NCBI GenBank assembly: GCA_036396115.1
Contig: DASWLN010000168.1
Coordinates: forward strand, 3,362 to 67,361
Length of the DNA stretch: 64,000 nt
Direction of reading: 5' to 3'
From: Candidatus Zixiibacteriota bacterium
GTDB lineage: Bacteria; Zixibacteria; MSB-5A5; DASWLN01
In this document: positions 1 to 64,000 of the stretch, one piece after another
How the letters are laid out: every line of letters begins with the position of its first letter
Numbering within the stretch: the first letter of the stretch is position 1
Program-made: the position numbers and the translations under genes
Notes under the pieces: model-generated
What the model was told of the DNA's origin: nothing
The model's input: the letters and a program-made list of their open reading frames with translations, nothing else
Databases searched by the model: none

Positions 1-2
1 TA

Positions 3-110
3 AGAGATCACGGATTTCTTAAAAGAATGTCGACCAAAGGAGGAAGGAAAGTATTGCAAAGAAGGAGAGGCAAGAAAAGAAAAAGGTTGACGGTCAAGCC
101 GGGCAGATGA
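3..110 (+). CDS. rpmH: 50S ribosomal protein L34, 5'-truncated at window edge
   Basis: Manual translation from nt 3 gives RDHGFLKRMSTKGGRKVLQRRRGKKRKRLTVKPGR*, matching the conserved L34 C-terminus. Stop TGA 108-110 overlaps the rnpA ATG (ATGA). Not in the ORF track because it is under 60 aa and partial. Confidence 0.6.
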   Translation, partial: RDHGFLKRMSTKGGRKVLQRRRGKKRKRLTVKPGR

Positions 111-442
111 AAGAGTCTTTACCTAAGGTAATCAAGAAGAAAGAGGAAATCGAGGAGACTATCCAGCAGGGAGAAAAAAGAAAAGGGAAGTATCTGCTCG
201 GGTTTGTGCGCCCTTATTCCCAAGAAAATTTTAGCTTCTGTATCTTAATCAATAGAAAGATAAAAAAAGCAGTTGAGCGAAATCGGATAAAAAGGCTTTT
301 AAGGGAGATAGTTCGCAAGAATAAGGAAATTTTCAGAACCAAAGGGAGGATTGCTCTGCTTTACATTTCCAGATCAGCCGAGACGAGCTATTCTGAACTG
401 GAGAATGACCTTAAGGGAATGTTTTATGAGAATGATCGATAA
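107..442 (+). CDS. rnpA: RNase P protein component
   Basis: 111 aa, basic, with motif KAVERNRIKRLLRE typical of RnpA. Position rpmH-rnpA-yidD-yidC. Confidence 0.85.
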   Translation: MKESLPKVIKKKEEIEETIQQGEKRKGKYLLGFVRPYSQENFSFCILINRKIKKAVERNRIKRLLREIVRKNKEIFRTKGRIALLYISRSAETSYSELENDLKGMFYENDR

Positions 443-656
443 GTTTTTGCAAGCGGTCTTAATAGTTATCATACGATTCTATCGATACAGTCTAAGTTAT
501 TTCTTTCCAAGCAGTTGTAGATTTGAACCGAGTTGTTCCGAATATGCCATTTCTGCTTTGAGAAGTTATGGAGTAGTAAAAGGGTCTTGGCTAACGATAA
601 AAAGATTATCCAGGTGCCATCCCTTTCATCCAGGCGGATATGACCCCATAAAATAG
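426..656 (+). CDS. yidD: membrane protein insertion efficiency factor YidD
   Basis: Conserved YidD core FYRYSLSYFFPSSCRFEPSCSEYAISALRSYG...RLSRCHPFHPGGYDP. Likely start is internal (MRMIDKF) overlapping the rnpA stop. Synteny. Confidence 0.8.
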   Translation: MRMIDKFLQAVLIVIIRFYRYSLSYFFPSSCRFEPSCSEYAISALRSYGVVKGSWLTIKRLSRCHPFHPGGYDPIK

Positions 657-666
657 GGAGAGATTT

Positions 667-2319
667 ATGGAAAAGAAAAACCTTTTAGCCTTAGTTCTAA
701 TCAGCCTACTCACTATGGGTTATTTCATCTATACGGGCTCCATTACCCCTAAAGAGCCGAGCCGTCCTTATTCTGCGAAAGGGGGGATTGAAATTGATAC
801 CTCTTCAGTAGGAACCCAGAAATCACCTGAGTTAAAAACGGAGCGCGGGAAGTTTGCTGTTCAGGATACAACCACACCGGAAAAAGTAGTAAAGGTGGAA
901 ACCGACCTTTACAGGGCACATTTCTCAAGTAGGGGCGCGACGTTGAAGAGTTTCTTGCTTAAGCGATATAAATATTCAGAGAATGGAAACCAAATTGAGC
1001 TTATTCCTCAAGATAGTCCGGGAAGTTTGGGCATACTGTTTTCGGATTCGACACTGTTTTCTTTCCAAGTTGACTTAGATAGTCTAATTCTTAATGACGT
1101 AACACAAAGGGGCACAATAACTTTCAATGGTCATGCAAAAGATGGCACAACAATAACAAAAAAATACACCTTCTATAATAACAAATATCATTTCAACTTA
1201 GAGCTCGAAATCTCAGAGGATGGACAGGCTGAATCGAGAAGAGATTATGCTTTGGCTTGGTCATCCGGGCTTGCCTCAACCGAGAAAGATCTAAACGAGG
1301 ACCTGCGCTATTTTGAGGCTTATTCTATGATGGGGCAGCAACTTCGCAGTAGTAAGAAATTCAAAAAGGAAAGTGGTACAGAAATGGATGTGCTGGAGGA
1401 ATCTAATTCTGGCCAGACCGACTGGGTAGCAACCAAAACTAAATATTTCTTGGCTTCAATTGTTCCCCTATCCAAGAAAGGATCAGGCTTTTCAGTTTAC
1501 GGGAAAAGGTGGTTTAGCGGTCAAGAGGGTCAAAGACTTGAGCACAAACAGATAGCTGTCTTCTTGGAGATGCCCTTCGCCAGGGATAGTATAGCAATAG
1601 ACAGTTTCATGGTGTACCTTGGTCCACTGGATTACAATAAATTAAGGAGCTATAAAATAGGACTTGAGAACACGGTTAACTTAGGGTGGAAAATAATCAA
1701 GCCGTTTTCCATTGCCATTCTTTGGATTTTCGTGAACTTGCACAAATTAATTCCTAATTATGGCTTGGTGATAATCATATTTACCATCTTAATGAAGATT
1801 GTGCTCCATCCCCTAACGCATAAGAGCACAAAATCAATGAGTAAGATGCAAGAGCTCCAGCCCAGGATAACAGAACTAAAGGAGAAGCACAAGGACGACA
1901 CTCAAAGGATGAACCAGGAGATGATGAAGCTTTATAAGGAGCAAGGAGTTAACCCTCTGGGCGGATGCCTGCCTTTATTGCTCCAGATGCCCTTGTTTTA
2001 TGGTCTGTTCGTGATCTTCCAAAGCACCATTGAGCTGAGAGGAGCAGAATTTGCTTGGTGGCTGAAGGATTTGTCGCAAAAGGACCCCTACTTTATCCTT
2101 CCTTTAATTATGTCAGTAGCTATGTTCTGGCAGCAGAAGATAACCATAAGAGATCCCAAGCAAAAGATGATGGTCTATCTTATGCCCATACTATTCTTCT
2201 TCCTTTTCAAAGGCTTCCCCGCAGGCTTGACCCTTTATTGGACACTCTTCAATATCCTCTCTTTGGCTGAACAGTATTACCTTAAAGCCAAACATGCCAG
2301 CGAAGCAGTTTCCGCATGA
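667..2319 (+). CDS. yidC: membrane protein insertase YidC
   Basis: 550 aa with an N-terminal TM, a large periplasmic domain and a conserved C-terminal 5-TM Oxa1/YidC core (NPLGGCLPLLLQMPLFYGLF..., basic tail). Synteny. Confidence 0.9.
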   Translation: MEKKNLLALVLISLLTMGYFIYTGSITPKEPSRPYSAKGGIEIDTSSVGTQKSPELKTERGKFAVQDTTTPEKVVKVETDLYRAHFSSRGATLKSFLLKRYKYSENGNQIELIPQDSPGSLGILFSDSTLFSFQVDLDSLILNDVTQRGTITFNGHAKDGTTITKKYTFYNNKYHFNLELEISEDGQAESRRDYALAWSSGLASTEKDLNEDLRYFEAYSMMGQQLRSSKKFKKESGTEMDVLEESNSGQTDWVATKTKYFLASIVPLSKKGSGFSVYGKRWFSGQEGQRLEHKQIAVFLEMPFARDSIAIDSFMVYLGPLDYNKLRSYKIGLENTVNLGWKIIKPFSIAILWIFVNLHKLIPNYGLVIIIFTILMKIVLHPLTHKSTKSMSKMQELQPRITELKEKHKDDTQRMNQEMMKLYKEQGVNPLGGCLPLLLQMPLFYGLFVIFQSTIELRGAEFAWWLKDLSQKDPYFILPLIMSVAMFWQQKITIRDPKQKMMVYLMPILFFFLFKGFPAGLTLYWTLFNILSLAEQYYLKAKHASEAVSA

Positions 2320-3709
2320 AAAAAAAAATTTCAAAGCCGGCAGTGATACTATTGCCGCCATTTCCACTCCTCCAGGAGAAGGCGGAATAGGCATTGTTCG
2401 GCTCTCCGGCAACGACTCCTTCAAAATCGCAGACAAGCTCTTCGCAGGCAAGACCCTGCCCAGCCAGATGAAAAGCCATACTGTCTGTTTTGGAAAACTG
2501 ATGGATGCCACAAGCAGCGAATTGTTAGATGAGGTGCTGGTGACCGTATTGCGTTCCCCTAATAGCTACACTTGTGAGGATATGGTGGAGATAAGTTGTC
2601 ACGGAGGCGGTTTGGTTCTATCCAAAATATTAGAGCAAACGCTCAGATGCGGAGCAAGATTAGCCAATCCCGGAGAGTTCACCCTGAGAGCTTTTTTAAA
2701 TGGAAGAATGGACTTGGCTCAGGCTGAAGCCGTGGTTGATATAATCCGGGCAAAGACAGATTCAAGTTTGAAAGTTGCCCTGCAGAATTTGGAAGGTAAG
2801 CTCTCAAAAAAACTAAATCATTGCCGTGAAAGACTAATCGATATATTGGCAGAGATAGAGTTAGGAGTGGATTTCATTGAGGAAGATGTTGAGGAATTAG
2901 ATAGAAAAAAGATAACCAAGAAGATAACCGAACTGGAAATAGATATAAAGAATCTCTTGGACAGCTATGTTGAAGGCCGCATTTTAAGAGAGGGATTGAA
3001 TGTTGTTATTGTGGGAAGCCCCAATGTTGGCAAATCAAGTCTTTTGAATGCGTTCTTAGGGAAAGACAGGGCAATTGTAACTCCGATTCCAGGAACGACC
3101 AGAGACACAATAGAAGAATTCGTTAGCATAAAAGGGATTCCAGTAAGACTGGTTGATACTGCCGGGTTCCATATCTCTAAGAACAAAATAGAATTAGAGG
3201 GGATAAGAAGGGCGAAAGTTGAGATAGATAAGGCAGACCTTGTGGTTTGGGTTGTTGATTTGTCAAAGAAACTTAGTGAAAATGAGAGAAAGTTAGAAGA
3301 ATTAATTTCCAAGTATAAGTATGTCGTGGCACTAAATAAGATCGATATAGCTTCAAGTCGAACTGTAAAGAAAATGCTGGCAGAATTCAAAAAAAGAGAT
3401 GTTATGAGAATATCGGCATTGCAATCCATTGGTATTAAAAACCTTAGAGATTTCATTATTTCTTCCTTTATAGGCAAGACTAAATCAGAGAACAACCTGA
3501 TTATCTCCAATTTAAGACATAAGCAATTATTAGAAAAGAGCTTAGAGAATTTGAAAAGGGCAAAAGAAAGTCTTGAAAAGGGAATGAGTCCTGAATTCGT
3601 TGCTCTTGATCTAAGAATGGCGCTTGACTCTATTGGTGAGATAGTTGGAAAAGTGGTTACAGATGATATCTTAAATCGAATATTCTCCAAATTTTGTGTA
3701 GGTAAGTGA
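2294..3709 (+). CDS. mnmE: tRNA modification GTPase MnmE
   Basis: DTIAAISTPPGEGGIGIVRLSG N-domain, G-domain motifs GSPNVGKSSL/DTAGF/NKID and the C-terminal CxGK tetrapeptide (CVGK). Confidence 0.9.
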   Translation: MPAKQFPHEKKNFKAGSDTIAAISTPPGEGGIGIVRLSGNDSFKIADKLFAGKTLPSQMKSHTVCFGKLMDATSSELLDEVLVTVLRSPNSYTCEDMVEISCHGGGLVLSKILEQTLRCGARLANPGEFTLRAFLNGRMDLAQAEAVVDIIRAKTDSSLKVALQNLEGKLSKKLNHCRERLIDILAEIELGVDFIEEDVEELDRKKITKKITELEIDIKNLLDSYVEGRILREGLNVVIVGSPNVGKSSLLNAFLGKDRAIVTPIPGTTRDTIEEFVSIKGIPVRLVDTAGFHISKNKIELEGIRRAKVEIDKADLVVWVVDLSKKLSENERKLEELISKYKYVVALNKIDIASSRTVKKMLAEFKKRDVMRISALQSIGIKNLRDFIISSFIGKTKSENNLIISNLRHKQLLEKSLENLKRAKESLEKGMSPEFVALDLRMALDSIGEIVGKVVTDDILNRIFSKFCVGK

Positions 3710-3832
3710 AGCCTCCCCGTGATAAATCACGGAGCTTCCCAAATATGAAAGGCCCTCGGCTTCCCTCGGCTTCGCCGAGAGGCGAGCGAGACTTTCTGGT
3801 AGAGGCGAGTAATTATAATATAAGATGTTACA

Positions 3833-5719
3833 ATGATAATCTATAAAGAAGAATATGAAGTGATTGTGGTCGGTGCTGGCCATGCTGGTTGTGAGGCTGC
3901 GCTTGCCACATCCCGTATGGGTCACAAAACCCTACTTCTGACAATGAATAAAGAGGCGATTGCTCAAATGTCTTGCAATCCGGCAGTTGGTGGTCAGGCA
4001 AAAGGGCATTTAGTCAGAGAGATAGATGCATTAGGTGGAGAGATTGGGTTTAATACAGATAAGGCAGCTGTTCAACTAAAGGTTCTAAACAAGAGAAAGG
4101 GTCCTGCAGTTTGGTCAACCAGGGCACAGTGCGATCGCACAGCATATCGTGTTGCTATGCGGCAGGTGCTTGAAAGTCAGCCGAATCTCTGGGTAAAACA
4201 AGGAAATATAATTGAGATATTGGCTGACAAGAACAAAGCAAAAGGAGTATTGACCGAGACCGGAACCGCCTATTTAGGCAAAATCCTTATTCTCTGTGTG
4301 GGGACATTTTTAAACGGCTTGATCCATATAGGACTTACGAAATTTGAAGCCGGAAGGATGGGCGAATTTCCAGCAAGAGGGATAACTGAAAATCTGATTA
4401 AACTCGGTTTTGAAGCGGGAAGACTTAAAACCGGTACTCCACCAAGACTAGATGGAAAGACAATTGATTTTGAAAAGACGGAAATCCAATGGGGAGATGA
4501 AAATCCAACCCCATTTTCTCTGAGAACTAACAAATTATCCTTCAAGGACTTACCCTGTTTTTTGACTTATACAAATTCGGATACACACAAATTCATATTG
4601 AAAAACTTAGATCGCTCACCTCTTTACAGCGGGATTATAAAGGGCATCGGACCACGCTATTGTCCCTCAATTGAAGATAAAGTTGTAAGATTCAAAGAGA
4701 AGCCGAGACATCAGCTTTTTCTTGAACCAGAAGGTTATAACACAAATGAATACTATCTAAATGGGTTTGCCACAAGCCTGCCTGAAGATGTCCAGCTTTC
4801 CGCTTTAAGAACAGTGGCAGGCTTGGAAAAAGTGGAGATGACCAGGCCCGGATATGCGATTGAGTATGATTTCTTCCCTCCGATTCAACTGAAGAACAGT
4901 TTGGAAACAAAGTTGATTGAAAACCTTTTCTTTGCCGGGCAACTAAACGGGACTTCCGGATATGAGGAGGCAGCAGCACAGGGCATAGTGGCAGGCATAA
5001 ATGCCGGTCTGAAATTAGAAGAAGAAGAGGCATTTGTGTTGGACCGAAGTCAGGCTTATATTGGTGTCCTGATAGATGATTTGATAACCAAAGGGACAAG
5101 CGAGCCTTACCGTATGTTCACCTCCCGGGCTGAGTATCGACTCCTTCTAAGAGAGGATAATGCGGACCAGAGGTTAACAGAATATGGGCATAAATTCGAC
5201 TTAATAGATAAGGAAATATACTCTCGAGTTAAGATCAAGATGAAGAATATAGAGGAGGAAAGAGGAAGGCTCAAAAGGACTTACACTAAACTCTCCTTTT
5301 TTAATCTTGAGTCCGACAATAACAAGAGAATATCTTTAGCTGATGCCTTAAAGATTCCGGGTATAACTTACGAGAATTTGGCTAAGGTGGACAAGGCCAG
5401 CCAGAGCATTTCTCCTCATGTAGCTTTGCAAGTAGAGTTGGAGACTAAATATGAGGGGTATATCAAAAGACAGGAAGAAGAGGTGGCGAAATTCAGAAGG
5501 CTTGAGAATATGGTTATTCCACAAGATTTTGATTATCAAGGACTTAGTGGTTTCAAGAAAGAGGCTTTGGAAAAGTTAAATAAAATCAAGCCAGTTTCAG
5601 TTGGTCAGGCTTCGCGCATATCCGGCGTCTCACCAGGTGATATTGCAGTTCTCTTGGTCCACCTGAAGCGTCATAAAGAGGGGAAAGTTTCACGTGAAAC
5701 AAAGACATTTTTGATATAG
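3833..5719 (+). CDS. mnmG: tRNA uridine 5-carboxymethylaminomethyl modification enzyme MnmG (GidA)
   Basis: 628 aa with an FAD-binding N-terminus YEVIVVGAGHAGCEAALA. Globally GidA-like. Confidence 0.95.
   Translation: MIIYKEEYEVIVVGAGHAGCEAALATSRMGHKTLLLTMNKEAIAQMSCNPAVGGQAKGHLVREIDALGGEIGFNTDKAAVQLKVLNKRKGPAVWSTRAQCDRTAYRVAMRQVLESQPNLWVKQGNIIEILADKNKAKGVLTETGTAYLGKILILCVGTFLNGLIHIGLTKFEAGRMGEFPARGITENLIKLGFEAGRLKTGTPPRLDGKTIDFEKTEIQWGDENPTPFSLRTNKLSFKDLPCFLTYTNSDTHKFILKNLDRSPLYSGIIKGIGPRYCPSIEDKVVRFKEKPRHQLFLEPEGYNTNEYYLNGFATSLPEDVQLSALRTVAGLEKVEMTRPGYAIEYDFFPPIQLKNSLETKLIENLFFAGQLNGTSGYEEAAAQGIVAGINAGLKLEEEEAFVLDRSQAYIGVLIDDLITKGTSEPYRMFTSRAEYRLLLREDNADQRLTEYGHKFDLIDKEIYSRVKIKMKNIEEERGRLKRTYTKLSFFNLESDNNKRISLADALKIPGITYENLAKVDKASQSISPHVALQVELETKYEGYIKRQEEEVAKFRRLENMVIPQDFDYQGLSGFKKEALEKLNKIKPVSVGQASRISGVSPGDIAVLLVHLKRHKEGKVSRETKTFLI
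5686..5701. promoter_or_regulatory. parS-like centromere site (aGTTTCACGTGAAACa), 15/16 match to the tGTTTCACGTGAAACa consensus
   Basis: Perfect 14-bp palindromic core GTTTCACGTGAAAC seen directly in the sequence. Lies in the 3' end of mnmG, ~1.6 kb upstream of parAB. Confidence 0.75.
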
Positions 5720-5934
5720 AAAATCGTAGGCGACCCATATGGGTCGCTTTCTTTGGAGTGCATCCTACGGATGCCGCATCGTCACGGACGGGGCACTCCA
5801 TATATAAAAAATGGATTCCCGCCTTCGCCATGCACGAACGGTGCAGGGTTTTCGCTGGAAGGACATAAAAATACGACATAAAAATTAAGCCAGCAATTTA
5901 ATTGACCGATAATTTCTATAACAGGGAGGTAATT

Positions 5935-6438
5935 ATGAATGAGAAATTCTATTATTCAAAAAGATTCTTGCGGGGGATGCTAGTTCTTGGGATTGGTTCG
6001 ATGTTCATATGTATAACTACAGTAGTGCTTGTGTCCATAAAGGACCTACCCTTCATATCAACGGAAAATCTATTATATTCCTTGCAATTCATATGCTTTG
6101 CCATTGTTGCTGCTGGGTCTTTTAGGATCCTCTTTAAGGTGAAGAGTAAGCCTGCAATTACTATAACGGACAACAAGATAGTCTTTGGGCCATATATTGT
6201 TAAGAGATTTTTTGGTGATGGTAGAAAGTTAGAACTTAACTTCGGACAGATTATTTCAGCTGTTGTAATAGACAATTGGAATATTTTTGTCCGCCCTCTT
6301 TTTGGTAAAAGGAAAGATATTGAGGTGAAATTCAAAATAGACGACGATAAAGTGAGGTCGTTTCATATCTATCTCAGTGTAGTCGACAACCCAGAAAGAC
6401 TAATTGAAATCCTCAAGCAGCACATAAAATTTGTGTGA
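5935..6438 (+). CDS. hypothetical small membrane protein (paralog of 20004..20543)
   Basis: N-terminal 2-TM segment plus a soluble domain. Shares EKFYY...ITDNKIV/ITDEKIV...L(I/V)(E/D)ILKQ with the ORF at 20004. Likely start at MNEKFYY. Confidence 0.5.
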   Translation: MNEKFYYSKRFLRGMLVLGIGSMFICITTVVLVSIKDLPFISTENLLYSLQFICFAIVAAGSFRILFKVKSKPAITITDNKIVFGPYIVKRFFGDGRKLELNFGQIISAVVIDNWNIFVRPLFGKRKDIEVKFKIDDDKVRSFHIYLSVVDNPERLIEILKQHIKFV

Positions 6439-6450
6439 ATTAGCGGTTAC

Positions 6451-6479
6451 GTAGGAACAGAACAGTGTTCTGTTCCTAC
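6451..6479. repeat. REP-like palindrome variant GTAGGAACAGAACAGTGTTCTGTTCCTAC
   Basis: Perfect inverted repeat. Same GTAGG(G)A...TCCCTAC architecture as the copies at 20436, 25034, 41731 and in the island clusters. Confidence 0.7.
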
Positions 6480-6603
6480 AAAAAGAAACCATAGCGATTT
6501 TTTGGAGTATCCCGCCTTTGGCGGGACCAAGAAAAAATAAAGCTAAGGCTTTATAGTCCAACTTCTTAGGTAGAACATAAAAGTCCTACGGATAAAAGGA
6601 AAA

Positions 6604-6619
6604 AGTTTCACGTGAAACT
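6604..6619. promoter_or_regulatory. second parS-like site (AGTTTCACGTGAAACT)
   Basis: Same 14-bp core palindrome. Its central CGTG contains the GTG start of rsmG. Confidence 0.7.
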
Positions 6620-7280
6620 TGAAACTTTAAAGGTTGTCTCCTCAGAGTGGGGAGCACCTCTTTCTTCAGAACAAATAGCTAAACTCTCTATTTTCGTTGA
6701 ACATCTCTTGGCTTGGAGTAGGCGGTTTAACCTAATCTCCAAAAAAGACTCGAACATAGAGGCCATCACCAAACATATCCTCGACTCATTAACCCTCCTT
6801 AGGTTTATATCTATCCCTCGGAATGCTAAAATCATAGATATCGGCTCAGGGGCTGGCTTTCCAGGCATCCCCCTAAAAATTGCCAGAGAAGATTTAGATT
6901 TCAGTTTGGTGGAGTCAACTCACAAGAAATTCTTATTCTTGAAGGATATTGCCCAGAAACTTGAATTATCCAATTTTTGTATTTTTAACCAAAGAGCAGA
7001 GGAGTTATCCGGCTGCGATGAATTCAAAAACAAATACGATTTCGCAACTGCGAAGGCATTGACCGACCTGACTGGAACAGTTAAGATTTGCTTCCCTTTT
7101 CTTAAGAAGGGAGGAGCCTTAATCGCTTACAAAGGAGAGAAATTAGAACAGGAGCTAAAAGAGCTAAAACAAAGGGTTAGAGAAGAAGCATTTGAAGTCA
7201 CAAAAAGAGAGACGATTTTCATTTCCAAGATAAATCTGAAAAGAAACCTGGTGGCTATTGAAAAAAGACTTGATTTTTAA
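6612..7280 (+). CDS. rsmG: 16S rRNA (guanine527-N7)-methyltransferase RsmG (GidB)
   Basis: LLAWSRRFNLIS motif and SAM-binding IDIGSGAGFPGIPLKI. Synteny after mnmG. Confidence 0.85.
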   Translation: MKLETLKVVSSEWGAPLSSEQIAKLSIFVEHLLAWSRRFNLISKKDSNIEAITKHILDSLTLLRFISIPRNAKIIDIGSGAGFPGIPLKIAREDLDFSLVESTHKKFLFLKDIAQKLELSNFCIFNQRAEELSGCDEFKNKYDFATAKALTDLTGTVKICFPFLKKGGALIAYKGEKLEQELKELKQRVREEAFEVTKRETIFISKINLKRNLVAIEKRLDF

Positions 7281-7324
7281 AGGGAAGTTCATTTATCTTG
7301 CTAGTTATTGGATAGGAGTACCGA

Positions 7325-8086
7325 TTGGGGAAAATAATTGCAATCACAAATCAAAAAGGGGGAGTGGGGAAAACCACCACTGCGGTTAATTTAGCTTCCT
7401 GTTTAGCGGTGGCTGAAAAAAGAACATTGCTTGTGGATATCGATCCCCAAGCCAACAGCACCAGCGGTATTGGTTTGGATAAGAACAAGTTAGATAAGAC
7501 CATATACGAAGTTTTAATCAACGAAACCGCGATTGAAGATGTAATCCGTAAAACCGAAATACCATTTTTGGAAGTTGCCCCCTCTCATTTGAGACTGGTT
7601 GGAGCTGAAATTGAATTGGTGAATATGTTTGCACGGGAAAAAAAACTTGCAAGCGCACTGGAGCCGATAAAGAATAAATACGACTTCATTATTGTTGATT
7701 GTCCCCCTTCTCTGGGCCTTTTGACCTTGAACACCTTGACTGCGGCTGATTCAGTTTTAATCCCCATCCAGTGTGAATATTACGCCTTAGAAGGATTAGG
7801 GCAATTGCTTAATACTATAAAACTTGTCCAAAGACATCTCAACCCAAGTTTGAAAATCGAGGGAGTTCTTTTGACTATGTATGACAGTCGGCTTAACCTT
7901 TCCAAGCAAGTGGCAGAAGAGGTAAGAAAACATTTTTCAGACAAAGTGTACAAGACTGTAATCAGTCGTAACGTCAGGCTTTCCGAAGCTCCCAGCTTTG
8001 GCAAACCGATTATCCTTTACGATATCCTTTCAACCGGAGCAGAAAATTATATAAACTTAACCAAGGAAATATTAGATCATGAGTAA
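7325..8086 (+). CDS. parA: chromosome partitioning ATPase ParA/Soj
   Basis: Deviant Walker [15 protein letters not shown]. Full-length ParA similarity. TTG start. Confidence 0.9.
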
Positions 8087-8930
8087 AACAGTATTAGGTA
8101 AAGGAATTGAGGCTTTGATTCCTGGTCTTCCCGAGGATAAGTTTGAGGGAAAAGGGAATCTGATTCAACTTGAAATCAAGAAAGTAAAACCAAATCCGTA
8201 TCAGCCGCGAGGCGCCTTCGACCAAACAAAGTTGGAGGAACTGGTTGACTCTATCCGGCAGAGGGGTTTGGTTCAGCCCTTAGTGGTCAGGCGAAAAGAG
8301 GACGGGTTTGAATTGGTAGTTGGAGAGAGAAGACTTTTGGCAGCCCAGAAGGCAGGATTGAATTTCGTGCCGGCGCTCCTGTTGGATAAACTGACCAAAC
8401 AGGAAATGATGGAGATGGCTTTGGTGGAGAATATCCAAAGAGAGGATTTAAATCCAATTGACCAAGCCAAAGGATACAGCCGACTCATAACCGAATGCGG
8501 GGTTTCCCAGAAAGAGCTTTCCAAAAGAATTGGCAAGGACCGCTCCTCTGTTTCTAACATCTTGCGGCTCTTGAACTTACCTGACAAAATACAGCGATAT
8601 CTGTCAGAAGGCAAGCTTTCCGAGGGGCATGCCAGAGCCATTTTGGCGATTCCAGATAAGAAGAGCCAAATATCTTTGGCAGAAAGGATCGTAAGACAGG
8701 GTTTATCTGTGCGCAGAGCTGAAGAGCTTGTTTATAAAAGAAAAGAGGCAAGAAAGGGAACAAAAAAGTACAAGACATCAAAATATTCTGATTTGGAAGA
8801 TAGATTAAGGGAATACCTTAAAACAGCGGTTAAAATTAGTCAGAAACAAGGAAAAGGTAGAATTGAAATAGAATTTTACTCAGAAGAGGATTTAGGTCGA
8901 ATTCTTGAGTTATTCAATTTGAAGATTTGA
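8079..8930 (+). CDS. parB: chromosome partitioning protein ParB/Spo0J
   Basis: ParB box [28 protein letters not shown], an HTH and a C-terminal dimerisation domain. Overlaps the parA stop. Confidence 0.9.
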
Positions 8931-8931
8931 T

Positions 8932-9708
8932 ATGCCAAGAAGGTATGTTAATTTTATCATAGTTCCTGAAGATAAATCAGAAGGAATAAAGCTTAGATTG
9001 TCAACTCTGGCTGTGAAGTTCCTCTTGGGAATTATCCTGGTGGTAGTCGTGGTAATGGCTATTATGTCGATATTTTATGTCAAGGCATTATCTATTGCTA
9101 TGTTGAACAATGAGTTGAAAAAAGAGAATCAAAGGCTGAGAGAATATAACTCCAAGGTTGTGCAAATGGAGAAGGAGCTCGAGGACTACAGGTCATTTTT
9201 CTCTAGAGTTGCGAATTTAGCTGGCGTTGATCAAGATTTGATAGCTAAGAATGGAGAGAGGGTGGCTCAAGTGTTGGGAAATACGTTGGATTCCACAGTT
9301 GACTACTCTATCGGTCCGCAGGAGGTGGACACTCAAGTTGCAGATATTCCGAGCGGCTTGCCTTTGGGGGGATGGATTAGTAGAGATTTTAGCACCGAGC
9401 ATAAGGCTATAGATATTGCAGCAAAGGAGGGAACCGAGGTAAAAGCAGCTGCAGATGGAGTAGTCAAATTCGTTGGCTGGGACGAAACCTTTGGCAACCT
9501 GATTATTCTAAAACATAAAGGCGATATTGAGACCTATTATGGACATAACCAGAAGATTTTAGTAAAGCCCAATCAGAAAGTGAAAAAGGGAGAGACGATC
9601 TCGCTATCAGGAAACACAGGCAAAAGCACAGCCCCGCACTTACATTATGAAATTAAAAAGGATGATAAATCAGTTAATCCCTGGAACTATATGGGGAAGA
9701 AACGCTAG
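8932..9708 (+). CDS. M23 family metallopeptidase with N-terminal TM and coiled coil (EnvC/LytM-like)
   Basis: M23 motifs HKAIDIAA...GNTG.STAPHLHYEI. Confidence 0.85.
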   Translation: MPRRYVNFIIVPEDKSEGIKLRLSTLAVKFLLGIILVVVVVMAIMSIFYVKALSIAMLNNELKKENQRLREYNSKVVQMEKELEDYRSFFSRVANLAGVDQDLIAKNGERVAQVLGNTLDSTVDYSIGPQEVDTQVADIPSGLPLGGWISRDFSTEHKAIDIAAKEGTEVKAAADGVVKFVGWDETFGNLIILKHKGDIETYYGHNQKILVKPNQKVKKGETISLSGNTGKSTAPHLHYEIKKDDKSVNPWNYMGKKR

Positions 9709-9737
9709 AGGTCAAAATGCAAAAAAGGAAGGAAAAA

Positions 9738-10073
9738 ATGGAGGGAGGGTTAAATACCTTTGTGGGCAAAGGTTCAACTATCAATGGTGAGTTGGAAGTG
9801 GCGGGTGGTGTCAGGATAGACGGGACAGTTAAGGGAAAGGTGACGGCAAGCGAGACAGTTATAGTTGGAGCAGAGGGGATTATTGAAGCGGATATTGATA
9901 CTAAGATTACGGTGGTGGGTGGAAGGGTGTCCGGAGTAATTACTGCTCTGGATAAAGTGGAGCTCCAGTCTAAGTCAATGATAATCGGGGATATCACAAC
10001 TAAGAATCTGGTAGTTGAGCAGGGAGCGATTTTTCACGGAAAATGCAATATGAAAGAAGGGATGACAGAATAG
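9738..10073 (+). CDS. bactofilin family cytoskeletal protein
   Basis: DUF583-type beta-helical repeats (GELEVAGGVRIDGTVKGKV..., VVGGRVSGVI...). Size ~110 aa. Confidence 0.8.
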   Translation: MEGGLNTFVGKGSTINGELEVAGGVRIDGTVKGKVTASETVIVGAEGIIEADIDTKITVVGGRVSGVITALDKVELQSKSMIIGDITTKNLVVEQGAIFHGKCNMKEGMTE

Positions 10074-10295
10074 AGGTATAAAAGGTAGTGTTTTTGTTGA
10101 TAAGTAACGAGCCTTTGTGGAAATCAGAGTAACTATTTGATAGATCTTGTCTTAAATGAATGTTACTTAGAAGAAAAACAAAGGGTTATCCACATAGATT
10201 CTGGTAAGTCAAGGCAGATTTGATAATTACTCAATCTTTGAAAATCTTAAAATTAACTGAATACCTCAACTCGTTACATATTAAGGACTAAGTTG

Positions 10296-10330
10296 TGGGA
10301 GGGGTTGTCTTATCCTCCCTTTTGTTTTTC
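10296..10330 (+). terminator. candidate intrinsic terminator (GGGAGGGG-loop-CCTCCC followed by a T-tract)
   Basis: Hairpin plus TTTTGTTTTT seen in the sequence, ~220 nt downstream of the bactofilin gene. Confidence 0.35.
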
Positions 10331-10365
10331 AGGTGAAATCAAAACCCAGTAATAATAGGTGAATC

Positions 10366-11223
10366 GTGAGCCTGTTGGGTGCGCATATGTCAATCTCAGG
10401 TGGGGTTTTCAATTCTTTATTGGAAGGTGAACAAGTAGGGTGCAATACCGTTCAGATATTCACTAAAAGTAGCAATCAGTGGCAAGCTAAGACATTGAGC
10501 GCGAATGAGATAGATAGATTTTATAAAGAGCAAGAAAGAACTAAAATAAACCCAGTTGTCGCGCATAATTCATATCTTATAAACTTAGGGTCTCCGGACA
10601 GAGGTCTATTAGAAAAATCAAGAGAATCGATGCTAATCGAATTGGGACGTTGTGGGAGATTGTCCATCCCCTATCTGGTGATACATCCTGGCTCGCACCT
10701 GGGAGATGGTGAGAAAAAAGGAATAAAAAGGATCGCTGATTCAATCAATTGGTTGTTGGGTAAGACTGCAAAAGATGAAGTGAAGATCGGATTAGAGACA
10801 ACTGCCGGCCAGGGCTCTAATATAGGTTATCGCTTTGAGCAATTAGCTGAGATAATGGGCTTAATCGAAGACAAAAAAAGAGTGGGAATCTGTTATGATA
10901 CTTGCCATACCTTTGCGGCTGGATATGATATAAGGAACAAGGAAAGTTATGAAAAAACTTGGAAAGAGTTTGATAGAATTCTGGGGACGAAAAATCTCTT
11001 GGCTATTCATATGAATGATTCCAAAAAAGGGTTGGGTTCAAAAATAGATAGGCATGAACATATTGGCAAAGGGGAGATCGGCTTGGCAGGTTTTAAACTT
11101 ATTATGAATGACCAAAGATGGGAGAACGTCCCCAAAATTTTGGAGACGCCCAAAAAAGAGGATAAACTCAAATTAGATAAGATGAATCTGGCAACTTTGA
11201 GAAGGTTGATAGTTAAGAAATAG
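10366..11223 (+). CDS. nfo: deoxyribonuclease IV (endonuclease IV, AP endonuclease)
   Basis: LLGAHMSISGG N-terminus, a TIM-barrel Nfo metal-binding pattern (HPGSHLG, ETTAGQGS, DTCHTFAAGYD, HMNDSK) and a C-terminus KILETPK. Confidence 0.9.
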   Translation: MSLLGAHMSISGGVFNSLLEGEQVGCNTVQIFTKSSNQWQAKTLSANEIDRFYKEQERTKINPVVAHNSYLINLGSPDRGLLEKSRESMLIELGRCGRLSIPYLVIHPGSHLGDGEKKGIKRIADSINWLLGKTAKDEVKIGLETTAGQGSNIGYRFEQLAEIMGLIEDKKRVGICYDTCHTFAAGYDIRNKESYEKTWKEFDRILGTKNLLAIHMNDSKKGLGSKIDRHEHIGKGEIGLAGFKLIMNDQRWENVPKILETPKKEDKLKLDKMNLATLRRLIVKK

Positions 11224-11404
11224 TTTTGGAGTGCATCCCGCCGATGGTGGGATGCATGCATTGACACGGTCAATGCACTCCATAAATATTAGCGCGTAGG
11301 GCCGAAGTAAATCTATCGCCCGAAGAGTAGGAGACTATTGAAAAAGAATGTTTTGACGGGGCTGACCCAAAAGGATCTTTTGATTCATTTAAACGTCTCT
11401 CGGC

Positions 11405-11510
11405 TGTCATTGCGAGGAGTCCCGATATCCATCGTGACGACGTGGCAATGCTGAATTAAGTTCAGGATCGCCACGCTCCCCCCGACAAGTCGGGGTCGCT
11501 CGCGATGACA
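11405..11510. repeat. MITE-like element with TGTCATTGCGAG / CTCGC(A/G)ATGACA terminal inverted repeats
   Basis: One of at least 9 copies in the window. ~80-105 bp, GC-rich, internally palindromic. Confidence 0.75.
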
Positions 11511-11577
11511 ATGGACTTATGGGTCAACCCCACTACCCTATAAAAAATCTAATACTTAAGAACAGAAGGGATAAAAT

Positions 11578-13470
11578 ATGAAGAGAATTTGGTTTTTGCT
11601 TATCTTGGTTTTGTTTTTCTGGTGGAGAGGCTCTTATTCTATGGTTCTTTTGGATATAAAGGTGGAAGAGGGTAAGAAGGGGAAGGTGGAGAGTTTCAGC
11701 TTGATTGACCAGGGCACAGTCGAACTCTATGATTCACTTGAAACCTCAGCATTCTTGGGTAACTTCACCCTCTCAGCCCAGGCCGCAACTTTCGACAGCG
11801 TTAACTTGACGTTAGATCTGTCCCTTTTCACTTTGGGTCCAGATATTCAGAGTTACTTCAAAGAATATTTGCTCAAAACTGGAGAAGAAACTGTGCTGCC
11901 AGAGCTTAGGGTAAAGGATGATATCCTCTTCAGGGTAAAGATCACTCCTCATATAAAGGCTGAAGAGACAAATAGATGCAATTTGAATACCAAAGATGCG
12001 GAGACCTGGTATTCCGACCCCAGCACGCATTTCTATTATCACTACATTCTCGAAACTCTGCCGGACTACCACTGGAACACAAACAAAGGGGTGTTAGAGG
12101 ATTTTTATCATAGGATTTGGGATAGGTTCGGTTTTTGGGATCCTGACAAGATCGATTATTTTTTAGTCCCCTGCGAGCTTAAGGAGATATACTGGGATAA
12201 AAGGTATGGTCAGGGGCTCGATCCCACCAAAAGGAAAATCTACGTGATATATAATCAGAGCACGCGCAGCGTGGATGGGCCGGGAGTGGGGATGTTCTTG
12301 TTCTATAGATACTGGGGGTATGCGCCAGCTATGGTGGTGGAGGGAGCTACGGGAAATATCGGGCTGGCTCATTATCAAGCCCAAAAACTAAAAAAAAGAG
12401 GTATGCTTTTTAGCTTGAAAGAACTGGAAATCAGTAAAGATTACAAGTCCAAACCCAAGGAAATCGCTTTCTATCAAGCCAGCTCTTTTATAAAATATTT
12501 AGTTGATACTTACGGTTTGGGGAGGTTTAAGAAATTTTACGAAGAGGTTACGGATTTGACTTTTGAACAAGCCCTATTTAAGGTTTATGGGAAAAAGTTG
12601 CCTCAACTGGAAAAGGAATGGTTAGCATACCTTGATACTTTCAAAGAGTATGAGGCGAATTTGGTTTACTTCGTCACGCTTAAAACGCAATACCGACACT
12701 ACGCAGAGGCAATTGACCTTTTAAATGACCTCTTGGAGATGTCAGAAAACAAGGCTGGTTATTTGAGCGACCTGGCTGGCATCCATTATACCTTAGGAGA
12801 TTACGAGAAAGCAAAAGAGTACTACTTGAAGTTGTTGGATTTGAAGCCGGAAAACCCGCTTTTCATCTGTCTTTTGGGGAACACTTATAATCTTTTGGGA
12901 GATTATGGCCAGGCGGAAAGCTTGTATGTGAAAGCAATCGGGCTGGATACTAGTTACATAACCCCGCTTTTGAAGTTAGGCGAACTATATCTGGCAGAAG
13001 GGGAATACCAGAAGGGAAAGGAGCTTTTCGACAAGGGATTATCCAAGGGACCGGGCACAGAGGAAGCGGCTTTGCTTTTCTTAGGGTCAGCAGAGTGTAA
13101 GAAGAATTTGGGCCAGCCGGAAGAGGCACAGGAAGATTTGGAAAAAGGGCTTTACCAGTGCCAGGTTATGCTGAATAGTTTTCCTGAAAGGCCAGCTCCT
13201 TATTATTACAGTGGCAAGGTTTATCTGGCTATGGGATTTCCTGATACCGCAGCATATTACTTGGAAACAGCGGCCACACTGGAGGATATTCCTTATAGAC
13301 GGGGTAAAATTCTTTTGGACTTGGCTGGGGCTTACTCTGCAGTTGGGGATTTGGAATTAGCACAGAAGGCTTACCAGGAGATATTAGACATAAACTGTGG
13401 AGCAAGGGAAAAAGAGCAGGCGGAGAAGCTCTTGGCTCAACCCAAAGAAAGAAAGGAGGGTAGTAAATGA
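11578..13470 (+). CDS. secreted TPR-repeat protein (unknown N-domain plus C-terminal TPRs)
   Basis: Signal-peptide-like N-terminus and multiple TPR-like repeats (YTLGDYEKAKEYYLKLLDLKPEN...). Confidence 0.65.
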   Translation: MKRIWFLLILVLFFWWRGSYSMVLLDIKVEEGKKGKVESFSLIDQGTVELYDSLETSAFLGNFTLSAQAATFDSVNLTLDLSLFTLGPDIQSYFKEYLLKTGEETVLPELRVKDDILFRVKITPHIKAEETNRCNLNTKDAETWYSDPSTHFYYHYILETLPDYHWNTNKGVLEDFYHRIWDRFGFWDPDKIDYFLVPCELKEIYWDKRYGQGLDPTKRKIYVIYNQSTRSVDGPGVGMFLFYRYWGYAPAMVVEGATGNIGLAHYQAQKLKKRGMLFSLKELEISKDYKSKPKEIAFYQASSFIKYLVDTYGLGRFKKFYEEVTDLTFEQALFKVYGKKLPQLEKEWLAYLDTFKEYEANLVYFVTLKTQYRHYAEAIDLLNDLLEMSENKAGYLSDLAGIHYTLGDYEKAKEYYLKLLDLKPENPLFICLLGNTYNLLGDYGQAESLYVKAIGLDTSYITPLLKLGELYLAEGEYQKGKELFDKGLSKGPGTEEAALLFLGSAECKKNLGQPEEAQEDLEKGLYQCQVMLNSFPERPAPYYYSGKVYLAMGFPDTAAYYLETAATLEDIPYRRGKILLDLAGAYSAVGDLELAQKAYQEILDINCGAREKEQAEKLLAQPKERKEGSK

Positions 13471-14054
13471 GGGTGTTAGCAATTAGTGGTAGTCCGGTGA
13501 ACGGCGGGAACGTGGAGGTATTGTTGGAAGAGATAAGCATGGGAGCAGAAAGCAGGGGAGCGAAATTCAGCTTAATTCACTTAAATGATTTAGAGATTCT
13601 ACCCTGTCAGGCTTGTGGCAAAAGCCTGGAACCAAACTTTTGCTTCTATGCGGATGGGATGGGATTAGTTTATGAAAAGTTATTGGCTTGCGATATTTTA
13701 GTCTTGGGCTCGCCCATCTATTTTGATTCTCTTTCTGCCCAGACTAAGCTTTTCATCGACCGCTGCAACTGTATAAGACCGATAGTTGAAACCCCTAAAG
13801 GAGATTTCATTTTCAAAAATAGATTCAAGAAACAAAGAAAGGGAGTAGCAGTTCTGGTGGGTGGAAAAAGGGGAAGGTTCGAAGGGGCTTTGACTGTCTT
13901 GAGAGGTTTTTTCAAGTGGGGGAATTTCAAGTTGGTGGATAGTCTGATTTATAAACATGATGATTGGGAGGTGGGAGGGGTAAAAAACAATAAAGAAGTG
14001 ATGAAGAGGGCTTTTGAGTTGGGGGAGGGGTTGGCACAAGGCAAGGCAAAGTAA
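13467..14054 (+). CDS. NADPH-dependent FMN reductase / iron-sulfur flavoprotein family protein
   Basis: MRVLAISGSP..GN flavodoxin-like N-terminus. CQACGK plus additional Cys residues. Overlaps the upstream gene by 4 nt. Confidence 0.65.
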   Translation: MRVLAISGSPVNGGNVEVLLEEISMGAESRGAKFSLIHLNDLEILPCQACGKSLEPNFCFYADGMGLVYEKLLACDILVLGSPIYFDSLSAQTKLFIDRCNCIRPIVETPKGDFIFKNRFKKQRKGVAVLVGGKRGRFEGALTVLRGFFKWGNFKLVDSLIYKHDDWEVGGVKNNKEVMKRAFELGEGLAQGKAK

Positions 14055-14079
14055 AAGATTTTAATTTTTCTATGTTTAA

Positions 14080-14400
14080 CTGTCAGGAGTAGCTCCTGAC
14101 AGAACAATAAAACCTATAACATTTATTGAAGGCGACATTCGCGAATGTCGCCTTCAAATATGTAGGGGCGTATTGCAATACGCCCCTATGCGCTCTACAT
14201 TTCTTGTTCGCATTTTGTTCATGCGGGAATTGGATTTCCCGCATGGCTTCAGGAAATAATCTCCCCTAACCCCTCTTTTTCAAAGAGGGGAACAGAATAA
14301 TCCCTCCCCCTTTAGCAAAGGGGGACTAATGGTTCGACATGCTCACCATCCTGAGCGAAGTCGAAGGAGGGGGATTTGAAAAAGACAAACACTTGCGTGC
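14080..14400. repeat. intergenic cluster of GC-rich palindromic repeats (several families)
   Basis: TGTCAGGAGTAGCTCCTGACAG, GTAGGGGCGTATTGCAATACGCCCCTA, CCCCTCTTTTTCAAAGAGGGG and GGTTCGACATGCTCACCATCCTGAGCGAAGTCGAAGGA all recur elsewhere (36290, 24960, 28430/21790, 21730/34880). Confidence 0.7.
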
Positions 14401-14470
14401 AGTAAAAAGATATTAACCTATTGGTCTAATTCCCGTATGAATGATAAGTCTAAGCGGGCTTCATAAACCG

Positions 14471-15268
14471 CTACATTTTTTGTTCGCACTTTTTCTTTAA
14501 ATTCTTTACCAATTCCAAATTATTTTTTTGCCTTTCCCTTAGTTTTTCATCCAAGGGATAGCTTAATATCTTTTCACACTCTTTTTGGCATTCCTCCATT
14601 TTTCCTAAATTGTAGAGGGCATTTGCCATTTTTGTCCTGCACTCGATTAGATTATAGTAATTTTTTGGCTGGCTTTTTTCTATTTTCACAAGAAGTTGGG
14701 AGTAGGAGGCATAAGCCCCTTCCCAATCACCACTTTGATATTGGGCGGAAGCCAAAGGCCATAAGAAAAGCTTCCCTTGAGGATACTTCTCACACATATC
14801 CTTGGAATGCATTACGGCTAAAGGATACCAGCCTTCATTGATATAGACCCAAATCAAAGCATTAGTTGCCGCTTCTTTGGAAAAGATGCTTTTTGTGGCG
14901 GCAATTTTCAAAAACTCTATCCCCTCTTTTCTTTTATCCCCCAAAAATGGAAGCCACTGAAAATTCTTGGTGACGATGCTACTCCAATAATAGTAGCTAC
15001 CCAAGCCCAAATAGGCGTCAGATAGCGTAGAATCCAAATCTATCGCTTTCTTCAAATTAGATTTAGCCCTTAAGCCATCTTTCAAGGCAGACCACAACTT
15101 GCCCCTTTTCCCCTCATAAACTGCTAAGTATCCATACGAGTTTCCTAAGAAAAGAGGGGCCCAGGCATCTTTTGGGTTGGCTTTGATTTTCTCTTTGCTA
15201 AGGTCAATACTCTTTTGGATATTTTGATGAAACCTCTTTTCCTCAAAATAATCTTCTTCATCCATCAT
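14471..15268 (-). CDS. hypothetical TPR-like protein (tandem paralog of 15474..16490)
   Basis: Shares WLPFLGDKRKEGIEFLK / WWLPFFGDKRKLGIEQTK and overall helical-repeat character with the neighbouring gene. Confidence 0.5.
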   Translation of the reverse strand: MMDEEDYFEEKRFHQNIQKSIDLSKEKIKANPKDAWAPLFLGNSYGYLAVYEGKRGKLWSALKDGLRAKSNLKKAIDLDSTLSDAYLGLGSYYYWSSIVTKNFQWLPFLGDKRKEGIEFLKIAATKSIFSKEAATNALIWVYINEGWYPLAVMHSKDMCEKYPQGKLFLWPLASAQYQSGDWEGAYASYSQLLVKIEKSQPKNYYNLIECRTKMANALYNLGKMEECQKECEKILSYPLDEKLRERQKNNLELVKNLKKKCEQKM

Positions 15269-15473
15269 CTTAACCTGCAGAACTGCAGCTAAGAAGAAAT
15301 ACCCTTCCGGCTCTTGAGAATAATCTTTTATAATTTGGCTAAAGCAACTTTCCGCTTGAAGAAAATTGTCACCAAGCGTGGCATCAATTCCCTGTAAAAT
15401 GGATTCCCTGGAGACTTGGGCAAAAGAGTAATTGATACCCAGAAGGAAAATTAAACAAAAAAGAAAGAAGGTC

Positions 15474-16490
15474 TTAAGGTTGATTATGCTGCTGAATGTT
15501 TTTCTTAATATCTTGGGCTTTTTGAATGAACTCTTTGATATGGTCGTCGGATTTCCCTTGGGTTTGATATTTCAAAATCTGGTCAATCTGCTCTAAGCAG
15601 TTAGCTTTGTCCCCCATTACCTGATAAAGATAGGCAATCCAATATTTTGTTTCCACCATACCACGAGGAGTGGAATACTTGGAAGCCCCAAAGGTCTTAA
15701 GCAAAGCCTGGTAGGTCTCTTGGGCATCTTTATACATCCCCTTTTTGATTTGAGTCTGACCCAAGAACCACAAAAGGAAAGGGTCATCCGGCTTTATCTT
15801 TTTTAAGTCCGGGCCAAGTGCTAATGCAGAATCATACTGTTGATTCTCCACATAGATTCTCAAAAGCCCATATTTCGCTTCATCTCGGGTGAACTTGCCC
15901 TTTTGGATAGCCAATTTGGTCTGCTCAATACCCAACTTTCGCTTATCCCCAAAAAAGGGAAGCCACCACAGCATTTTGGATTTGATGCTACGATAAAAAT
16001 TGTAAGCTCCCAAGCCAAAATAGATATCATAATAGGCGGAATCGGTCTCTACCCCCTTTTCCAAAATCTTTTTGGCTTTGCCCCCATCCCAAAAAGCTCC
16101 CCACCAATCTCCATTAAAAGACCGATAGATGCCGCGGTATCCGTAAGAGCCACCCAGATAAAGCAGGTCCTCGGCCGTGTAATTCCCCCTCTTCATCCTC
16201 TCCTCACCCTTTTGTATAGCTAAATTAATATATTTCTCAAACTCCCCTCGATAGGATTGGTTTCGGTAGTCATCAATGATAGATACAAAAGAAACGGCAA
16301 CATACATATATCCGCCGGCATCATCCGGATTAAGTTGTATAAGTTTCTTGAACTCTGCTATCCCCTCATCGAATTTGTCCTGATGTATATAGTCTATTCC
16401 CGCAAAGATTATGCTGTCCCTGTCCTCGGCATATAGGGTAAAAGGGTAGAGAAATAGAAATAAAAGAATGGCTAATATTTTTGATTTCAT
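15474..16490 (-). CDS. hypothetical secreted TPR-like protein (tandem paralog)
   Basis: Signal peptide MKSKILAILLFLFLYPFTLYA. Paralog of 14471..15268. Confidence 0.5.
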   Translation of the reverse strand: MKSKILAILLFLFLYPFTLYAEDRDSIIFAGIDYIHQDKFDEGIAEFKKLIQLNPDDAGGYMYVAVSFVSIIDDYRNQSYRGEFEKYINLAIQKGEERMKRGNYTAEDLLYLGGSYGYRGIYRSFNGDWWGAFWDGGKAKKILEKGVETDSAYYDIYFGLGAYNFYRSIKSKMLWWLPFFGDKRKLGIEQTKLAIQKGKFTRDEAKYGLLRIYVENQQYDSALALGPDLKKIKPDDPFLLWFLGQTQIKKGMYKDAQETYQALLKTFGASKYSTPRGMVETKYWIAYLYQVMGDKANCLEQIDQILKYQTQGKSDDHIKEFIQKAQDIKKNIQQHNQP

Positions 16491-16494
16491 ATCT

Positions 16495-17472
16495 TTAACC
16501 AGTAAATTTTCGTCTCAAGCTTTCCCCTGTTTTCTCCAAAGGATGAGAAGAGACCTGTTTTTTTATTTTTACGTAATTTTTCATTCCAGCTTTATATTCC
16601 CTAATCCATTTTCTGGCGAAAGCCCCATTTTTTATTTCGGCTAAAACCTTTCTCATATTTTGTTTAACTTTATCATCTATTACCCTTTTCCCTGACAAAT
16701 AGGAGCCGTATTCTGCGGTCTTGCTTATGCGATTATACATTCCACTGATACCATAAGATTTAATCAAATTCACAATAAAATCCAATTGATGAACACATTC
16801 AAGATAGGCATTTCCCTCGGGTAGTCCAGCCTGGACCAAGACCTCAAATCCTTTCTTCAAAAGTTCAGTTAATCCTCCACAAAGAACGGCTTGCTCACCA
16901 AATATATCCCCAATGGCTTCATCTCTGAAAGTTGTCCATAAGACGCCTGCTTTGGTTAAGCCAATTCCTTTGGCATAAGCCAAAACAAGCTTTTTGGCTT
17001 GTCCGGTGTAATCCTGATAAACCCCGACAAAACCTGTCACCCCTGTTTTGTTTTTATAATTTTCCCTTAAGATTTTTCCAGGGGAATGGGGGGCGACCAA
17101 TATTACATCTACATTTTTGGGAGGATGAATAAGTTTGAAGTGAATGCTAAATCCGTGGGCAAATAATAGAGTTTTGCCGAGGGGCAGGTATTTTTGTATT
17201 TTCGAAAAAACTTCTGGATGAGTATGGTCGGGAATTAAAAAAGAGATGATGTCACTTTCTTGAACCGCCTTTTCAATAGACAAAACTTCAAAACCATCTT
17301 TTTGGGCTAATTTGTTGTTTTTGCTTTTTGCCCTTAAGCCGATAATTACTTTACATCCACTATCCTTCAAATTGGCTGCCTGTGCCCTTCCCTGACTCCC
17401 ATAGCCCAAGATGCCAATGGTTTTATCTTTCAGATATTTTAAATTTGCGTTTTTGTCTTTGTAGATTTTCAA
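16495..17472 (-). CDS. ilvC: ketol-acid reductoisomerase
   Basis: N-terminal Rossmann GYGSQGRAQAANLKDSG and full-length class I KARI similarity. Confidence 0.9.
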   Translation of the reverse strand: MKIYKDKNANLKYLKDKTIGILGYGSQGRAQAANLKDSGCKVIIGLRAKSKNNKLAQKDGFEVLSIEKAVQESDIISFLIPDHTHPEVFSKIQKYLPLGKTLLFAHGFSIHFKLIHPPKNVDVILVAPHSPGKILRENYKNKTGVTGFVGVYQDYTGQAKKLVLAYAKGIGLTKAGVLWTTFRDEAIGDIFGEQAVLCGGLTELLKKGFEVLVQAGLPEGNAYLECVHQLDFIVNLIKSYGISGMYNRISKTAEYGSYLSGKRVIDDKVKQNMRKVLAEIKNGAFARKWIREYKAGMKNYVKIKKQVSSHPLEKTGESLRRKFTG

Positions 17473-17546
17473 ATACTTTCTCCATCCAGCTTTCTTCTTA
17501 TCGCTATCACTTAATCCTCTTTTAATCTCACCCGAAGACCGTTTGC

Positions 17547-17580
17547 TGTCATTGCGAGTCCGTAGGACAAAGCAATCTTG
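17547..17580. repeat. partial copy of the TGTCATTGCGAG MITE (one terminus only)
   Basis: TGTCATTGCGAGTCCGTAGGACAAAGCAATC. Other half absent. Confidence 0.5.
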
Positions 17581-17583
17581 ATG

Positions 17584-17871
17584 TTATAAATTGTCATATA
17601 AGTCTTCCCATTCCGGATTCATCTTGGTTATCATTGCGACCTTCTTTGTTCTCGAACCACCTTTAATCTGCTTTTCTCTGGTAATAGCATACTTGATATC
17701 GTTGGAAACCTCATAATATACTAACTTTGTAATATTATACTTCTTTGTGAAACCTTCAATCAACTTCTTTTTATGCTCATAAATCCTTTTTTTGAGATCG
17801 TTAGTTACCCCCGTATAAATTACTCTATTGTTCTGATTTGCTATTATGTAAACATAATATTCTTTTGTCAT
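17584..17871 (-). CDS. GIY-YIG nuclease family protein (UPF0213-like)
   Basis: YYVYIIANQNNRVIYTGVTNDLKKRIYEH = GIY-YIG motif. ~95 aa. Confidence 0.8.
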   Translation of the reverse strand: MTKEYYVYIIANQNNRVIYTGVTNDLKKRIYEHKKKLIEGFTKKYNITKLVYYEVSNDIKYAITREKQIKGGSRTKKVAMITKMNPEWEDLYDNL

Positions 17872-17929
17872 ATTCCATAGAGATTGCTTCGTTGTTGAAG
17901 CCGCCTAAAAACGCCCTGCTTCATCATTA

Positions 17930-18009
17930 TGTCATTGCGAGCGACCGCAGGGAGCGTGGTCCCGCCAACGGCGGGACTTCGTGATCGGTATGGACTCCTC
18001 GCAATGACA
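17930..18009. repeat. TGTCATTGCGAG MITE copy
   Basis: TIRs TGTCATTGCGAGCG...CTCCTCGCAATGACA. Confidence 0.75.
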
Positions 18010-18097
18010 GATTGAGAGGTAGTCGCCTTTAGCTTCGTAGATCAGGTGCCCTAAAGTACCTGACACTCTTCCCTACTTTTTTTAAATCCTCTCTTCA

Positions 18098-19486
18098 CTA
18101 ACCATCATCTTCCCCCTTATCTAATCCTCTTCTCTTCCTTTCCCACCACTCCATCCTCTTTTTAATTTCCTTCTCAAAACCAAACTCAGAAGGGGAATAA
18201 TATTTTCTGTTCTTAAGATTCTCTGGAAGATAGTCTTGATTTACGAAGTGGTCGGGGAAGCTATGGGGATATTTGTAATCTTTTCCATAACCGAGCTTTT
18301 TCATCAAGTCAGTTGGCGCATTTCTTATGTGCAAAGGAACTGGCAGGGCTTGGTGTTTTTGAATGTCCTCCTGCACAAGGCCAAATGCCCTATAAATGGC
18401 ATTGCTTTTGGGTGCAGTTGCTAAATACACAACTGCCTGGGCTAAAGCCAATTCCCCTTCAGGTGTTCCCAAAAAATGGTAAGCCTCTTTTGCCGCAATA
18501 GTTATCTGTAATGCCTGCGGGTCAGCATTGCCGATATCCTCTGAAGCGAAACGGACCAATCTGCGAGCGATATATAAAGGGTCCTCTCCGCCTGCTAACA
18601 TCCTTCCCAGCCAATAGAGCGAAGCATCAACGTCCGAGCCCCTTAAGCTCTTATGCAAAGCGGAGATTATATTGTAATGCTCCTCCCCGGCTTTATCATA
18701 AAGCAAAATCTTTTTCTGCATCACCTCTTGAGCGATTTCTAAAGTTATTTTTCTGGTTTGGTCTTTTTTATCCGGCTTGGTGGTCAGCACCGCAAATTCC
18801 AAAGCAGAAAGTGCCACCCGCGCATCACCATTTGAGGTTTGGACAATATATTCCAAAGCATCTGTGGAGAGTTTCACCTTGAAATTGCCCAACCCCCTTT
18901 GGTTATCTTCTAATGCCCTCTTCGAAATTAGCTCAACCTGCTCTAGTGTTAAAGAATTCAGGGTATAAACCTTACAGCGGGACAAGAGGGGAGAGATGAC
19001 TTCAAATGATGGATTTTCAGTTGTAGCGCCAATCAAGGTGATATTTCCCTTTTCAACATGCGGCAAAAACGCATCCTGTTGGGCTTTATTGAACCTGTGA
19101 ATCTCATCCACAAAGAGGATAGTTTTTTTACCGTAGAAATTCCTTTGTTTTGTGGCTTCATTCATCACGTCTTTTATTTCCTTTATGCCGGAAGTCACTG
19201 CGGAGAAGGGAATGAAATGAGCATCGGCTGTTTTGGCGATAACATGGGCTAAGGTTGTTTTTCCGCTTCCCGGTGGTCCCCAGAGGATAATGGATTGTAT
19301 CTTATCTTCTAAGATCGCCCTTCTTAAGGGAGAGTCTTTGCCCAGGATATGTTCCTGACCAACCAACTCATCCAAATTTTGTGGCCTCATCCTGTCAGCC
19401 AAAGGCCCCTTTGGTATTTTGGCTTTGAGTTTTTCTTCTTCAAAAAGGTCAGATTTTTCCTTATTCATATTGATCAAAATACTCAC
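18098..19486 (-). CDS. rarA: replication-associated recombination protein A (AAA+ ATPase RarA/MgsA)
   Basis: Walker A GPPGSGKTTLAHVIA and Walker B ILFVDEIHRFNKAQQD. MgsA C-terminal domain. Confidence 0.9.
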   Translation of the reverse strand: MSILINMNKEKSDLFEEEKLKAKIPKGPLADRMRPQNLDELVGQEHILGKDSPLRRAILEDKIQSIILWGPPGSGKTTLAHVIAKTADAHFIPFSAVTSGIKEIKDVMNEATKQRNFYGKKTILFVDEIHRFNKAQQDAFLPHVEKGNITLIGATTENPSFEVISPLLSRCKVYTLNSLTLEQVELISKRALEDNQRGLGNFKVKLSTDALEYIVQTSNGDARVALSALEFAVLTTKPDKKDQTRKITLEIAQEVMQKKILLYDKAGEEHYNIISALHKSLRGSDVDASLYWLGRMLAGGEDPLYIARRLVRFASEDIGNADPQALQITIAAKEAYHFLGTPEGELALAQAVVYLATAPKSNAIYRAFGLVQEDIQKHQALPVPLHIRNAPTDLMKKLGYGKDYKYPHSFPDHFVNQDYLPENLKNRKYYSPSEFGFEKEIKKRMEWWERKRRGLDKGEDDG

Positions 19487-19529
19487 TTTGGAGAGTATTT
19501 ACAAGATAAAAATTCAACCTACTACCATA

Positions 19530-19700
19530 ACCAACACCCTAGGGTTTCTGTAGGGGTTCGCCTGCCCGGCCAGGGATTTGCACAGCATCTTGACGACATC
19601 GAGTCCACCGGTCGCACCAGAGAACCTAGCCCCCTGTTGTCCCCCTTATCAGGGGGATTGTGTCGCACCCTAAAGGACATACTCTTGTCATTCTGACTCC
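19530..19700. repeat. intergenic repeat block (GGATTTGCACAGCATCTTGACGACATC family plus CCCCTTATCAGGGG hairpins)
   Basis: Near-identical segments at 36190-36300 and 37425-37460. Confidence 0.6.
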
Positions 19701-19870
19701 GCCTTGGCGGGGGAAGAATCTAATGGTTTCGATAAGTTAGAAAATCGAGATTCTTCGCCCCGATAAATCGGGACTCAGAATGACATTATGACATGGCTTC
19801 AGGGGCACAGGAAGCGTTCCTCCCCTGATAAGGGGAGGTTAGGAGGGGTTTATGCGACCCAAAGAGCCTT

Positions 19871-19950
19871 TGTCATTGCGAGCGCTAGCGAAGCAATCTG
19901 AAGTAATCTCGGGATTGCTTCGTCGTCCATATGGACTCCTCGCAATGACA
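19871..19950. repeat. TGTCATTGCGAG MITE copy
   Basis: TIRs TGTCATTGCGAGCGCTAGCGAAGCAATC...GGACTCCTCGCAATGACA. Confidence 0.75.
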
Positions 19951-20003
19951 GATTGTTAAGCCAGCAATTCAATTGCCGATAATTTTTGTAAAGGGAGGTA
20001 AAT

Positions 20004-20543
20004 ATGGAGGAAAAATTCTATTATACAAGACAGTTTGTTAACTCGCAATTAATTGCCGCAATTCTATTTTTAGTAACGGCAATCTTGTGGAACGTTGCGT
20101 ATTCTTTGGAAGGTTGGTCAGTTTGGTGGAGAATATTTGGATTGTTATATACTCTTCTCTGTTTACACTATCTTACGATATCAATCATTATCAAAAATAA
20201 GCCCTCGGTTATTATAACCGATGAAAAGATAGTTGCCAGATCGCCATTTTTTCTCAAACATAAAATCAGTTTTGAGCAGATTATTCCGACCGCCATTATT
20301 GGTGAAAAAATTAAGCTGAAATACAAGAAGCCAAACAATAAGGAAGGTTCTTTTTCCATTGCCCACCTTCGTAAGATTGATAACTGCGAAAGACTGGTTG
20401 ATATCCTCAAGCAGCGCAAAAATTTGTATAGGAAAGTAGGGACAGGTCGCGACCTGTTCCTACAACTAAATCAACGAAACTATTACCGAATCTGCCACAG
20501 GCAGGGCTTTTTTGGTAAGACGCAAGGAGCTGCCTTGTTTTGA
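20004..20543 (+). CDS. hypothetical small membrane protein (paralog of 5935..6438) with a repeat-derived C-terminal tail
   Basis: Paralog alignment ends at ...LVDILKQRKNL. The last ~30 codons read through a REP palindrome at 20436-20463. Confidence 0.5.
   Translation: MEEKFYYTRQFVNSQLIAAILFLVTAILWNVAYSLEGWSVWWRIFGLLYTLLCLHYLTISIIIKNKPSVIITDEKIVARSPFFLKHKISFEQIIPTAIIGEKIKLKYKKPNNKEGSFSIAHLRKIDNCERLVDILKQRKNLYRKVGTGRDLFLQLNQRNYYRICHRQGFFGKTQGAALF
20436..20463. repeat. REP palindrome GTAGGGACAGGTCGCGACCTGTTCCTAC inside the 3' end of the ORF at 20004
   Basis: Same sequence as 25034 and 41731. Confidence 0.75.
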
Positions 20544-21584
20544 TAAAAACCCCAGCCCGGTTAAGTGGTTTATTTTATCTTTTCTTATATCTTCCAATTT
20601 AACTTTGAAATCTTTCTGAAATTGTCTTAGGTCGATTCCTTCAGTTTTTCTCAATCCCAGAAAAATAGCTTCAGTTATGAGTTGCTCTTTAGATGGCTTT
20701 TCTTCAAACTGAATTGCTTTCCCCTTCTTTTTCATCAACTCTATATATTTCCTGACCCCTCTTAGGTTTCCCCAACGTTTATCTTTGTAAAATGAATGAG
20801 CTGACGCCCCAAAACCCAAATATTCTTTATGATTCCAGTAGTTGAGATTATGCTTGCTTTCAAAGCCGGGCAAAGAGAAATTTGATATTTCGTATTGTTT
20901 ATACCCCTTTGAAGTCAAATAATCAATTGCCCAAAGATACATCTGGCGAACTTTCTCGTCTGTTAGTAGTTTAATTTTCCCCTCTTTTTTCATCTGGTAG
21001 AATTTAGTTTCTTTTTCAATGGTTAAACTGTATGTGGAGATATGCTGAGGGGAAAGTCCAACTGCTTTTTTTAAAGAACTTTTCCAGGACCTAAGAGTCT
21101 GCTCGGGTATGCCAAATATCAAATCCAAGCCGATATTCTCAAATCCGCCTGCTTTAAGCAAGTTAAAGCTATGAATGGCTTGATCTGCACTATGAATTCT
21201 GCTTAAGTTTTTGAGCTCCTTATCATTAAAACTCTGAACTCCTAAGCTTACCCTGTTAAAACCCATATTTCTCAATCCCCTTATCCTGTTTTCATCCAAC
21301 GTATTAGGGTTGGCTTCAATAGTTATCTCGCAATTTGGGGTTAAGGTACAGTCCCTCTTAATAACTTGCATAATTTTATCCAATTGCTCTAATTTCAGAA
21401 CAGTAGGGGTGCCGCCACCTAAATAGATGGTGTCAATTTTAAGACTTGAAAAACTCTTAATCTCATACAAAAGCGCTGAAACGTACTTCTCCACTAAATT
21501 TCGGTCAAGGGGGATGGAGGCAAAATCACAATAAGGGCATTTTGAAAGACAGAAAGGTATGTGCAGATATATTGAAAGAGACAT
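20466..21584 (-). CDS. hemW: radical SAM family heme chaperone HemW (coproporphyrinogen III oxidase-like)
   Basis: Canonical CxxxCxxC (CLSKCPYCDF) near the N-terminus. HemN-like C-terminal domain. Confidence 0.85.
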   Translation of the reverse strand: MSLSIYLHIPFCLSKCPYCDFASIPLDRNLVEKYVSALLYEIKSFSSLKIDTIYLGGGTPTVLKLEQLDKIMQVIKRDCTLTPNCEITIEANPNTLDENRIRGLRNMGFNRVSLGVQSFNDKELKNLSRIHSADQAIHSFNLLKAGGFENIGLDLIFGIPEQTLRSWKSSLKKAVGLSPQHISTYSLTIEKETKFYQMKKEGKIKLLTDEKVRQMYLWAIDYLTSKGYKQYEISNFSLPGFESKHNLNYWNHKEYLGFGASAHSFYKDKRWGNLRGVRKYIELMKKKGKAIQFEEKPSKEQLITEAIFLGLRKTEGIDLRQFQKDFKVKLEDIRKDKINHLTGLGFLSKQGSSLRLTKKALPVADSVIVSLI

Positions 21585-21649
21585 CAGAAATGCAAACTAT
21601 AGCAAACGGATTAAATGTTGTTACATATTAGAGCAATATGCAATCTATC

Positions 21650-21915
21650 TTAAAATCCCCCTCCCTTCGACTTTGCTCAGGCCTTCGGCTCTGAGGCTCA
21701 GGCTCGAAGAGATGGTGAGGACATTCGGCTGAGCGGTTCGACCGTCCTGAGCGGCTCACCGTCGAAGGACTCAGTCGAAGCCCATATCGAACCATCAAGT
21801 CCCCCTTTTTCAAAGGGGAAGTCCTCTTTTTCCCCTCTTTGGAAAAGAGGCCCGCTTCGCCCGTCTCGCCGATGGCTCGCCGAGGCGGGCCGAATCGAGG
21901 CGAGGGCGAGGGGAG
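21650..21915. repeat. intergenic GC-rich repeat block (reverse-complement copies of the 14330 and 28361-28480 families)
   Basis: GGACTCAGTCGAAGCCCATATCGAACC..., CCCCTTTTTCAAAGGGG and CGCCGAGGCGGGCCGAATCGAGGCGAGGGCGAGGGG match 28366-28420 in reverse. Confidence 0.6.
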
Positions 21916-21945
21916 ATTCATTGAACGTAAATTAATGCGTTTGTA

Positions 21946-22620
21946 TTATCTAACCCGGCTTCCAATTCTACTCCAACGAACCCTGTCAGGGATATGATAC
22001 AGATTATAGAAGAAGATTTCAATTAAGGGGAAAATGTATGGGCTTCTTAACTTTGGCGCATTGGGATCCGGAGCCCAGGAGAATATTACCAAATCTACCT
22101 TTCCTTTGAGATTTCCTTTTTCCACAAATCCCCAGGTCCTTGAGTCTTCACTCTTATCGCGGTTATCTCCCAGGACAAAGAGCTCATCGATTGGCACCTG
22201 TATTGGTCCAAAATTGTCGCGGGTGGAGTAAAGAGCAGGTATTATGTATTTGTCCGTGAACTTAACCTTTTCAGAGTCGCGGAACATCCTTCCATCCACA
22301 GATACAACTTTGCCTACAATCTCCACAGTCTGTCCCTCGGTTGCCGCGCATCGTTTTATGAGAGTCTTGGTGAGATTTAATGGATATCTAAAGACGACAA
22401 TATCTTCTGGTTGCGGAGCTCTGAATCTGTAAGCTAATTTATTGACCACCACCCAGTCTCCGACCAGAAGCGTATCCTCCATTGAGCCCGTAGGAACGCG
22501 ATATATCTGCACCACAAAGTTACCCAAGAGGAATATGACTATTGCGATCAAGAGCAATATGACAAAAAGCCGCCTTCTGGGAGAGGCGATGTTCCTTTTT
22601 TTGCTGGCTAATTGAACCAT
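21946..22620 (-). CDS. lepB: signal peptidase I
   Basis: N-terminal TM. Catalytic Ser motif TGSMEDTL and a Lys box (IKRCAA). S26 family. Confidence 0.85.
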   Translation of the reverse strand: MVQLASKKRNIASPRRRLFVILLLIAIVIFLLGNFVVQIYRVPTGSMEDTLLVGDWVVVNKLAYRFRAPQPEDIVVFRYPLNLTKTLIKRCAATEGQTVEIVGKVVSVDGRMFRDSEKVKFTDKYIIPALYSTRDNFGPIQVPIDELFVLGDNRDKSEDSRTWGFVEKGNLKGKVDLVIFSWAPDPNAPKLRSPYIFPLIEIFFYNLYHIPDRVRWSRIGSRVR

Positions 22621-22685
22621 TTCCCCTCTTTTCCCATTCGTTAGTTTTATCGGAAGTTATGTTCAAAAAATTAACAACTGGAGAT

Positions 22686-24485
22686 TTATCTTTCTATCTT
22701 AAGAAGGGCTAAGAAAGCTTCCTGTGGTATCTCCACTGTGCCGATCTGCCTCATCCTCTTTTTCCCCTCTTTTTGCTTTTCCAGAAGTTTTCTTTTGCGG
22801 GTGATATCTCCACCATAGCATTTGGCAGTCACATTTTTCCTTATGGGGCTAATCCTCTCTCGGGAGATTATGCGCGAGCCGATAGCACCCTGGATTATCA
22901 CCTCGAAAAGTTGTCGTGGAATGAGCTGTCTTAGTTTGGTGCATAATTGTTTGCCCAGATAGTAAGCCTTTTCCTGATGGACAATGATTGAGAGAGCATC
23001 CACTGGTGTGCCATTTATCAAAATATCCATTTTAACCAACTTAGAGGGTCTAAATTCCAATAACTTGTAATCCATAGAAGCATATCCACGTGAAATGGTT
23101 TTCAATCTGTCATAGAAATCGAAAATTATCTCGGACAGGGGTATGTGATAATGCAGGCGGACACGGTTTTTGTCCGCATATTCGGTGGTGATGTAGATCC
23201 CCCTGCGCTCCGTGGCCAATTTCATTATGTTACCGATGTATTCCGAAGGAGAGATTATCACCAATTCCACATACGGTTCCTCTATTTTCTCCATTTGGTT
23301 GGAGGGAGGAAGAGCGGCGGGGTTGTCCACCAAAATGACTTTTCCATCGGTGCGGGTTACCTTGTATTCAACATTGGGAGTGGTGTTTATGATGGATAGA
23401 CCATATTCCCTCTGCAGCCTTTCCTGAATGATCTCCATATGTAGCATTCCCAGAAAGCCACAGCGGAATCCAAAACCTAAAGCGTTCGATTTCTCCGGCT
23501 CAAAACTCAAGGAGGCATCATTCAATTTCAATTTGGCGATGGAATCTTTCAGCTCCTCAAAGTTTTCCGCCAGGCTGGGATAGATTCCAGAAAAGACCAT
23601 AGGCTTTATATCCCTGAAGCCGGGCAGGGGCTCTATGGCTGGATTGGCCGCATCAGTTATGGTGTCGCCGACCTTAGTATCAGCCACGTTTTTTAGATTT
23701 GCCATAATATAACCCACGTCACCAGCTGAGAGTTTCTGTTGAGGCACGAACTTCATTTTCAAATATCCAATCTCCTCTACCTCATACTCTCCGGGATGAG
23801 AGAAAAATTTTATCTTGGTCCCTTTGGAGACTGTGCCCTCTTTGACTCGAATATAGGGTATTGCTCCTCTATAGGAATCGAAAATGGAGTCAAATATCAT
23901 ACCTCTTAAAGGAGATGAGCTTTCTCCCTCGGGCGGAGGGACCCTCCTCACTATTTCCTCCAAAACCCGGTCTATCCCTTTGCCCAATTTGGCGCTGGTG
24001 AGGATGATATCCTCCACATTAACTCCCAAAAGCTCTATTAAGTTTTTCTTTACAGTTTCTATTTGGGCACTGGGAAGATCGATTTTATTAATAACCGGTA
24101 TGATCGTCAGGTTATTTTCCAAAGCTAAATAGAGGTTGGAGATGGTCTGAGCTTCCACTCCCTGAGAGGCATCCACTAAAAGCAATGCCCCCTCACAGCA
24201 GGCTAGGCTGCGCGAAACCTCATAAGTGAAGTCAACATGGCCCGGAGTGTCAATCAGGTTCAAGATGTAAATTTCCCCATCTTTTGCTTTATATTCCATT
24301 CTTATAGCGTGCGACTTTATGGTAATCCCCTTTTCCCTTTCCAGGTCCATATCATCCAGGACCTGCTCACGCATCTGATGAGGGGAGACAGTCCCGGTTT
24401 TCTCCAAAAGCCTATCTGCCAAGGTTGATTTGCCATGGTCAATATGGGCGATAATGGAGAAGTTTCTTACGTTGGAGCTTTTCAC
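22686..24485 (-). CDS. lepA: elongation factor 4 (LepA)
   Basis: [21 protein letters not shown]1 motif. 599 aa. LepA C-terminal domain. Confidence 0.95.
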
Positions 24486-24594
24486 GATTTTTCCTTAAGT
24501 GAAAGATTATAATAAACTTTTGGCCAGAAGTCAACTTTTAAAGGTAAGAGCTTAGATGTCTTATAGTATGGGTGAGCTTCCGGAATGGAAAAAA

Positions 24595-24690
24595 TGTCAT
24601 TGCGAGGAGTCCCGAGAGCTTTCGGGACGACGAAGTCCCGCCTTTCGCGGGACTTCGCTCCACACGACAGAATCAGGACTCGCAATGACA
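24595..24690. repeat. TGTCATTGCGAG MITE copy
   Basis: TGTCATTGCGAGGAGTCCCGAG...GGACTCGCAATGACA. Confidence 0.75.
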
Positions 24691-25033
24691 GAAAACGATT
24701 TGCAGATTATTTTATAGAAGGCGACCCATATGGGTCGTCTTCTACTTCTAATACGATGCATTCGTATCCCTGCCTTGCCCTCAAGGCAGGAGATAGGCCC
24801 ACGTTGAGGGCAACGTGGGTTTACGGTTTTAGAGATGAGGGATCGCCTCTGGGAAATAACCTCTTCGTAGTGCGGGGAATTTATCCCCGCACGGGCTGGG
24901 ACGAACCTGTCCCGTGCCGGATGGTGCGGGATTCCCAGTTCTACGAGAGAAATTAAAAATGTAGGGGCGAGGTGACCTCGCCCCTACATTAAAAATCGTC
25001 CTGACTTATCGGGATTACTACATTAAGATAGGA

Positions 25034-25061
25034 GTAGGGACAGGTCGCGACCTGTCCCTAC
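25034..25061. repeat. REP palindrome GTAGGGACAGGTCGCGACCTGTCCCTAC
   Basis: Perfect 28-bp palindrome upstream of pth. Confidence 0.8.
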
Positions 25062-25170
25062 ATATAAATATCCCCCCTCTTTTTGCCTTGACAAAGGTTC
25101 AGATTTGGTTATTTTTATGAATCAAGCCCAGACTTGGGCTTGATTATTAGTTTATTCTTTTTGGCGGCTT

Positions 25171-25731
25171 ATGATTAAGCTTTTATTGGGGTTGGGAAAT
25201 CCAGGAAGAAAATATAGTTCAACTCGACACAACTTAGGTTATCGTTTGGTTGAGCTTTTAGCCAAAAGAAGCAAGAGAAAGTTTAAGTACGGTAAGGGAA
25301 GTTATATTTTCACTGAAGTCAAAATAAAAAGAAAAAAAGTAATTCTGGTCAAGCCGCAGACTTTTATGAACCAGAGCGGCATAGCGGCTAAAGATTGCTT
25401 GGATGATTTCAGTTTAAGCCCGGAAGAGCTTCTGGTGTTATGCGATGACATGAATCTTCCTTTGGGTAAATTGAGAATCCGACCAAAAGGAGCAGATGGC
25501 GGGCATAATGGCCTGAAATCGATAATTTCTCTTCTGAATACACGGGATTTTGCCCGTTTGAGAATGGGGATAGGGCTTCCCTCTCCTGAAATTAGAGCGG
25601 AAGATTACGTTTTGCAGGATTTCAGGTCAATTGAAAAAGATGAAGTAGCAAAGATACTAAAGGATGCCAGCTCGGCAGTGGAAACAGTAATATTCCAAGG
25701 TATAACCGAAAGCATGAATCGATTTAACTGA
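25171..25731 (+). CDS. pth: peptidyl-tRNA hydrolase
   Basis: LLLGLGNPGRKYSSTRHNLGY N-terminus and GHNGLKS motif. Confidence 0.9.
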   Translation: MIKLLLGLGNPGRKYSSTRHNLGYRLVELLAKRSKRKFKYGKGSYIFTEVKIKRKKVILVKPQTFMNQSGIAAKDCLDDFSLSPEELLVLCDDMNLPLGKLRIRPKGADGGHNGLKSIISLLNTRDFARLRMGIGLPSPEIRAEDYVLQDFRSIEKDEVAKILKDASSAVETVIFQGITESMNRFN

Positions 25732-25803
25732 AAGAATAATGGAAGTTCCCTGCTCTGGATTTTTTCCGGGGCCAAAAGTTTTTGGTCCGAAGGGAGGTGA
25801 AAC

Positions 25804-26142
25804 TTGAGAAAGTACGAGACGGTTTTCGTTTTAGATTCCTCTTTAGACAAAGCCACCACAGACCAGGAGGTGAAAAGAGTTGAGGATTTAATTGCCAGCC
25901 GGGAGGGGAAGGTCATAAAGGTGGACAGATGGGGAATCAGAAGGCTGGCATATCCCATAGCCAAGAAGCAACAGGGTTACTACACTTTGATCATCTTCGA
26001 GGGAGGGTCAGATTTACTCGGTGAATTGGAAAGAAGCTATAAACTGAACGAATCCTGTTTACGCTGGATAACCGTGGTATGTGAAGCGGAAGAGGAGCCA
26101 GCGGAAAAGAGCCCATCCAAAGAAGAAAAAGACCAAGTGTAG
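25804..26142 (+). CDS. rpsF: 30S ribosomal protein S6
   Basis: RKYETVFVLDSSLD...WGIRRLAYPI. Acidic C-terminal tail. TTG start. Confidence 0.9.
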   Translation: MRKYETVFVLDSSLDKATTDQEVKRVEDLIASREGKVIKVDRWGIRRLAYPIAKKQQGYYTLIIFEGGSDLLGELERSYKLNESCLRWITVVCEAEEEPAEKSPSKEEKDQV

Positions 26143-26181
26143 TATTTTTGTTTTGGGGCTAACTTATAAGGAGGAAAATAA

Positions 26182-26412
26182 ATGGAAGAATTAATTCGTA
26201 AAAAGGGAGTTTGCCGTTTTTGCGAAGGAAGAGCACCGAGAATAGACTACAAGGATGAGAAATTGCTTAGAAGATTCATCACCGAAAGAGGAAGGATACT
26301 TCCTCGTCGCATAACCGGCAATTGCGCCCTGCATCAGCGCCGGTTATCCATTGCTATCAAGCGCAGTCGACACTTAGCCCTGCTTCCCTTCACTTCGGAA
26401 GTCTATCGCTAA
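26182..26412 (+). CDS. rpsR: 30S ribosomal protein S18
   Basis: CRFCEG...[24 protein letters not shown]...[18 protein letters not shown]. Confidence 0.9.
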
Positions 26413-26415
26413 ACA

Positions 26416-27366
26416 GTGGAAAGAGATACGAATAGCTCTTTGAAAAATAAAGTGTGGATCTGGGCATCTTTGTGTTTGCTTCTGACTCTGGGATATGCCT
26501 TCTCATCCGGGATATGGGTAGTCAGTTATTTTTTGGGTATTGCACTTGCCCTATGCCTGACTATCTTTTTTTGGAGAAGCAAAAGGTACGGCCTAATTGG
26601 TGCAGTCTTTTTGGCAGCCCTGTTTTATGCTCTAAGGGGAGGAAATTCCGTTGTTTTTCTTTCTAAATGTTTACTTCCCGCACTGATATTAAGTTTAGGC
26701 CTAAAGCATAAGAGAAACCCGAGTTTAATCATCTTTCTGGCAATTATCCCCCATTTAGTGATTTTAGGACTAACAGTTGCCCACTACGGGGATATAGTTT
26801 TCATTTTCAGGGACCAGTTAGGGGAGTTAGCCCAAAGGATAGCCGGAGTCTTCGAGATTTTTGGTATAAATGCGATTGTATTACAGACAAAGATATTTTC
26901 TATCTTTGATACTCTAGCTCAACTTATTTTTGGTTTCGAGCTTCTTTCGAGCTGGGTTGAGGTATTCTTGATTTATCTTTTAATCCAGCTTATTGGAGAC
27001 AAGCTGGGATGGGATACGATTAAGCTCACCCGCTTTGGTCTTTGGCATAGCCAAGAGAGATTTGGTTGGGTGGCTCTTTTGAGTTTGGTTCTTTTTTTGG
27101 TAGGAGGGAAGCTGTTTGAGATAGTATCCAAAAATGCCGCCTTGGTTTTTGGATTTTGGTATACGGTCGTAGGCTTTTCAATAAGCGAGTACTTCTTTGG
27201 AAAATCGAAAGTGAATATGTGGATTAAGATTTTGTTCTATGTTTTTGTTTTGGTAACTCAAATTCTTTCTTTTGTGCTTTTGTCCTTGCTGGGATTTTTT
27301 GACAGCTGGTTAGATTTCAGAAAATTAGGGAAGAAGTCATTATCTAATAAAGGAGTAAATATATGA
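26416..27366 (+). CDS. polytopic membrane protein between rpsR and rplI (YybS/DUF2232-like position)
   Basis: ~8 predicted TM helices. Same genomic position as Bacillus yybS, upstream of rplI. The family assignment is by context only. Confidence 0.45.
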   Translation: MERDTNSSLKNKVWIWASLCLLLTLGYAFSSGIWVVSYFLGIALALCLTIFFWRSKRYGLIGAVFLAALFYALRGGNSVVFLSKCLLPALILSLGLKHKRNPSLIIFLAIIPHLVILGLTVAHYGDIVFIFRDQLGELAQRIAGVFEIFGINAIVLQTKIFSIFDTLAQLIFGFELLSSWVEVFLIYLLIQLIGDKLGWDTIKLTRFGLWHSQERFGWVALLSLVLFLVGGKLFEIVSKNAALVFGFWYTVVGFSISEYFFGKSKVNMWIKILFYVFVLVTQILSFVLLSLLGFFDSWLDFRKLGKKSLSNKGVNI

Positions 27367-27815
27367 AGGTTATCTTAAGGGAAGATATACCAAGCCTGGG
27401 GAAATGTGGAGAGGTGATAGAGGTTAAACCCGGCTATGCCAGGAATTACCTCATTCCTAAGAATTTAGTCATTATGGCTACGAAGGGAAGCCTAAAAGCT
27501 ATAAATGAGGTAAGCAAGCAAAAGGAGCTGAGGGAGAATAAGAAGAAAAAGGAGAGCCTTAAGCTCAAGGGTGCCATTGAAAAGATATCCTGCACTGCTG
27601 AGGTGAATGTGGGCGAGGAAGATAAAGTGTTTGGTTCGGTCACCAGCCAGGATATAGTTTCACTCTTAAAGGAGAAGGGTTTTGACATAGACAAGAAAAA
27701 ACTAGAGTTGGAAAACCCGATTAAAGTCCTGGGAGTTTATACACTTCCAATTAAACTTCATCCAGAAGTAGTTGCCAATTTGAAACTTTGGGTAGTCAAA
27801 AAAGAAGGGAGATAA
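27363..27815 (+). CDS. rplI: 50S ribosomal protein L9
   Basis: MKVILREDIPSLGKCGEVIEVKPGYARNYLIPKNLV. Confidence 0.9.
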   Translation: MKVILREDIPSLGKCGEVIEVKPGYARNYLIPKNLVIMATKGSLKAINEVSKQKELRENKKKKESLKLKGAIEKISCTAEVNVGEEDKVFGSVTSQDIVSLLKEKGFDIDKKKLELENPIKVLGVYTLPIKLHPEVVANLKLWVVKKEGR

Positions 27816-27816
27816 A

Positions 27817-28305
27817 ATGGCCATGGTTGAGGTCAAAGTGAACGGATTAGCTCTGGATATAGTAACCAACTCCCCAGTGGTGATACTCTCCGATATTGAG
27901 TCAGACAGGCTTCTGCCAATCTGGATAGGGCATTATGAAGCCTGGGCAATTGCTATGGAGCTTTCCGGTCTTGCTTCCAAGCGGCCCCTCACTCATGATT
28001 TGATTAAATCTGCAATCGAGCTGATGGGAGGGAAGGTGGAGAAAGTGGAAGTGACTCAATTAGTTAATCAAACCTTCTATGCTAAGGTTCATATCCAGAA
28101 GAACGGCTCACTTATGGAGTTGGATGCCAGGCCTTCTGATTCTATAGCTTTAGCACTTAAGACCCAGGCACCGGTTTTTGTGGACGAGAAGCTGTTCGAG
28201 GCAAAAAGGGAAGAGATGGAAGGTAAAGAGATGGGCGATATGGAATCTTTAAAGGAACGGCTCAAAAGGATTAATCCGGAAGATTTCGGTAAGTTCTCTC
28301 TTTAA
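27817..28305 (+). CDS. bifunctional nuclease family protein (DUF151/BFN) with UVR-like C-terminal motif
   Basis: VILSDIESDRLLPIWIGHYEAWAIAMELSG matches the BFN core. C-terminus ESLKERLKRINPEDF. Confidence 0.7.
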   Translation: MAMVEVKVNGLALDIVTNSPVVILSDIESDRLLPIWIGHYEAWAIAMELSGLASKRPLTHDLIKSAIELMGGKVEKVEVTQLVNQTFYAKVHIQKNGSLMELDARPSDSIALALKTQAPVFVDEKLFEAKREEMEGKEMGDMESLKERLKRINPEDFGKFSL

Positions 28306-28360
28306 ACCCAAATTATGCATTAGAAGCGAAGCGAACTAATGCATAATTTGGGATAAATCT

Positions 28361-28485
28361 CCCCTCGCCCTCGCCTCGATTCGGCCCGCCTCGGCGAGCC
28401 ATCGGCGAGACGGGCGAAGCGGGCCTCTTTTCCAAAGAGGGGAAAAAAGAGGTCTCCCCCTTTGAAAAAGGGGGATTAAGGGGGA
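28361..28485. repeat. GC-rich repeat block (CGCCTCGGCGAG family plus CCCCTTTGAAAAAGGGGG hairpins)
   Basis: Reverse-complement match to 21790-21915. Confidence 0.6.
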
Positions 28486-28553
28486 TTTTAGAATAGATTG
28501 CATATTGCTTTAATATGTAACCTTTATCTTCTGTCAAGGGCAAAAAACGTTAT

Positions 28554-30401
28554 ATGCTAAAGAAACCATTCATATTCCTCTTAATTCTTGCGATTTTGAT
28601 TACGGCTTATTCTATTCACGCTTTAGCTCAGGCGCCGGAAAATGAGTTTAAGCAAGCCCTGTCGCTTTATTCCGATGGCAATTACAAAGAAGCCAGGGTG
28701 AGGTTCGAGAAGTTGATTTCCACCTATCCGGCAGACGAACATTTATCGATTTTCAAGTTTATGCTCTCCAAGTGCGATTACTATCTGGGAGATTACATCC
28801 TGGCTCAGAGCGGATTCAGAAGTTTTGTAACCGAGTTTCCGCAAAGCCTATATTTGGGAGATGCCCATTTCATGCTGGGGAATATTGATTATCTAGAGGG
28901 GAACAAATTTGAGGCGGCAGTGGAATACCTCAAAGCATACGATTATGCGGAGAATGAAGAGCTCAAAGGTTTAGCCTATAACTCACTTATTCCTCTTCTG
29001 AAAGTGGGTTTGAGCTTAAGTGAACACGATAGGTTGGTTCGGCAAAGCAGGGGAAGAAAATTGGCGGATGAGGTATTGTTTCAATTGGCTCAAAGGGAGC
29101 TTGAGCGTAAAAACTTTGCTGAAGCCAAGGACTTTTTGGAGCAGTATATTGAAAATTATCCTGAAGGCAGTCATCTTAAAGAAGCAGAAGAGCTTCTGAA
29201 ACCCGTGGCTTCGCCCCGAGGCGAGTATGTATCTAAGCCCACTCAAGATATATATCCGAGACTTCCCTCGGCTTCGCCGAGAGGCGAGCGTCCCGAGACG
29301 AGCAAGATAGGCGTTTTGGTACCGCTATCCGGAGTTTATCAGACTTACGGTGAGAATCTTCTGAAAGGGATAAAGCTGGCTGTGGCGAAATACTATCCCC
29401 AAAGAATTGAGCTAACAGTCAAGGACACCCAGGAGAACCCAATTGTAACCGCCCATAAGACCAAGGAGTTAATTGAGGAGAACGGCGTCATAGCCATAAT
29501 TGGTCCATTGAAAAGTGATTGTGCCGCCTCTGCTGCGGCTGTGGCTAATTGCCTTTCTGTTCCGCTGGTCTGTCCAGCCGTATCAGAGGAGGGGATAACC
29601 ACTTTGGGCAAATATATTTTTCAATTAAGCACCAGCACTGAGAAAATGGGGAGAGCAATGGCACACTATGCCACAACTAGTATGGGACTGACGGAATTTG
29701 TCATTTTGGCGCCGGATGATTCCTATGGGAGAAACACAGTGAGTGGTTTTGAGGAGGAGGTGAAACACTTAGGAGGGAAAATTGCCGCTTGCCAGTTCTA
29801 TTCTCGAGAAAGCACAGATTTTGGAAATGAATTGAGAGCCATCCGGGATATTCTTTTCAAGGAAAAGGAAAAAAGGGAGGGCGGAATAGATACCACCAAA
29901 TACGTTGACATCCAAGGCAAGCCTTTACCTCTTGATGCCATTCCAGTTCAGGTAGACGGATTTTTCCTGCCGGGTTACAGCGAGGACGTTATCCTCATCG
30001 CTCCGCAAATAGCCTTCACCAAGATAGAAACGCATCTTTTGGGGAGTGAGGGGTGGAAAAATAAAAGGATCATCGAGCTTTCCGGAGATTATGTGCAGAA
30101 GGCAGTTTTCGTCTCAGATTCCTATGAGGATGAGAATGACTCTTCTGACTTTGTTTCTTCCTATGAAAAAACCTATGCTGAAAAACCGGATAAGGTAGCT
30201 GTTTTAGGTTATGACAGTATCAAGTTCTTGGGCTTGGCCTTGGAGGGAAAGAGTTGGACCTCTCAAGAAATAGGAGACTGTTTAAGCAAAGTGAAGGATT
30301 TTGACGGAGCATCGGGCAAGTTTTTACTTAATCCTCAACATGAGAACGAGAGCTTTTCCATATTTACCATAGAGGGAAAGAAATTCAAAAAACTAGAATA
30401 G
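28554..30401 (+). CDS. TPR-domain plus type I periplasmic-binding-domain fusion protein (LpoA-like architecture)
   Basis: Signal peptide, N-terminal TPRs and a C-terminal LivK/Peripla_BP_6-like domain (IGVLVPLSGVYQTYGEN...IGPLKS). The interdomain linker carries an in-frame repeat insertion. Confidence 0.6.
   Translation: MLKKPFIFLLILAILITAYSIHALAQAPENEFKQALSLYSDGNYKEARVRFEKLISTYPADEHLSIFKFMLSKCDYYLGDYILAQSGFRSFVTEFPQSLYLGDAHFMLGNIDYLEGNKFEAAVEYLKAYDYAENEELKGLAYNSLIPLLKVGLSLSEHDRLVRQSRGRKLADEVLFQLAQRELERKNFAEAKDFLEQYIENYPEGSHLKEAEELLKPVASPRGEYVSKPTQDIYPRLPSASPRGERPETSKIGVLVPLSGVYQTYGENLLKGIKLAVAKYYPQRIELTVKDTQENPIVTAHKTKELIEENGVIAIIGPLKSDCAASAAAVANCLSVPLVCPAVSEEGITTLGKYIFQLSTSTEKMGRAMAHYATTSMGLTEFVILAPDDSYGRNTVSGFEEEVKHLGGKIAACQFYSRESTDFGNELRAIRDILFKEKEKREGGIDTTKYVDIQGKPLPLDAIPVQVDGFFLPGYSEDVILIAPQIAFTKIETHLLGSEGWKNKRIIELSGDYVQKAVFVSDSYEDENDSSDFVSSYEKTYAEKPDKVAVLGYDSIKFLGLALEGKSWTSQEIGDCLSKVKDFDGASGKFLLNPQHENESFSIFTIEGKKFKKLE
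29201..29300. repeat. in-frame copy of the CCTCGGCTTCGCCGAGAGGCGAGCG repeat inside the CDS at 28554
   Basis: Same repeat as at 3751-3792 and 63741-63795. Encodes ASPRGEYVSKPTQDIYPRLPSASPRGERPETS in the linker. Confidence 0.7.
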
Positions 30402-30409
30402 GAGAGAAA

Positions 30410-30628
30410 TTGGACCAACAGGAAAGAAAAGTGGCTTTGAAGGTCTTCATAGACGGCAAGGAAAGGGATGTTACCTTTGATGAACTGACTCTGTCCAATA
30501 ATCTGGCTTTGGAGTCTTTGCTTAGGGTTTTAGCCCGAAAGAAAGTCGTTGATTCGAAGGAGCTTATGGAAGAGATGGAAAGGGTGAGAAAAGAAAGAAT
30601 GCCAGATCTCCCTTTGGATAAGAAATAG
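30410..30628 (+). CDS. hypothetical protein (72 aa)
   Basis: ORF with RBS-like GGAG upstream. First of three closely spaced small genes. Confidence 0.35.
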   Translation: MDQQERKVALKVFIDGKERDVTFDELTLSNNLALESLLRVLARKKVVDSKELMEEMERVRKERMPDLPLDKK

Positions 30629-30630
30629 AT

Positions 30631-31068
30631 ATGTCTGAACAAGTTATGCTTAACTGGAAAGTCCATCCATTTAAAAGAAACAAAAAAGTTTCAATCGGAG
30701 TGATTTTGCTTTTATTTTTGGTCTGGGGCATAGTGTATCTTGCCACAGGCAGTTTACTTTTTTTGGCAATTGCAGTCGTTATGTTGTTGGGTTCCCTTTC
30801 AGGGTTCTTCCTGCCGACCGAATATGAGTTTTATACGAATAAGATAAAAGTGAAATATTTTTTAGCCAGCTTGGAGAAAGAGTGGAAGAATTATCGCAGT
30901 TTCTATATAGATAAGAATGGAGTGCTTTTGAGTCCTTTTAAAGAACCATCCAGATTGGAGAACTTCAGAGGGGTATATCTCAGACTGGACAGAAACTCAG
31001 AGATAAAAGATAAGGTTATAGATTTTATCAAATCTAAGATGGATAATTCTGTTGACGGTTCACGGTAG
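30631..31068 (+). CDS. hypothetical membrane protein (145 aa, 2 TM)
   Basis: Starts 3 nt after the previous stop. Confidence 0.4.
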   Translation: MSEQVMLNWKVHPFKRNKKVSIGVILLLFLVWGIVYLATGSLLFLAIAVVMLLGSLSGFFLPTEYEFYTNKIKVKYFLASLEKEWKNYRSFYIDKNGVLLSPFKEPSRLENFRGVYLRLDRNSEIKDKVIDFIKSKMDNSVDGSR

Positions 31069-31129
31069 ATGGTTCATAGTTAAACCATTAATTACGGACT
31101 GTGAACCATGAACCATAGGTGAATTAAAT

Positions 31130-31561
31130 ATGATTTTTCGTCAGAAATTCTCGCTTCCCGACTTTAAGGAAACAGATTCAAATCTCAAGACCCAAAATTC
31201 GGGGAATCTGACACCAGAGCAGGAAGAGCTTTTACGTAAGGTGGCACAGAAGGTTGTGCGCTGGAAGATGTCGGTCCCAGCCATTCTTTTCCTGGAGTCA
31301 GTCAAGCCCCTAAATTACCTTGGAAGTCAGATGATGGTCTTCTTTGAACCGTTTGTTCAGACCGTTTTCACCTGGAAAGATTATGACCAATACAGAATTA
31401 TTATGGAGGAAAGGGAAAATGTCGAAAAATTGTTACAGAAGATAGAGGAGTTGGATGCCATAGAAAAAGAAAAAGAAAAAGAAGGAAAAAAGAAAATAAA
31501 GGAAAAAAGAAAGAATTTACCCTGGGGCAAAAGAATTTGGAGTTATATAAGCGGAAGGTGA
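31130..31561 (+). CDS. hypothetical protein with Lys/Glu-rich C-terminus
   Basis: ORF only. No family recognised. Confidence 0.35.
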   Translation: MIFRQKFSLPDFKETDSNLKTQNSGNLTPEQEELLRKVAQKVVRWKMSVPAILFLESVKPLNYLGSQMMVFFEPFVQTVFTWKDYDQYRIIMEERENVEKLLQKIEELDAIEKEKEKEGKKKIKEKRKNLPWGKRIWSYISGR

Positions 31562-31581
31562 TAGATTGAAATATAATAAGT

Positions 31582-31682
31582 TGTCATTGCGAGGAGCCCC
31601 GATGGCAATCGGGACGACGAAGCAATCTTGAAATTAAAACCGAGATTGCTTCGCTTCCCCTACAGGGTCGCTCGCAATGACA
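31582..31682. repeat. TGTCATTGCGAG MITE copy
   Basis: TGTCATTGCGAGGAGCCCCGATGG...GGGTCGCTCGCAATGACA. Confidence 0.75.
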
Positions 31683-31807
31683 GAATATATGTGCAGGGGT
31701 GAAGTTTATCTATTGCCTGAGCTGGTAGAGACGCAAAATTTTGCGTCTCTACAAACCACAGGGAATTCATCCCTGTGCGGATAATCATTTCGAAAATGGA
31801 GGTAAAT

Positions 31808-32446
31808 ATGAAAAGGATTTTAATTGCTTTGTTAGTGTTAGTTTTGTGCTTTAGTTTGACTTTGGCCCAAGAAGAAAAACCACTCTCCGGCAAGAAGGTT
31901 GTGATGATAATTGCCCCTAAAGATTTCAGGGACGAGGAGTTATTGGAGCCAATGACTATTCTCTTAGGTAAAGGAGCAGAGGTTGCTGTTGCCAGCAGTT
32001 CCCTTGATACGAGCGTTGGGATGTTGGGTGCGAAAATGAAGCCGGAGATTTTGGTTTCAAATATCAAAGCCAAAGACTGGGATGCAATTGTTCTGGTTGG
32101 TGGACAGGGAGCCAGAGAGTACTGGAATGATAAAGTTTTACATACCATCCTGAAAGATGCAGTAAAAGAAGATAAGATAATTGGAGCGATTTGCATCGCT
32201 CCGGTGACCTTAGCCAACACTGGCATATTGAAAGGCAAGAAAGCAACGGTGTATGAAGGTGTGGCAGACAAGCTAAAATCAAAAGGGGCAAGTTATACCG
32301 GCTCGGATGTACAAGAGGACGGCAAACTAATAACTGCCAATGGTCCTAAGGCGGCTGGGAGATTTGCGGAGGTGTTAGTAGAAGCTTTAGGAAAGGGACA
32401 AAAAGTGTGTCCAAAAACAGGTTTAAAGACCTGCCCTTTGCATTAA
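31808..32446 (+). CDS. DJ-1/PfpI family protein, secreted
   Basis: Signal peptide. DJ-1 core GKKVVMIIAPKDFRDEE...IGAICIAPV with nucleophile-elbow Cys. Confidence 0.8.
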   Translation: MKRILIALLVLVLCFSLTLAQEEKPLSGKKVVMIIAPKDFRDEELLEPMTILLGKGAEVAVASSSLDTSVGMLGAKMKPEILVSNIKAKDWDAIVLVGGQGAREYWNDKVLHTILKDAVKEDKIIGAICIAPVTLANTGILKGKKATVYEGVADKLKSKGASYTGSDVQEDGKLITANGPKAAGRFAEVLVEALGKGQKVCPKTGLKTCPLH

Positions 32447-32559
32447 GACAGTTTACCCTGCACCATTACGGTGCAGGGTTTAGAAGTTTAAAAAGTTTGT
32501 AGTTGCTCGTCTGCCCTTGGCAGGGCAGGGATTTATCGAACAAATTCTTGTCGGATAAA

Positions 32560-32700
32560 TCCGACCGCTACAATAAAGGAGATTGCTTCGTCGTCCTTCG
32601 ACAAAAGCTTCGGGACTCCTCGCAATGACAGTATATGGTATTGTCATTGCGAGCGTAGCGAAGCAATCTATGCAGTTGCCGCGATATTCATCGGGACGGT
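32560..32700. repeat. two abutting TGTCATTGCGAG MITE termini (tail of one copy and head of the next)
   Basis: ...GGACTCCTCGCAATGACAGTATATGGTATTGTCATTGCGAGCGTAGCGAAGCAATC... Confidence 0.65.
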
Positions 32701-32797
32701 TTTAGATAAAATCAAATTCGTCCCATAAATGTGGCAACTACATTAAGACATTGAAAACAAATATAATAACTCGAATGGACAAACAACAAGGAGCAAT

Positions 32798-34624
32798 ATG
32801 AAGGATTTAAAACCTGAAAATGTCAATGTAATTTTAGCCACGGATTGTGGAAGCACCACCACCAAAGCGATCTTAATCGAAAAAAAGGGAAGCGGATATC
32901 GCCTCATCGTTCGCGGCGAAGCTCCCACCACGGTGGAAGCACCTTTTGAGGATGTTACTATGGGGGTCTTAAATGCAGTGGGAGAGGTGGAGGAACTGAC
33001 CGGGAGAAAGCTTTTGGATGAGAACGGTAGAATCATCTCGCCTGCCAAGGGAAATATTGGCTGTGATATTTATATCTCCACTTCCAGCGCGGGTGGTGGT
33101 CTGCAGATGATGGTGGCTGGAGTTGTTCGCACTATGACTGCAGAATCAGCGGAGAGGGCGGCTCTGGGTGCAGGTGCGATTGTGATGGACGTTATCTCCT
33201 CAAATGATAAAAGACTTCCTCATGAGCAGATTCAAAGAATCAGGCACTTAAGGCCAGATATGATTTTGCTTTCCGGTGGAATCGATGGTGGAACCACCAC
33301 ACACGTGGTTGAGCTAGCAGAGTTGATTTCTGCGGCTGACCCCAAACCGAGATTGGGAAGCGGATATAAGCTTCCGGTAATCTATGCCGGAAATGTTAAT
33401 GCGCGCGAAGCGGTTAAAGAGACTTTGTCCGGAAAAACAGATTTGGATATTGTGGACAATATTCGTCCGGTTCTGGAAAGAGAAAATCTTTTGCCTGCCA
33501 GAGAGAAGATTCACGACCTTTTCATGGAGCACGTTATGGCTCAGGCGCCGGGGTACAAAAAGCTTATGACCTGGACCGATGCACCGATAATGCCCACTCC
33601 CGGAGCAGTTGGTTTAATCATCAAGATCATTGCGGACTTGGAGAAGATAGAGGCTGTGGGTGTGGATATAGGAGGAGCGACAACTGACATCTTTTCAGTT
33701 TTTCAGGGGGTTTTCAATCGGACCGTCAGCGCCAATCTGGGTATGAGTTATTCGGTCTCAAATGTATTTGCCGAAACCGGACTTCCCAATGTTATGCGCT
33801 GGGTTCCTTTCCATATGGATGAGCGGGATTTAAGAAACAGGGTAAAAAATAAAATGATTCGTCCAACCACCATTCCCCAGATGATGGAGGAGTTGATTTT
33901 CGAGCAAGCCATTGCCAAAGAAGCGTTAAGATTGGCTTTCATTCAACACAAATCGTTTGCCACGGTCTTGAAAGGTATACAGCAACAGAGGACCATTGCG
34001 GATGCATTTGACCAGACTGCCAGTGGTCAAACCCTGGTGAATATGATGAGTCTGGATATCTTAGTTGGCTCAGGCGGAGTGCTCTCGCACGCACCTCGCA
34101 GACAACAAGCCGCCTTAATGCTGATTGATAGTTTCCTGCCAGAGGGGATAACCCGCTTAGCAGTGGATAGCATATTTATGATGCCGCAATTAGGAGTGCT
34201 TTCCACCATTCATCCCAAAGCAGCCAAGGACGTGTTTGATAAAGATTGCTTGATTCATTTAGGAACTTGCATCGCTCCAGTGGGCGGAGGAAAAGAGGGG
34301 AAGGAGATTTTAAAATATAAGTTTAAGCTACCTAGTGGAAAAGAGGAGGAAGGGGTTTTGAAATACGGGGAAATGAAAAGGATTCTTTTGGATGTAGGAG
34401 AAAAAGCAGAAGCGAGCCTGGAGCCCTATAGGGGTTTTGACATCGGCAAAGGAAAGGGAGCAAAAGTCGAGACCAAAATAAGTGGAGGAGTTGCCGGGAT
34501 AATTTTGGATGGCAGAGGAAGACCGTTTAGTTTGCCCACAGATGACAAAATCAGAGTGAATAAGCTCAAAGAGTGGATGCTGGCTCTGGATATTTATCCC
34601 AAAGAAGCGCTGGAGAGCTTGTAA
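32798..34624 (+). CDS. GlmL/MutL-like ASKHA (acetate/sugar kinase-Hsp70-actin fold) protein, 608 aa
   Basis: N-terminus ILATDCGSTTTKAIL resembles the glutamate mutase L family phosphate-1 motif. A second DIGGATTDIFSV motif is present. Longer than canonical GlmL. Confidence 0.45.
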   Translation: MKDLKPENVNVILATDCGSTTTKAILIEKKGSGYRLIVRGEAPTTVEAPFEDVTMGVLNAVGEVEELTGRKLLDENGRIISPAKGNIGCDIYISTSSAGGGLQMMVAGVVRTMTAESAERAALGAGAIVMDVISSNDKRLPHEQIQRIRHLRPDMILLSGGIDGGTTTHVVELAELISAADPKPRLGSGYKLPVIYAGNVNAREAVKETLSGKTDLDIVDNIRPVLERENLLPAREKIHDLFMEHVMAQAPGYKKLMTWTDAPIMPTPGAVGLIIKIIADLEKIEAVGVDIGGATTDIFSVFQGVFNRTVSANLGMSYSVSNVFAETGLPNVMRWVPFHMDERDLRNRVKNKMIRPTTIPQMMEELIFEQAIAKEALRLAFIQHKSFATVLKGIQQQRTIADAFDQTASGQTLVNMMSLDILVGSGGVLSHAPRRQQAALMLIDSFLPEGITRLAVDSIFMMPQLGVLSTIHPKAAKDVFDKDCLIHLGTCIAPVGGGKEGKEILKYKFKLPSGKEEEGVLKYGEMKRILLDVGEKAEASLEPYRGFDIGKGKGAKVETKISGGVAGIILDGRGRPFSLPTDDKIRVNKLKEWMLALDIYPKEALESL

Positions 34625-34639
34625 ATTTACATTTAAAGC

Positions 34640-34945
34640 CAGCGGGAACTCCCCACCTGTTAAGGTGGGAATAAGAGCAGTTTGTGAGTTTTTGTGTCAT
34701 TCCTGTCCCGCATTTCTGCGGGATAAACTCCAGTCTCAAGACGCAGAATTCGCGCAGAGCCCGTCCCGTACTGGATACGGGAAATCCAGAAAAGGAAAGC
34801 AAGTATGGATCCCCGATTAAACCCTCGGGGATGACAAGACGTAGTAAGGGCAATTCATGAATTGCCCTTACAAACAGCAAGAACCACACCCGTCCTTCGA
34901 CATGCTCAGGATGGTGAGCAAGGTCGAACCATAAAGGCGCGGGAG
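34640..34945. repeat. intergenic GC-rich repeat block
   Basis: Contains TCCTTCGACATGCTCAGGATGGTGAGCAAGGTCGAACC (family at 14330/21730) and GTCCCGCATTTCTGCGGGATA hairpins. Confidence 0.55.
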
Positions 34946-35013
34946 TTGATATATTGAAATTGAGATTAACGAATTACTCATATAATCATAATAAATAAAC
35001 AAAAGAGGTTTTT

Positions 35014-36141
35014 ATGGGTCATGCATATACCCCCGGTTTAAAAGTAACAGAAAGAGTCCTTTTAATAAAAAACAGAATCTTGCCTTTAAAAGGGGAAGTA
35101 TTAGTGAAGGTTGGGGATAAAGTTCATCCCGATACGGTTGTAGCCAGAACTCTTCTGCCGGGAAACGTTGAGCCGGTGAACGTGGCTAATAAATTGGGCA
35201 TTCCAGCAGAGGATGTGGAGTTTCATATGCTCAAAAAGGAGGGAGACAAGGTAGAAGAAAAAGAGACCATTGCAGAAAGCAGAAGTTTTTTTGGTCTTTT
35301 TAGGTCTGATGTCCATTCCCCAATTGTGGGAAAAATCGAGAGCGTCTCGCATATTACCGGGCAGGTATTGATTCGGGGAAATCCAATTCCGGTTGAGATA
35401 AAGGCATATCTGGAAGGGGAGGTGGTGGAGGTCTTTGAGAAAGAAGGGGTGGCGGTCAGCACCTGGGGCTCTTTCATTCAGGGGATTTTTGGAATAGGCG
35501 GGGAAACGCATGGACAGATAAAAGTGTTAACCAAGGATAACAAGGAAGTGCTGACTGACAAGCTGATTGATAAAAGCTGTAAAGGAAAAGTGATTATAGG
35601 CGGAAGTATAGTGACCAGCAATGCCATTCATCAGGCGATTTCAGTTGGGGCTTGTGGAATTGTGGTAGGTGGATTGGACGACAAAGACTTAAGGGAGTTT
35701 TTGGGGTATGACTTAGGTGTAGCCATAACCGGCTCAGAGGATTTAGGGATAACTCTGGTCATAACCGAAGGTTTCGGTCAGATAAATATGGCGGAGAAGA
35801 CCTTTGAACTCTTTAAATCCAAAGAGGGAAAGGAAGCTTGCATTAATGGGGCTACGCAGATTCGGGCCGGGGTTATTCGTCCGGAGGTAGTTATCCCCTA
35901 TGAAGGAGATGTGCATAAGAAGGAAGAGAAAGAGAATTTGGGAAATGTCGGCTTAACCACGGGTTATCCAGTGAGGGTGATTCGTCAGCCCTATTTTGGG
36001 GAATTAGGAAAGGTGGTAGCTTTGCCTCCGCAACTGCAGAAATTGGAGTCGGAATCAAAAGCTCGAGTGTTGGAAGTCCAGTTCAAGGATGGCAGAAAGG
36101 TGGTAGTCCCACGGGCGAACGTGGAGATGCTGGAGGAGTAG
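35014..36141 (+). CDS. hypothetical protein, 375 aa (possible partner of the GlmL-like gene)
   Basis: ORF with a good RBS. No family recognised. Confidence 0.4.
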   Translation: MGHAYTPGLKVTERVLLIKNRILPLKGEVLVKVGDKVHPDTVVARTLLPGNVEPVNVANKLGIPAEDVEFHMLKKEGDKVEEKETIAESRSFFGLFRSDVHSPIVGKIESVSHITGQVLIRGNPIPVEIKAYLEGEVVEVFEKEGVAVSTWGSFIQGIFGIGGETHGQIKVLTKDNKEVLTDKLIDKSCKGKVIIGGSIVTSNAIHQAISVGACGIVVGGLDDKDLREFLGYDLGVAITGSEDLGITLVITEGFGQINMAEKTFELFKSKEGKEACINGATQIRAGVIRPEVVIPYEGDVHKKEEKENLGNVGLTTGYPVRVIRQPYFGELGKVVALPPQLQKLESESKARVLEVQFKDGRKVVVPRANVEMLEE

Positions 36142-36184
36142 TAAAGCAGTTTTGAGTTTTGAGAAAATTCTTTAGGTGTAGAGG

Positions 36185-36330
36185 CAAGGAATCCTCAACC
36201 CCTCTTGATCTCCCCTTATCAGGGGAGCAACCAGCAGAGTCCCCCTGACAAGGGGGACAACAGGGGGTTAGTCAGGAGCTTTGGGGTTGATGTTCTGTCA
36301 GGAGCTACTCCTGACGGATATAAAACAGAA
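36185..36330. repeat. intergenic repeat block (CCCCTTATCAGGGG / TGTCAGGAGCTACTCCTGACGG families)
   Basis: Matches 19600-19680 and 14080-14105. Confidence 0.6.
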
Positions 36331-36503
36331 AAGAGAAATATCAGGACTATGGTTCGACATAACCCAAAAGAGAGTCTTGAGTTTCAAGAGACGGGGGCTA
36401 ATAAAGTATTGTGCAGGCTAAATCCTTTAACTAAATGGGGGTTGATAAGATATATTGATCCCTAGGCCACGGCATAAGGATTTTTTTGTTGAGGAGGTAA
36501 TAA

Positions 36504-37283
36504 ATGAAATTAGATGATATCAAGATCTCTCGAGCCATAATCGAATCCTATAAGGATAAACTCGTCCGAGCTTTAGATGTAGATGTTGCTATAGTTGGCG
36601 CTGGCCCTGCGGGGATGGTATGCGGGTACTATCTAGCTTGTGCCGGTAAAGATGTTGTCATATTCGAAAGGAAGCTATCAGTGGGTGGTGGTATGTGGGG
36701 CGGTGGAGCGATGTTTAATCAAATAGTGATTCAAGGAAAAGCTAAAAAGATCATGGATGAGTTTGATATCCATACCGAACTCTATGAGAAGGGTTACTAC
36801 ATTGCGGACTCGATTGAAGCAGTTTCAACTATCTGCTCGAAGACCGCGAAGGCAAAAGTTAAGATCTTCAACCTTCTAAGCGCAGAGGATGTGTTGGTAA
36901 AGGATAAGCGGGTATGCGGTTTGGTCCTTAACTGGACCGCGGTTGAGATGGCCGGTTTGCATGTAGACCCAATCACCATGCGTGCGCGTTTCGTAGTGGA
37001 TGCTACGGGCCATGCGGCTGAGATAGTGCATATCATAGAAAGGAAGTCCGGTATGAAACTGAAGACGGCAACAGGTAAGATCCAAGGGGAACAGTCGATG
37101 TGGGCAGAGGCAGGTGAAGATGCGATCCTTGGAAATTCTAAAGAGGTCGCCTCAGGTTTATATGTCTGCGGGATGTGTGCTAACGCGGTGTTTGGTGCAC
37201 CACGCATGGGTCCCGTATTCGGAGGCATGCTCTTATCCGGAGAGAAGGTTGCCCGTGAGCTAATTGGGAAGTTATGCCAATGA
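36504..37283 (+). CDS. thi4: thiazole synthase Thi4 (archaeal/eukaryotic-type, thi4 family)
   Basis: [26 protein letters not shown] fold, GGGMWGGG, and the VVDATGH motif with Thr rather than Cys before GH. Confidence 0.85.
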
Positions 37284-37475
37284 TGGCGTAAGAATAGCTC
37301 GAGGATGCCTGCAAATTGATTCAGGGGAAGGAAAAGTATTTTGAGATTTGGTTTGATAACACAACCATCTTTAGTAAAGCAATTTAAGAGTTTAGAGGTT
37401 TATAGGTTTAGAGAATTATGTGGCGATTCGATTTGCACAGTATCTTGACGACATCAAATCCAAAAACCTTGTTCT

Positions 37476-37569
37476 TGTCATTGCGAGGATCCCGCCACAA
37501 GCGGGAGACGAAGCAATCCCTTTTTCGAAATCGAGACTGCTTCGTTCCCTACGAGGACTCGCAATGACA
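37476..37569. repeat. TGTCATTGCGAG MITE copy
   Basis: TGTCATTGCGAGGATCCCGCC...GAGGACTCGCAATGACA. Confidence 0.75.
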
Positions 37570-37710
37570 TATAATTACTTGGCAGGCGACATTCGCGAAT
37601 GTCGCCTTCATTGGGTCGCATTGACCATGTCAATATTCTATGAACAAGAAATGGACCCCAAAGCTGGACAGGATAAGCCTCTGTCTATTATCTGACAAAA
37701 AGGAGGGCAC

Positions 37711-38184
37711 TTGACCGATTCAAATCATTTCAATCTCAAAAATTGTCTTATTGGGCTTGCCGCCTTAACAGTGGCAATTCTTATTATCCTATATGCGGTC
37801 AAAGTCTGGCTGGTGGATAAAGCCCCATCCAGCCATTCTTCAGATAGCGGTTCAATAACACTAGGAAGCAGCTCTTTTGAAAAACGATCCTCCAAAGCGA
37901 TTACTTGGCAGGAAGCTGACAAGCATTATGGGGAAAATGTAACAATTGAAGGCAGGATCGCAGGAACATACAATTCAGGAAAGGTTTGCTTTCTTAATTT
38001 TGACACAAATTACAAGAACTCATTTACCGCAGTTATCTTCGCATCGGATTTTCACCTTTTTCCCGCAAATCCTGAAAGTTACTACGATGGTAAAAAAGTC
38101 CGCATAAAAGGTCGCATCAAAGAATATAGTGGCAGGCCGGAGATTATCCTAAACAACCTTACTCAGATAGAGGTGATAAAATAA
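37711..38184 (+). CDS. hypothetical membrane-anchored protein with C-terminal OB-fold-like domain
   Basis: N-terminal TM. C-terminal GKKVRIKGRIKEYSGRPEIILNN is reminiscent of tRNA_anti/BOF-type OB folds. Confidence 0.4.
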   Translation: MTDSNHFNLKNCLIGLAALTVAILIILYAVKVWLVDKAPSSHSSDSGSITLGSSSFEKRSSKAITWQEADKHYGENVTIEGRIAGTYNSGKVCFLNFDTNYKNSFTAVIFASDFHLFPANPESYYDGKKVRIKGRIKEYSGRPEIILNNLTQIEVIK

Positions 38185-38400
38185 ACCCAGATTTCGCAAT
38201 AGCAAAATCTGCCCAGAGGGCCGCTACATCCCGCTTCAGCGGGATTAGTCCCGCCTTAGGCGGGACCAGAGGGGGTCCCTAGACAAAATTTGCGTTGCAC
38301 CTTTTTGGTATAATTGGTTATTATGTAAGCACCGACTCCTGAACAACTTGAAAACATTGCTCATTTTCTAAGGCAAATTGTGGGATAAAAAGGGGGACTT

Positions 38401-39654
38401 TTGGGACGAAAACTCTGCGCGACTCTTCTTGCACTAACCTTATCCCTAATCCCAGCCGCAGGCCGCTCAAGCGATTTTGTCCTAAGTAGTTTTGTTGAAG
38501 CCGGAAGCTGGTCCACAACACAGGACTGCGAAGAGGATCTGGATGAAACTTTCTCCTATCAGTATTATCATCTAAGATTTGAAGAGAAACTATCCACCAA
38601 GTCAAAATACAGCCTCAGCTCCTTTTTATACCATAAAAATTACACTTCCCTCGATTCCCTGGACAATTTGTCCCGCACGCTAAACTTTCTTTGGTCCTAT
38701 GATGCGGTAAAATCAGGCGCCAAGACCTTCAGTTTGGATCTGGCGCTGGGATATCGGGGAAAGCGCTACGAGGACAACAAAGCCTTTGACTATGACAAGG
38801 TGTACATCCTTCCTTCAGCCGTCTTTGTGCTAAAGGACAATTTAAAACTAGATTTCTCCTTTGGAGTGGAAAACTTCAATTACCTGTCAGGCAAAAACAA
38901 AGATGAGTTCAAGCTTTTGGGCGCAATCGGGTGTGAGAGGTTTTTCGAAAAGAAACAGTTGAAGTTGGGCCTGGGTTACAAAATAGAAAATTCAAGTAAA
39001 AGCCGGCAAGGCCGCAAGAAATTAAAACAGGATGTCTCAATAGGGGCTGTGCTCAAGCCCAAAGCCTCACTTTTGTCTGAACTTGCCTTAAAAATGACCT
39101 TTGGCCAAAGGGACACCAAAGACGATGAAGACCAAGACCAAGATTACGATTATTGCTACAGATCCTTCCTCATCCGAACCAAACACAAGCTCAAAAAGAA
39201 AGTAACCTTTGGCTTTGAGTGTGGATACTTTAAGAAAACTTATGTCAGCGCCCTTTTGGGGTACCATTCTTACCACATTGCCAACAATTGGGACTACCAA
39301 ATTCTGGATAACGAAAAGCACAAAGTAACCTTGGGGCTATGGCTTGAACACAAAAGCGTGGATTATATTGGCGGCCAAAGAAGCGACTACCGAAAGGAGA
39401 CTATCAAAACCAAAGTCAACTTCCAGACCAAAAAGGAATGGAAGCTTGGAGCTGGACTAGAAGAGAATTTTTACATATACCAAACACCAGCCAAAGACAA
39501 AAACAGGACTTATTTTGTATTTTCGCTGGAGAAAGCATTTTTCTCAAGGCGTTTTCTTTTGCAGGCTGATTTTAAAACAAGATTTACTGACTACAAATAC
39601 CAAAACGACCAGGAACAGAAGGCAGTTAGATTGGGAATTGAATATAGGTTTTAA
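38401..39654 (+). CDS. putative outer-membrane beta-barrel protein
   Basis: Signal peptide. Alternating amphipathic strands. C-terminal ...LGIEYRF with terminal Phe typical of OMPs. Confidence 0.5.
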   Translation: MGRKLCATLLALTLSLIPAAGRSSDFVLSSFVEAGSWSTTQDCEEDLDETFSYQYYHLRFEEKLSTKSKYSLSSFLYHKNYTSLDSLDNLSRTLNFLWSYDAVKSGAKTFSLDLALGYRGKRYEDNKAFDYDKVYILPSAVFVLKDNLKLDFSFGVENFNYLSGKNKDEFKLLGAIGCERFFEKKQLKLGLGYKIENSSKSRQGRKKLKQDVSIGAVLKPKASLLSELALKMTFGQRDTKDDEDQDQDYDYCYRSFLIRTKHKLKKKVTFGFECGYFKKTYVSALLGYHSYHIANNWDYQILDNEKHKVTLGLWLEHKSVDYIGGQRSDYRKETIKTKVNFQTKKEWKLGAGLEENFYIYQTPAKDKNRTYFVFSLEKAFFSRRFLLQADFKTRFTDYKYQNDQEQKAVRLGIEYRF

Positions 39655-39656
39655 AG

Positions 39657-39880
39657 GTACGGAACAGGCATGGAGCGTTCCGTACAAAAACGGCGACATT
39701 AGAAATTGTGCCCCCGTAGGGACAGGTCGGGTGGAACATCCCGCTAGAAGGTATGATAGGGAGCAGACATGCCGCCGTGGTAATGAACGGGCATGGCGCC
39801 GTAGGGACAGGTCGAGTGGAACATCCCGCTAGAAGCGTGGAACCTGTCCTTACAGAGACGTCAATATCAAACAATCCCGG
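39657..39880. repeat. island REP cluster R1 (GTACGGAACAGGCATGGAGCGTTCCGTAC, GTAGGGACAGGTCG(G/A)GTGGAACATCCCGCTAGAAG units)
   Basis: Direct copy of these units recurs at 41648-41785 on the other side of the AbiE pair. Confidence 0.8.
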
Positions 39881-40001
39881 TTATTACCGGTTCGTATGAA
39901 TCCGTGGGTACAAAATCCCCAGAGAGAATATTTATTGACATACGAAGCTGGCAAGAGTATATTATTTTCAGTTTATCAAAAAGCACCCAACGGGGTTAAA
40001 T

Positions 40002-40775
40002 GTGAAAGAAAAAGTAATAGCAAAAAAGACGCTTTCTATTAAGGAAATAGACCTCATAACGCGTTTGGAATTCTATGGGAAAGAAATCTATACCAAAGGG
40101 GAGATTGTCTCTTTCTGTGGTGGTAGCAAACCCGCGGCATACTTGATAAAGAAGTTGTTGGAAAAAAACAGATTGAGGAAGATTATCAAAAACGTCTATC
40201 TTTTTGTTCCAATGAAGGCTCCAGGTGGCCTCTGGGCTGGGAATGAGTATTTAATTGCCAAAGCTTTGGCAAGAGGAGCTCGCTATTACATAGGATATTC
40301 CGCAGTATTTAATTCCTATGGCTTTACAGATCAAGTTGCGCAAACTATGCATGTTATCAATGATAGATATTCAATGCGTAAAACAGTTTTTGGGGTCAGG
40401 TATAAGTTGATAAAAGTTTTGCCCAACCGGCTTTACGGGTTAGAGACTCGCAAAATAGACAACGAGGATGTTGTTTTCCCGAAAAAGGAACGGGCAATGA
40501 TAGATGTGTTTGAGTTTTATAATGTAAGGAAAGCATACAGCATATTAACCGACCAAATATCTGAACTTAATACGCCCCTTCTTATCAACTATCTGACGCA
40601 ATATCCTGTTCTGGGAGTGCGAAGACGCGTGGGCTATTTTCTCGAAAAACTGAGGATCAATAGAGACCTTTTGAGTAAAATAAAAGTTGGCGAAAAAGGA
40701 TACTCCCCCTTATACGACATAGGCTCAAATCAAGGAAAGATCAATAATCGATGGAGAATTGTTATCAATGGATAG
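40002..40775 (+). CDS. abiEi: type IV toxin-antitoxin antitoxin AbiEi-like transcriptional regulator
   Basis: ~257 aa with an N-terminal wHTH. Immediately upstream of, and overlapping, an AbiEii-family gene. Confidence 0.65.
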   Translation: MKEKVIAKKTLSIKEIDLITRLEFYGKEIYTKGEIVSFCGGSKPAAYLIKKLLEKNRLRKIIKNVYLFVPMKAPGGLWAGNEYLIAKALARGARYYIGYSAVFNSYGFTDQVAQTMHVINDRYSMRKTVFGVRYKLIKVLPNRLYGLETRKIDNEDVVFPKKERAMIDVFEFYNVRKAYSILTDQISELNTPLLINYLTQYPVLGVRRRVGYFLEKLRINRDLLSKIKVGEKGYSPLYDIGSNQGKINNRWRIVING

Positions 40776-41631
40776 GGACAAGCTGGCGAGAATAATACCT
40801 GTCATTGCGCAAGAATATAACTTCAGATTGGAAATCATTGAGAAAGACTTTTATTTGACCCTCATTTTGAATAGTGTTGAGTCGCATTTAAGCGACAAAA
40901 TCGTCTTCAAGGGCGGAACGCTCTTAAATAAAATTCATCTTAATTATCACAGACTGAGCGAGGATATCGATTTTACATACCTTAGTCCGGATGGCTTAGA
41001 CACCCGCTCGAAAAGATCACATGCTTTGGCCCCGATAAGAGAGAAGATGCCCGAACTGTTGAAGCTTTTGGACCTGAAAAGCGAAAAACCCGAAGGGCAA
41101 GGTTTTAATAACTCCACTCAATATGTATTCAACATTTCCTACCCTTCTTTGATTTCCGGAAAGGACGAAAACATACAGTTAGAAATTTCATTAAGACAAA
41201 CGCCTATAGATAAGCCCGTGCATAATGTCATCGCACATTTTTATAAGGATCCTTTTACGGGTGAGGATTTAATTCCCAAGAATAAGATACTCTCGCTTTC
41301 TTTAAATGAAGCGGTTGCGGAGAAACTCAAAGCTTCAATAACAAGGAAAGATGCAGCTATCCGCGATTACTATGACTTATGGTATATATCGGAGACCAAA
41401 TTCGACTTTGAAGATAAAAAGTTCCTTTACATATTCAAGAAGAAGCTTGAATCCGAGAAATACAGAGCCAATTATTCATATAATTTCGGCTTGGATCAAA
41501 AAAAGGTTGAATTGCTTCATAAGCAAATAGAGACGGAATTAATACCTGTTATTCATGTAGGTGAAAGTTTTGATCTTGATAAAGTTTTCAGGCGGTTTAA
41601 TAGGATCTTGCAGAAAATATGGCGTGCGTGA
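40759..41631 (+). CDS. abiEii: nucleotidyltransferase AbiEii/AbiGii toxin family protein (DUF1814)
   Basis: IVFKGGTLLNKIHLNYHRLSEDIDFTY matches the KGGTAL...RFSEDID NTase signature. Confidence 0.8.
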   Translation: MLSMDRDKLARIIPVIAQEYNFRLEIIEKDFYLTLILNSVESHLSDKIVFKGGTLLNKIHLNYHRLSEDIDFTYLSPDGLDTRSKRSHALAPIREKMPELLKLLDLKSEKPEGQGFNNSTQYVFNISYPSLISGKDENIQLEISLRQTPIDKPVHNVIAHFYKDPFTGEDLIPKNKILSLSLNEAVAEKLKASITRKDAAIRDYYDLWYISETKFDFEDKKFLYIFKKKLESEKYRANYSYNFGLDQKKVELLHKQIETELIPVIHVGESFDLDKVFRRFNRILQKIWRA

Positions 41632-41647
41632 TATCCGTAAAAAGATA

Positions 41648-41785
41648 GTAGGGAACGGTCGCGTGGAACATCCCGCTAAAAGCGTGGAACCTGTCCCTAC
41701 AAAAACGGTGACATTAGAAATTGTGCCCCCGTAGGGACAGGTCGCGACCTGTCCTTAACAGAGACACCAATATCACAAGTTGTTT
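41648..41785. repeat. island REP cluster R2
   Basis: GTAGGGAACGGTCGCGTGGAACATCCCGCTAAAAGCGTGGAACCTGTCCCTAC plus GTAGGGACAGGTCGCGACCTGTCC. Confidence 0.8.
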
Positions 41786-41965
41786 GGCCTCGAGTTGGGA
41801 GAATTGAGTTGACAGAGCAATGAATTTGGAGCATATAAATAGGGTAGGTAAGATTGGTAAGACAGCTTATCCGCGAGCAAAGCAAATTCGCGCAACGAAG
41901 ATAGGACGATGGTGGGTTAAGCCTGAGGATTTAGAAAGTTTTATTAAAAGCAGGAGCAACATTCA

Positions 41966-42412
41966 ATGATGAAAATGACAAAAATTAGAGACAAATTAGA
42001 TTTAATTAGAGGGGAAATTATTTCATCTACAGCAAGAGTTGAATTTATTCTGGGCTATAAGTTAAGAAAATATTTTTTCCCCAAGGCCAATAATAAAGCA
42101 ACGATTCTTTTCTGGAACGTTATTAATACTCCTTTCCTTAATTTTGATAATAAAATTAGTCTTTATGAATCAATCCCGTATTTTAAAAAATTAAAAGGTC
42201 ATTCAGAGATTAAGAAATCTTTAAGGTTTATCCAAAAATTGAGAAATAAAATGGCTCATTGGGAACTGGATGAAAAGGAAAGCGACTTGAAGAATATTGT
42301 TATGTTTACATTGGTCGGGAAATATAGAAAAATAACAATTAATGATAGTTCAATTGAAGATTATAGGAAGCATGTTAATTTTCTTCTAAACAAATTTGGT
42401 TATAGTAGATGA
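41966..42412 (+). CDS. small HEPN-domain protein (Rx4-6H motif LRNKMAH)
   Basis: 148 aa, all-helical. HEPN signature seen directly in the sequence. Sits 115 nt upstream of the PHP-ATPase gene. Confidence 0.5.
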   Translation: MMKMTKIRDKLDLIRGEIISSTARVEFILGYKLRKYFFPKANNKATILFWNVINTPFLNFDNKISLYESIPYFKKLKGHSEIKKSLRFIQKLRNKMAHWELDEKESDLKNIVMFTLVGKYRKITINDSSIEDYRKHVNFLLNKFGYSR

Positions 42413-42526
42413 ATTTATCAGGCTTCGGTACTTGGATGCATTCATTAAGGCAAGGACAAATAAGTGAGAAAGATTTATTAATTCTGTTGAATCACATGCA
42501 TTGGGAGAGAATATAGATGCTGACAG

Positions 42527-45355
42527 ATGGAACGTTGTATGGATAAAGGTGCGCATTTTTACAGGTGTGATTTTCAAGTTCACACTCCGCGTGATCTAAA
42601 TTGGGCTGGTCCCGAGGCCGTTACACCCGAAGAAAGAAAGACATATGCGGAAGAACTGATTTTGGTTTGTCGATCCAAAGGTCTCGATGCAATCGCGATC
42701 ACGGATCATCATGACTTCGCCTTCTTCCCATACATCAAACAAGCGGCTAAAGATGAGCTTGACGACAACGGTCAACGGGTTTCTGCACACAAAAGGATCG
42801 TTGTCTTTCCTGGCATTGAAGTTACTTTAACTGCTCCGAATTGCCAAGCGTTACTTATCCTCGACGCAGACTTCCCGGAGAATCTCCTTCCAAGCGTTTT
42901 AACCGCACTGGCCATCACACCTGCGCCGGCAGAACATTCAAAGCACGCGGATGTACAGCGAATTCCCCAGAATGTTGTTAGCGATCTGACGGATTTATAT
43001 CAAAAACTGAATAGTCACCAGCAACTGAAGAATCGGTTTATCGTTTTACCTAATGTGAGCGAAACCGGATGCGGCACAATGCTACGATCCGGATTTGGTA
43101 ATTTCTATAAATCAATGCCATGCGTTGGTGGCTACACGGACGGCCCAGTGTCGCAATTTGGTACCGGGAACTTATCGATTGTTCGAGGAGAAAATCGAGA
43201 GTACGGTTTTAAGGCGATCGGAATCTTTCAAACATCTGATAATAGAAAACGCAATCACGAAGACCTCGGCAAATACACCACATGGGTTAAGTGGTCTGAG
43301 CCAACAGCGGAGGCCTTAAGACAGGCGTGTTTAGCAAAAGAATCAAGGATATCGCAAGAAGTTCCTTTGTTACCACCGGTATTCGTGACGTCAATTGATG
43401 TTTCTAACAGTAAATTCATGGGACAAATTTATCTGGAATTTAGCCAGCAATACAACGCCATAATCGGTGGTCGTGGAACTGGAAAATCAACAATCTTAGA
43501 ATATCTTAGATGGGGTTTGTGCGATCAGGTTTCAGAAATTGTACAAGATGAGGGAGAAATTCCTGGGTATCAGGAAAAAAGAAGGAAGCTTATAGAAAAG
43601 ACCCTGCTTCCGTTTGATTCTACGGTTCAGATTTCATTTGTCAAAAACAACGTTCCCCACATCCTTAGAAGAAAATCCGGAACGAACGAGATGTCTCTAA
43701 AAATTGGATCGGGGGAATTTCAACCTTGTGGTGAGGAGGATGTTAGAAACTTGCTCGCAATCCAAGCCTACAGCCAAAAGCAATTAAGCAGTGTCGGTGT
43801 CAGCATTGAGGAATTGAAAAGGCTGATTTATAGCCCCATCAGGCAAACGCTTAACGAGTTTGATTTAAAATTTGAGAAATTGCGCTCCGATATCAGAAGT
43901 TGCTATGAACTATGGCAGCAAAAAAAATTGATCGCATCTGAAATTGAGAAGGGCGAGCTTGAGCTTAAGTCATTGACTGAGCAAGTGGAAGGTCTCCGAC
44001 AAGGGCTAAAAGGAATCTCTGATCAAGATAAGGCTACAATTGCCTCCCATAAGCAATATGAAATTGTTGAGCAACATGTTGACGGTTGGCACGGAGAACT
44101 GGCGACGGCAAGAGAGGCATTAGAAACCATCAAAAGAGAACTCGCCGAGTATCCCACGACCGTACCTGATGATGTCAAATTGCCTGACACTGAGCTCATA
44201 GTTGTTACGGATATTCAGAAGACACTCAAAGACATTTTTGATGAGATTAACGCGACAGTTGATTCTTTGGGTGACAGATTAAATCCTAAGGGAGAGGTTC
44301 TGACCAAGTTAAACGATTTGATAGATAGTTGGAAAGGTGCTCTCAATCAACATAAGCGACAATATGAATCCGCAAAGCAAAAATCAACTTCACAGGAATC
44401 GACCTTAAAGCAAATCCAGATAATCGAAGATAGGGTTAAAGAAATAAGAAGATCTTTAACGGAAAGAAAGCAAGCCATGCTAAAAACAGGAGATCCCGAC
44501 ACAAAATTTAACGTCCTTAAAGAAGAGTGGTTTAACGCCCATAAGGAAAAGGCTGATTTGTTTCAAGCCCAAAGTGAGAAGTTGAATGAATTATCTGATG
44601 ATAATTTAAAAGCAACTCTAGGCAGAGGAAAGGGCACGGTAAACCTAGAAAACGTGCTAAAGGAGATAATCTCAGGTTCAAACGTGAGGAAGGAGAAAAT
44701 AGAATCTTTGTGCCAGAGAATTAAAGAGGCGACGGATCCTATTCAACAATGGAATCAAATCTTGGCCGAGTTTGAAGCAATTGCTCACTTCGATCCAACC
44801 AAAACCCCCGCCGCGACTTTACCGGCAACACCGATTTTAAGCTCTATCGGTTTTAGTGCAAACGATCTACGCAAAATAGCAGAGAAAATAAATAGCGAAA
44901 ACTGGATTGATCTATTTCTTGTTCAGTTGGACGATCTGCCTTTGTTTGAGTATCGTACTCGTGAAGGTGAGTATATAGAATTCACAGATGCTTCTGCCGG
45001 TCAACAGGCAACGTCTCTAATGAGGGTTTTATTAAATCAAGAAGGGCCTCCTCTTATAATTGATCAGCCGGAGGATGACTTGGATAATCGGATGGTTTCG
45101 GATATTGCGACTTTAATTTGGAAATCCAAGAAAACGAGGCAGTTAATATTCACAAGCCACAATGCAAACATTGTGGTTAATGGCGATGCAGAGTTGGTTG
45201 TCTGTTGCGGATACAAGGTTACGGGTGATCAATCAAAGGGTGAAATTAAGAATCAGGGAGCAATTGATATTGAGGAGATACGAGAGGAAATTATAGAGGT
45301 TATGGAGGGCGGCGAGGCAGCATTTAAGCTTCGCAAAGAAAAGTTTGGATTTTGA
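42527..45355 (+). CDS. PHP-family phosphoesterase fused to a Rad50/SMC-like ABC ATPase with a long coiled-coil insert (PplA-like defense protein)
   Basis: PHP motifs CDFQVHTPRD, AIAITDHHD, FPGIEVT. Walker A IIGGRGTGKSTILEYL. ~400 aa coiled coil. ABC signature SAGQQ, Walker B LIIDQPEDDLD, H-loop FTSHN. Alternative start at 42539. Confidence 0.7.
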   Translation: MERCMDKGAHFYRCDFQVHTPRDLNWAGPEAVTPEERKTYAEELILVCRSKGLDAIAITDHHDFAFFPYIKQAAKDELDDNGQRVSAHKRIVVFPGIEVTLTAPNCQALLILDADFPENLLPSVLTALAITPAPAEHSKHADVQRIPQNVVSDLTDLYQKLNSHQQLKNRFIVLPNVSETGCGTMLRSGFGNFYKSMPCVGGYTDGPVSQFGTGNLSIVRGENREYGFKAIGIFQTSDNRKRNHEDLGKYTTWVKWSEPTAEALRQACLAKESRISQEVPLLPPVFVTSIDVSNSKFMGQIYLEFSQQYNAIIGGRGTGKSTILEYLRWGLCDQVSEIVQDEGEIPGYQEKRRKLIEKTLLPFDSTVQISFVKNNVPHILRRKSGTNEMSLKIGSGEFQPCGEEDVRNLLAIQAYSQKQLSSVGVSIEELKRLIYSPIRQTLNEFDLKFEKLRSDIRSCYELWQQKKLIASEIEKGELELKSLTEQVEGLRQGLKGISDQDKATIASHKQYEIVEQHVDGWHGELATAREALETIKRELAEYPTTVPDDVKLPDTELIVVTDIQKTLKDIFDEINATVDSLGDRLNPKGEVLTKLNDLIDSWKGALNQHKRQYESAKQKSTSQESTLKQIQIIEDRVKEIRRSLTERKQAMLKTGDPDTKFNVLKEEWFNAHKEKADLFQAQSEKLNELSDDNLKATLGRGKGTVNLENVLKEIISGSNVRKEKIESLCQRIKEATDPIQQWNQILAEFEAIAHFDPTKTPAATLPATPILSSIGFSANDLRKIAEKINSENWIDLFLVQLDDLPLFEYRTREGEYIEFTDASAGQQATSLMRVLLNQEGPPLIIDQPEDDLDNRMVSDIATLIWKSKKTRQLIFTSHNANIVVNGDAELVVCCGYKVTGDQSKGEIKNQGAIDIEEIREEIIEVMEGGEAAFKLRKEKFGF

Positions 45356-45405
45356 TAGGTGGGAAAAATTATTAAGGCTTTATTCAATTAAACAGTAGGT
45401 AAAAA

Positions 45406-45729
45406 ATGGCGATGAAGAAATCTGAACTTTACAGCTCTCTTTGGAAAAGCTGCGATGAATTAAGAGGCGGGATGGACGCCTCACAGTATAAAGACTATGT
45501 GTTGGTTTTGTTGTTTGTCAAATACATCTCTGATAAATATGCTGGCGTGACTTACGCCCCGATCACTATTCCTCAAGGTTCAGGCTTCAAGGATATGGTG
45601 GCACTCAAGGATAAGGCGACTATTGGCGACGACATCAACAAAAGAATTATCCAAAAAATTGAAGAGGCAAATCCATCGCTTGGAAATATTGCCGTTGATT
45701 TTAACGATCCAGCAAAATTAGACAGGTGG
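45406..45729 (+). pseudogene. hsdM: type I R-M methyltransferase HsdM, N-terminal fragment only
   Basis: SELYSSLWKSCDELRGGMDASQYKDYVLVLLFVKYISDKY is the HsdM_N signature. The reading frame then runs straight into repeat cluster R3, with no MTase catalytic domain. Confidence 0.65.
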
Positions 45730-45815
45730 CCCACAGCTCTGCTGTGGGACAATTGCGGAACGGTCTCGTGGAACATCCCGCTAGTGGCGTGGAACCTGTC
45801 CTTACAGAGATGTTG
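45724..45815. repeat. island REP cluster R3 (GGTGGCCCACAGCTCTGCTGTGGG plus CGGAACGGTCTCGTGGAACATCCCGCTAGTGGCGTGGAACCTGTCC)
   Basis: Same composite as 51098-51180. Confidence 0.8.
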
Positions 45816-45908
45816 ACAGAGCAAGCGGGATTGTTCTATAATATAGAACAGTTGTATGATATGAGCGAACTTGATCTATTATAATTTCAAGAATTTTGGG
45901 TAGGGTCA

Positions 45909-46817
45909 ATGATTATTGCAGAACGACAAGTTAAACCTTTTCTCAAATGGGCCGGCGGTAAAGGTCAGCTTATCGAACAAGTTGTTTCATACTTACCCTC
46001 TTCTCTAAAGGAAGGAAGAATAAAGAAATACTTTGAACCTTTTTTGGGCGGTGGGGCTCTTTTCTTCTGGTTGGCCAAACAATACGAGTTCAGGTCGTCT
46101 TACTTGTACGAAATTAATCCCGCAGTATGTCTTTGTTATCAAGTCATCAAAAAGAATGTGAGAAAGCTGGTTAAGGAATTACAGCAGTTGGAATTAGAAT
46201 ACTTTTCGTCTACTGAAAATAGAAAAGAACAAATTTACTACGATAGACGAGAAGAATTTAATGCGTTTTTACACGGGAAGGCATCCAATGGCGTTGTCCA
46301 TCGAACTGCCCTGTTAATATTTCTTAATAAAACGTGTTATAATGGGCTCTATCGCGTGAATTCACAAGGCGAATTTAATGTTCCCTTCGGACGATATAAG
46401 AAACCTACGATTTGCGACGAAGACAATCTTCATGCTGTTAGTGAATTACTGCAAAAGGCAGAGATCGTTTGTGGGGATTTTGCGCTATGTTTGGACTATG
46501 CGGACGACAAATCTTTTGTTTACTTTGATCCGCCATATCGACCCATATCTTCGACGTCAAGCTTTACGAGTTATTCAAAGGGTGTTTTTGATGATGCCGA
46601 GCAGAAACGCTTAAGAAAGGTTTATGGTTCGCTCGATAAGAAAGGTGCTTGCATAATGCTAAGCAATTCTGACCCAAAGAACATGAACCCCGAAGATAAT
46701 TTCTTTGATGAATTGTATAACAGATATCGTATTGTAAGGTTGAATGCAACAAGACTTATCAATTGCAACGCCAACCAAAGGGGCGTTATCACCGAGATAT
46801 TAGTGATGAACTATTAA
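45909..46817 (+). CDS. Dam-family (alpha-class, D12) N6-adenine DNA methyltransferase
   Basis: PFLKWAGGKGQL motif I and DPPY motif IV (FDPPY). Confidence 0.85.
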   Translation: MIIAERQVKPFLKWAGGKGQLIEQVVSYLPSSLKEGRIKKYFEPFLGGGALFFWLAKQYEFRSSYLYEINPAVCLCYQVIKKNVRKLVKELQQLELEYFSSTENRKEQIYYDRREEFNAFLHGKASNGVVHRTALLIFLNKTCYNGLYRVNSQGEFNVPFGRYKKPTICDEDNLHAVSELLQKAEIVCGDFALCLDYADDKSFVYFDPPYRPISSTSSFTSYSKGVFDDAEQKRLRKVYGSLDKKGACIMLSNSDPKNMNPEDNFFDELYNRYRIVRLNATRLINCNANQRGVITEILVMNY

Positions 46818-46826
46818 AAAGGATGT

Positions 46827-47600
46827 ATGATGGCGAATAGCAAATCTTGGAAGAAAATTGTTGACGACTATGAAATCTTAGGGCACGACTTTGACAAATC
46901 GCCGTTTGTGCTTTCTGCAAATCAAATAAAGAGAGCATGTCAGGAATTTAAAGAAACCGGCGAGAAAGAGGTTCGTATTTTGTGCAAACAGGATAATCGT
47001 GAAGACCGACCAGACGTCTTCATTGAAAATGGTCTTTTCCTGCTACCTGTCAGAAATGGCCTCTACAATATCATTAAAGGAGAGGGATATGTTGATATTC
47101 CGGAAATAAAGAAAGAGACTGCTATTTATTCTTCAATGCTTGATTTTAAATTAGAGACAACAGAAGTTGGGAACTCTGAAATGCAACATCTTGATTATGC
47201 TTATGCTAGCAGTCTAATACGCACATTCATGGACGATTCGTCGCTTGTATTGACAATAAGGGGAAGAAAGTACACGCCGGAATTCGAATTTTCTATTGGA
47301 AAGCATCAGATTAAAGTAGCAAGCGTACAAACTGAAGTTGACGCTGGTTATGAGGGGAAAAATCAGGTTGTTTTGATTGAGGCAAAAAATTTCAGTGCAA
47401 CAAACATTATTATTCGGCAACTTTACTATCCCTTTAGACAATGGCAGGCGCGAACGAAGAAAAAAGTAGTCACTTTATTTTTTGATAAAAACCCTGGCGA
47501 TAATTCTTATTCAATTTGGCATTTTGAATTTACAGATTCCCAGAACTATAACAGCATTCGGTTAGTAAAATCTGGTAAATATAGAATCATAGAAAAATAA
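46827..47600 (+). CDS. putative type II restriction endonuclease (PD-(D/E)xK)
   Basis: EVDAGY...VVLIEAK provides the D...E-x-K core. Sandwiched between two MTases as in DpnII/MboI/LlaDCHI-type systems. Confidence 0.5.
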   Translation: MMANSKSWKKIVDDYEILGHDFDKSPFVLSANQIKRACQEFKETGEKEVRILCKQDNREDRPDVFIENGLFLLPVRNGLYNIIKGEGYVDIPEIKKETAIYSSMLDFKLETTEVGNSEMQHLDYAYASSLIRTFMDDSSLVLTIRGRKYTPEFEFSIGKHQIKVASVQTEVDAGYEGKNQVVLIEAKNFSATNIIIRQLYYPFRQWQARTKKKVVTLFFDKNPGDNSYSIWHFEFTDSQNYNSIRLVKSGKYRIIEK

Positions 47601-47617
47601 ATGAGTCATTAAGCGCA

Positions 47618-48406
47618 ATGGATAAGAAAAATACTGATGAAAGATTGGAACCTCAAACAACTACCGTCTGGTCATTTCCAAATCGTGGTAAGTGGCTGTC
47701 GCATAACGCCAAGTATCGCGGCAACTGGGCACCACAGATTCCCAACAATCTAATTCAACTTTATTCTAAGGAAGGCGATATCGTTTTAGATCCTATGGTG
47801 GGAAGTGGGACGACAATGATTGAGGCCAAGTCTCTTGGTCGCAAAGGTCTTGCTTTTGACATTCACCCCGAAGTTGTCAAGTTGGCGCAGGATGCTTGCA
47901 TGTTTTCGTCGGAACAGAAGCATTTCGAGCCAGCTATTGAACAAGGGGACGCGCGGAATTTGAAATCACTGAAAGATCATAGCGTCGATTTCATCGCAAC
48001 GCACCCGCCCTATCTGAATATCATCAAATACGGAAGAAAGGACGTTGACGGTGACCTCTCTGCTATAAGCAGCCTCAAGAAATTCTGCGATGAAATTGAA
48101 AAGGTTGCTGGAGAATGTTATCGTATTCTAAAACCCGGAAAATTCTGTGCTATTCTGATTGGTGATACGCGTCGAAAGCGGCATTATGTTCCTCTTGCCT
48201 TTTCGGTCATGCAACGCTTTCTGAAGCCAGGATTTGTATTGAAAGAAGACGTTATTAAGATTCAACACAACTGTGCGACGACCAGATACTGGAATGCACA
48301 AATAAAGGACTTCTTGCTCATTATGCACGAACATTTATTTGTTTTTCGCAAGCCAGACGTTGATGAGGACAAATTTCTTTATAAGGATAGCATCTATAAT
48401 GTTTAG
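47618..48406 (+). CDS. beta-class N6/N4 DNA methyltransferase (N6_N4_Mtase family)
   Basis: Motif IV (HPPY) precedes motif I-like DPMVGSGTT (circularly permuted order typical of beta-class). Confidence 0.8.
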   Translation: MDKKNTDERLEPQTTTVWSFPNRGKWLSHNAKYRGNWAPQIPNNLIQLYSKEGDIVLDPMVGSGTTMIEAKSLGRKGLAFDIHPEVVKLAQDACMFSSEQKHFEPAIEQGDARNLKSLKDHSVDFIATHPPYLNIIKYGRKDVDGDLSAISSLKKFCDEIEKVAGECYRILKPGKFCAILIGDTRRKRHYVPLAFSVMQRFLKPGFVLKEDVIKIQHNCATTRYWNAQIKDFLLIMHEHLFVFRKPDVDEDKFLYKDSIYNV

Positions 48407-48413
48407 GTAAAGG

Positions 48414-48443
48414 CAGGTGGCCCACAGCCCTGCTGTGGAAGAA
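48414..48443. repeat. island REP unit R4 (GGTGGCCCACAGCCCTGCTGTGG hairpin)
   Basis: Identical to the 5' part of R3 and R5. Confidence 0.7.
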
Positions 48444-48536
48444 TTTCAATAAGACCCAAGAATTGTTTGTAGTTCACACATAGAATTGGTATAAATATAG
48501 ATAGCTCCAAGTTCCCTCTAAGACAAGGAGGCTTTT

Positions 48537-49337
48537 ATGAAAGAAGTAACCTCAGAAATCGACGGATTGGTGGTTCGTTCTAGCGGGATATGGATTAAAC
48601 AAAAATATTACTACTTGAAAAGATACCTGGATATTTTTTCAAAAGGAATGAAGAATAGATGGAAAGGAAATTTAACTTATATTGATCTATTTGCTGGACC
48701 TGGGCGTTGTTTAATAGAATCTATTAAGGAAGAAGAAGACGGTTCTCCTTTAATAGCATTGCAGTACGATTTTAAGAAATACGTTTTTGTTGAAGAATCA
48801 AAAGAACTAATTGAGGCTTTGAAAACAAGATGTAAAAATTCCCCCAAGTTTAGCAGGATTGAATTTTTAGAAGGAGATTGCAATAATGTTGTTGATGAAA
48901 TTATTCCTCAGGTTGACCCAGCCGGTTTAAACCTTATTTTTATTGATCCTACCGGAATCGATATCCATTACAAGACCATTGAAAGAATTGTTAAAAACAA
49001 CCGATCTGATTTGTTAATTAATGTTCAGCTCGGGATGTATATCACTAGAAATTTTCTTGCCTATAAGAAAAAGGGTGATAATTCAAAACTGGGATTATTC
49101 TTAGGGGGTAACGTTGATTGGGATAAATTAAAGAATCCCCAGGATGCAGTTAAGTTGTATAAAGAGCGTATCAAGGGGCTGGGTTATCAGACAGTAGAAT
49201 TCAAAGACATTACTATTAAAAATACCCTAAATGCCCCGATGTACTTTTTATTATTTGCTTCAAAGAATCCAAAAGGCCTGCATTTTTGGAAAGAGATAAC
49301 TAAAAAAGATCATTCTGGGCAGTTCGAGTTGTTTTAG
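48537..49337 (+). CDS. TcmP-like (three-Cys-motif partner protein) family candidate
   Basis: Recalled resemblance to TIGR04474-type proteins. Contains YIDLFAGPG, reminiscent of C5-MTase motif I (DLFAGxGG). Immediately upstream of a Cx3Cx3C protein. Confidence 0.5.
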   Translation: MKEVTSEIDGLVVRSSGIWIKQKYYYLKRYLDIFSKGMKNRWKGNLTYIDLFAGPGRCLIESIKEEEDGSPLIALQYDFKKYVFVEESKELIEALKTRCKNSPKFSRIEFLEGDCNNVVDEIIPQVDPAGLNLIFIDPTGIDIHYKTIERIVKNNRSDLLINVQLGMYITRNFLAYKKKGDNSKLGLFLGGNVDWDKLKNPQDAVKLYKERIKGLGYQTVEFKDITIKNTLNAPMYFLLFASKNPKGLHFWKEITKKDHSGQFELF

Positions 49338-49387
49338 CAAGAAAATTATCTTTCAGTATAATTCGTGGAAGATGGTATAATATAAAC

Positions 49388-50170
49388 ATGGAAAAAATTT
49401 ACCGTAAGTCTCTTTTGTACAAAAGTGAAGTCGAATACGCAGATTTTTGTTTGAATCATGTAGAAGGATGCTCCCATGGTTGCAAATATCCGTGCTATGC
49501 TTATATGATGAAAAAGAGGTGCGGGATTGTTAAAAGCTACGATGACTGGTGCAAACCAAAAATAGTAGGTAATGCGTTAGACCTCTTAGACAAAGAAATT
49601 CCTAAATATAAAAGCAAGATCAAATATGTGCACCTCTGTTTTTCTACTGATCCATTTATGTATAATCAAGAAGAAGTGAGCGATTTAAGCCTGAAAATAA
49701 TCGATAAGCTTAATTTAAACGGTATCCGTTGCACTGTTCTGACAAAAGGCGTTTTTCCTGAAGAAGTTGGTCATAAAACTGTTTTTAGCAAAAACAACGA
49801 ATATGGCATTACACTTGTTTCATTGGATGAAAATTTCAGAAAGAAATTTGAGCCAAATTCAGCCCCTTTTCGCAATAGAATTCGTTCGCTTGAGGATATA
49901 CACAAACAAGGTTTTAAGACCTGGGTGAGCATGGAACCATACCCTACTCCTAATTTGATTAAGCAAGATTTGCTTGAAATATTGGAAGCGGTGTCCTTTG
50001 TGGACCAGATTATCTTTGGCAGGTTGAATTACAGTGTGAAATCCTCGGAGTTTGGACATGCAAAGGAATTCTATAACAGTATGGCCTCGTCAGTGATTAA
50101 GTTTTGCAGGAAGCACAAGATCAAATACCATATTAAAGATGGAACCCAGAAGCTAAGTGGTGGACAATAG
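49388..50170 (+). CDS. non-canonical three-Cys-motif radical-SAM-like protein
   Basis: CLNHVEGCSHGCKYPCY gives a Cx3Cx3C cluster in place of the canonical Cx3Cx2C (compare hemW in this window). Confidence 0.5.
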   Translation: MEKIYRKSLLYKSEVEYADFCLNHVEGCSHGCKYPCYAYMMKKRCGIVKSYDDWCKPKIVGNALDLLDKEIPKYKSKIKYVHLCFSTDPFMYNQEEVSDLSLKIIDKLNLNGIRCTVLTKGVFPEEVGHKTVFSKNNEYGITLVSLDENFRKKFEPNSAPFRNRIRSLEDIHKQGFKTWVSMEPYPTPNLIKQDLLEILEAVSFVDQIIFGRLNYSVKSSEFGHAKEFYNSMASSVIKFCRKHKIKYHIKDGTQKLSGGQ

Positions 50171-50336
50171 TCTCTTTTTAAGGCACTACTCGGCAGACAA
50201 AACAGGGATTGCTTCGCTAAAGCTCACAATGACAGCTGAATACTGCAACTTAGTACGCCACCAAAGTTTTAGCGAGTGAAGGGAAAAGGGACCTTACCCG
50301 ATGGGTGGGGTACACTTGTTATCATGGGAGAAAAAC

Positions 50337-51044
50337 ATGACTAGGGCAGATAAATTTTTGTCTCTTTTTAATCTTATTGAAAAAACCCTTCACAAAATAA
50401 GTCCTCGCGAGCCTGGTGAGGGTTTTAAGGAAATGATTAATCGTCTCAGCAAGTCTAACAAGATTATTTGCCAATATAAATATGATTTAAGGGACTACGC
50501 CGACCTTAGAAATGCAATAGTTCATCAGTTTACAGGGGAAGCCATCGCCGAACCGCACGAAGATGTTATTGCCAATCTACAAACAATCCATGATATTTTG
50601 GTTAGACCACCGACAGCCATTGAAATTTCCTCCAAACCTGTTTATTGTTGCGAAGCAAAGGATAAAATTGTTGATGTAGTAAAAACAATGACAGCCAAAG
50701 TTTACACCCATGTCCCCGTTTACGAAGATGATAGATTCGTTGGTGTTTTCTCCGAATCCAGTATTGCAAGGTGGTTAGGCGAAAATGCGGAGAAAGACGG
50801 ATTTCTTTTGAATGAAACGAGAGTTGGGGAACTAAAACAATTCTTTGAGAAAGATAATGACCCCTTCAATTCTTACAAATTTGTTTCAAAGGATATTGAC
50901 GTATTTACTATTATGGACTATTTCTTATCTTTTGTTAATGAAAATAAACGTTTAGGAGCTATTTTTGTAACGAATAGCGGCAGGAGCAGTGAAGGAATAT
51001 TAGGAATTATTACATCATGGGATTTACCAAGAATTGATAAATAG
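50337..51044 (+). CDS. HEPN-like N-domain plus tandem CBS-domain protein
   Basis: N-terminal helical domain with Rx4H (LRNAIVH). C-terminal CBS pair (VYTHVPVYEDDRFVGVFSESSIARWL and GAIFVTNSGRSSEGILGIITSWDL). Confidence 0.5.
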   Translation: MTRADKFLSLFNLIEKTLHKISPREPGEGFKEMINRLSKSNKIICQYKYDLRDYADLRNAIVHQFTGEAIAEPHEDVIANLQTIHDILVRPPTAIEISSKPVYCCEAKDKIVDVVKTMTAKVYTHVPVYEDDRFVGVFSESSIARWLGENAEKDGFLLNETRVGELKQFFEKDNDPFNSYKFVSKDIDVFTIMDYFLSFVNENKRLGAIFVTNSGRSSEGILGIITSWDLPRIDK

Positions 51045-51097
51045 AAGAGAAAAGGTACTATATTCATCGGGGCTCAGTAATACTTACCACCCCACCG

Positions 51098-51325
51098 GCA
51101 GGTGGCCCACAGCCCTGCTGTGGGAGAGTTGCGGAACGGTCTCGTGGAACATCCCGCTGAAAGCGTGGAGCCGTTCCCTACAGAGAAGGTTGCGTGGGTG
51201 ATTTTAGGGTAGGGAACAGGCATGCCTGTTCCGTACAAAACGGCCGCGTGGATGATTGTGATGTAGGGACAGGTCACGTGGATGATTTTAGCGTAGGGAA
51301 CAGTCGCGACTGTTCCCTACAAAAA
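51098..51325. repeat. island REP cluster R5
   Basis: GGTGGCCCACAGCC..., CGGAACGGTCTCGTGGAACATCCCGCTGAAAGCGTGGAGCCGTTCCCTAC, GTAGGGAACAGGCATGCCTGTTCCGTAC, 30-nt CGCGTGGATGATTGTGA units and GTAGGGAACAGTCGCGACTGTTCCCTAC. Confidence 0.8.
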
Positions 51326-51345
51326 GATGAAGGCGATGTTTGTGT

Positions 51346-52629
51346 ATGAAAGTCAATACAAAACCGGATAAACTATGGGATGTGGTGGTGATTGGTGGTG
51401 GGCCGGCGGGGATGATGGCAGCGGGGAGGGCGGCTGAGTTGGGTCGCTCGGTTTTGCTCGTCGAGAAAAACGCAATTCTTGGCAAAAAGCTTCTCCTTAC
51501 CGGCGGCGGACGGTGTAATCTTTCCAATAATAAACCAGAACTTCGCACGATGCTGGCAAAATACAAAGGCGTTGACCAATTTCTTTTCTCCGCTTTTTCA
51601 CAGTTCGGCGTAGAAGATACGCTTGAGTTTTTTAAGCGGCAAGGGATGGCGACCAAGGAGGAAGCGGAGGGGAGGATTTTCCCTGTTTCAAATAAAGCGC
51701 AAACAGTGTTGGACGTACTGGTGAGCTATATGAAAGAGGGCGGTGTTGAATTACGAACCAACTCTGTAGTTACAAGGCTTTGGGTTGATGCTTCCAATAC
51801 CGCCACACAGCACATCCGTATCCGACTTAAGGACAAAACAGAGTTGTTGGCGCAATCCTGCGTTGTTGCCAGCGGAGGCACGGCACGTCCGGCAACCGGT
51901 TCAACTGGGGATGGATTTGCGTGGCTTAAAAAAATCGGCCACACCATCATCCAGGACGACGTTGCGCTTGTGCCCGTCGCGCTTAAAGATGCGTGGGCAA
52001 AGAAACTGAGCGGAGTAACGCTTATAGATATTAAGCTCACCACTTTTCAAAACAAAGAGAAACAGGAAGTTGGGAAAGGTGAACTGCTCTTTACGCACTT
52101 TGGCATCAGCGGGCCAACAGTTTTAGATATGAGTAAAGAAATAGGAGAACTTTTAAAATACGGCGAAGTTACCATCATGCTAGATATATTTCCGAAACTT
52201 GATCACGGCGCGCTCAGGGATAAACTGCAGACGCTTTTGAATAGCCAGAGTAACAAGAAGTTAAAAAATACGATGAATAAGCTCGTCCCTTTAGCGCTTG
52301 TGCCGGCGATACTCCGACTGACTGGTGTAGATGGCCAGTTACCCAGTCATAGCCTGAGGCGCGAGCATAGGATAAAATTGGTTAGTGTGATGAAGGCCAT
52401 CCCGCTTAATGTCAAGGGTTTGCTTGGTGCGGATAAAGCGATTGTCTGTTCTGGTGGCGTAGCGCTCGAAGAAGTAGATTTCAGAACCATGCAGTCGCGC
52501 CTGGTACCAAATTTATATATTGTGGGCGATTTACTGAACATCGATCGCCCCTCAGGAGGCTATAGCCTCCAGCTCTGTTGGACAACCGGCTTTGTGGCGG
52601 GGAGCAATACGGAACGGTCGCGTGGATGA
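51346..52629 (+). CDS. HI0933/BaiN-family NAD(P)/FAD-dependent flavoprotein
   Basis: VVVIGGGPAGMMAAGRAA, GGGRCNLSN and the C-terminal HI0933 domain. Its last codons overlap the start of repeat cluster R6. Confidence 0.85.
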   Translation: MKVNTKPDKLWDVVVIGGGPAGMMAAGRAAELGRSVLLVEKNAILGKKLLLTGGGRCNLSNNKPELRTMLAKYKGVDQFLFSAFSQFGVEDTLEFFKRQGMATKEEAEGRIFPVSNKAQTVLDVLVSYMKEGGVELRTNSVVTRLWVDASNTATQHIRIRLKDKTELLAQSCVVASGGTARPATGSTGDGFAWLKKIGHTIIQDDVALVPVALKDAWAKKLSGVTLIDIKLTTFQNKEKQEVGKGELLFTHFGISGPTVLDMSKEIGELLKYGEVTIMLDIFPKLDHGALRDKLQTLLNSQSNKKLKNTMNKLVPLALVPAILRLTGVDGQLPSHSLRREHRIKLVSVMKAIPLNVKGLLGADKAIVCSGGVALEEVDFRTMQSRLVPNLYIVGDLLNIDRPSGGYSLQLCWTTGFVAGSNTERSRG

Positions 52630-52795
52630 TTGTGATGTACGGACAGGTCGCGACCTGTCCCTACAAAAACGGCCGCGTGGTTGATTGTGACGTTAGGAAC
52701 GGTCGCGTGGATGATTTTGGCGTAGGGAACAGGCATGCCTGTTCCCTACTTGAGAGCGTGGAACCGTTCCCTACAGAAACACCAATATCAAAAAA
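52609..52795. repeat. island REP cluster R6
   Basis: Tandem 30-nt CGCGTGGATGATTGTGA units interleaved with GTACGGACAGGTCGCGACCTGTCCCTAC and GTAGGGAACAGGCATGCCTGTTCCCTAC. Confidence 0.8.
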
Positions 52796-52807
52796 TGCCA
52801 ATCAACA

Positions 52808-52969
52808 ATGCGAAATAGAAAACCAAACCGTTTGAAGGGGTATGATTATTCGCAAAGTGGTGTGTATTTTGTAACCGTGTGTGCACAAAACCGCATTGAA
52901 TGGTTTGGTGAAATCGAAAACGGGGAAATGGCCTTATGCCTGGAAAAAGAAGAATCTGGATGTATATAA
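52808..52969 (+). pseudogene. REP-associated tyrosine transposase (RAYT, IS200-like Y1 transposase) N-terminal remnant
   Basis: Manual translation gives MRNRKPNRLKGYDYSQSGVYFVTVCAQNRIEWFGEIENGEMALCLEKEESGCI*. The GYDYSQxGxYFVTxCxxNR block is the characteristic RAYT N-terminus. It terminates after 53 aa, before any HUH or Tyr motifs. Abuts R6. Confidence 0.55.
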
Positions 52970-52987
52970 TCGGTTAGGGAAAGAAAA

Positions 52988-53581
52988 ATGATAATCCGTT
53001 GCACGGCAAGATTTTTAAAAGAAATGGGATTAACCAAGGCCGATCTCACCAGCAACACTTCAGAAGAATCAGAGTTGGGCGAGTGGTATACTAATCTGTT
53101 TTTTGTCGAACGTAAGAAATGTGTGATTTTTACTAATGCCCGAACTTTATTTACGTTCATATGGTTTGATGTTGATAGATCAGAGATCAGGAATCTTGGT
53201 AAGCTTTTCCGCATTGGTTTCGGCAAGGCCCTATTGGATGAAGATTTCGATGGTGCGTTGATACAGCATCTCGTTAACGAGTGCCGAGATATACGATTTG
53301 CCAAAACACAAGACAGAAGCGTACTCGGCGTTATGGTGGATCACGTCAAGAACACAAAATGGATGGTCATACGCGATGGCGGATTAGAAAAATCCGATTT
53401 CTCTGAAATAATAAAACAACTTAATCGCACACCGCTTTTAACGAAAGACTTTACTTATTCTATTGAGGAGCTTGGGAAGGTTTTGGGAGTTGCTGTAGAT
53501 ACGAAACTTAATTTTAATCCGTCTAATACGTTTTTGTCATCAAGCGCGCCCGAAATAAGGGACAATAAGGAACAGGCTTAA
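52988..53581 (+). CDS. hypothetical protein, 197 aa
   Basis: Protein-like composition on the island's coding strand. No family recognised. Confidence 0.4.
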   Translation: MIIRCTARFLKEMGLTKADLTSNTSEESELGEWYTNLFFVERKKCVIFTNARTLFTFIWFDVDRSEIRNLGKLFRIGFGKALLDEDFDGALIQHLVNECRDIRFAKTQDRSVLGVMVDHVKNTKWMVIRDGGLEKSDFSEIIKQLNRTPLLTKDFTYSIEELGKVLGVAVDTKLNFNPSNTFLSSSAPEIRDNKEQA

Positions 53582-53589
53582 GAGACAAT

Positions 53590-53770
53590 ATGGTTGATTG
53601 TGACGTACGGAACGGTCTCGTGGAACATCCCGCTGAAAGCGTGGAACCGTTCCCTACAAAAACGGCCGCGTGGATGATTGTGACGTACGGAACGGCCGCG
53701 TGGATGATTGTGACATGTGGAACGGTCGCGTGGAACATCCCGCTAACAGCGTGGAACCGTTCCCTACGAA
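53590..53770. repeat. island REP cluster R7
   Basis: Three tandem 30-nt units flanked by CGGAACGGTCTCGTGGAACATCCCGCTGAAAGCGTGGAACCGTTCCCTAC copies. Confidence 0.8.
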
Positions 53771-53797
53771 AACCGAATATACCTCGAGGAGGTTTGA

Positions 53798-54847
53798 GTG
53801 CCATTTAACCCGAAATTCACTATTACCGCGAAAATCAACAAGGCGCTGGTAGAAATTGAACGGGTGCGGGGGTTCTTAGATGCGTTGAAGCTCAAGGATG
53901 ACTGGTTTATTGATATGCAACAAAAAGCATTAATCTTAGAGTCGCACCATTCCACGCATATTGAAGGCACAGCCTTAAGCTTGCAGCAAGCCAAGTCCAT
54001 CCTGGAAGGCAAAAAGGCCAATGGTGTCAGGGCTGACGATAAAAGGGAACTTACAAATTACAAGAAGGCCATGGATTTGGTTTCAAGATATCTTGGCAAG
54101 GATGATCCAATCACCGAAAGCGCTATCTCTGGGCTTCACAAAGTTACTGTGAAAAGCGTCCGTGGCGGACAGGCAGACCCGGGCAATTACCGGAAAATCC
54201 AGAATTATGTGGTCAATTCCCGCACCCGGAAAGTAATTTACACCCCGCCGGGTCCGCTTACGGTCCCGCTTCTCATGCGCGAGTTTGTAGATTGGCTCAA
54301 CAAAACCGAGGAGGTGTCGCCGATTCTTGTTGCCGGCATAGCGCAGTTTCAGTTTGTGCATATTCATCCCTTTGTTGACGGCAATGGCCGGATGGCCCGG
54401 CTTCTCTCAACTTTAATCCTTTACAAAACCGGCTATGACTTCAAGCGGTTATTTACCATCTCGGAGTATTACGACAAAGACCGTCCAAGCTACTATAAGG
54501 CCATCCAGTCAGTGCGTGAGGGCAATATGGACATGACCGGCTGGCTGGAGTACTTCGTTTGTGGCCTGCGTTCGCAGATGGAAGAAATCCAAGCTAAAGG
54601 CCAGCAGTTAATTAAACAAGATGTCAAACTTCAGAAGATTAAAAAACTTGGGATTGGCCTGCGTCAGGAAAAGGCGGTCAAGCATCTAATTATTAAAGGT
54701 ACGATTACGGTTAATGAATATCAGGAGATTGCCTCATGTGTCCGACGGACAGCCCAGAGAGATTTGGAAGATTTAGTTGACAAAGGCATCATCCAAGCCG
54801 TGGCCAAGAGCGCTACCGATCCCACAAAGTATTACGTTTTACTGTGA
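53798..54847 (+). CDS. Fic/DOC family protein (putative AMPylase)
   Basis: Canonical Fic motif HPFVDGNGRMARL and a C-terminal wHTH (TAQRDLEDLV). Confidence 0.85.
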   Translation: MPFNPKFTITAKINKALVEIERVRGFLDALKLKDDWFIDMQQKALILESHHSTHIEGTALSLQQAKSILEGKKANGVRADDKRELTNYKKAMDLVSRYLGKDDPITESAISGLHKVTVKSVRGGQADPGNYRKIQNYVVNSRTRKVIYTPPGPLTVPLLMREFVDWLNKTEEVSPILVAGIAQFQFVHIHPFVDGNGRMARLLSTLILYKTGYDFKRLFTISEYYDKDRPSYYKAIQSVREGNMDMTGWLEYFVCGLRSQMEEIQAKGQQLIKQDVKLQKIKKLGIGLRQEKAVKHLIIKGTITVNEYQEIASCVRRTAQRDLEDLVDKGIIQAVAKSATDPTKYYVLL

Positions 54848-55062
54848 CACGTTACTGTGACATACTGTGACATGCTACTGTGACATACGGAACGGTCTCG
54901 TGGTTGATTTTAGCGTAGGGAACAGGCATGCCTGTTCCCTACAAAAACGGACGCGGGGATGATTGTGACATACGGAATGGTCGCGTGGATGATTGTGATG
55001 TAGGGACAGGTCGCGTGGATGATTGTCGCGTAGGGAATGGTCGCGACCATTCCCTACAAAAG
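54841..55062. repeat. island REP cluster R8
   Basis: (T)ACTGTGACA x4 tandem, then GTAGGGAACAGGCATGCCTGTTCCCTAC, 30-nt units and GTAGGGAATGGTCGCGACCATTCCCTAC. The Fic stop codon lies in the first ACTGTGACA unit. Confidence 0.8.
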
Positions 55063-55332
55063 ATAAAATCATTATCGGAATTGGTCGGTGCATTCAAAAC
55101 AACGTCATCAAAGCATATTCGTCAATTGTGTTTGCCTGAGTTTGGATAGCAACGGTCATTCTACGACCATGTAATACGTGATGAGAAATCATTATGTGAT
55201 GTCTAGATTTACATACAAAATAACCCACCAGGCTGGGATTTAGATAGAAATAATACGGAGAATTTGTTTATGTGATTCATTTTGTGCTGTCACTAAATAT
55301 AGGATCATAGTATAATCTATAGGAGGGCGAAG

Positions 55333-55641
55333 ATGGAGCTAGCACTTAAGATTATAGGGATGTTTTTGGGGGTTTTGGCCCGGACTTATGTCCCTTACTT
55401 ACGAAAACTAAAAGAGGGGAAGGAAACCAAGTTCAAAAAATGTTATACTCTCTCAACAGTGGCGTCGCTTGTTTTGGGTTTGATCATAACTTTACTTGTC
55501 TTTCCGCAATTTGATATTGCCAAAGCGGGCGTTGGCCTGGAAGCTTCCATCAAGTTATTCTGTCTTGCCTTTGGTTTCGGTTTTGGATGGAATAGCATAG
55601 TTTCGGAGACGATCAAATGGACAACAGGAGGCAAAAATTAG
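55333..55641 (+). CDS. hypothetical small membrane protein (102 aa)
   Basis: Three hydrophobic segments. ORF only. Confidence 0.3.
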   Translation: MELALKIIGMFLGVLARTYVPYLRKLKEGKETKFKKCYTLSTVASLVLGLIITLLVFPQFDIAKAGVGLEASIKLFCLAFGFGFGWNSIVSETIKWTTGGKN

Positions 55642-55863
55642 ATCGCCACGAGGAGGTTGTGCTCTCAAATCCTCGAAAACCGATTGGTGATAGATTTCTC
55701 TTGACTTAACTTATTGTTTCTGTAAATTGGAGTAAATAATTTTCTAAACCCTAGGATGATGAATGGGAGATAGTCCTGTTTCGATTGTAGTCCTTTTGGG
55801 AAGGGGCAAGAAATAATAATCAAATCACCTTGAGAATTAAAGGTGATTTTTTCTTTTTAAAAT

Positions 55864-57024
55864 ATGGTGCTTTCAAAGAAAATGAACTTTCTGTTTATCC
55901 TCATAATATTCGCATCTTCTTGTTCACTTGTGTGGGCAGACCAGCCTCCAATCCCACCAACTGAAGTTAAGGGCTCTGATACAAAAAACGATGCCGGTGG
56001 AAGCATAACTCTCAGCTGGAAGAGGTCGCCAGATGATGGGGCGGGGAAAAACAATATTGTCTCTTATAAGGTATTAAGGTCAAGCCAAGAAGAAGGATTC
56101 TACATCTTGATAAGTGATGTGACCGCTGGCGCAGAACAGTTTCTGGATAACAATGCCAAAGATGGGATAAAATATTTTTACAAGATAAAAGCTATAAGCA
56201 ATGAAGGTTTTTCTTTGTCCTTGCCCAGCCCAGCCATCGTGTCCAAGGCACAGTGGTTCGATACAACAAAGATCTATATACTGGCGATGTCGGTAATTCT
56301 CTTTTCGGCTATTCTTTATTTCATATCTAAAGCTAAATCGGGTAAGGAGCTTTTCATTCGCAAGATCGCCGGCTTAGACGCGGTGGATGAGGCGGTAGGT
56401 CGCGCTACGGAAATGGGGCGCAAGATAATTTACATTCCCGGAATCAATGACCTGGATGACATCCAAACTATAGCAGGTATAACCATTTTGGGTCGGGTGG
56501 CGAAATTAGTGGCTGAATATGAAGCTAAGCTTGAAGTTCCGGTTAGCCGTTCTATGGTTATGGTATCCTGTCGTGAAACAGTTAAGGAAGCATATATTAA
56601 CGCTGGTCGCCCGGATGCCTACAGCGATGATATGGTGCATTACCTGACGGATGACCAGTTTGCTTATGCGGCGGCATGCGATGGTATTTTCGTTAGAGAA
56701 AAACCGGCCGCTATATTTTTGATGGGAACTTTTTTTGCTGAATCTTTGGTCTTGGCTGAGACCGGAAACTCGGTGGGTGCAATTCAGATTGCAGGAACTG
56801 CCCGGCCTGCACAATTGCCATTCTTTGTGGCGGCTTGCGATTACACTTTAATCGGAGAGGAGCTTTTTGCTGCTTCCGCCTATCTTTCCAAAGACCCGAA
56901 GCTTTTGGGGAGCCTGAGGGGGCAGGATGTGGGGAAAGTGTTGTTCTTGCTTGGAATTTTGGTAGGGACGATCCTGATCTCTTTTAATATTTTGGATATA
57001 AGTTTTATCTTTAATGTAAGGTGA
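55864..57024 (+). CDS. cassette copy A, gene 1: signal peptide - Fn3-like ectodomain - TM - conserved ~230-aa domain - C-terminal TM
   Basis: Fn3 pattern (ITLSWKRSP...YKVLRS...YFYKIKAISNEG). Conserved motifs GLDAVDEAVGRATEMGR, AETG, QLPFFVAACDYTLIGEEL are shared with the genes at 59349 and 62816. Confidence 0.6.
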   Translation: MVLSKKMNFLFILIIFASSCSLVWADQPPIPPTEVKGSDTKNDAGGSITLSWKRSPDDGAGKNNIVSYKVLRSSQEEGFYILISDVTAGAEQFLDNNAKDGIKYFYKIKAISNEGFSLSLPSPAIVSKAQWFDTTKIYILAMSVILFSAILYFISKAKSGKELFIRKIAGLDAVDEAVGRATEMGRKIIYIPGINDLDDIQTIAGITILGRVAKLVAEYEAKLEVPVSRSMVMVSCRETVKEAYINAGRPDAYSDDMVHYLTDDQFAYAAACDGIFVREKPAAIFLMGTFFAESLVLAETGNSVGAIQIAGTARPAQLPFFVAACDYTLIGEELFAASAYLSKDPKLLGSLRGQDVGKVLFLLGILVGTILISFNILDISFIFNVR

Positions 57025-57042
57025 ATTGGGAGTTAGCCTAAA

Positions 57043-57696
57043 ATGCGCAGAGAGGTACCGATAGCCATAACAGCAGTAGTAGGCATCATCTTTTTGATGT
57101 CATACTTCACGCCCCATTTCCCCTTAAATGTATTGCACAACTCGGCAACTGATATATTTATGATAATCGCTGCCTTTTCCATCCTCTTAGGGGTTCTAAA
57201 TCTGGTCCGGGTGAATCTGGAGAAAATATCCAAAAAGAAGAGGGATTGGCCCTTCAGCATAGTTTTGATCTTAGGTCTTCTGGTTATGACTATCGTGGGA
57301 TTGGGTTTCTCGAAAGGCAGAAATTTCATGGAGCTGGGGACTAACTTCCGCTACCTGTACGATTATGTGTATAATCCCCTATCAGCCACCATGTTCTCCA
57401 TTCTGGCTTTTTTCATTGCCTCTGCCTCTTACCGTGCTTTTCGTGGACGTAACTTAGAGGCAACCCTGCTTTTGGTGGCGGCTTTTGTAGTTATGCTGGG
57501 AAGAGTCCCAATAGGTTATTATCTTTCCTCCTGGCTACCAACAAATTATCATCTGGGAGATGCTGCTAGCTGGATTATGAACGTTCCTCAAAAGGCGGGA
57601 CAAAGAGCAATCATGATTGGCATTGCTTTAGGTGTGGTCTCAACTTCGATACGTATCATCCTGGGCTTGGAGCGGACCTATCTGGGTGGGGAATAG
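57043..57696 (+). CDS. cassette copy A, gene 2: ~6-TM membrane protein
   Basis: Paralog of 60540..61190 (shared ...AFFIASASYRAFRGRN.../...AFYIASAAYRAFRART...). Confidence 0.55.
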   Translation: MRREVPIAITAVVGIIFLMSYFTPHFPLNVLHNSATDIFMIIAAFSILLGVLNLVRVNLEKISKKKRDWPFSIVLILGLLVMTIVGLGFSKGRNFMELGTNFRYLYDYVYNPLSATMFSILAFFIASASYRAFRGRNLEATLLLVAAFVVMLGRVPIGYYLSSWLPTNYHLGDAASWIMNVPQKAGQRAIMIGIALGVVSTSIRIILGLERTYLGGE

Positions 57697-57717
57697 AAAC
57701 TATTTTGGAGGAAATAA

Positions 57718-58569
57718 GTGAACTTTTTTGAGAAGCTTTTGGTCATTGACCGCCGAGTTATCTTTCTTTTCGTGGCTGTGGCTATTGCCGTTCCCCTCTT
57801 TTTCAAAGTCAATCTGAAAGTCGATATCACTCCCGAAGTAAGGAAAGTTTACGATATAATGGAGAATCTGCCGGAGGGGTCTAAGGTACTAGTCGCTTTC
57901 GATTACGATCCCGGCTCCATGCCGGAACTTCAGCCCATGGCGGAATCCTTTATCAGGCACTGCATAAGAAAAAAATTGAAGATGATTATTATGGGTTTGT
58001 GGCCCCAGGGGTTTATTCAGGCGAATCAGGCTTTGGAGAAGGTGCTGAAAGAAGAAGAATTCAAGGATGTTAAGCTAGAGGAAGGTGTGGATTGGGTCAA
58101 CTTGGGTTATGCTGCAGGGAATGAGGTGGTCATTGAGAGGATGGGAAGCGATATTTCAGCTGTTTTTGCTGCAGATTATAGAGGCATGAAATTAGGCAAT
58201 CTGCCTTTAATGAAAGGCGTCAAAAACTTCAGCAATATCGATTTCATATATAACCTGTCCGCTGGTTATCCGGGAACACAGGAGTGGGTGCAGTTTGCGG
58301 TTGATAAATTTGGCGCTAAATTAGCGGCTGGAAACACTGCGGTGCAAGCGCCCCTGATCTACCCTTTTTATCCTAAACAGCTTTTGGGGGTGTTGGGTGG
58401 TATGAAAGGGGCAGCAGAATATGAAGTTCTGATGGGAATTCCTGCTACGGGGGTAAAATACATGTTCTCACAGTCAGTTGCCCATGGAGTGGTCTGTTTC
58501 TTTGTTATAATAGGTAATTTAGCTTTCTTTTTAACCAGAGGTAAAAGAAAAAGCGGAGGTCAAAAGTGA
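57718..58569 (+). CDS. cassette copy A, gene 3: bitopic protein (N- and C-terminal TM, central soluble domain)
   Basis: Paralog of 61194..62051 (shared DYDPxxxxELxP, GMKGAAEYE). Confidence 0.55.
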   Translation: MNFFEKLLVIDRRVIFLFVAVAIAVPLFFKVNLKVDITPEVRKVYDIMENLPEGSKVLVAFDYDPGSMPELQPMAESFIRHCIRKKLKMIIMGLWPQGFIQANQALEKVLKEEEFKDVKLEEGVDWVNLGYAAGNEVVIERMGSDISAVFAADYRGMKLGNLPLMKGVKNFSNIDFIYNLSAGYPGTQEWVQFAVDKFGAKLAAGNTAVQAPLIYPFYPKQLLGVLGGMKGAAEYEVLMGIPATGVKYMFSQSVAHGVVCFFVIIGNLAFFLTRGKRKSGGQK

Positions 58570-59234
58570 GCGAAGCTATTGGACTATGGATCGGCGCGCT
58601 TTTGACTTTGGGGATTTTTAGTTTTCTCTATAAGGACAACCCTCTTTATAAATTTTGCGAAGCCCTTTTTGTAGGAATCTCTGCGGGGTATTTTGTCGTT
58701 ATTTCATATTGGCAGATCATAGTTGCAAAAATGGTGGATGTGCTCAGGGTGGGTTTCGATTATTGGATAGTCTTGAGATATTTTGATTTTCAGAGCTGGC
58801 TTCCGCTGTTGGGAGGCGTTTTTGGAATCTTGATGCTTTTGCGTCTGTTCCCCAAGATCGGTTGGATATCGCGTTGGTCATTGGCTTTAGTGGTTGGCAC
58901 CACAGCCGGCTTATATTTCACCGTCTACTTAGTGAGCAATGGTATGATGCAAGTCAAGAGCACCATAATCCCTTTGTATGTGGCTGGGGATATGAGCACA
59001 ACCATCGGCAATATCGTGGTGGTCTTAGGCACCGTCTGTGGGCTGATTTACTTTTTCTTCTCCAAAGAGCATAAAGGCGTTTTTGGCGGAGTGGCTAAGA
59101 TAGGAATCTGGTTTATTATGATTACCTTTGGGGCCTCTTTTGGTTATACTGTTATGTCGCGTATGTCGCTATTGATTGGAAGGATGGATTATTTGGGGAT
59201 ATCTTTTGGGGAATTTTTGAAGTTGCTTAAGTGA
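58566..59234 (+). CDS. cassette copy A, gene 4: ~6-TM membrane protein
   Basis: Paralog of 62066..62797 (shared LYKDNP(L/F)YKF(C/A)E, FFFS(K/R)EHKG(V/A)FG). Confidence 0.55.
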   Translation: MSEAIGLWIGALLTLGIFSFLYKDNPLYKFCEALFVGISAGYFVVISYWQIIVAKMVDVLRVGFDYWIVLRYFDFQSWLPLLGGVFGILMLLRLFPKIGWISRWSLALVVGTTAGLYFTVYLVSNGMMQVKSTIIPLYVAGDMSTTIGNIVVVLGTVCGLIYFFFSKEHKGVFGGVAKIGIWFIMITFGASFGYTVMSRMSLLIGRMDYLGISFGEFLKLLK

Positions 59235-59348
59235 AATAGAAGAGTTAAATTATAAAAAGCAATATTAGTATCCCCGCCTTGGCCTAAAAGAGCGGGAAAC
59301 CTTGGCCCATCTTGAGGGCAAGATGGGTTTACTGCTTACAAAAAGCAA

Positions 59349-60536
59349 ATGAAAAAGAGAAGGTCATATCCTTTAATTCTATTCTTGCTGTTAGGGTTTC
59401 TTTTGATTTGGGTTATTGCTTTTGCCCAAGAAGAATCTCCCTTACCTCCAAGCCAGGTCAAGGTCAAAGACACACCCAATGACAATGGTCATTCCTTAAC
59501 CATCACCTGGAAGTCATCACCGGACAGCGCCAAGATTCTAGGTTATGAGATTTTGAGGTCTGATTCTCCGGATGGTGAATTTAAAGTGGTGGGACAGGCA
59601 TTAGCCACAGATACCTTATATAAGGACAAGGGAGATAAGGAAAAAGAAAGCCCCAACTATTTCCCCAGTCATAAGAATTTTTATTACAAAGTAAGAGCAA
59701 AAACGGATGGACTGTCTTCCGAGTCAGAAATCTCCTTACCAGCTTATGCTTTCCAGCAATGGTATCACGCTGGGAAAACCCCGGTGTTGGTAGCAGTCCT
59801 CATCTTCAGCACCTTAACCCTGATCTTCATCAGCAAAGCCAAAAAAGGCAAGGAGCTTTATGTTAGACCTCTGGCTGGAATTGGGGCAGTGGATGAGGCG
59901 ATTGGCCGTGCGACCGAAATGGGAAGACCTATACTTTTCATTTTAGGCTTAGGAACCGCGGCGGATATCGCCACGATTGCTGGTTTTACCATCTTGAGCC
60001 GAGTAGCAAAAAGAACAGCGGAATATAAGACTAGAATAATAGTTCCCTGCAATGACCCCATTGTGATGGCAGTTGCTCAGGAAACAGTGAAGGCGGCTTA
60101 CATGGATGCCGGCAGACCGGAGGCTTATGAAGAAAAGAACATATTCTTTCTCACCTCCATGCAGTTTGCTTATGTGGCTGGGGTGAATGGAATAATGTTA
60201 AGAGAAAGGACCGCCACCAACTTCTATATGGGACTGTTCTACGCGGAATCGTTAATCTTGGCAGAGACCGGCTCAATTGCCGGCTCAATTCAGATCTCGG
60301 GGACTGACCAGATGTCTCAACTTCCTTTCTTTGTGGCGGCAACCGACTATACTCTAATCGGCGAAGAGCTTTATGCGGCAAGCGCCTATCTGGGTAGAGA
60401 GCCGTTGCTTTTGGGAGCGCTCAAAGCGCAAGATTGGGCCAAGGGGATACTTTTGATTTGTTTAATACTAGGAACTATCTTCACCAGTTTACATTTAGAT
60501 TTCTTTGCTAACCTTTTCAAATTCAGTTTGGAATAA
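59349..60536 (+). CDS. cassette copy B, gene 1: Fn3-like ectodomain - TM - conserved domain protein
   Basis: Same architecture and motifs as 55864..57024. Confidence 0.6.
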   Translation: MKKRRSYPLILFLLLGFLLIWVIAFAQEESPLPPSQVKVKDTPNDNGHSLTITWKSSPDSAKILGYEILRSDSPDGEFKVVGQALATDTLYKDKGDKEKESPNYFPSHKNFYYKVRAKTDGLSSESEISLPAYAFQQWYHAGKTPVLVAVLIFSTLTLIFISKAKKGKELYVRPLAGIGAVDEAIGRATEMGRPILFILGLGTAADIATIAGFTILSRVAKRTAEYKTRIIVPCNDPIVMAVAQETVKAAYMDAGRPEAYEEKNIFFLTSMQFAYVAGVNGIMLRERTATNFYMGLFYAESLILAETGSIAGSIQISGTDQMSQLPFFVAATDYTLIGEELYAASAYLGREPLLLGALKAQDWAKGILLICLILGTIFTSLHLDFFANLFKFSLE

Positions 60537-60539
60537 GAT

Positions 60540-61190
60540 ATGAGAAGACAACTTCCCATCTTGGTAGTTTTCATATCCGGGATTTTCATGGCGATACAGT
60601 ATTTTGTTCCCAGTGAGCCGGCAGAGTTTGTGCAGGAATACGCTATGGACTGGGTAATAGTTATTGGAGTATTTGCCATGGGTTTGGGATTGTGGAGCTT
60701 GACTAAAGTAAACTGGATCAAGGTTCAAAGACAAACGCCAGGTTGGGGTTATAATTTAGTCACCATTTTGGGAATGGTTTTTATGTTGGTGGTGGGACTG
60801 ATTTGGGATCCAGGATTAGGGTTTTTCCCGGGAGAAAAGTCGCAAGTAAGTGGAACCTGGTTTATGAACTTTTTCTGGTATATCTATCTTCCCATTCAGA
60901 CGGTTATGTTTTCCCTTTTAGCTTTTTATATTGCATCGGCGGCTTATCGCGCTTTCAGGGCAAGAACCATCTTAGCAAGTATTTTACTTGTTACCGCCAT
61001 AGTGATTATGTTGCGCCTTATTCCATTGGGAGCTGTTTCCGGCATAAACCAGTGGTTGGCTAACTGGATTCTGATAGTCCCCAATATGGCGGCTAAAAGA
61101 GCTATCTGGATGGGGGTTGGTTTGGGAATGGTGGCTATGGCCTTAAAGATAGTTTTGGGTATTGAACGTTCTTATATGGGCAGAGATTAA
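60540..61190 (+). CDS. cassette copy B, gene 2: ~6-TM membrane protein
   Basis: Paralog of 57043..57696. Confidence 0.55.
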   Translation: MRRQLPILVVFISGIFMAIQYFVPSEPAEFVQEYAMDWVIVIGVFAMGLGLWSLTKVNWIKVQRQTPGWGYNLVTILGMVFMLVVGLIWDPGLGFFPGEKSQVSGTWFMNFFWYIYLPIQTVMFSLLAFYIASAAYRAFRARTILASILLVTAIVIMLRLIPLGAVSGINQWLANWILIVPNMAAKRAIWMGVGLGMVAMALKIVLGIERSYMGRD

Positions 61191-61193
61191 TTT

Positions 61194-62051
61194 ATGGGTT
61201 TCTATGAAAAATTGATGAGTCTGGACCGCAGATGGGTCTATCTATGTGTGGCGATTGCAGTGGTTTTGCCGTTTCTTTTAGAAGAATTCGGGGTTCCGAT
61301 ATTTATACCACCCTATATTACTCCAGAAGTGAAAAGCGTTTACAACTTTGTAGAGAAACTAAGAGAAGATGATGTACTTTTTCTGGCTATCGATTACGAT
61401 CCGATGGCCAAGGCGGAGTTGCACCCTGTGGCTAGGGCAGTATTAAAACAGTGTTTCAAAAAGAATGTCAAGGTTATCATTTCCGCTCTTAGTCAAAATG
61501 GTCCGGGAATGGCAGAGCAGCTTATATCCCAGACTGCTAAAGAATATAACAAAGTTGATGGGGTAGATTATGTTTATTTGGGATACAAACCCTTTCCGGC
61601 CCTGGTGATTATGGGTATGAGCCAGAATTTTAAGTTGTTCTTCCCTAAGGACTATTACGGCACCCCGCTTGATTCTTTGCCTATGATGGCAAAAGTAAGA
61701 AACATCAAAGACACTAAGGGAGTGATTGACGTTGCAGCGGGAAGTGTGGCGGATATGTGGATAAATGAAGGTGCCGGAAGATACAACTATCCATTAGCTT
61801 TAGCAGTTACTGGAGTTATGGCTGCGGACTATTATCCTTTTTTGAATTCAGGTCAACTATTTGGACTGGTGAGTGGAATGAAAGGCGCGGCTGAATATGA
61901 GTATTTAATGGAGAAAGGTGGGTATATGAAAAAAGAGGAGTTTGACGCTTCTCGCGGTATGCCCATCCAGATGTTTGCCCATATTGTAGTCATACTCTTC
62001 ATTATCATTGGAAATGTCGGGTATTTTATGTCTAGAAGAAAAAAGTCTTAA
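61194..62051 (+). CDS. cassette copy B, gene 3: bitopic membrane protein
   Basis: Paralog of 57718..58569. Confidence 0.55.
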   Translation: MGFYEKLMSLDRRWVYLCVAIAVVLPFLLEEFGVPIFIPPYITPEVKSVYNFVEKLREDDVLFLAIDYDPMAKAELHPVARAVLKQCFKKNVKVIISALSQNGPGMAEQLISQTAKEYNKVDGVDYVYLGYKPFPALVIMGMSQNFKLFFPKDYYGTPLDSLPMMAKVRNIKDTKGVIDVAAGSVADMWINEGAGRYNYPLALAVTGVMAADYYPFLNSGQLFGLVSGMKGAAEYEYLMEKGGYMKKEEFDASRGMPIQMFAHIVVILFIIIGNVGYFMSRRKKS

Positions 62052-62065
62052 AGGGGAGATAAGGC

Positions 62066-62797
62066 GTGAGCTTAGTTGATTTTATGTGGATGAGCATAGG
62101 TGCTCTTTTGACGCTTTTCACATTCTCCTATCTGTATAAAGATAACCCATTCTATAAATTCGCCGAGCATCTGGTAGTGGGAGTCTCAGCCGGATATTTT
62201 GCAGTGCTTCTTTATTATAGCTCTTTTATGCCAAAGGTCATAGATACGGTATTCAGGCCTATTGAATGGAAATATTTTATCCTGGCTTTCAAACAGATAA
62301 AGCCAGAGTATCTATTGGCAGCACTCAAAGGTAGTCAGTGGTGGTATCTTGTCCCGGGGATATTAGGGGTTATGATGTGGACTCGTTTCTCCAGAAAACT
62401 TTCCTGGATTTCTCGCTTCTCACTTGCCTTCTACATGGGCATAGGAATTGGTGCCTCCATACCCTTGACTTTGCAGAACTATGTGTTGAAGCATTTGACT
62501 TCGACTATACAGCCGGTCAATTTCACCAGCTTAACCGGAATATGGCGGCTTTTGATAGTGATTCTTGTATTTTGTACCTTGGTTTATTTCTTTTTCTCTC
62601 GCGAGCACAAAGGGGCATTCGGAGCTTCCGCCAAAGTCGGAATATGGGTTCTAATGATTGCTTTTGGAGCGGGATTTGGTTTAACGGTTATGGGCAGGGT
62701 GGCGCTTCTGGCGGAGAGGGTTATTTTCCTGAGGGATTATTGGGTTGAGTTGAAATATTTCCTTTATATGCTTTTCAAATACGGGATGCTGCTTTAA
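62066..62797 (+). CDS. cassette copy B, gene 4: ~6-TM membrane protein
   Basis: Paralog of 58566..59234. Confidence 0.55.
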   Translation: MSLVDFMWMSIGALLTLFTFSYLYKDNPFYKFAEHLVVGVSAGYFAVLLYYSSFMPKVIDTVFRPIEWKYFILAFKQIKPEYLLAALKGSQWWYLVPGILGVMMWTRFSRKLSWISRFSLAFYMGIGIGASIPLTLQNYVLKHLTSTIQPVNFTSLTGIWRLLIVILVFCTLVYFFFSREHKGAFGASAKVGIWVLMIAFGAGFGLTVMGRVALLAERVIFLRDYWVELKYFLYMLFKYGMLL

Positions 62798-62815
62798 CCC
62801 CAACCCCTTATAAAT

Positions 62816-63619
62816 TTGATCTCTAAAATTATCTTCTATTTATCATTCTGGTTTGATTTCAATCGGGTCAATGTCTTAGTTACACTTCTGGTCTTCTTTT
62901 CCTTCCTGATTTATTTTATCGGAAGAGCCAAAAAAGGGAAATCCCTTTTTATTCGTCGCATTGCCGGCTTGGATGCTATCGAGGAGGCAGTTGGCCGCGC
63001 CACCGAGATGGGAAGGCCCGTACTTTATATCCCCGGAATAGAAGATATGGATAACATTCAAACCGTAGCCAGCATGATAATCTTAGGTAACGTTGCCAAG
63101 ATGGCAGCGCGCTATGAGACTACCTTGATTGTTCCCATCTGTAGGCCGTTTGTGGTGCCGGTGGCAGAGGAATCAGTGCAGCAGGGCTACATGGCTGCTG
63201 GCCGTCCGGATGCTTACGATAAGAACAGTGTGCGTTATATCTCAGATGAGCAGTTCGCCTATACTGCCGGGGTGAATGGGATAATGCTACGGGATAAACC
63301 AGCCGCAAATCTCTTGTTCGGGTCCTTCTTCGCTGAGTCATTGATTATGGCTGAAACCGGCTTTTCCACCGGAGCGATTCAGGTAGCAGGCACAGCTAAT
63401 ATTCATCAACTTCCTTTCTTTGTGGTAGCTTGCGATTACACCATAATTGGAGAGGAGCTTTATGCGGTCTCGGCTTATCTTTCCAAGGAGCCGAAACTCT
63501 TGGGAACACTTAAAGGTTCTGATTTGGCAAAGCTTATTATAATGATAATACTCATTTTGGGCGCGATTTTAGCCACAGCTAATGTCGAGTGGTTTAGAAA
63601 TCTGTTTTTTGTGCAGTAA
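62816..63619 (+). CDS. cassette copy C, gene 1 variant: TM plus conserved domain, lacking the Fn3 ectodomain
   Basis: Shares FIRRIAGLDAIEEAVGRATEMGRP...AETG...QLPFFVVACDYTIIGEELYA with the genes at 55864 and 59349. Followed by a MITE rather than genes 2-4. Confidence 0.55.
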   Translation: MISKIIFYLSFWFDFNRVNVLVTLLVFFSFLIYFIGRAKKGKSLFIRRIAGLDAIEEAVGRATEMGRPVLYIPGIEDMDNIQTVASMIILGNVAKMAARYETTLIVPICRPFVVPVAEESVQQGYMAAGRPDAYDKNSVRYISDEQFAYTAGVNGIMLRDKPAANLLFGSFFAESLIMAETGFSTGAIQVAGTANIHQLPFFVVACDYTIIGEELYAVSAYLSKEPKLLGTLKGSDLAKLIIMIILILGAILATANVEWFRNLFFVQ

Positions 63620-63653
63620 TTTTGTATGTAGCAGGGTTGGCCAAGAAGTCTAT

Positions 63654-63809
63654 TGTCATCGCGAGTGACCAGGGGGAGCGTGGCGATCTCGATTTCATAA
63701 TCCATGATGTTATAAGAGATTGCCACGTCGTCCGCCGCAGGCCCTCGGCTTCCCTCGGCTTCGCCGAGAGGCGAGCGCCGAGAGGCGAGCGAGACTCCTC
63801 GCAATGACA
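63654..63809. repeat. TGTCATTGCGAG MITE copy with nested CCTCGGCTTCGCCGAGAGGCGAGCG repeat
   Basis: TGTCATCGCGAGTGACC...CCTCGGCTTCCCTCGGCTTCGCCGAGAGGCGAGCG...GACTCCTCGCAATGACA. Confidence 0.7.
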
Positions 63810-64000
63810 GCCGAGGAATGTTTGAGTGAATTAAAAGACCCTTAAGATATTGACAAAATGGGTGTCATTCTGAGTAAAGCGAAGAATCTCTAGTCTTTGA
63901 TTTATGATAAGGCGAGATGGATTCGCTTCGCTCACCATGACAATCCCCCGCGCTTTTCAACATATCCACTAGAGGAAAAGGATTTTATGCGACGCGAAGT

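What the first reader, a model, noticed from the sequence alone, without database searches (positions are those of the whole stretch)
55864..63619. Tandem triplication of a 4-gene membrane cassette of unrecognised function
Genes 1-4 (Fn3 ectodomain-TM-conserved domain; 6-TM; TM-soluble-TM; 6-TM) occur as A (55864-59234) and B (59349-62797) in identical order. A third copy of gene 1 at 62816 lacks the Fn3 domain. Paralogs are divergent (roughly 40-60% identity by eye), which indicates an old duplication under selection rather than an assembly artefact. The gene-1 cytoplasmic domain carries strongly conserved motifs (GRATEMGR, AETG, QLPFFVAACDYT(L/I)IGEEL) but no Walker motifs. No family came to mind for any of the four proteins. 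A multi-subunit envelope complex (transport, motility or surface-sensing) with paralogous specificities is plausible.
Basis: seen in the sequence. Interest (0 to 1): 0.85.

Follow-up and report, generated by a model that had tools for sequence, protein, structure and literature searches.

The report
Triplicated uncharacterised four-gene membrane cassette
Three old, diverged tandem copies of a four-gene inner-membrane module sit in this Zixibacteria genome; the module is conserved across at least ten bacterial phyla, is often linked to an actin-fold ATPase gene pair, and matches no characterised system.

Summary
Cassettes A (55864-59234) and B (59349-62797) repeat the same four genes at 36-47% protein identity. 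The third copy is also complete: C1 is 62816-63619, C2 starts at 63987, and C3 and C4 lie just past the window end.

It is not an assembly artefact. The closest related genomes carry the same A-B-C array, including the third gene 1 without Fn3.

Gene 1 belongs to Pfam DUF6754 (E about 1e-120). Genes 2, 3 and 4 match no Pfam, NCBIfam or PDB family.

In 70 of 79 related genome loci, spanning at least ten phyla, the four genes occur in the same order. Most phyla have one copy; Zixibacteria and Ignavibacteria have two or three.

New here: a GlmL/MutL-family ATPase and a 375-aa barrel-sandwich protein lie directly upstream of the cassette in about 40% of loci. In this window they sit at 32798-36141, separated from cassette A by a 19.7-kb island of defence-type genes.

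The conserved surfaces face the cytoplasm and the periplasmic parts vary.

Best guess, at low confidence: interchangeable membrane modules served by one cytoplasmic ATPase module, acting in envelope transport or assembly. The function is untested.

The parts
55864..57024 (+). A1: signal peptide, Fn3 ectodomain, TM helix, cytoplasmic DUF6754 alpha/beta domain, TM helix (386 aa)
57043..57696 (+). A2: polytopic membrane protein (217 aa, about 6 TM) with conserved cytoplasmic motifs TMFxLLAFFxASAxYRAFRA and LGIERxYxG
   Evidence: No Pfam, NCBIfam or PDB family.
57718..58569 (+). A3: TM helix, periplasmic Rossmann-like domain, TM helix (283 aa). The C-terminal TM helix carries invariant Q252, H256 and N267.
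58566..59234 (+). A4: polytopic membrane protein (222 aa, about 6 TM) with conserved loops SFLYKDNPxYKFxE and YFFFSKEHxGxFG
   Evidence: No family.
59349..60536 (+). B1: paralogue of A1 (395 aa; Fn3 plus DUF6754)
   Evidence: 47% identity to A1. Pfam DUF6754 E 5.8e-114.
60540..61190 (+). B2: paralogue of A2
   Evidence: 39% identity, E 1e-54.
61194..62051 (+). B3: paralogue of A3
   Evidence: 36% identity, E 1e-53.
62066..62797 (+). B4: paralogue of A4
   Evidence: 43% identity, E 5e-50.
62816..63619 (+). C1: gene 1 paralogue without an ectodomain (267 aa; TM, DUF6754, TM)
   Evidence: Pfam DUF6754 E 1e-118. 60% identity to A1. Orthologous short forms of 267-303 aa occur in L003, L005, L006 and L067.
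63654..63809 (.). Palindromic dispersed repeat element (termini TGTCATCGCGAG...CTCGCAATGACA) inserted in the 367-nt C1-C2 spacer. A second, similar element lies at about 63863-63945.
   Evidence: Nine copies of the 17-mer in the window against 0.13 expected. Alignment of copies. Sequence of the spacer.
63987..64000 (+). Start of C2, cut by the window end. The full C2, C3 and C4 are on the parent contig at L001:11172-11792, 12141-12986 and 12983-13678.
   Evidence: A2/C2 44%, A3/C3 45%, A4/C4 42%. Window coordinate.
32798..34624 (+). GlmL/MutL-family ASKHA (actin-fold) ATPase, 608 aa, with phosphate-binding motifs intact (DCGSTTTK, DIGGATTD). Proposed cytoplasmic partner.
   Evidence: Pfam MutL E 9e-129. 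NCBIfam GlmL scores are below the equivalog cut-offs. Sequence. Gene-neighbourhood linkage.
35014..36141 (+). 375-aa protein ('BSH375'): N-terminal barrel-sandwich-hybrid domain, alpha/beta middle part, C-terminal small beta domain. Motifs FxQGIFGIGGE, TEGFG, NGATQIRAGVxRPE, PRANVE. Proposed cytoplasmic partner.
   Evidence: Weak but recurrent hits to Biotin_lipoyl (9 of 15 members), RnfC_N (6 of 15) and NQRA_N (3 of 15). Alignment. Directly upstream of gene 1 in many loci.
31130..31561 (+). 143-aa protein conserved immediately upstream of the MutL-like gene
   Evidence: Homologues in 43 fetched loci, next to MutL. No Pfam family for a homologue of this protein, L144:7662-8063.
30631..31068 (+). 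145-aa protein with two TM helices, conserved upstream of the 143-aa gene
   Evidence: Homologues in 24 fetched loci.

Best explanation
What it is (shown). The region holds three anciently diverged paralogous copies of a conserved four-subunit inner-membrane module. Each module has four parts:
- Gene 1: a bitopic protein with a variable periplasmic ectodomain (Fn3 in A1 and B1, none in C1) and a highly conserved, acid-rich Rossmann-like DUF6754 domain placed in the cytoplasm between two TM helices.
- Gene 2: a polytopic protein of about 6 TM.
- Gene 3: a protein whose Rossmann-like domain is held in the periplasm between two TM helices.
- Gene 4: a second, unrelated polytopic protein of about 6 TM.

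How it probably works (inferred).
1. The four products form one hetero-oligomeric complex. Its conserved face is cytoplasmic and its periplasmic face is variable.
2. That cytoplasmic face docks a soluble pair: a GlmL/MutL-family actin-fold ATPase and a 375-aa barrel-sandwich-hybrid protein. This pair is normally encoded immediately upstream. Here it lies at 32798-36141, split from the cassettes by a 19.7-kb island of defence-type genes.
3. ATP turnover by that pair drives or gates an envelope process through the membrane module. Translocation or assembly of an envelope component is the most likely process.
4. The three cassettes are alternative membrane modules with different periplasmic specificities that share the single ATPase pair.
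For: Conserved unit:
- 70 of 79 genome loci carry complete g1-g2-g3-g4 sets in that order. Forty-two loci have one set, 13 have two and 15 have three. Eight of the nine others are cut by contig ends.
- The loci span Zixibacteria, Ignavibacteria, WOR-3, Acidobacteriota, Planctomycetota, Gemmatimonadota, Fermentibacteria, Cloacimonadota, Poribacteria, Armatimonadota and others.
- DUF6754 has 2,214 clusters at 50% identity with E <= 1e-3. The domain lies at or near the C-terminus in nearly all of the 150 listed, behind an N-terminal part of about 25 to over 1,000 residues.

Operon packing: gaps of -4 to 21 nt within cassettes.

Topology, from hydropathy and the positive-inside rule on alignments of about 100 sequences:
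- The FG-GAP insertion in gene 2 of L039 and L043 falls in a loop predicted to be periplasmic.
- A3 models with high confidence as TM, Rossmann-like domain, TM.

Conserved inside, variable outside:
- Between paralogues the DUF6754 domain is 55-63% identical, Fn3 33%, and the gene 3 periplasmic domain 37-47%.
- Family ectodomains include Fn3 repeats, RHS, and BamB-like or FG-GAP propellers.

Link to the ATPase pair:
- Starting from DUF6754: 21 of 53 loci with at least 3.5 kb of upstream sequence carry the 375-aa protein (BSH375) and 21 carry MutL, both in 20. In most of these the order is MutL, BSH375, gene 1 on one strand; in some Zixibacteria and Ignavibacteria loci the pair is divergently oriented. 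The phyla include Acidobacteriota, Planctomycetota, Fermentibacteria, Aegiribacteria, Eisenbacteria, Coatesbacteria, Zixibacteria and Ignavibacteria.
- Starting from the 375-aa protein in metagenomes: MutL is adjacent in 40 of 55 loci and the cassette lies within the locus in 26 of 62.
- In the closest MAGs the pair lies 160-700 nt upstream of cassette A.
- Arrays of three cassettes have a single upstream pair.
- The ATPase keeps its ASKHA phosphate-binding motifs.

All three copies keep the family's invariant residues.
Against: - No biochemical, genetic or expression data exist for any member. No paper mentions DUF6754 or PF13941.
- About 60% of loci lack the ATPase pair within 10 kb. WOR-3 loci carry DUF4388 and ExbBD-TonB genes instead. 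The partnership may therefore be facultative, or only shared synteny.
- No known primary transporter uses an ASKHA ATPase. GlmL relatives are annotated as accessory proteins of B12-dependent mutases; from background knowledge they act as reactivases or chaperones, not motors.
- The AF2 model of A1 is poor (pLDDT below 50) in exactly the most conserved segment, residues 289-344. No fold assignment was obtained for DUF6754, gene 2 or gene 4.
- No substrate is indicated. There is no riboswitch and no consistently linked enzyme.
Confidence: 0.4

Rival explanations
1. It is a transmembrane sensing or signalling device. Variable periplasmic ectodomains (Fn3, propellers) detect envelope or surface cues and transmit them through the membrane subunits to the conserved cytoplasmic DUF6754 domain. 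That domain would then recruit cytoplasmic regulators, without moving any substrate.
For: - A variable ectodomain with a constant cytoplasmic domain is receptor-like.
- In WOR-3 loci gene 4 is followed within 2 nt by a DUF4388 protein and further small proteins, with no ATPase pair within the 10 kb fetched upstream.
Against: - No recognised output domain (kinase, cyclase, HTH or anti-sigma) occurs in any of the four proteins.
- Two conserved polytopic subunits and a conserved periplasmic Rossmann-like subunit are more than a receptor needs.
- C-type gene 1 has no ectodomain at all, yet it is conserved.
Confidence: 0.15
2. It is an envelope-integrity or cell-division scaffold that works with the Tol-Pal or Ton systems. 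An actin-fold protein would be tethered to bitopic and polytopic membrane partners, in the manner of MreB-MreC-MreD or PilM-PilN-PilO.
For: - ExbB/TolQ-type genes lie within 6 kb downstream of the cassette in 10 of 79 loci.
- TolQ, TolR, TolA-like, TolB and Pal genes follow the ATPase pair in 6-12 of 80 metagenome loci.
- WOR-3 loci have gene 4, five small genes, then ExbB-ExbD-ExbD-TonB on one strand.
- The partner ATPase has the actin/Hsp70 fold family signature.
Against: - The adjacency is found in a minority of loci and could be inherited synteny.
- GlmL-type ASKHA proteins are not known to form filaments (background knowledge).
- There is no homology to Mre, Pil, Fts or Tol proteins.
Confidence: 0.15
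3. It is a very divergent relative of the Rnf/Na+-NQR type of ion-translocating complex. The subunit plan is parallel: an NqrA/RnfC-like peripheral protein, two subunits of about 6 TM, a TM-anchored periplasmic domain subunit, and a TM-anchored cytoplasmic Rossmann-like subunit.
For: - Sub-threshold but recurrent RnfC_N and NQRA_N hits in the 375-aa protein.
- The subunit architecture resembles NqrA, NqrC, NqrD, NqrE and NqrF (a comparison from background knowledge).
Against: - PF02508 (Rnf-Nqr) is not among the weak (E <= 1) Pfam hits listed for 48 gene 2 and 41 gene 4 members (for gene 2 only the 25 most frequent of 66 hit families are listed).
- Genes 2 and 4 are unrelated to each other, whereas NqrD/E and RnfA/E are paralogues.
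- There are no conserved cysteine pairs and no flavin-attachment motifs.
- No NqrB/RnfD equivalent is present.
Confidence: 0.07
4. It is a disguised member of a known transporter or motor class (ABC-2 permease with a GldG-like auxiliary subunit, or Mot/Exb/Tol). Its ATPase or stator partner would be encoded elsewhere.
For: - A2 gives weak hits to ABC2_membrane_3 (E 0.012), and 12 of 48 gene 2 members hit TMD0_ABC (best E 8.7e-5).
- The TM, periplasmic domain, TM plan of gene 3 recalls GldG-type auxiliary subunits (recalled from memory, not tested).
Against: - All hits are below the Pfam gathering scores and are scattered among 66 families.
- There is no conserved Walker motif and no adjacent ABC ATPase in 159 loci.
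- Profile searches against all PDB sequences find nothing for genes 2, 3 and 4.
- The same scans readily detect genuine ExbB, ExbD and TonB nearby.
Confidence: 0.08
5. The tandem copies are an assembly artefact (a collapsed or expanded repeat).
For: None beyond the general risk in metagenome assemblies.
Against: - The copies are only 36-60% identical at protein level, too divergent to confuse an assembler.
- The same proteins and arrangement occur in separate NCBI, ENA and JGI assemblies.
- Orthologous A-B-C arrays occur in other species-level MAGs.
Confidence: 0.01

Closest known systems
Pfam DUF6754 (PF20539)
   Same: Gene 1 of all three cassettes matches over the whole model (E 1e-114 to 1e-123). 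NCBI annotates C1 as 'DUF6754 domain-containing protein'.
   Different: The family is only a catalogue entry with no assigned function. The Pfam and NCBIfam libraries scanned hold no model for the three partner genes, and no paper in the library searched mentions the family.
GlmL/MutL-family ASKHA ATPases (accessory proteins of B12-dependent glutamate mutase and ornithine aminomutase)
   Same: The linked 608-aa protein matches Pfam MutL over positions 1-450 (E 9e-129) and keeps the ASKHA phosphate-binding motifs.
   Different: It scores 227 bits against an equivalog cut-off of 475. It carries an extra C-terminal part of about 125 aa. No mutase gene was found among the recurrent neighbours or the window ORFs scanned. 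Its conserved neighbours are membrane proteins.
Na+-NQR / Rnf complexes
   Same: The subunit plan is parallel and the linked 375-aa protein has a weakly RnfC_N/NqrA_N-like barrel-sandwich-hybrid domain.
   Different: There is no sequence relation for the membrane subunits, no redox-cofactor motifs, and genes 2 and 4 are not paralogues of each other. The resemblance is architectural only.
ExbB-ExbD-TonB and Tol-Pal systems
   Same: Both are inner-membrane envelope systems, and they recur as genomic neighbours of the cassette or of the ATPase pair.
   Different: No homology. The MotA_ExbB, ExbD and TonB_C models hit the neighbouring genes but none of genes 1-4.
Actin-fold protein with membrane partners (MreB-MreC-MreD, PilM-PilN-PilO)
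   Same: A cytoplasmic ASKHA protein is genetically linked to bitopic and polytopic membrane proteins with periplasmic domains.
   Different: There is no sequence similarity. The ATPase belongs to the hydantoinase/GlmL branch of the fold, not the filament-forming branch. This comparison rests on background knowledge and was not tested.

Membership tests
Pfam DUF6754 (PF20539) | Full-length match to the family HMM above the gathering score (27 bits) | tested here: met
   A1 410 bits, B1 380 bits, C1 396 bits.
Fibronectin type III domain | Fn3 beta-sandwich fold | tested here: met
ABC transporter | Walker A/B and signature-motif ATPase, with a permease matching ABC membrane-domain models | tested here: not met
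   No conserved Walker A. ABC2_membrane_3 scores 15 bits against a cut-off of 31.6. No ABC ATPase gene is among the conserved neighbours.
MotA/ExbB/TolQ - ExbD/TolR stator systems | Match to PF01618 (MotA_ExbB) and PF02472 (ExbD) | tested here: not met
   No hit in the nine window proteins, nor among the weak-hit families listed for 48 gene 2 and 41 gene 4 members. Positive control: the same models hit neighbouring genes in L025.
Rnf / Na+-NQR | Two paralogous 6-TM subunits matching PF02508, and a periplasmic FMN_bind subunit with a flavinylation motif | tested here: not met
   No PF02508 or FMN_bind hits. hhalign of gene 2 against gene 4 gives probability 0.3%. A3 is Rossmann-like, not an FMN_bind fold.
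Rnf / Na+-NQR | Peripheral subunit with an RnfC_N/NqrA_N barrel-sandwich-hybrid domain | tested here: inconclusive
   The 375-aa protein scores 20 bits on RnfC_N against a cut-off of 25.6. Six of 15 orthologues hit RnfC_N and 3 of 15 hit NQRA_N, all below threshold.
GlmL (methylaspartate mutase accessory protein) equivalog | Score above the NCBIfam equivalog cut-off, and a context of B12-dependent mutase genes | tested here: not met
   227.6 bits against a cut-off of 475. TIGR01319 scores 167 against 204. The gene context is membrane genes, not mutase genes. At Pfam level the protein is a MutL-family member.
Any solved protein family, for genes 2, 3, 4 and the DUF6754 domain | Significant sequence-profile match to a PDB chain | tested here: not met
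   Profile searches give nothing at E below 0.1 except the Fn3 part.

The most novel reading that the evidence does not exclude
This is a previously unrecognised class of bacterial envelope machine. A GlmL-type actin-fold ATPase and a barrel-sandwich-hybrid protein would energise interchangeable four-subunit inner-membrane modules built around DUF6754. The system is spread over at least ten mostly uncultured phyla and is multiplied into arrays of specificity variants in Zixibacteria and Ignavibacteria. It would be the first membrane transport or assembly system driven by an ASKHA ATPase rather than a P-loop ATPase or an ion-driven stator.
Probability: 0.25. Interest if true: 0.85.

Novelty: categorically new. 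Interest (0 to 1): 0.68.

Why it matters
If the reading holds, thousands of genomes from the FCB and PVC groups, Acidobacteriota and related phyla share a conserved envelope system of six to eight genes that nobody has characterised. Its energising component would be of a type not known to power membrane machines.

The work here turns a vague set of hypothetical proteins into a defined and testable unit: four membrane subunits with predicted topology and invariant residues, two linked cytoplasmic proteins, and two small accessory proteins. It also names tractable lineages that carry a single copy, for example Gimesia and other Planctomycetota, Acidobacteriota and Gemmatimonadota.

The Zixibacteria arrays provide natural specificity variants for comparison, including copies with and without the Fn3 ectodomain.

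Tried and rejected
4. The DUF6754-SppA (peptidase S49) fusion in L014 first looked like a clue to proteolysis. None of the 120 best homologues shares both domains, so it was set aside as a one-off or a sequencing fusion.
5. hhalign among the four families found no internal relationship. Gene 2 is unrelated to gene 4, and the gene 1 domain is unrelated to the gene 3 domain.
6. Promoter and terminator scans gave counts at chance level.
7. Rfam gave no hit in the window.
8. Five literature searches (DUF6754; PF20539/PF13941; GlmL with actin-like and membrane; TIGR01319 and 'glutamate mutase L'; Zixibacteria with fibronectin type III) returned nothing relevant.
9. Plasmid and phage collections hold no DUF6754 homologue, so a mobile-element origin was rejected.
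10. The Walker-A-like GRAKKGKS in C1 was rejected as chance, because it is not conserved in A1, B1 or the family.
11. Weak Na,K-ATPase P-domain hits at E about 1 were treated as noise.

Full report
**The observation**

ORF listing confirms nine co-directional genes at the stated coordinates. Cassette A is 55864-59234, cassette B is 59349-62797, and C1 is 62816-63619.

BLASTP identities are as follows:
- A1/B1 47% (E 8e-112), A1/C1 60%, B1/C1 53%
- A2/B2 39%, A3/B3 36%, A4/B4 43%

The window comes from a candidate division Zixibacteria MAG. A1 is 100% identical to an NCBI protein on a 138.8-kb contig.

Fetching the same region from an independent ENA assembly (L001; window coordinate = L001 coordinate + 52815) shows that the third cassette is complete. 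C2 starts at window 63987. C3 and C4 follow at L001:12141-12986 and 12983-13678. Their identities to the A copies are 44%, 45% and 42%.

Within a cassette the gaps are -4 to 21 nt. Between cassettes they are 114 and 18 nt. Only cassette C has long spacers (367 and 348 nt), and the C1-C2 spacer, read here, holds inserted palindromic repeat elements.

**Not an artefact, and not peculiar to this genome**

HMMs built from the A, B and C copies find the order g1-g2-g3-g4 complete in 70 of these 79 loci. Forty-two loci have one set, 13 have two and 15 have three. Eight of the other nine are cut by contig ends. One, L014, has a lone gene 1.

Single copies are typical of WOR-3, Acidobacteriota, Planctomycetota (including a Gimesia MAG), Gemmatimonadota, Fermentibacteria, Cloacimonadota, Poribacteria and Armatimonadota. 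Arrays of two or three are typical of Zixibacteria and Ignavibacteria.

In the closest MAGs (L003, L005, L006, L067) each position in the array is orthologous to A, B and C respectively. This includes a short third gene 1 of 267-303 aa with no ectodomain. The triplication therefore predates these species, and all copies keep the family's invariant residues.

**What the four proteins are**

*Gene 1.*
- It matches Pfam DUF6754 at E 1e-114 to 1e-123.
- After the Fn3 comes a TM helix, an alpha/beta domain modelled acceptably for residues 170-280 but poorly (pLDDT below 50) for the most conserved segment 289-344, and a final TM helix.
- Basic residues after the first TM helix place the DUF6754 domain in the cytoplasm.
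- Invariant residues include T182, E183, E293, E299, T300, Q308, T312, Q317, D326, E332 and E333.

*Gene 3.*
- It models with high confidence (pLDDT 91.7, pTM 0.87) as TM helix, Rossmann-like domain of about six strands, TM helix.
- A conserved DRR before the first helix and a basic C-terminal tail put the domain in the periplasm.

*Genes 2 and 4.*
- Both are polytopic proteins of about 6 TM.
- Their best-conserved motifs fall in loops predicted to be cytoplasmic: YRAFRAR and LGIERxYLG in gene 2, and SFLYKDNPxYKFxE and YFFFSKEHxGxFG in gene 4.

*Across all four.*
- Profile-profile comparison finds no relationship among the four families.
- Genes 2, 3 and 4 have no Pfam or NCBIfam family. This holds even when 48 and 41 diverse members were scanned at E <= 1.
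- None of the four has a sequence relative in the PDB apart from the Fn3 part.
- Public annotation calls them hypothetical proteins.

**A linked cytoplasmic module**

Clustering the flanking ORFs revealed two strongly conserved upstream neighbours.
- The first is a protein of about 610 aa in the GlmL/MutL family of actin-fold (ASKHA) ATPases. It matches Pfam MutL at E 9e-129 but scores below the NCBIfam GlmL equivalog cut-offs. Its phosphate-binding motifs are intact.
- The second is a 375-aa protein with very high cross-phylum conservation. It gives recurrent sub-threshold hits to barrel-sandwich-hybrid families: Biotin_lipoyl in 9 of 15 members, RnfC_N in 6 of 15 and NQRA_N in 3 of 15.

Of 53 DUF6754 loci with at least 3.5 kb of upstream sequence, 21 carry the 375-aa protein and 21 carry MutL, with both in 20. 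In most the order is MutL, 375-aa protein, gene 1 on one strand; in some Zixibacteria and Ignavibacteria loci the pair is divergently oriented. They come from at least eight phyla.

The reciprocal test started from the 375-aa protein in metagenome contigs. MutL was adjacent in 40 of 55 loci, and the cassette lay within the fetched locus in 26 of 62. Two small proteins, of 143 aa and of 145 aa with two TM helices, precede MutL in 43 and 24 loci respectively.

This window contains all of these genes: 30631-31068, 31130-31561, 32798-34624 and 35014-36141. In the closest MAGs the pair lies 160-700 nt upstream of cassette A.

Here 19.7 kb intervene. That stretch carries Thi4, an AbiEii toxin, an SMC-like ATPase, two DNA methyltransferases, DUF6996/6997, a radical SAM protein, Fic and other genes. 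GC content dips to 0.36. I read this as an island of defence-type genes that split an ancestral cluster.

**Constant inside, variable outside**
- Between paralogues the cytoplasmic DUF6754 domain is the most conserved part (55-63%). The Fn3 domain (33%) and the periplasmic domain of gene 3 (37-47%) diverge more.
- An exhaustive search finds 2,214 clusters at 50% identity with E <= 1e-3. In nearly all of the 150 listed the DUF6754 domain is at or near the C-terminus, and the N-terminal part ranges from about 25 to over 1,000 residues.
- Where the ectodomains can be identified they are Fn3 repeats, RHS repeats or a BamB-like propeller. Gene 2 in some arrays carries an FG-GAP propeller in a loop predicted to be periplasmic.
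- ExbB/ExbD/TonB or Tol-Pal genes recur nearby in a minority of loci.
- No homologue occurs in the plasmid or phage collections.

**Interpretation**

Shown:
- A fixed four-gene membrane unit is conserved across phyla.
- It is triplicated anciently in this lineage.
- It has no detectable relation to ABC, Mot/Exb/Tol or Rnf/Nqr components by the sequence, profile and partial fold tests I could run.
- It is frequently linked, across phyla, to a GlmL-family ATPase and a barrel-sandwich protein.

Inferred:
- The four products form one complex whose conserved cytoplasmic face docks the ATPase pair.
- ATP turnover drives or gates an envelope process.
- The paralogous cassettes are alternative periplasmic-specificity modules sharing one cytoplasmic engine.

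I place about 0.4 on this overall picture, less on transport specifically. The remainder is split among a sensing device, a Tol/Ton-associated scaffold, a very divergent Rnf/Nqr-like complex, and a disguised known transporter.

The main weaknesses are these:
- There is no experimental evidence at all.
- About 60% of loci lack the ATPase pair within 10 kb.
- I obtained no fold assignment for the DUF6754 domain or for genes 2 and 4.

**Novelty**

Gene 1 is catalogued as a DUF. The four-gene unit, its partners and its arrays were not found in any paper searched. No defining feature of any known system was met. I therefore rate it categorically new, with one reservation: a remote structural relationship for three of the four proteins has not been excluded.

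Noticed in passing
window 11405, 17993, 19934, 24595, 31582, 32614, 37476, 37553, 63793 (17-mer positions); full element e.g. 63654-63809: A dispersed palindromic element of about 80-160 nt with termini TGTCATTGCGAG...CTCGCAATGACA and an internal GC-rich hairpin. The 17-mer occurs nine times against 0.13 expected. All copies checked are intergenic. It looks like a MITE- or REP-like repeat family.
   Followed up: partly
window 31582-32630: The DJ-1/PfpI gene (31775-32446) lies between the conserved 143-aa gene and the MutL-like gene. It is bracketed by two inverted copies of the palindromic element, which suggests it was inserted into the conserved cluster.
   Followed up: no
window 36142-55863: A 19.7-kb variable island separates the ATPase pair from cassette A. 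It carries Thi4, AbiEii (40759-41631), a 942-aa SMC/AAA protein, a Dam-type and an N6/N4 DNA methyltransferase, DUF6996/6997, radical SAM, CBS, DUF6933 and Fic genes. GC falls to 0.36 at 48-50 kb. It is probably a defence or mobile island.
   Followed up: partly
window 55822-55849: A perfect 10-bp-stem inverted repeat (AAATCACCTT...AAGGTGATTT) followed by a T-run, 15 nt upstream of the A1 start codon. It could be a terminator for the upstream 102-aa gene or an operator. Scan counts overall were at chance level.
   Followed up: no
window 55333-55641: A 102-aa predicted membrane protein just upstream of A1 has no homologue in any of the 159 related loci. It probably belongs to the variable island and not to the system.
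   Followed up: yes
L014:9857-12244: In a Zixibacteria chromosome a lone DUF6754 gene is fused in frame to a C-terminal S49/SppA-type peptidase (795 aa), with no genes 2-4. No other homologue among the 120 best shares both domains.
   Followed up: yes
L039:14932-16710 and L043:15151-16926: Gene 2 of the third cassette is about 590 aa. In L039, the one scanned, it carries FG-GAP propeller repeats inserted in a predicted periplasmic loop.
   Followed up: partly
L025:13177-18305 (also L013, L024, L027): In WOR-3 and Stahlbacteria loci gene 4 is followed within 2 nt by a DUF4388 protein. Four small unassigned proteins come next, then ExbB-ExbD-ExbD-TonB, all on one strand. No GlmL-like pair is nearby.
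   Followed up: partly
L084, L087, L088, L089, L098, L106, L110 (between MutL and the 375-aa gene): Ten of the metagenome loci carry a conserved protein of about 260 aa with a signal peptide and a C-terminal TM anchor; in L106, L099 and L015 it lies between the MutL-like gene and the 375-aa gene. Tol-Pal genes follow the 375-aa gene in L088 and recur near the pair in 6-12 of the 80 loci.
   Followed up: no
A1 residues 289-344 (window about 56728-56895): The most conserved segment of DUF6754 (AESLxLAETG ... QLPFFVAACDYTLIGEE) is the worst-modelled part of the AF2 prediction, with pLDDT below 50. It may fold only against a partner.
   Followed up: no
L001:13737-18598 (just beyond the window end): Downstream of cassette C lie a 714-aa Big_1/invasin-like surface protein on the opposite strand and a 601-aa protein with a T9SS C-terminal sorting domain (Por_Secre_tail).
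   Followed up: no
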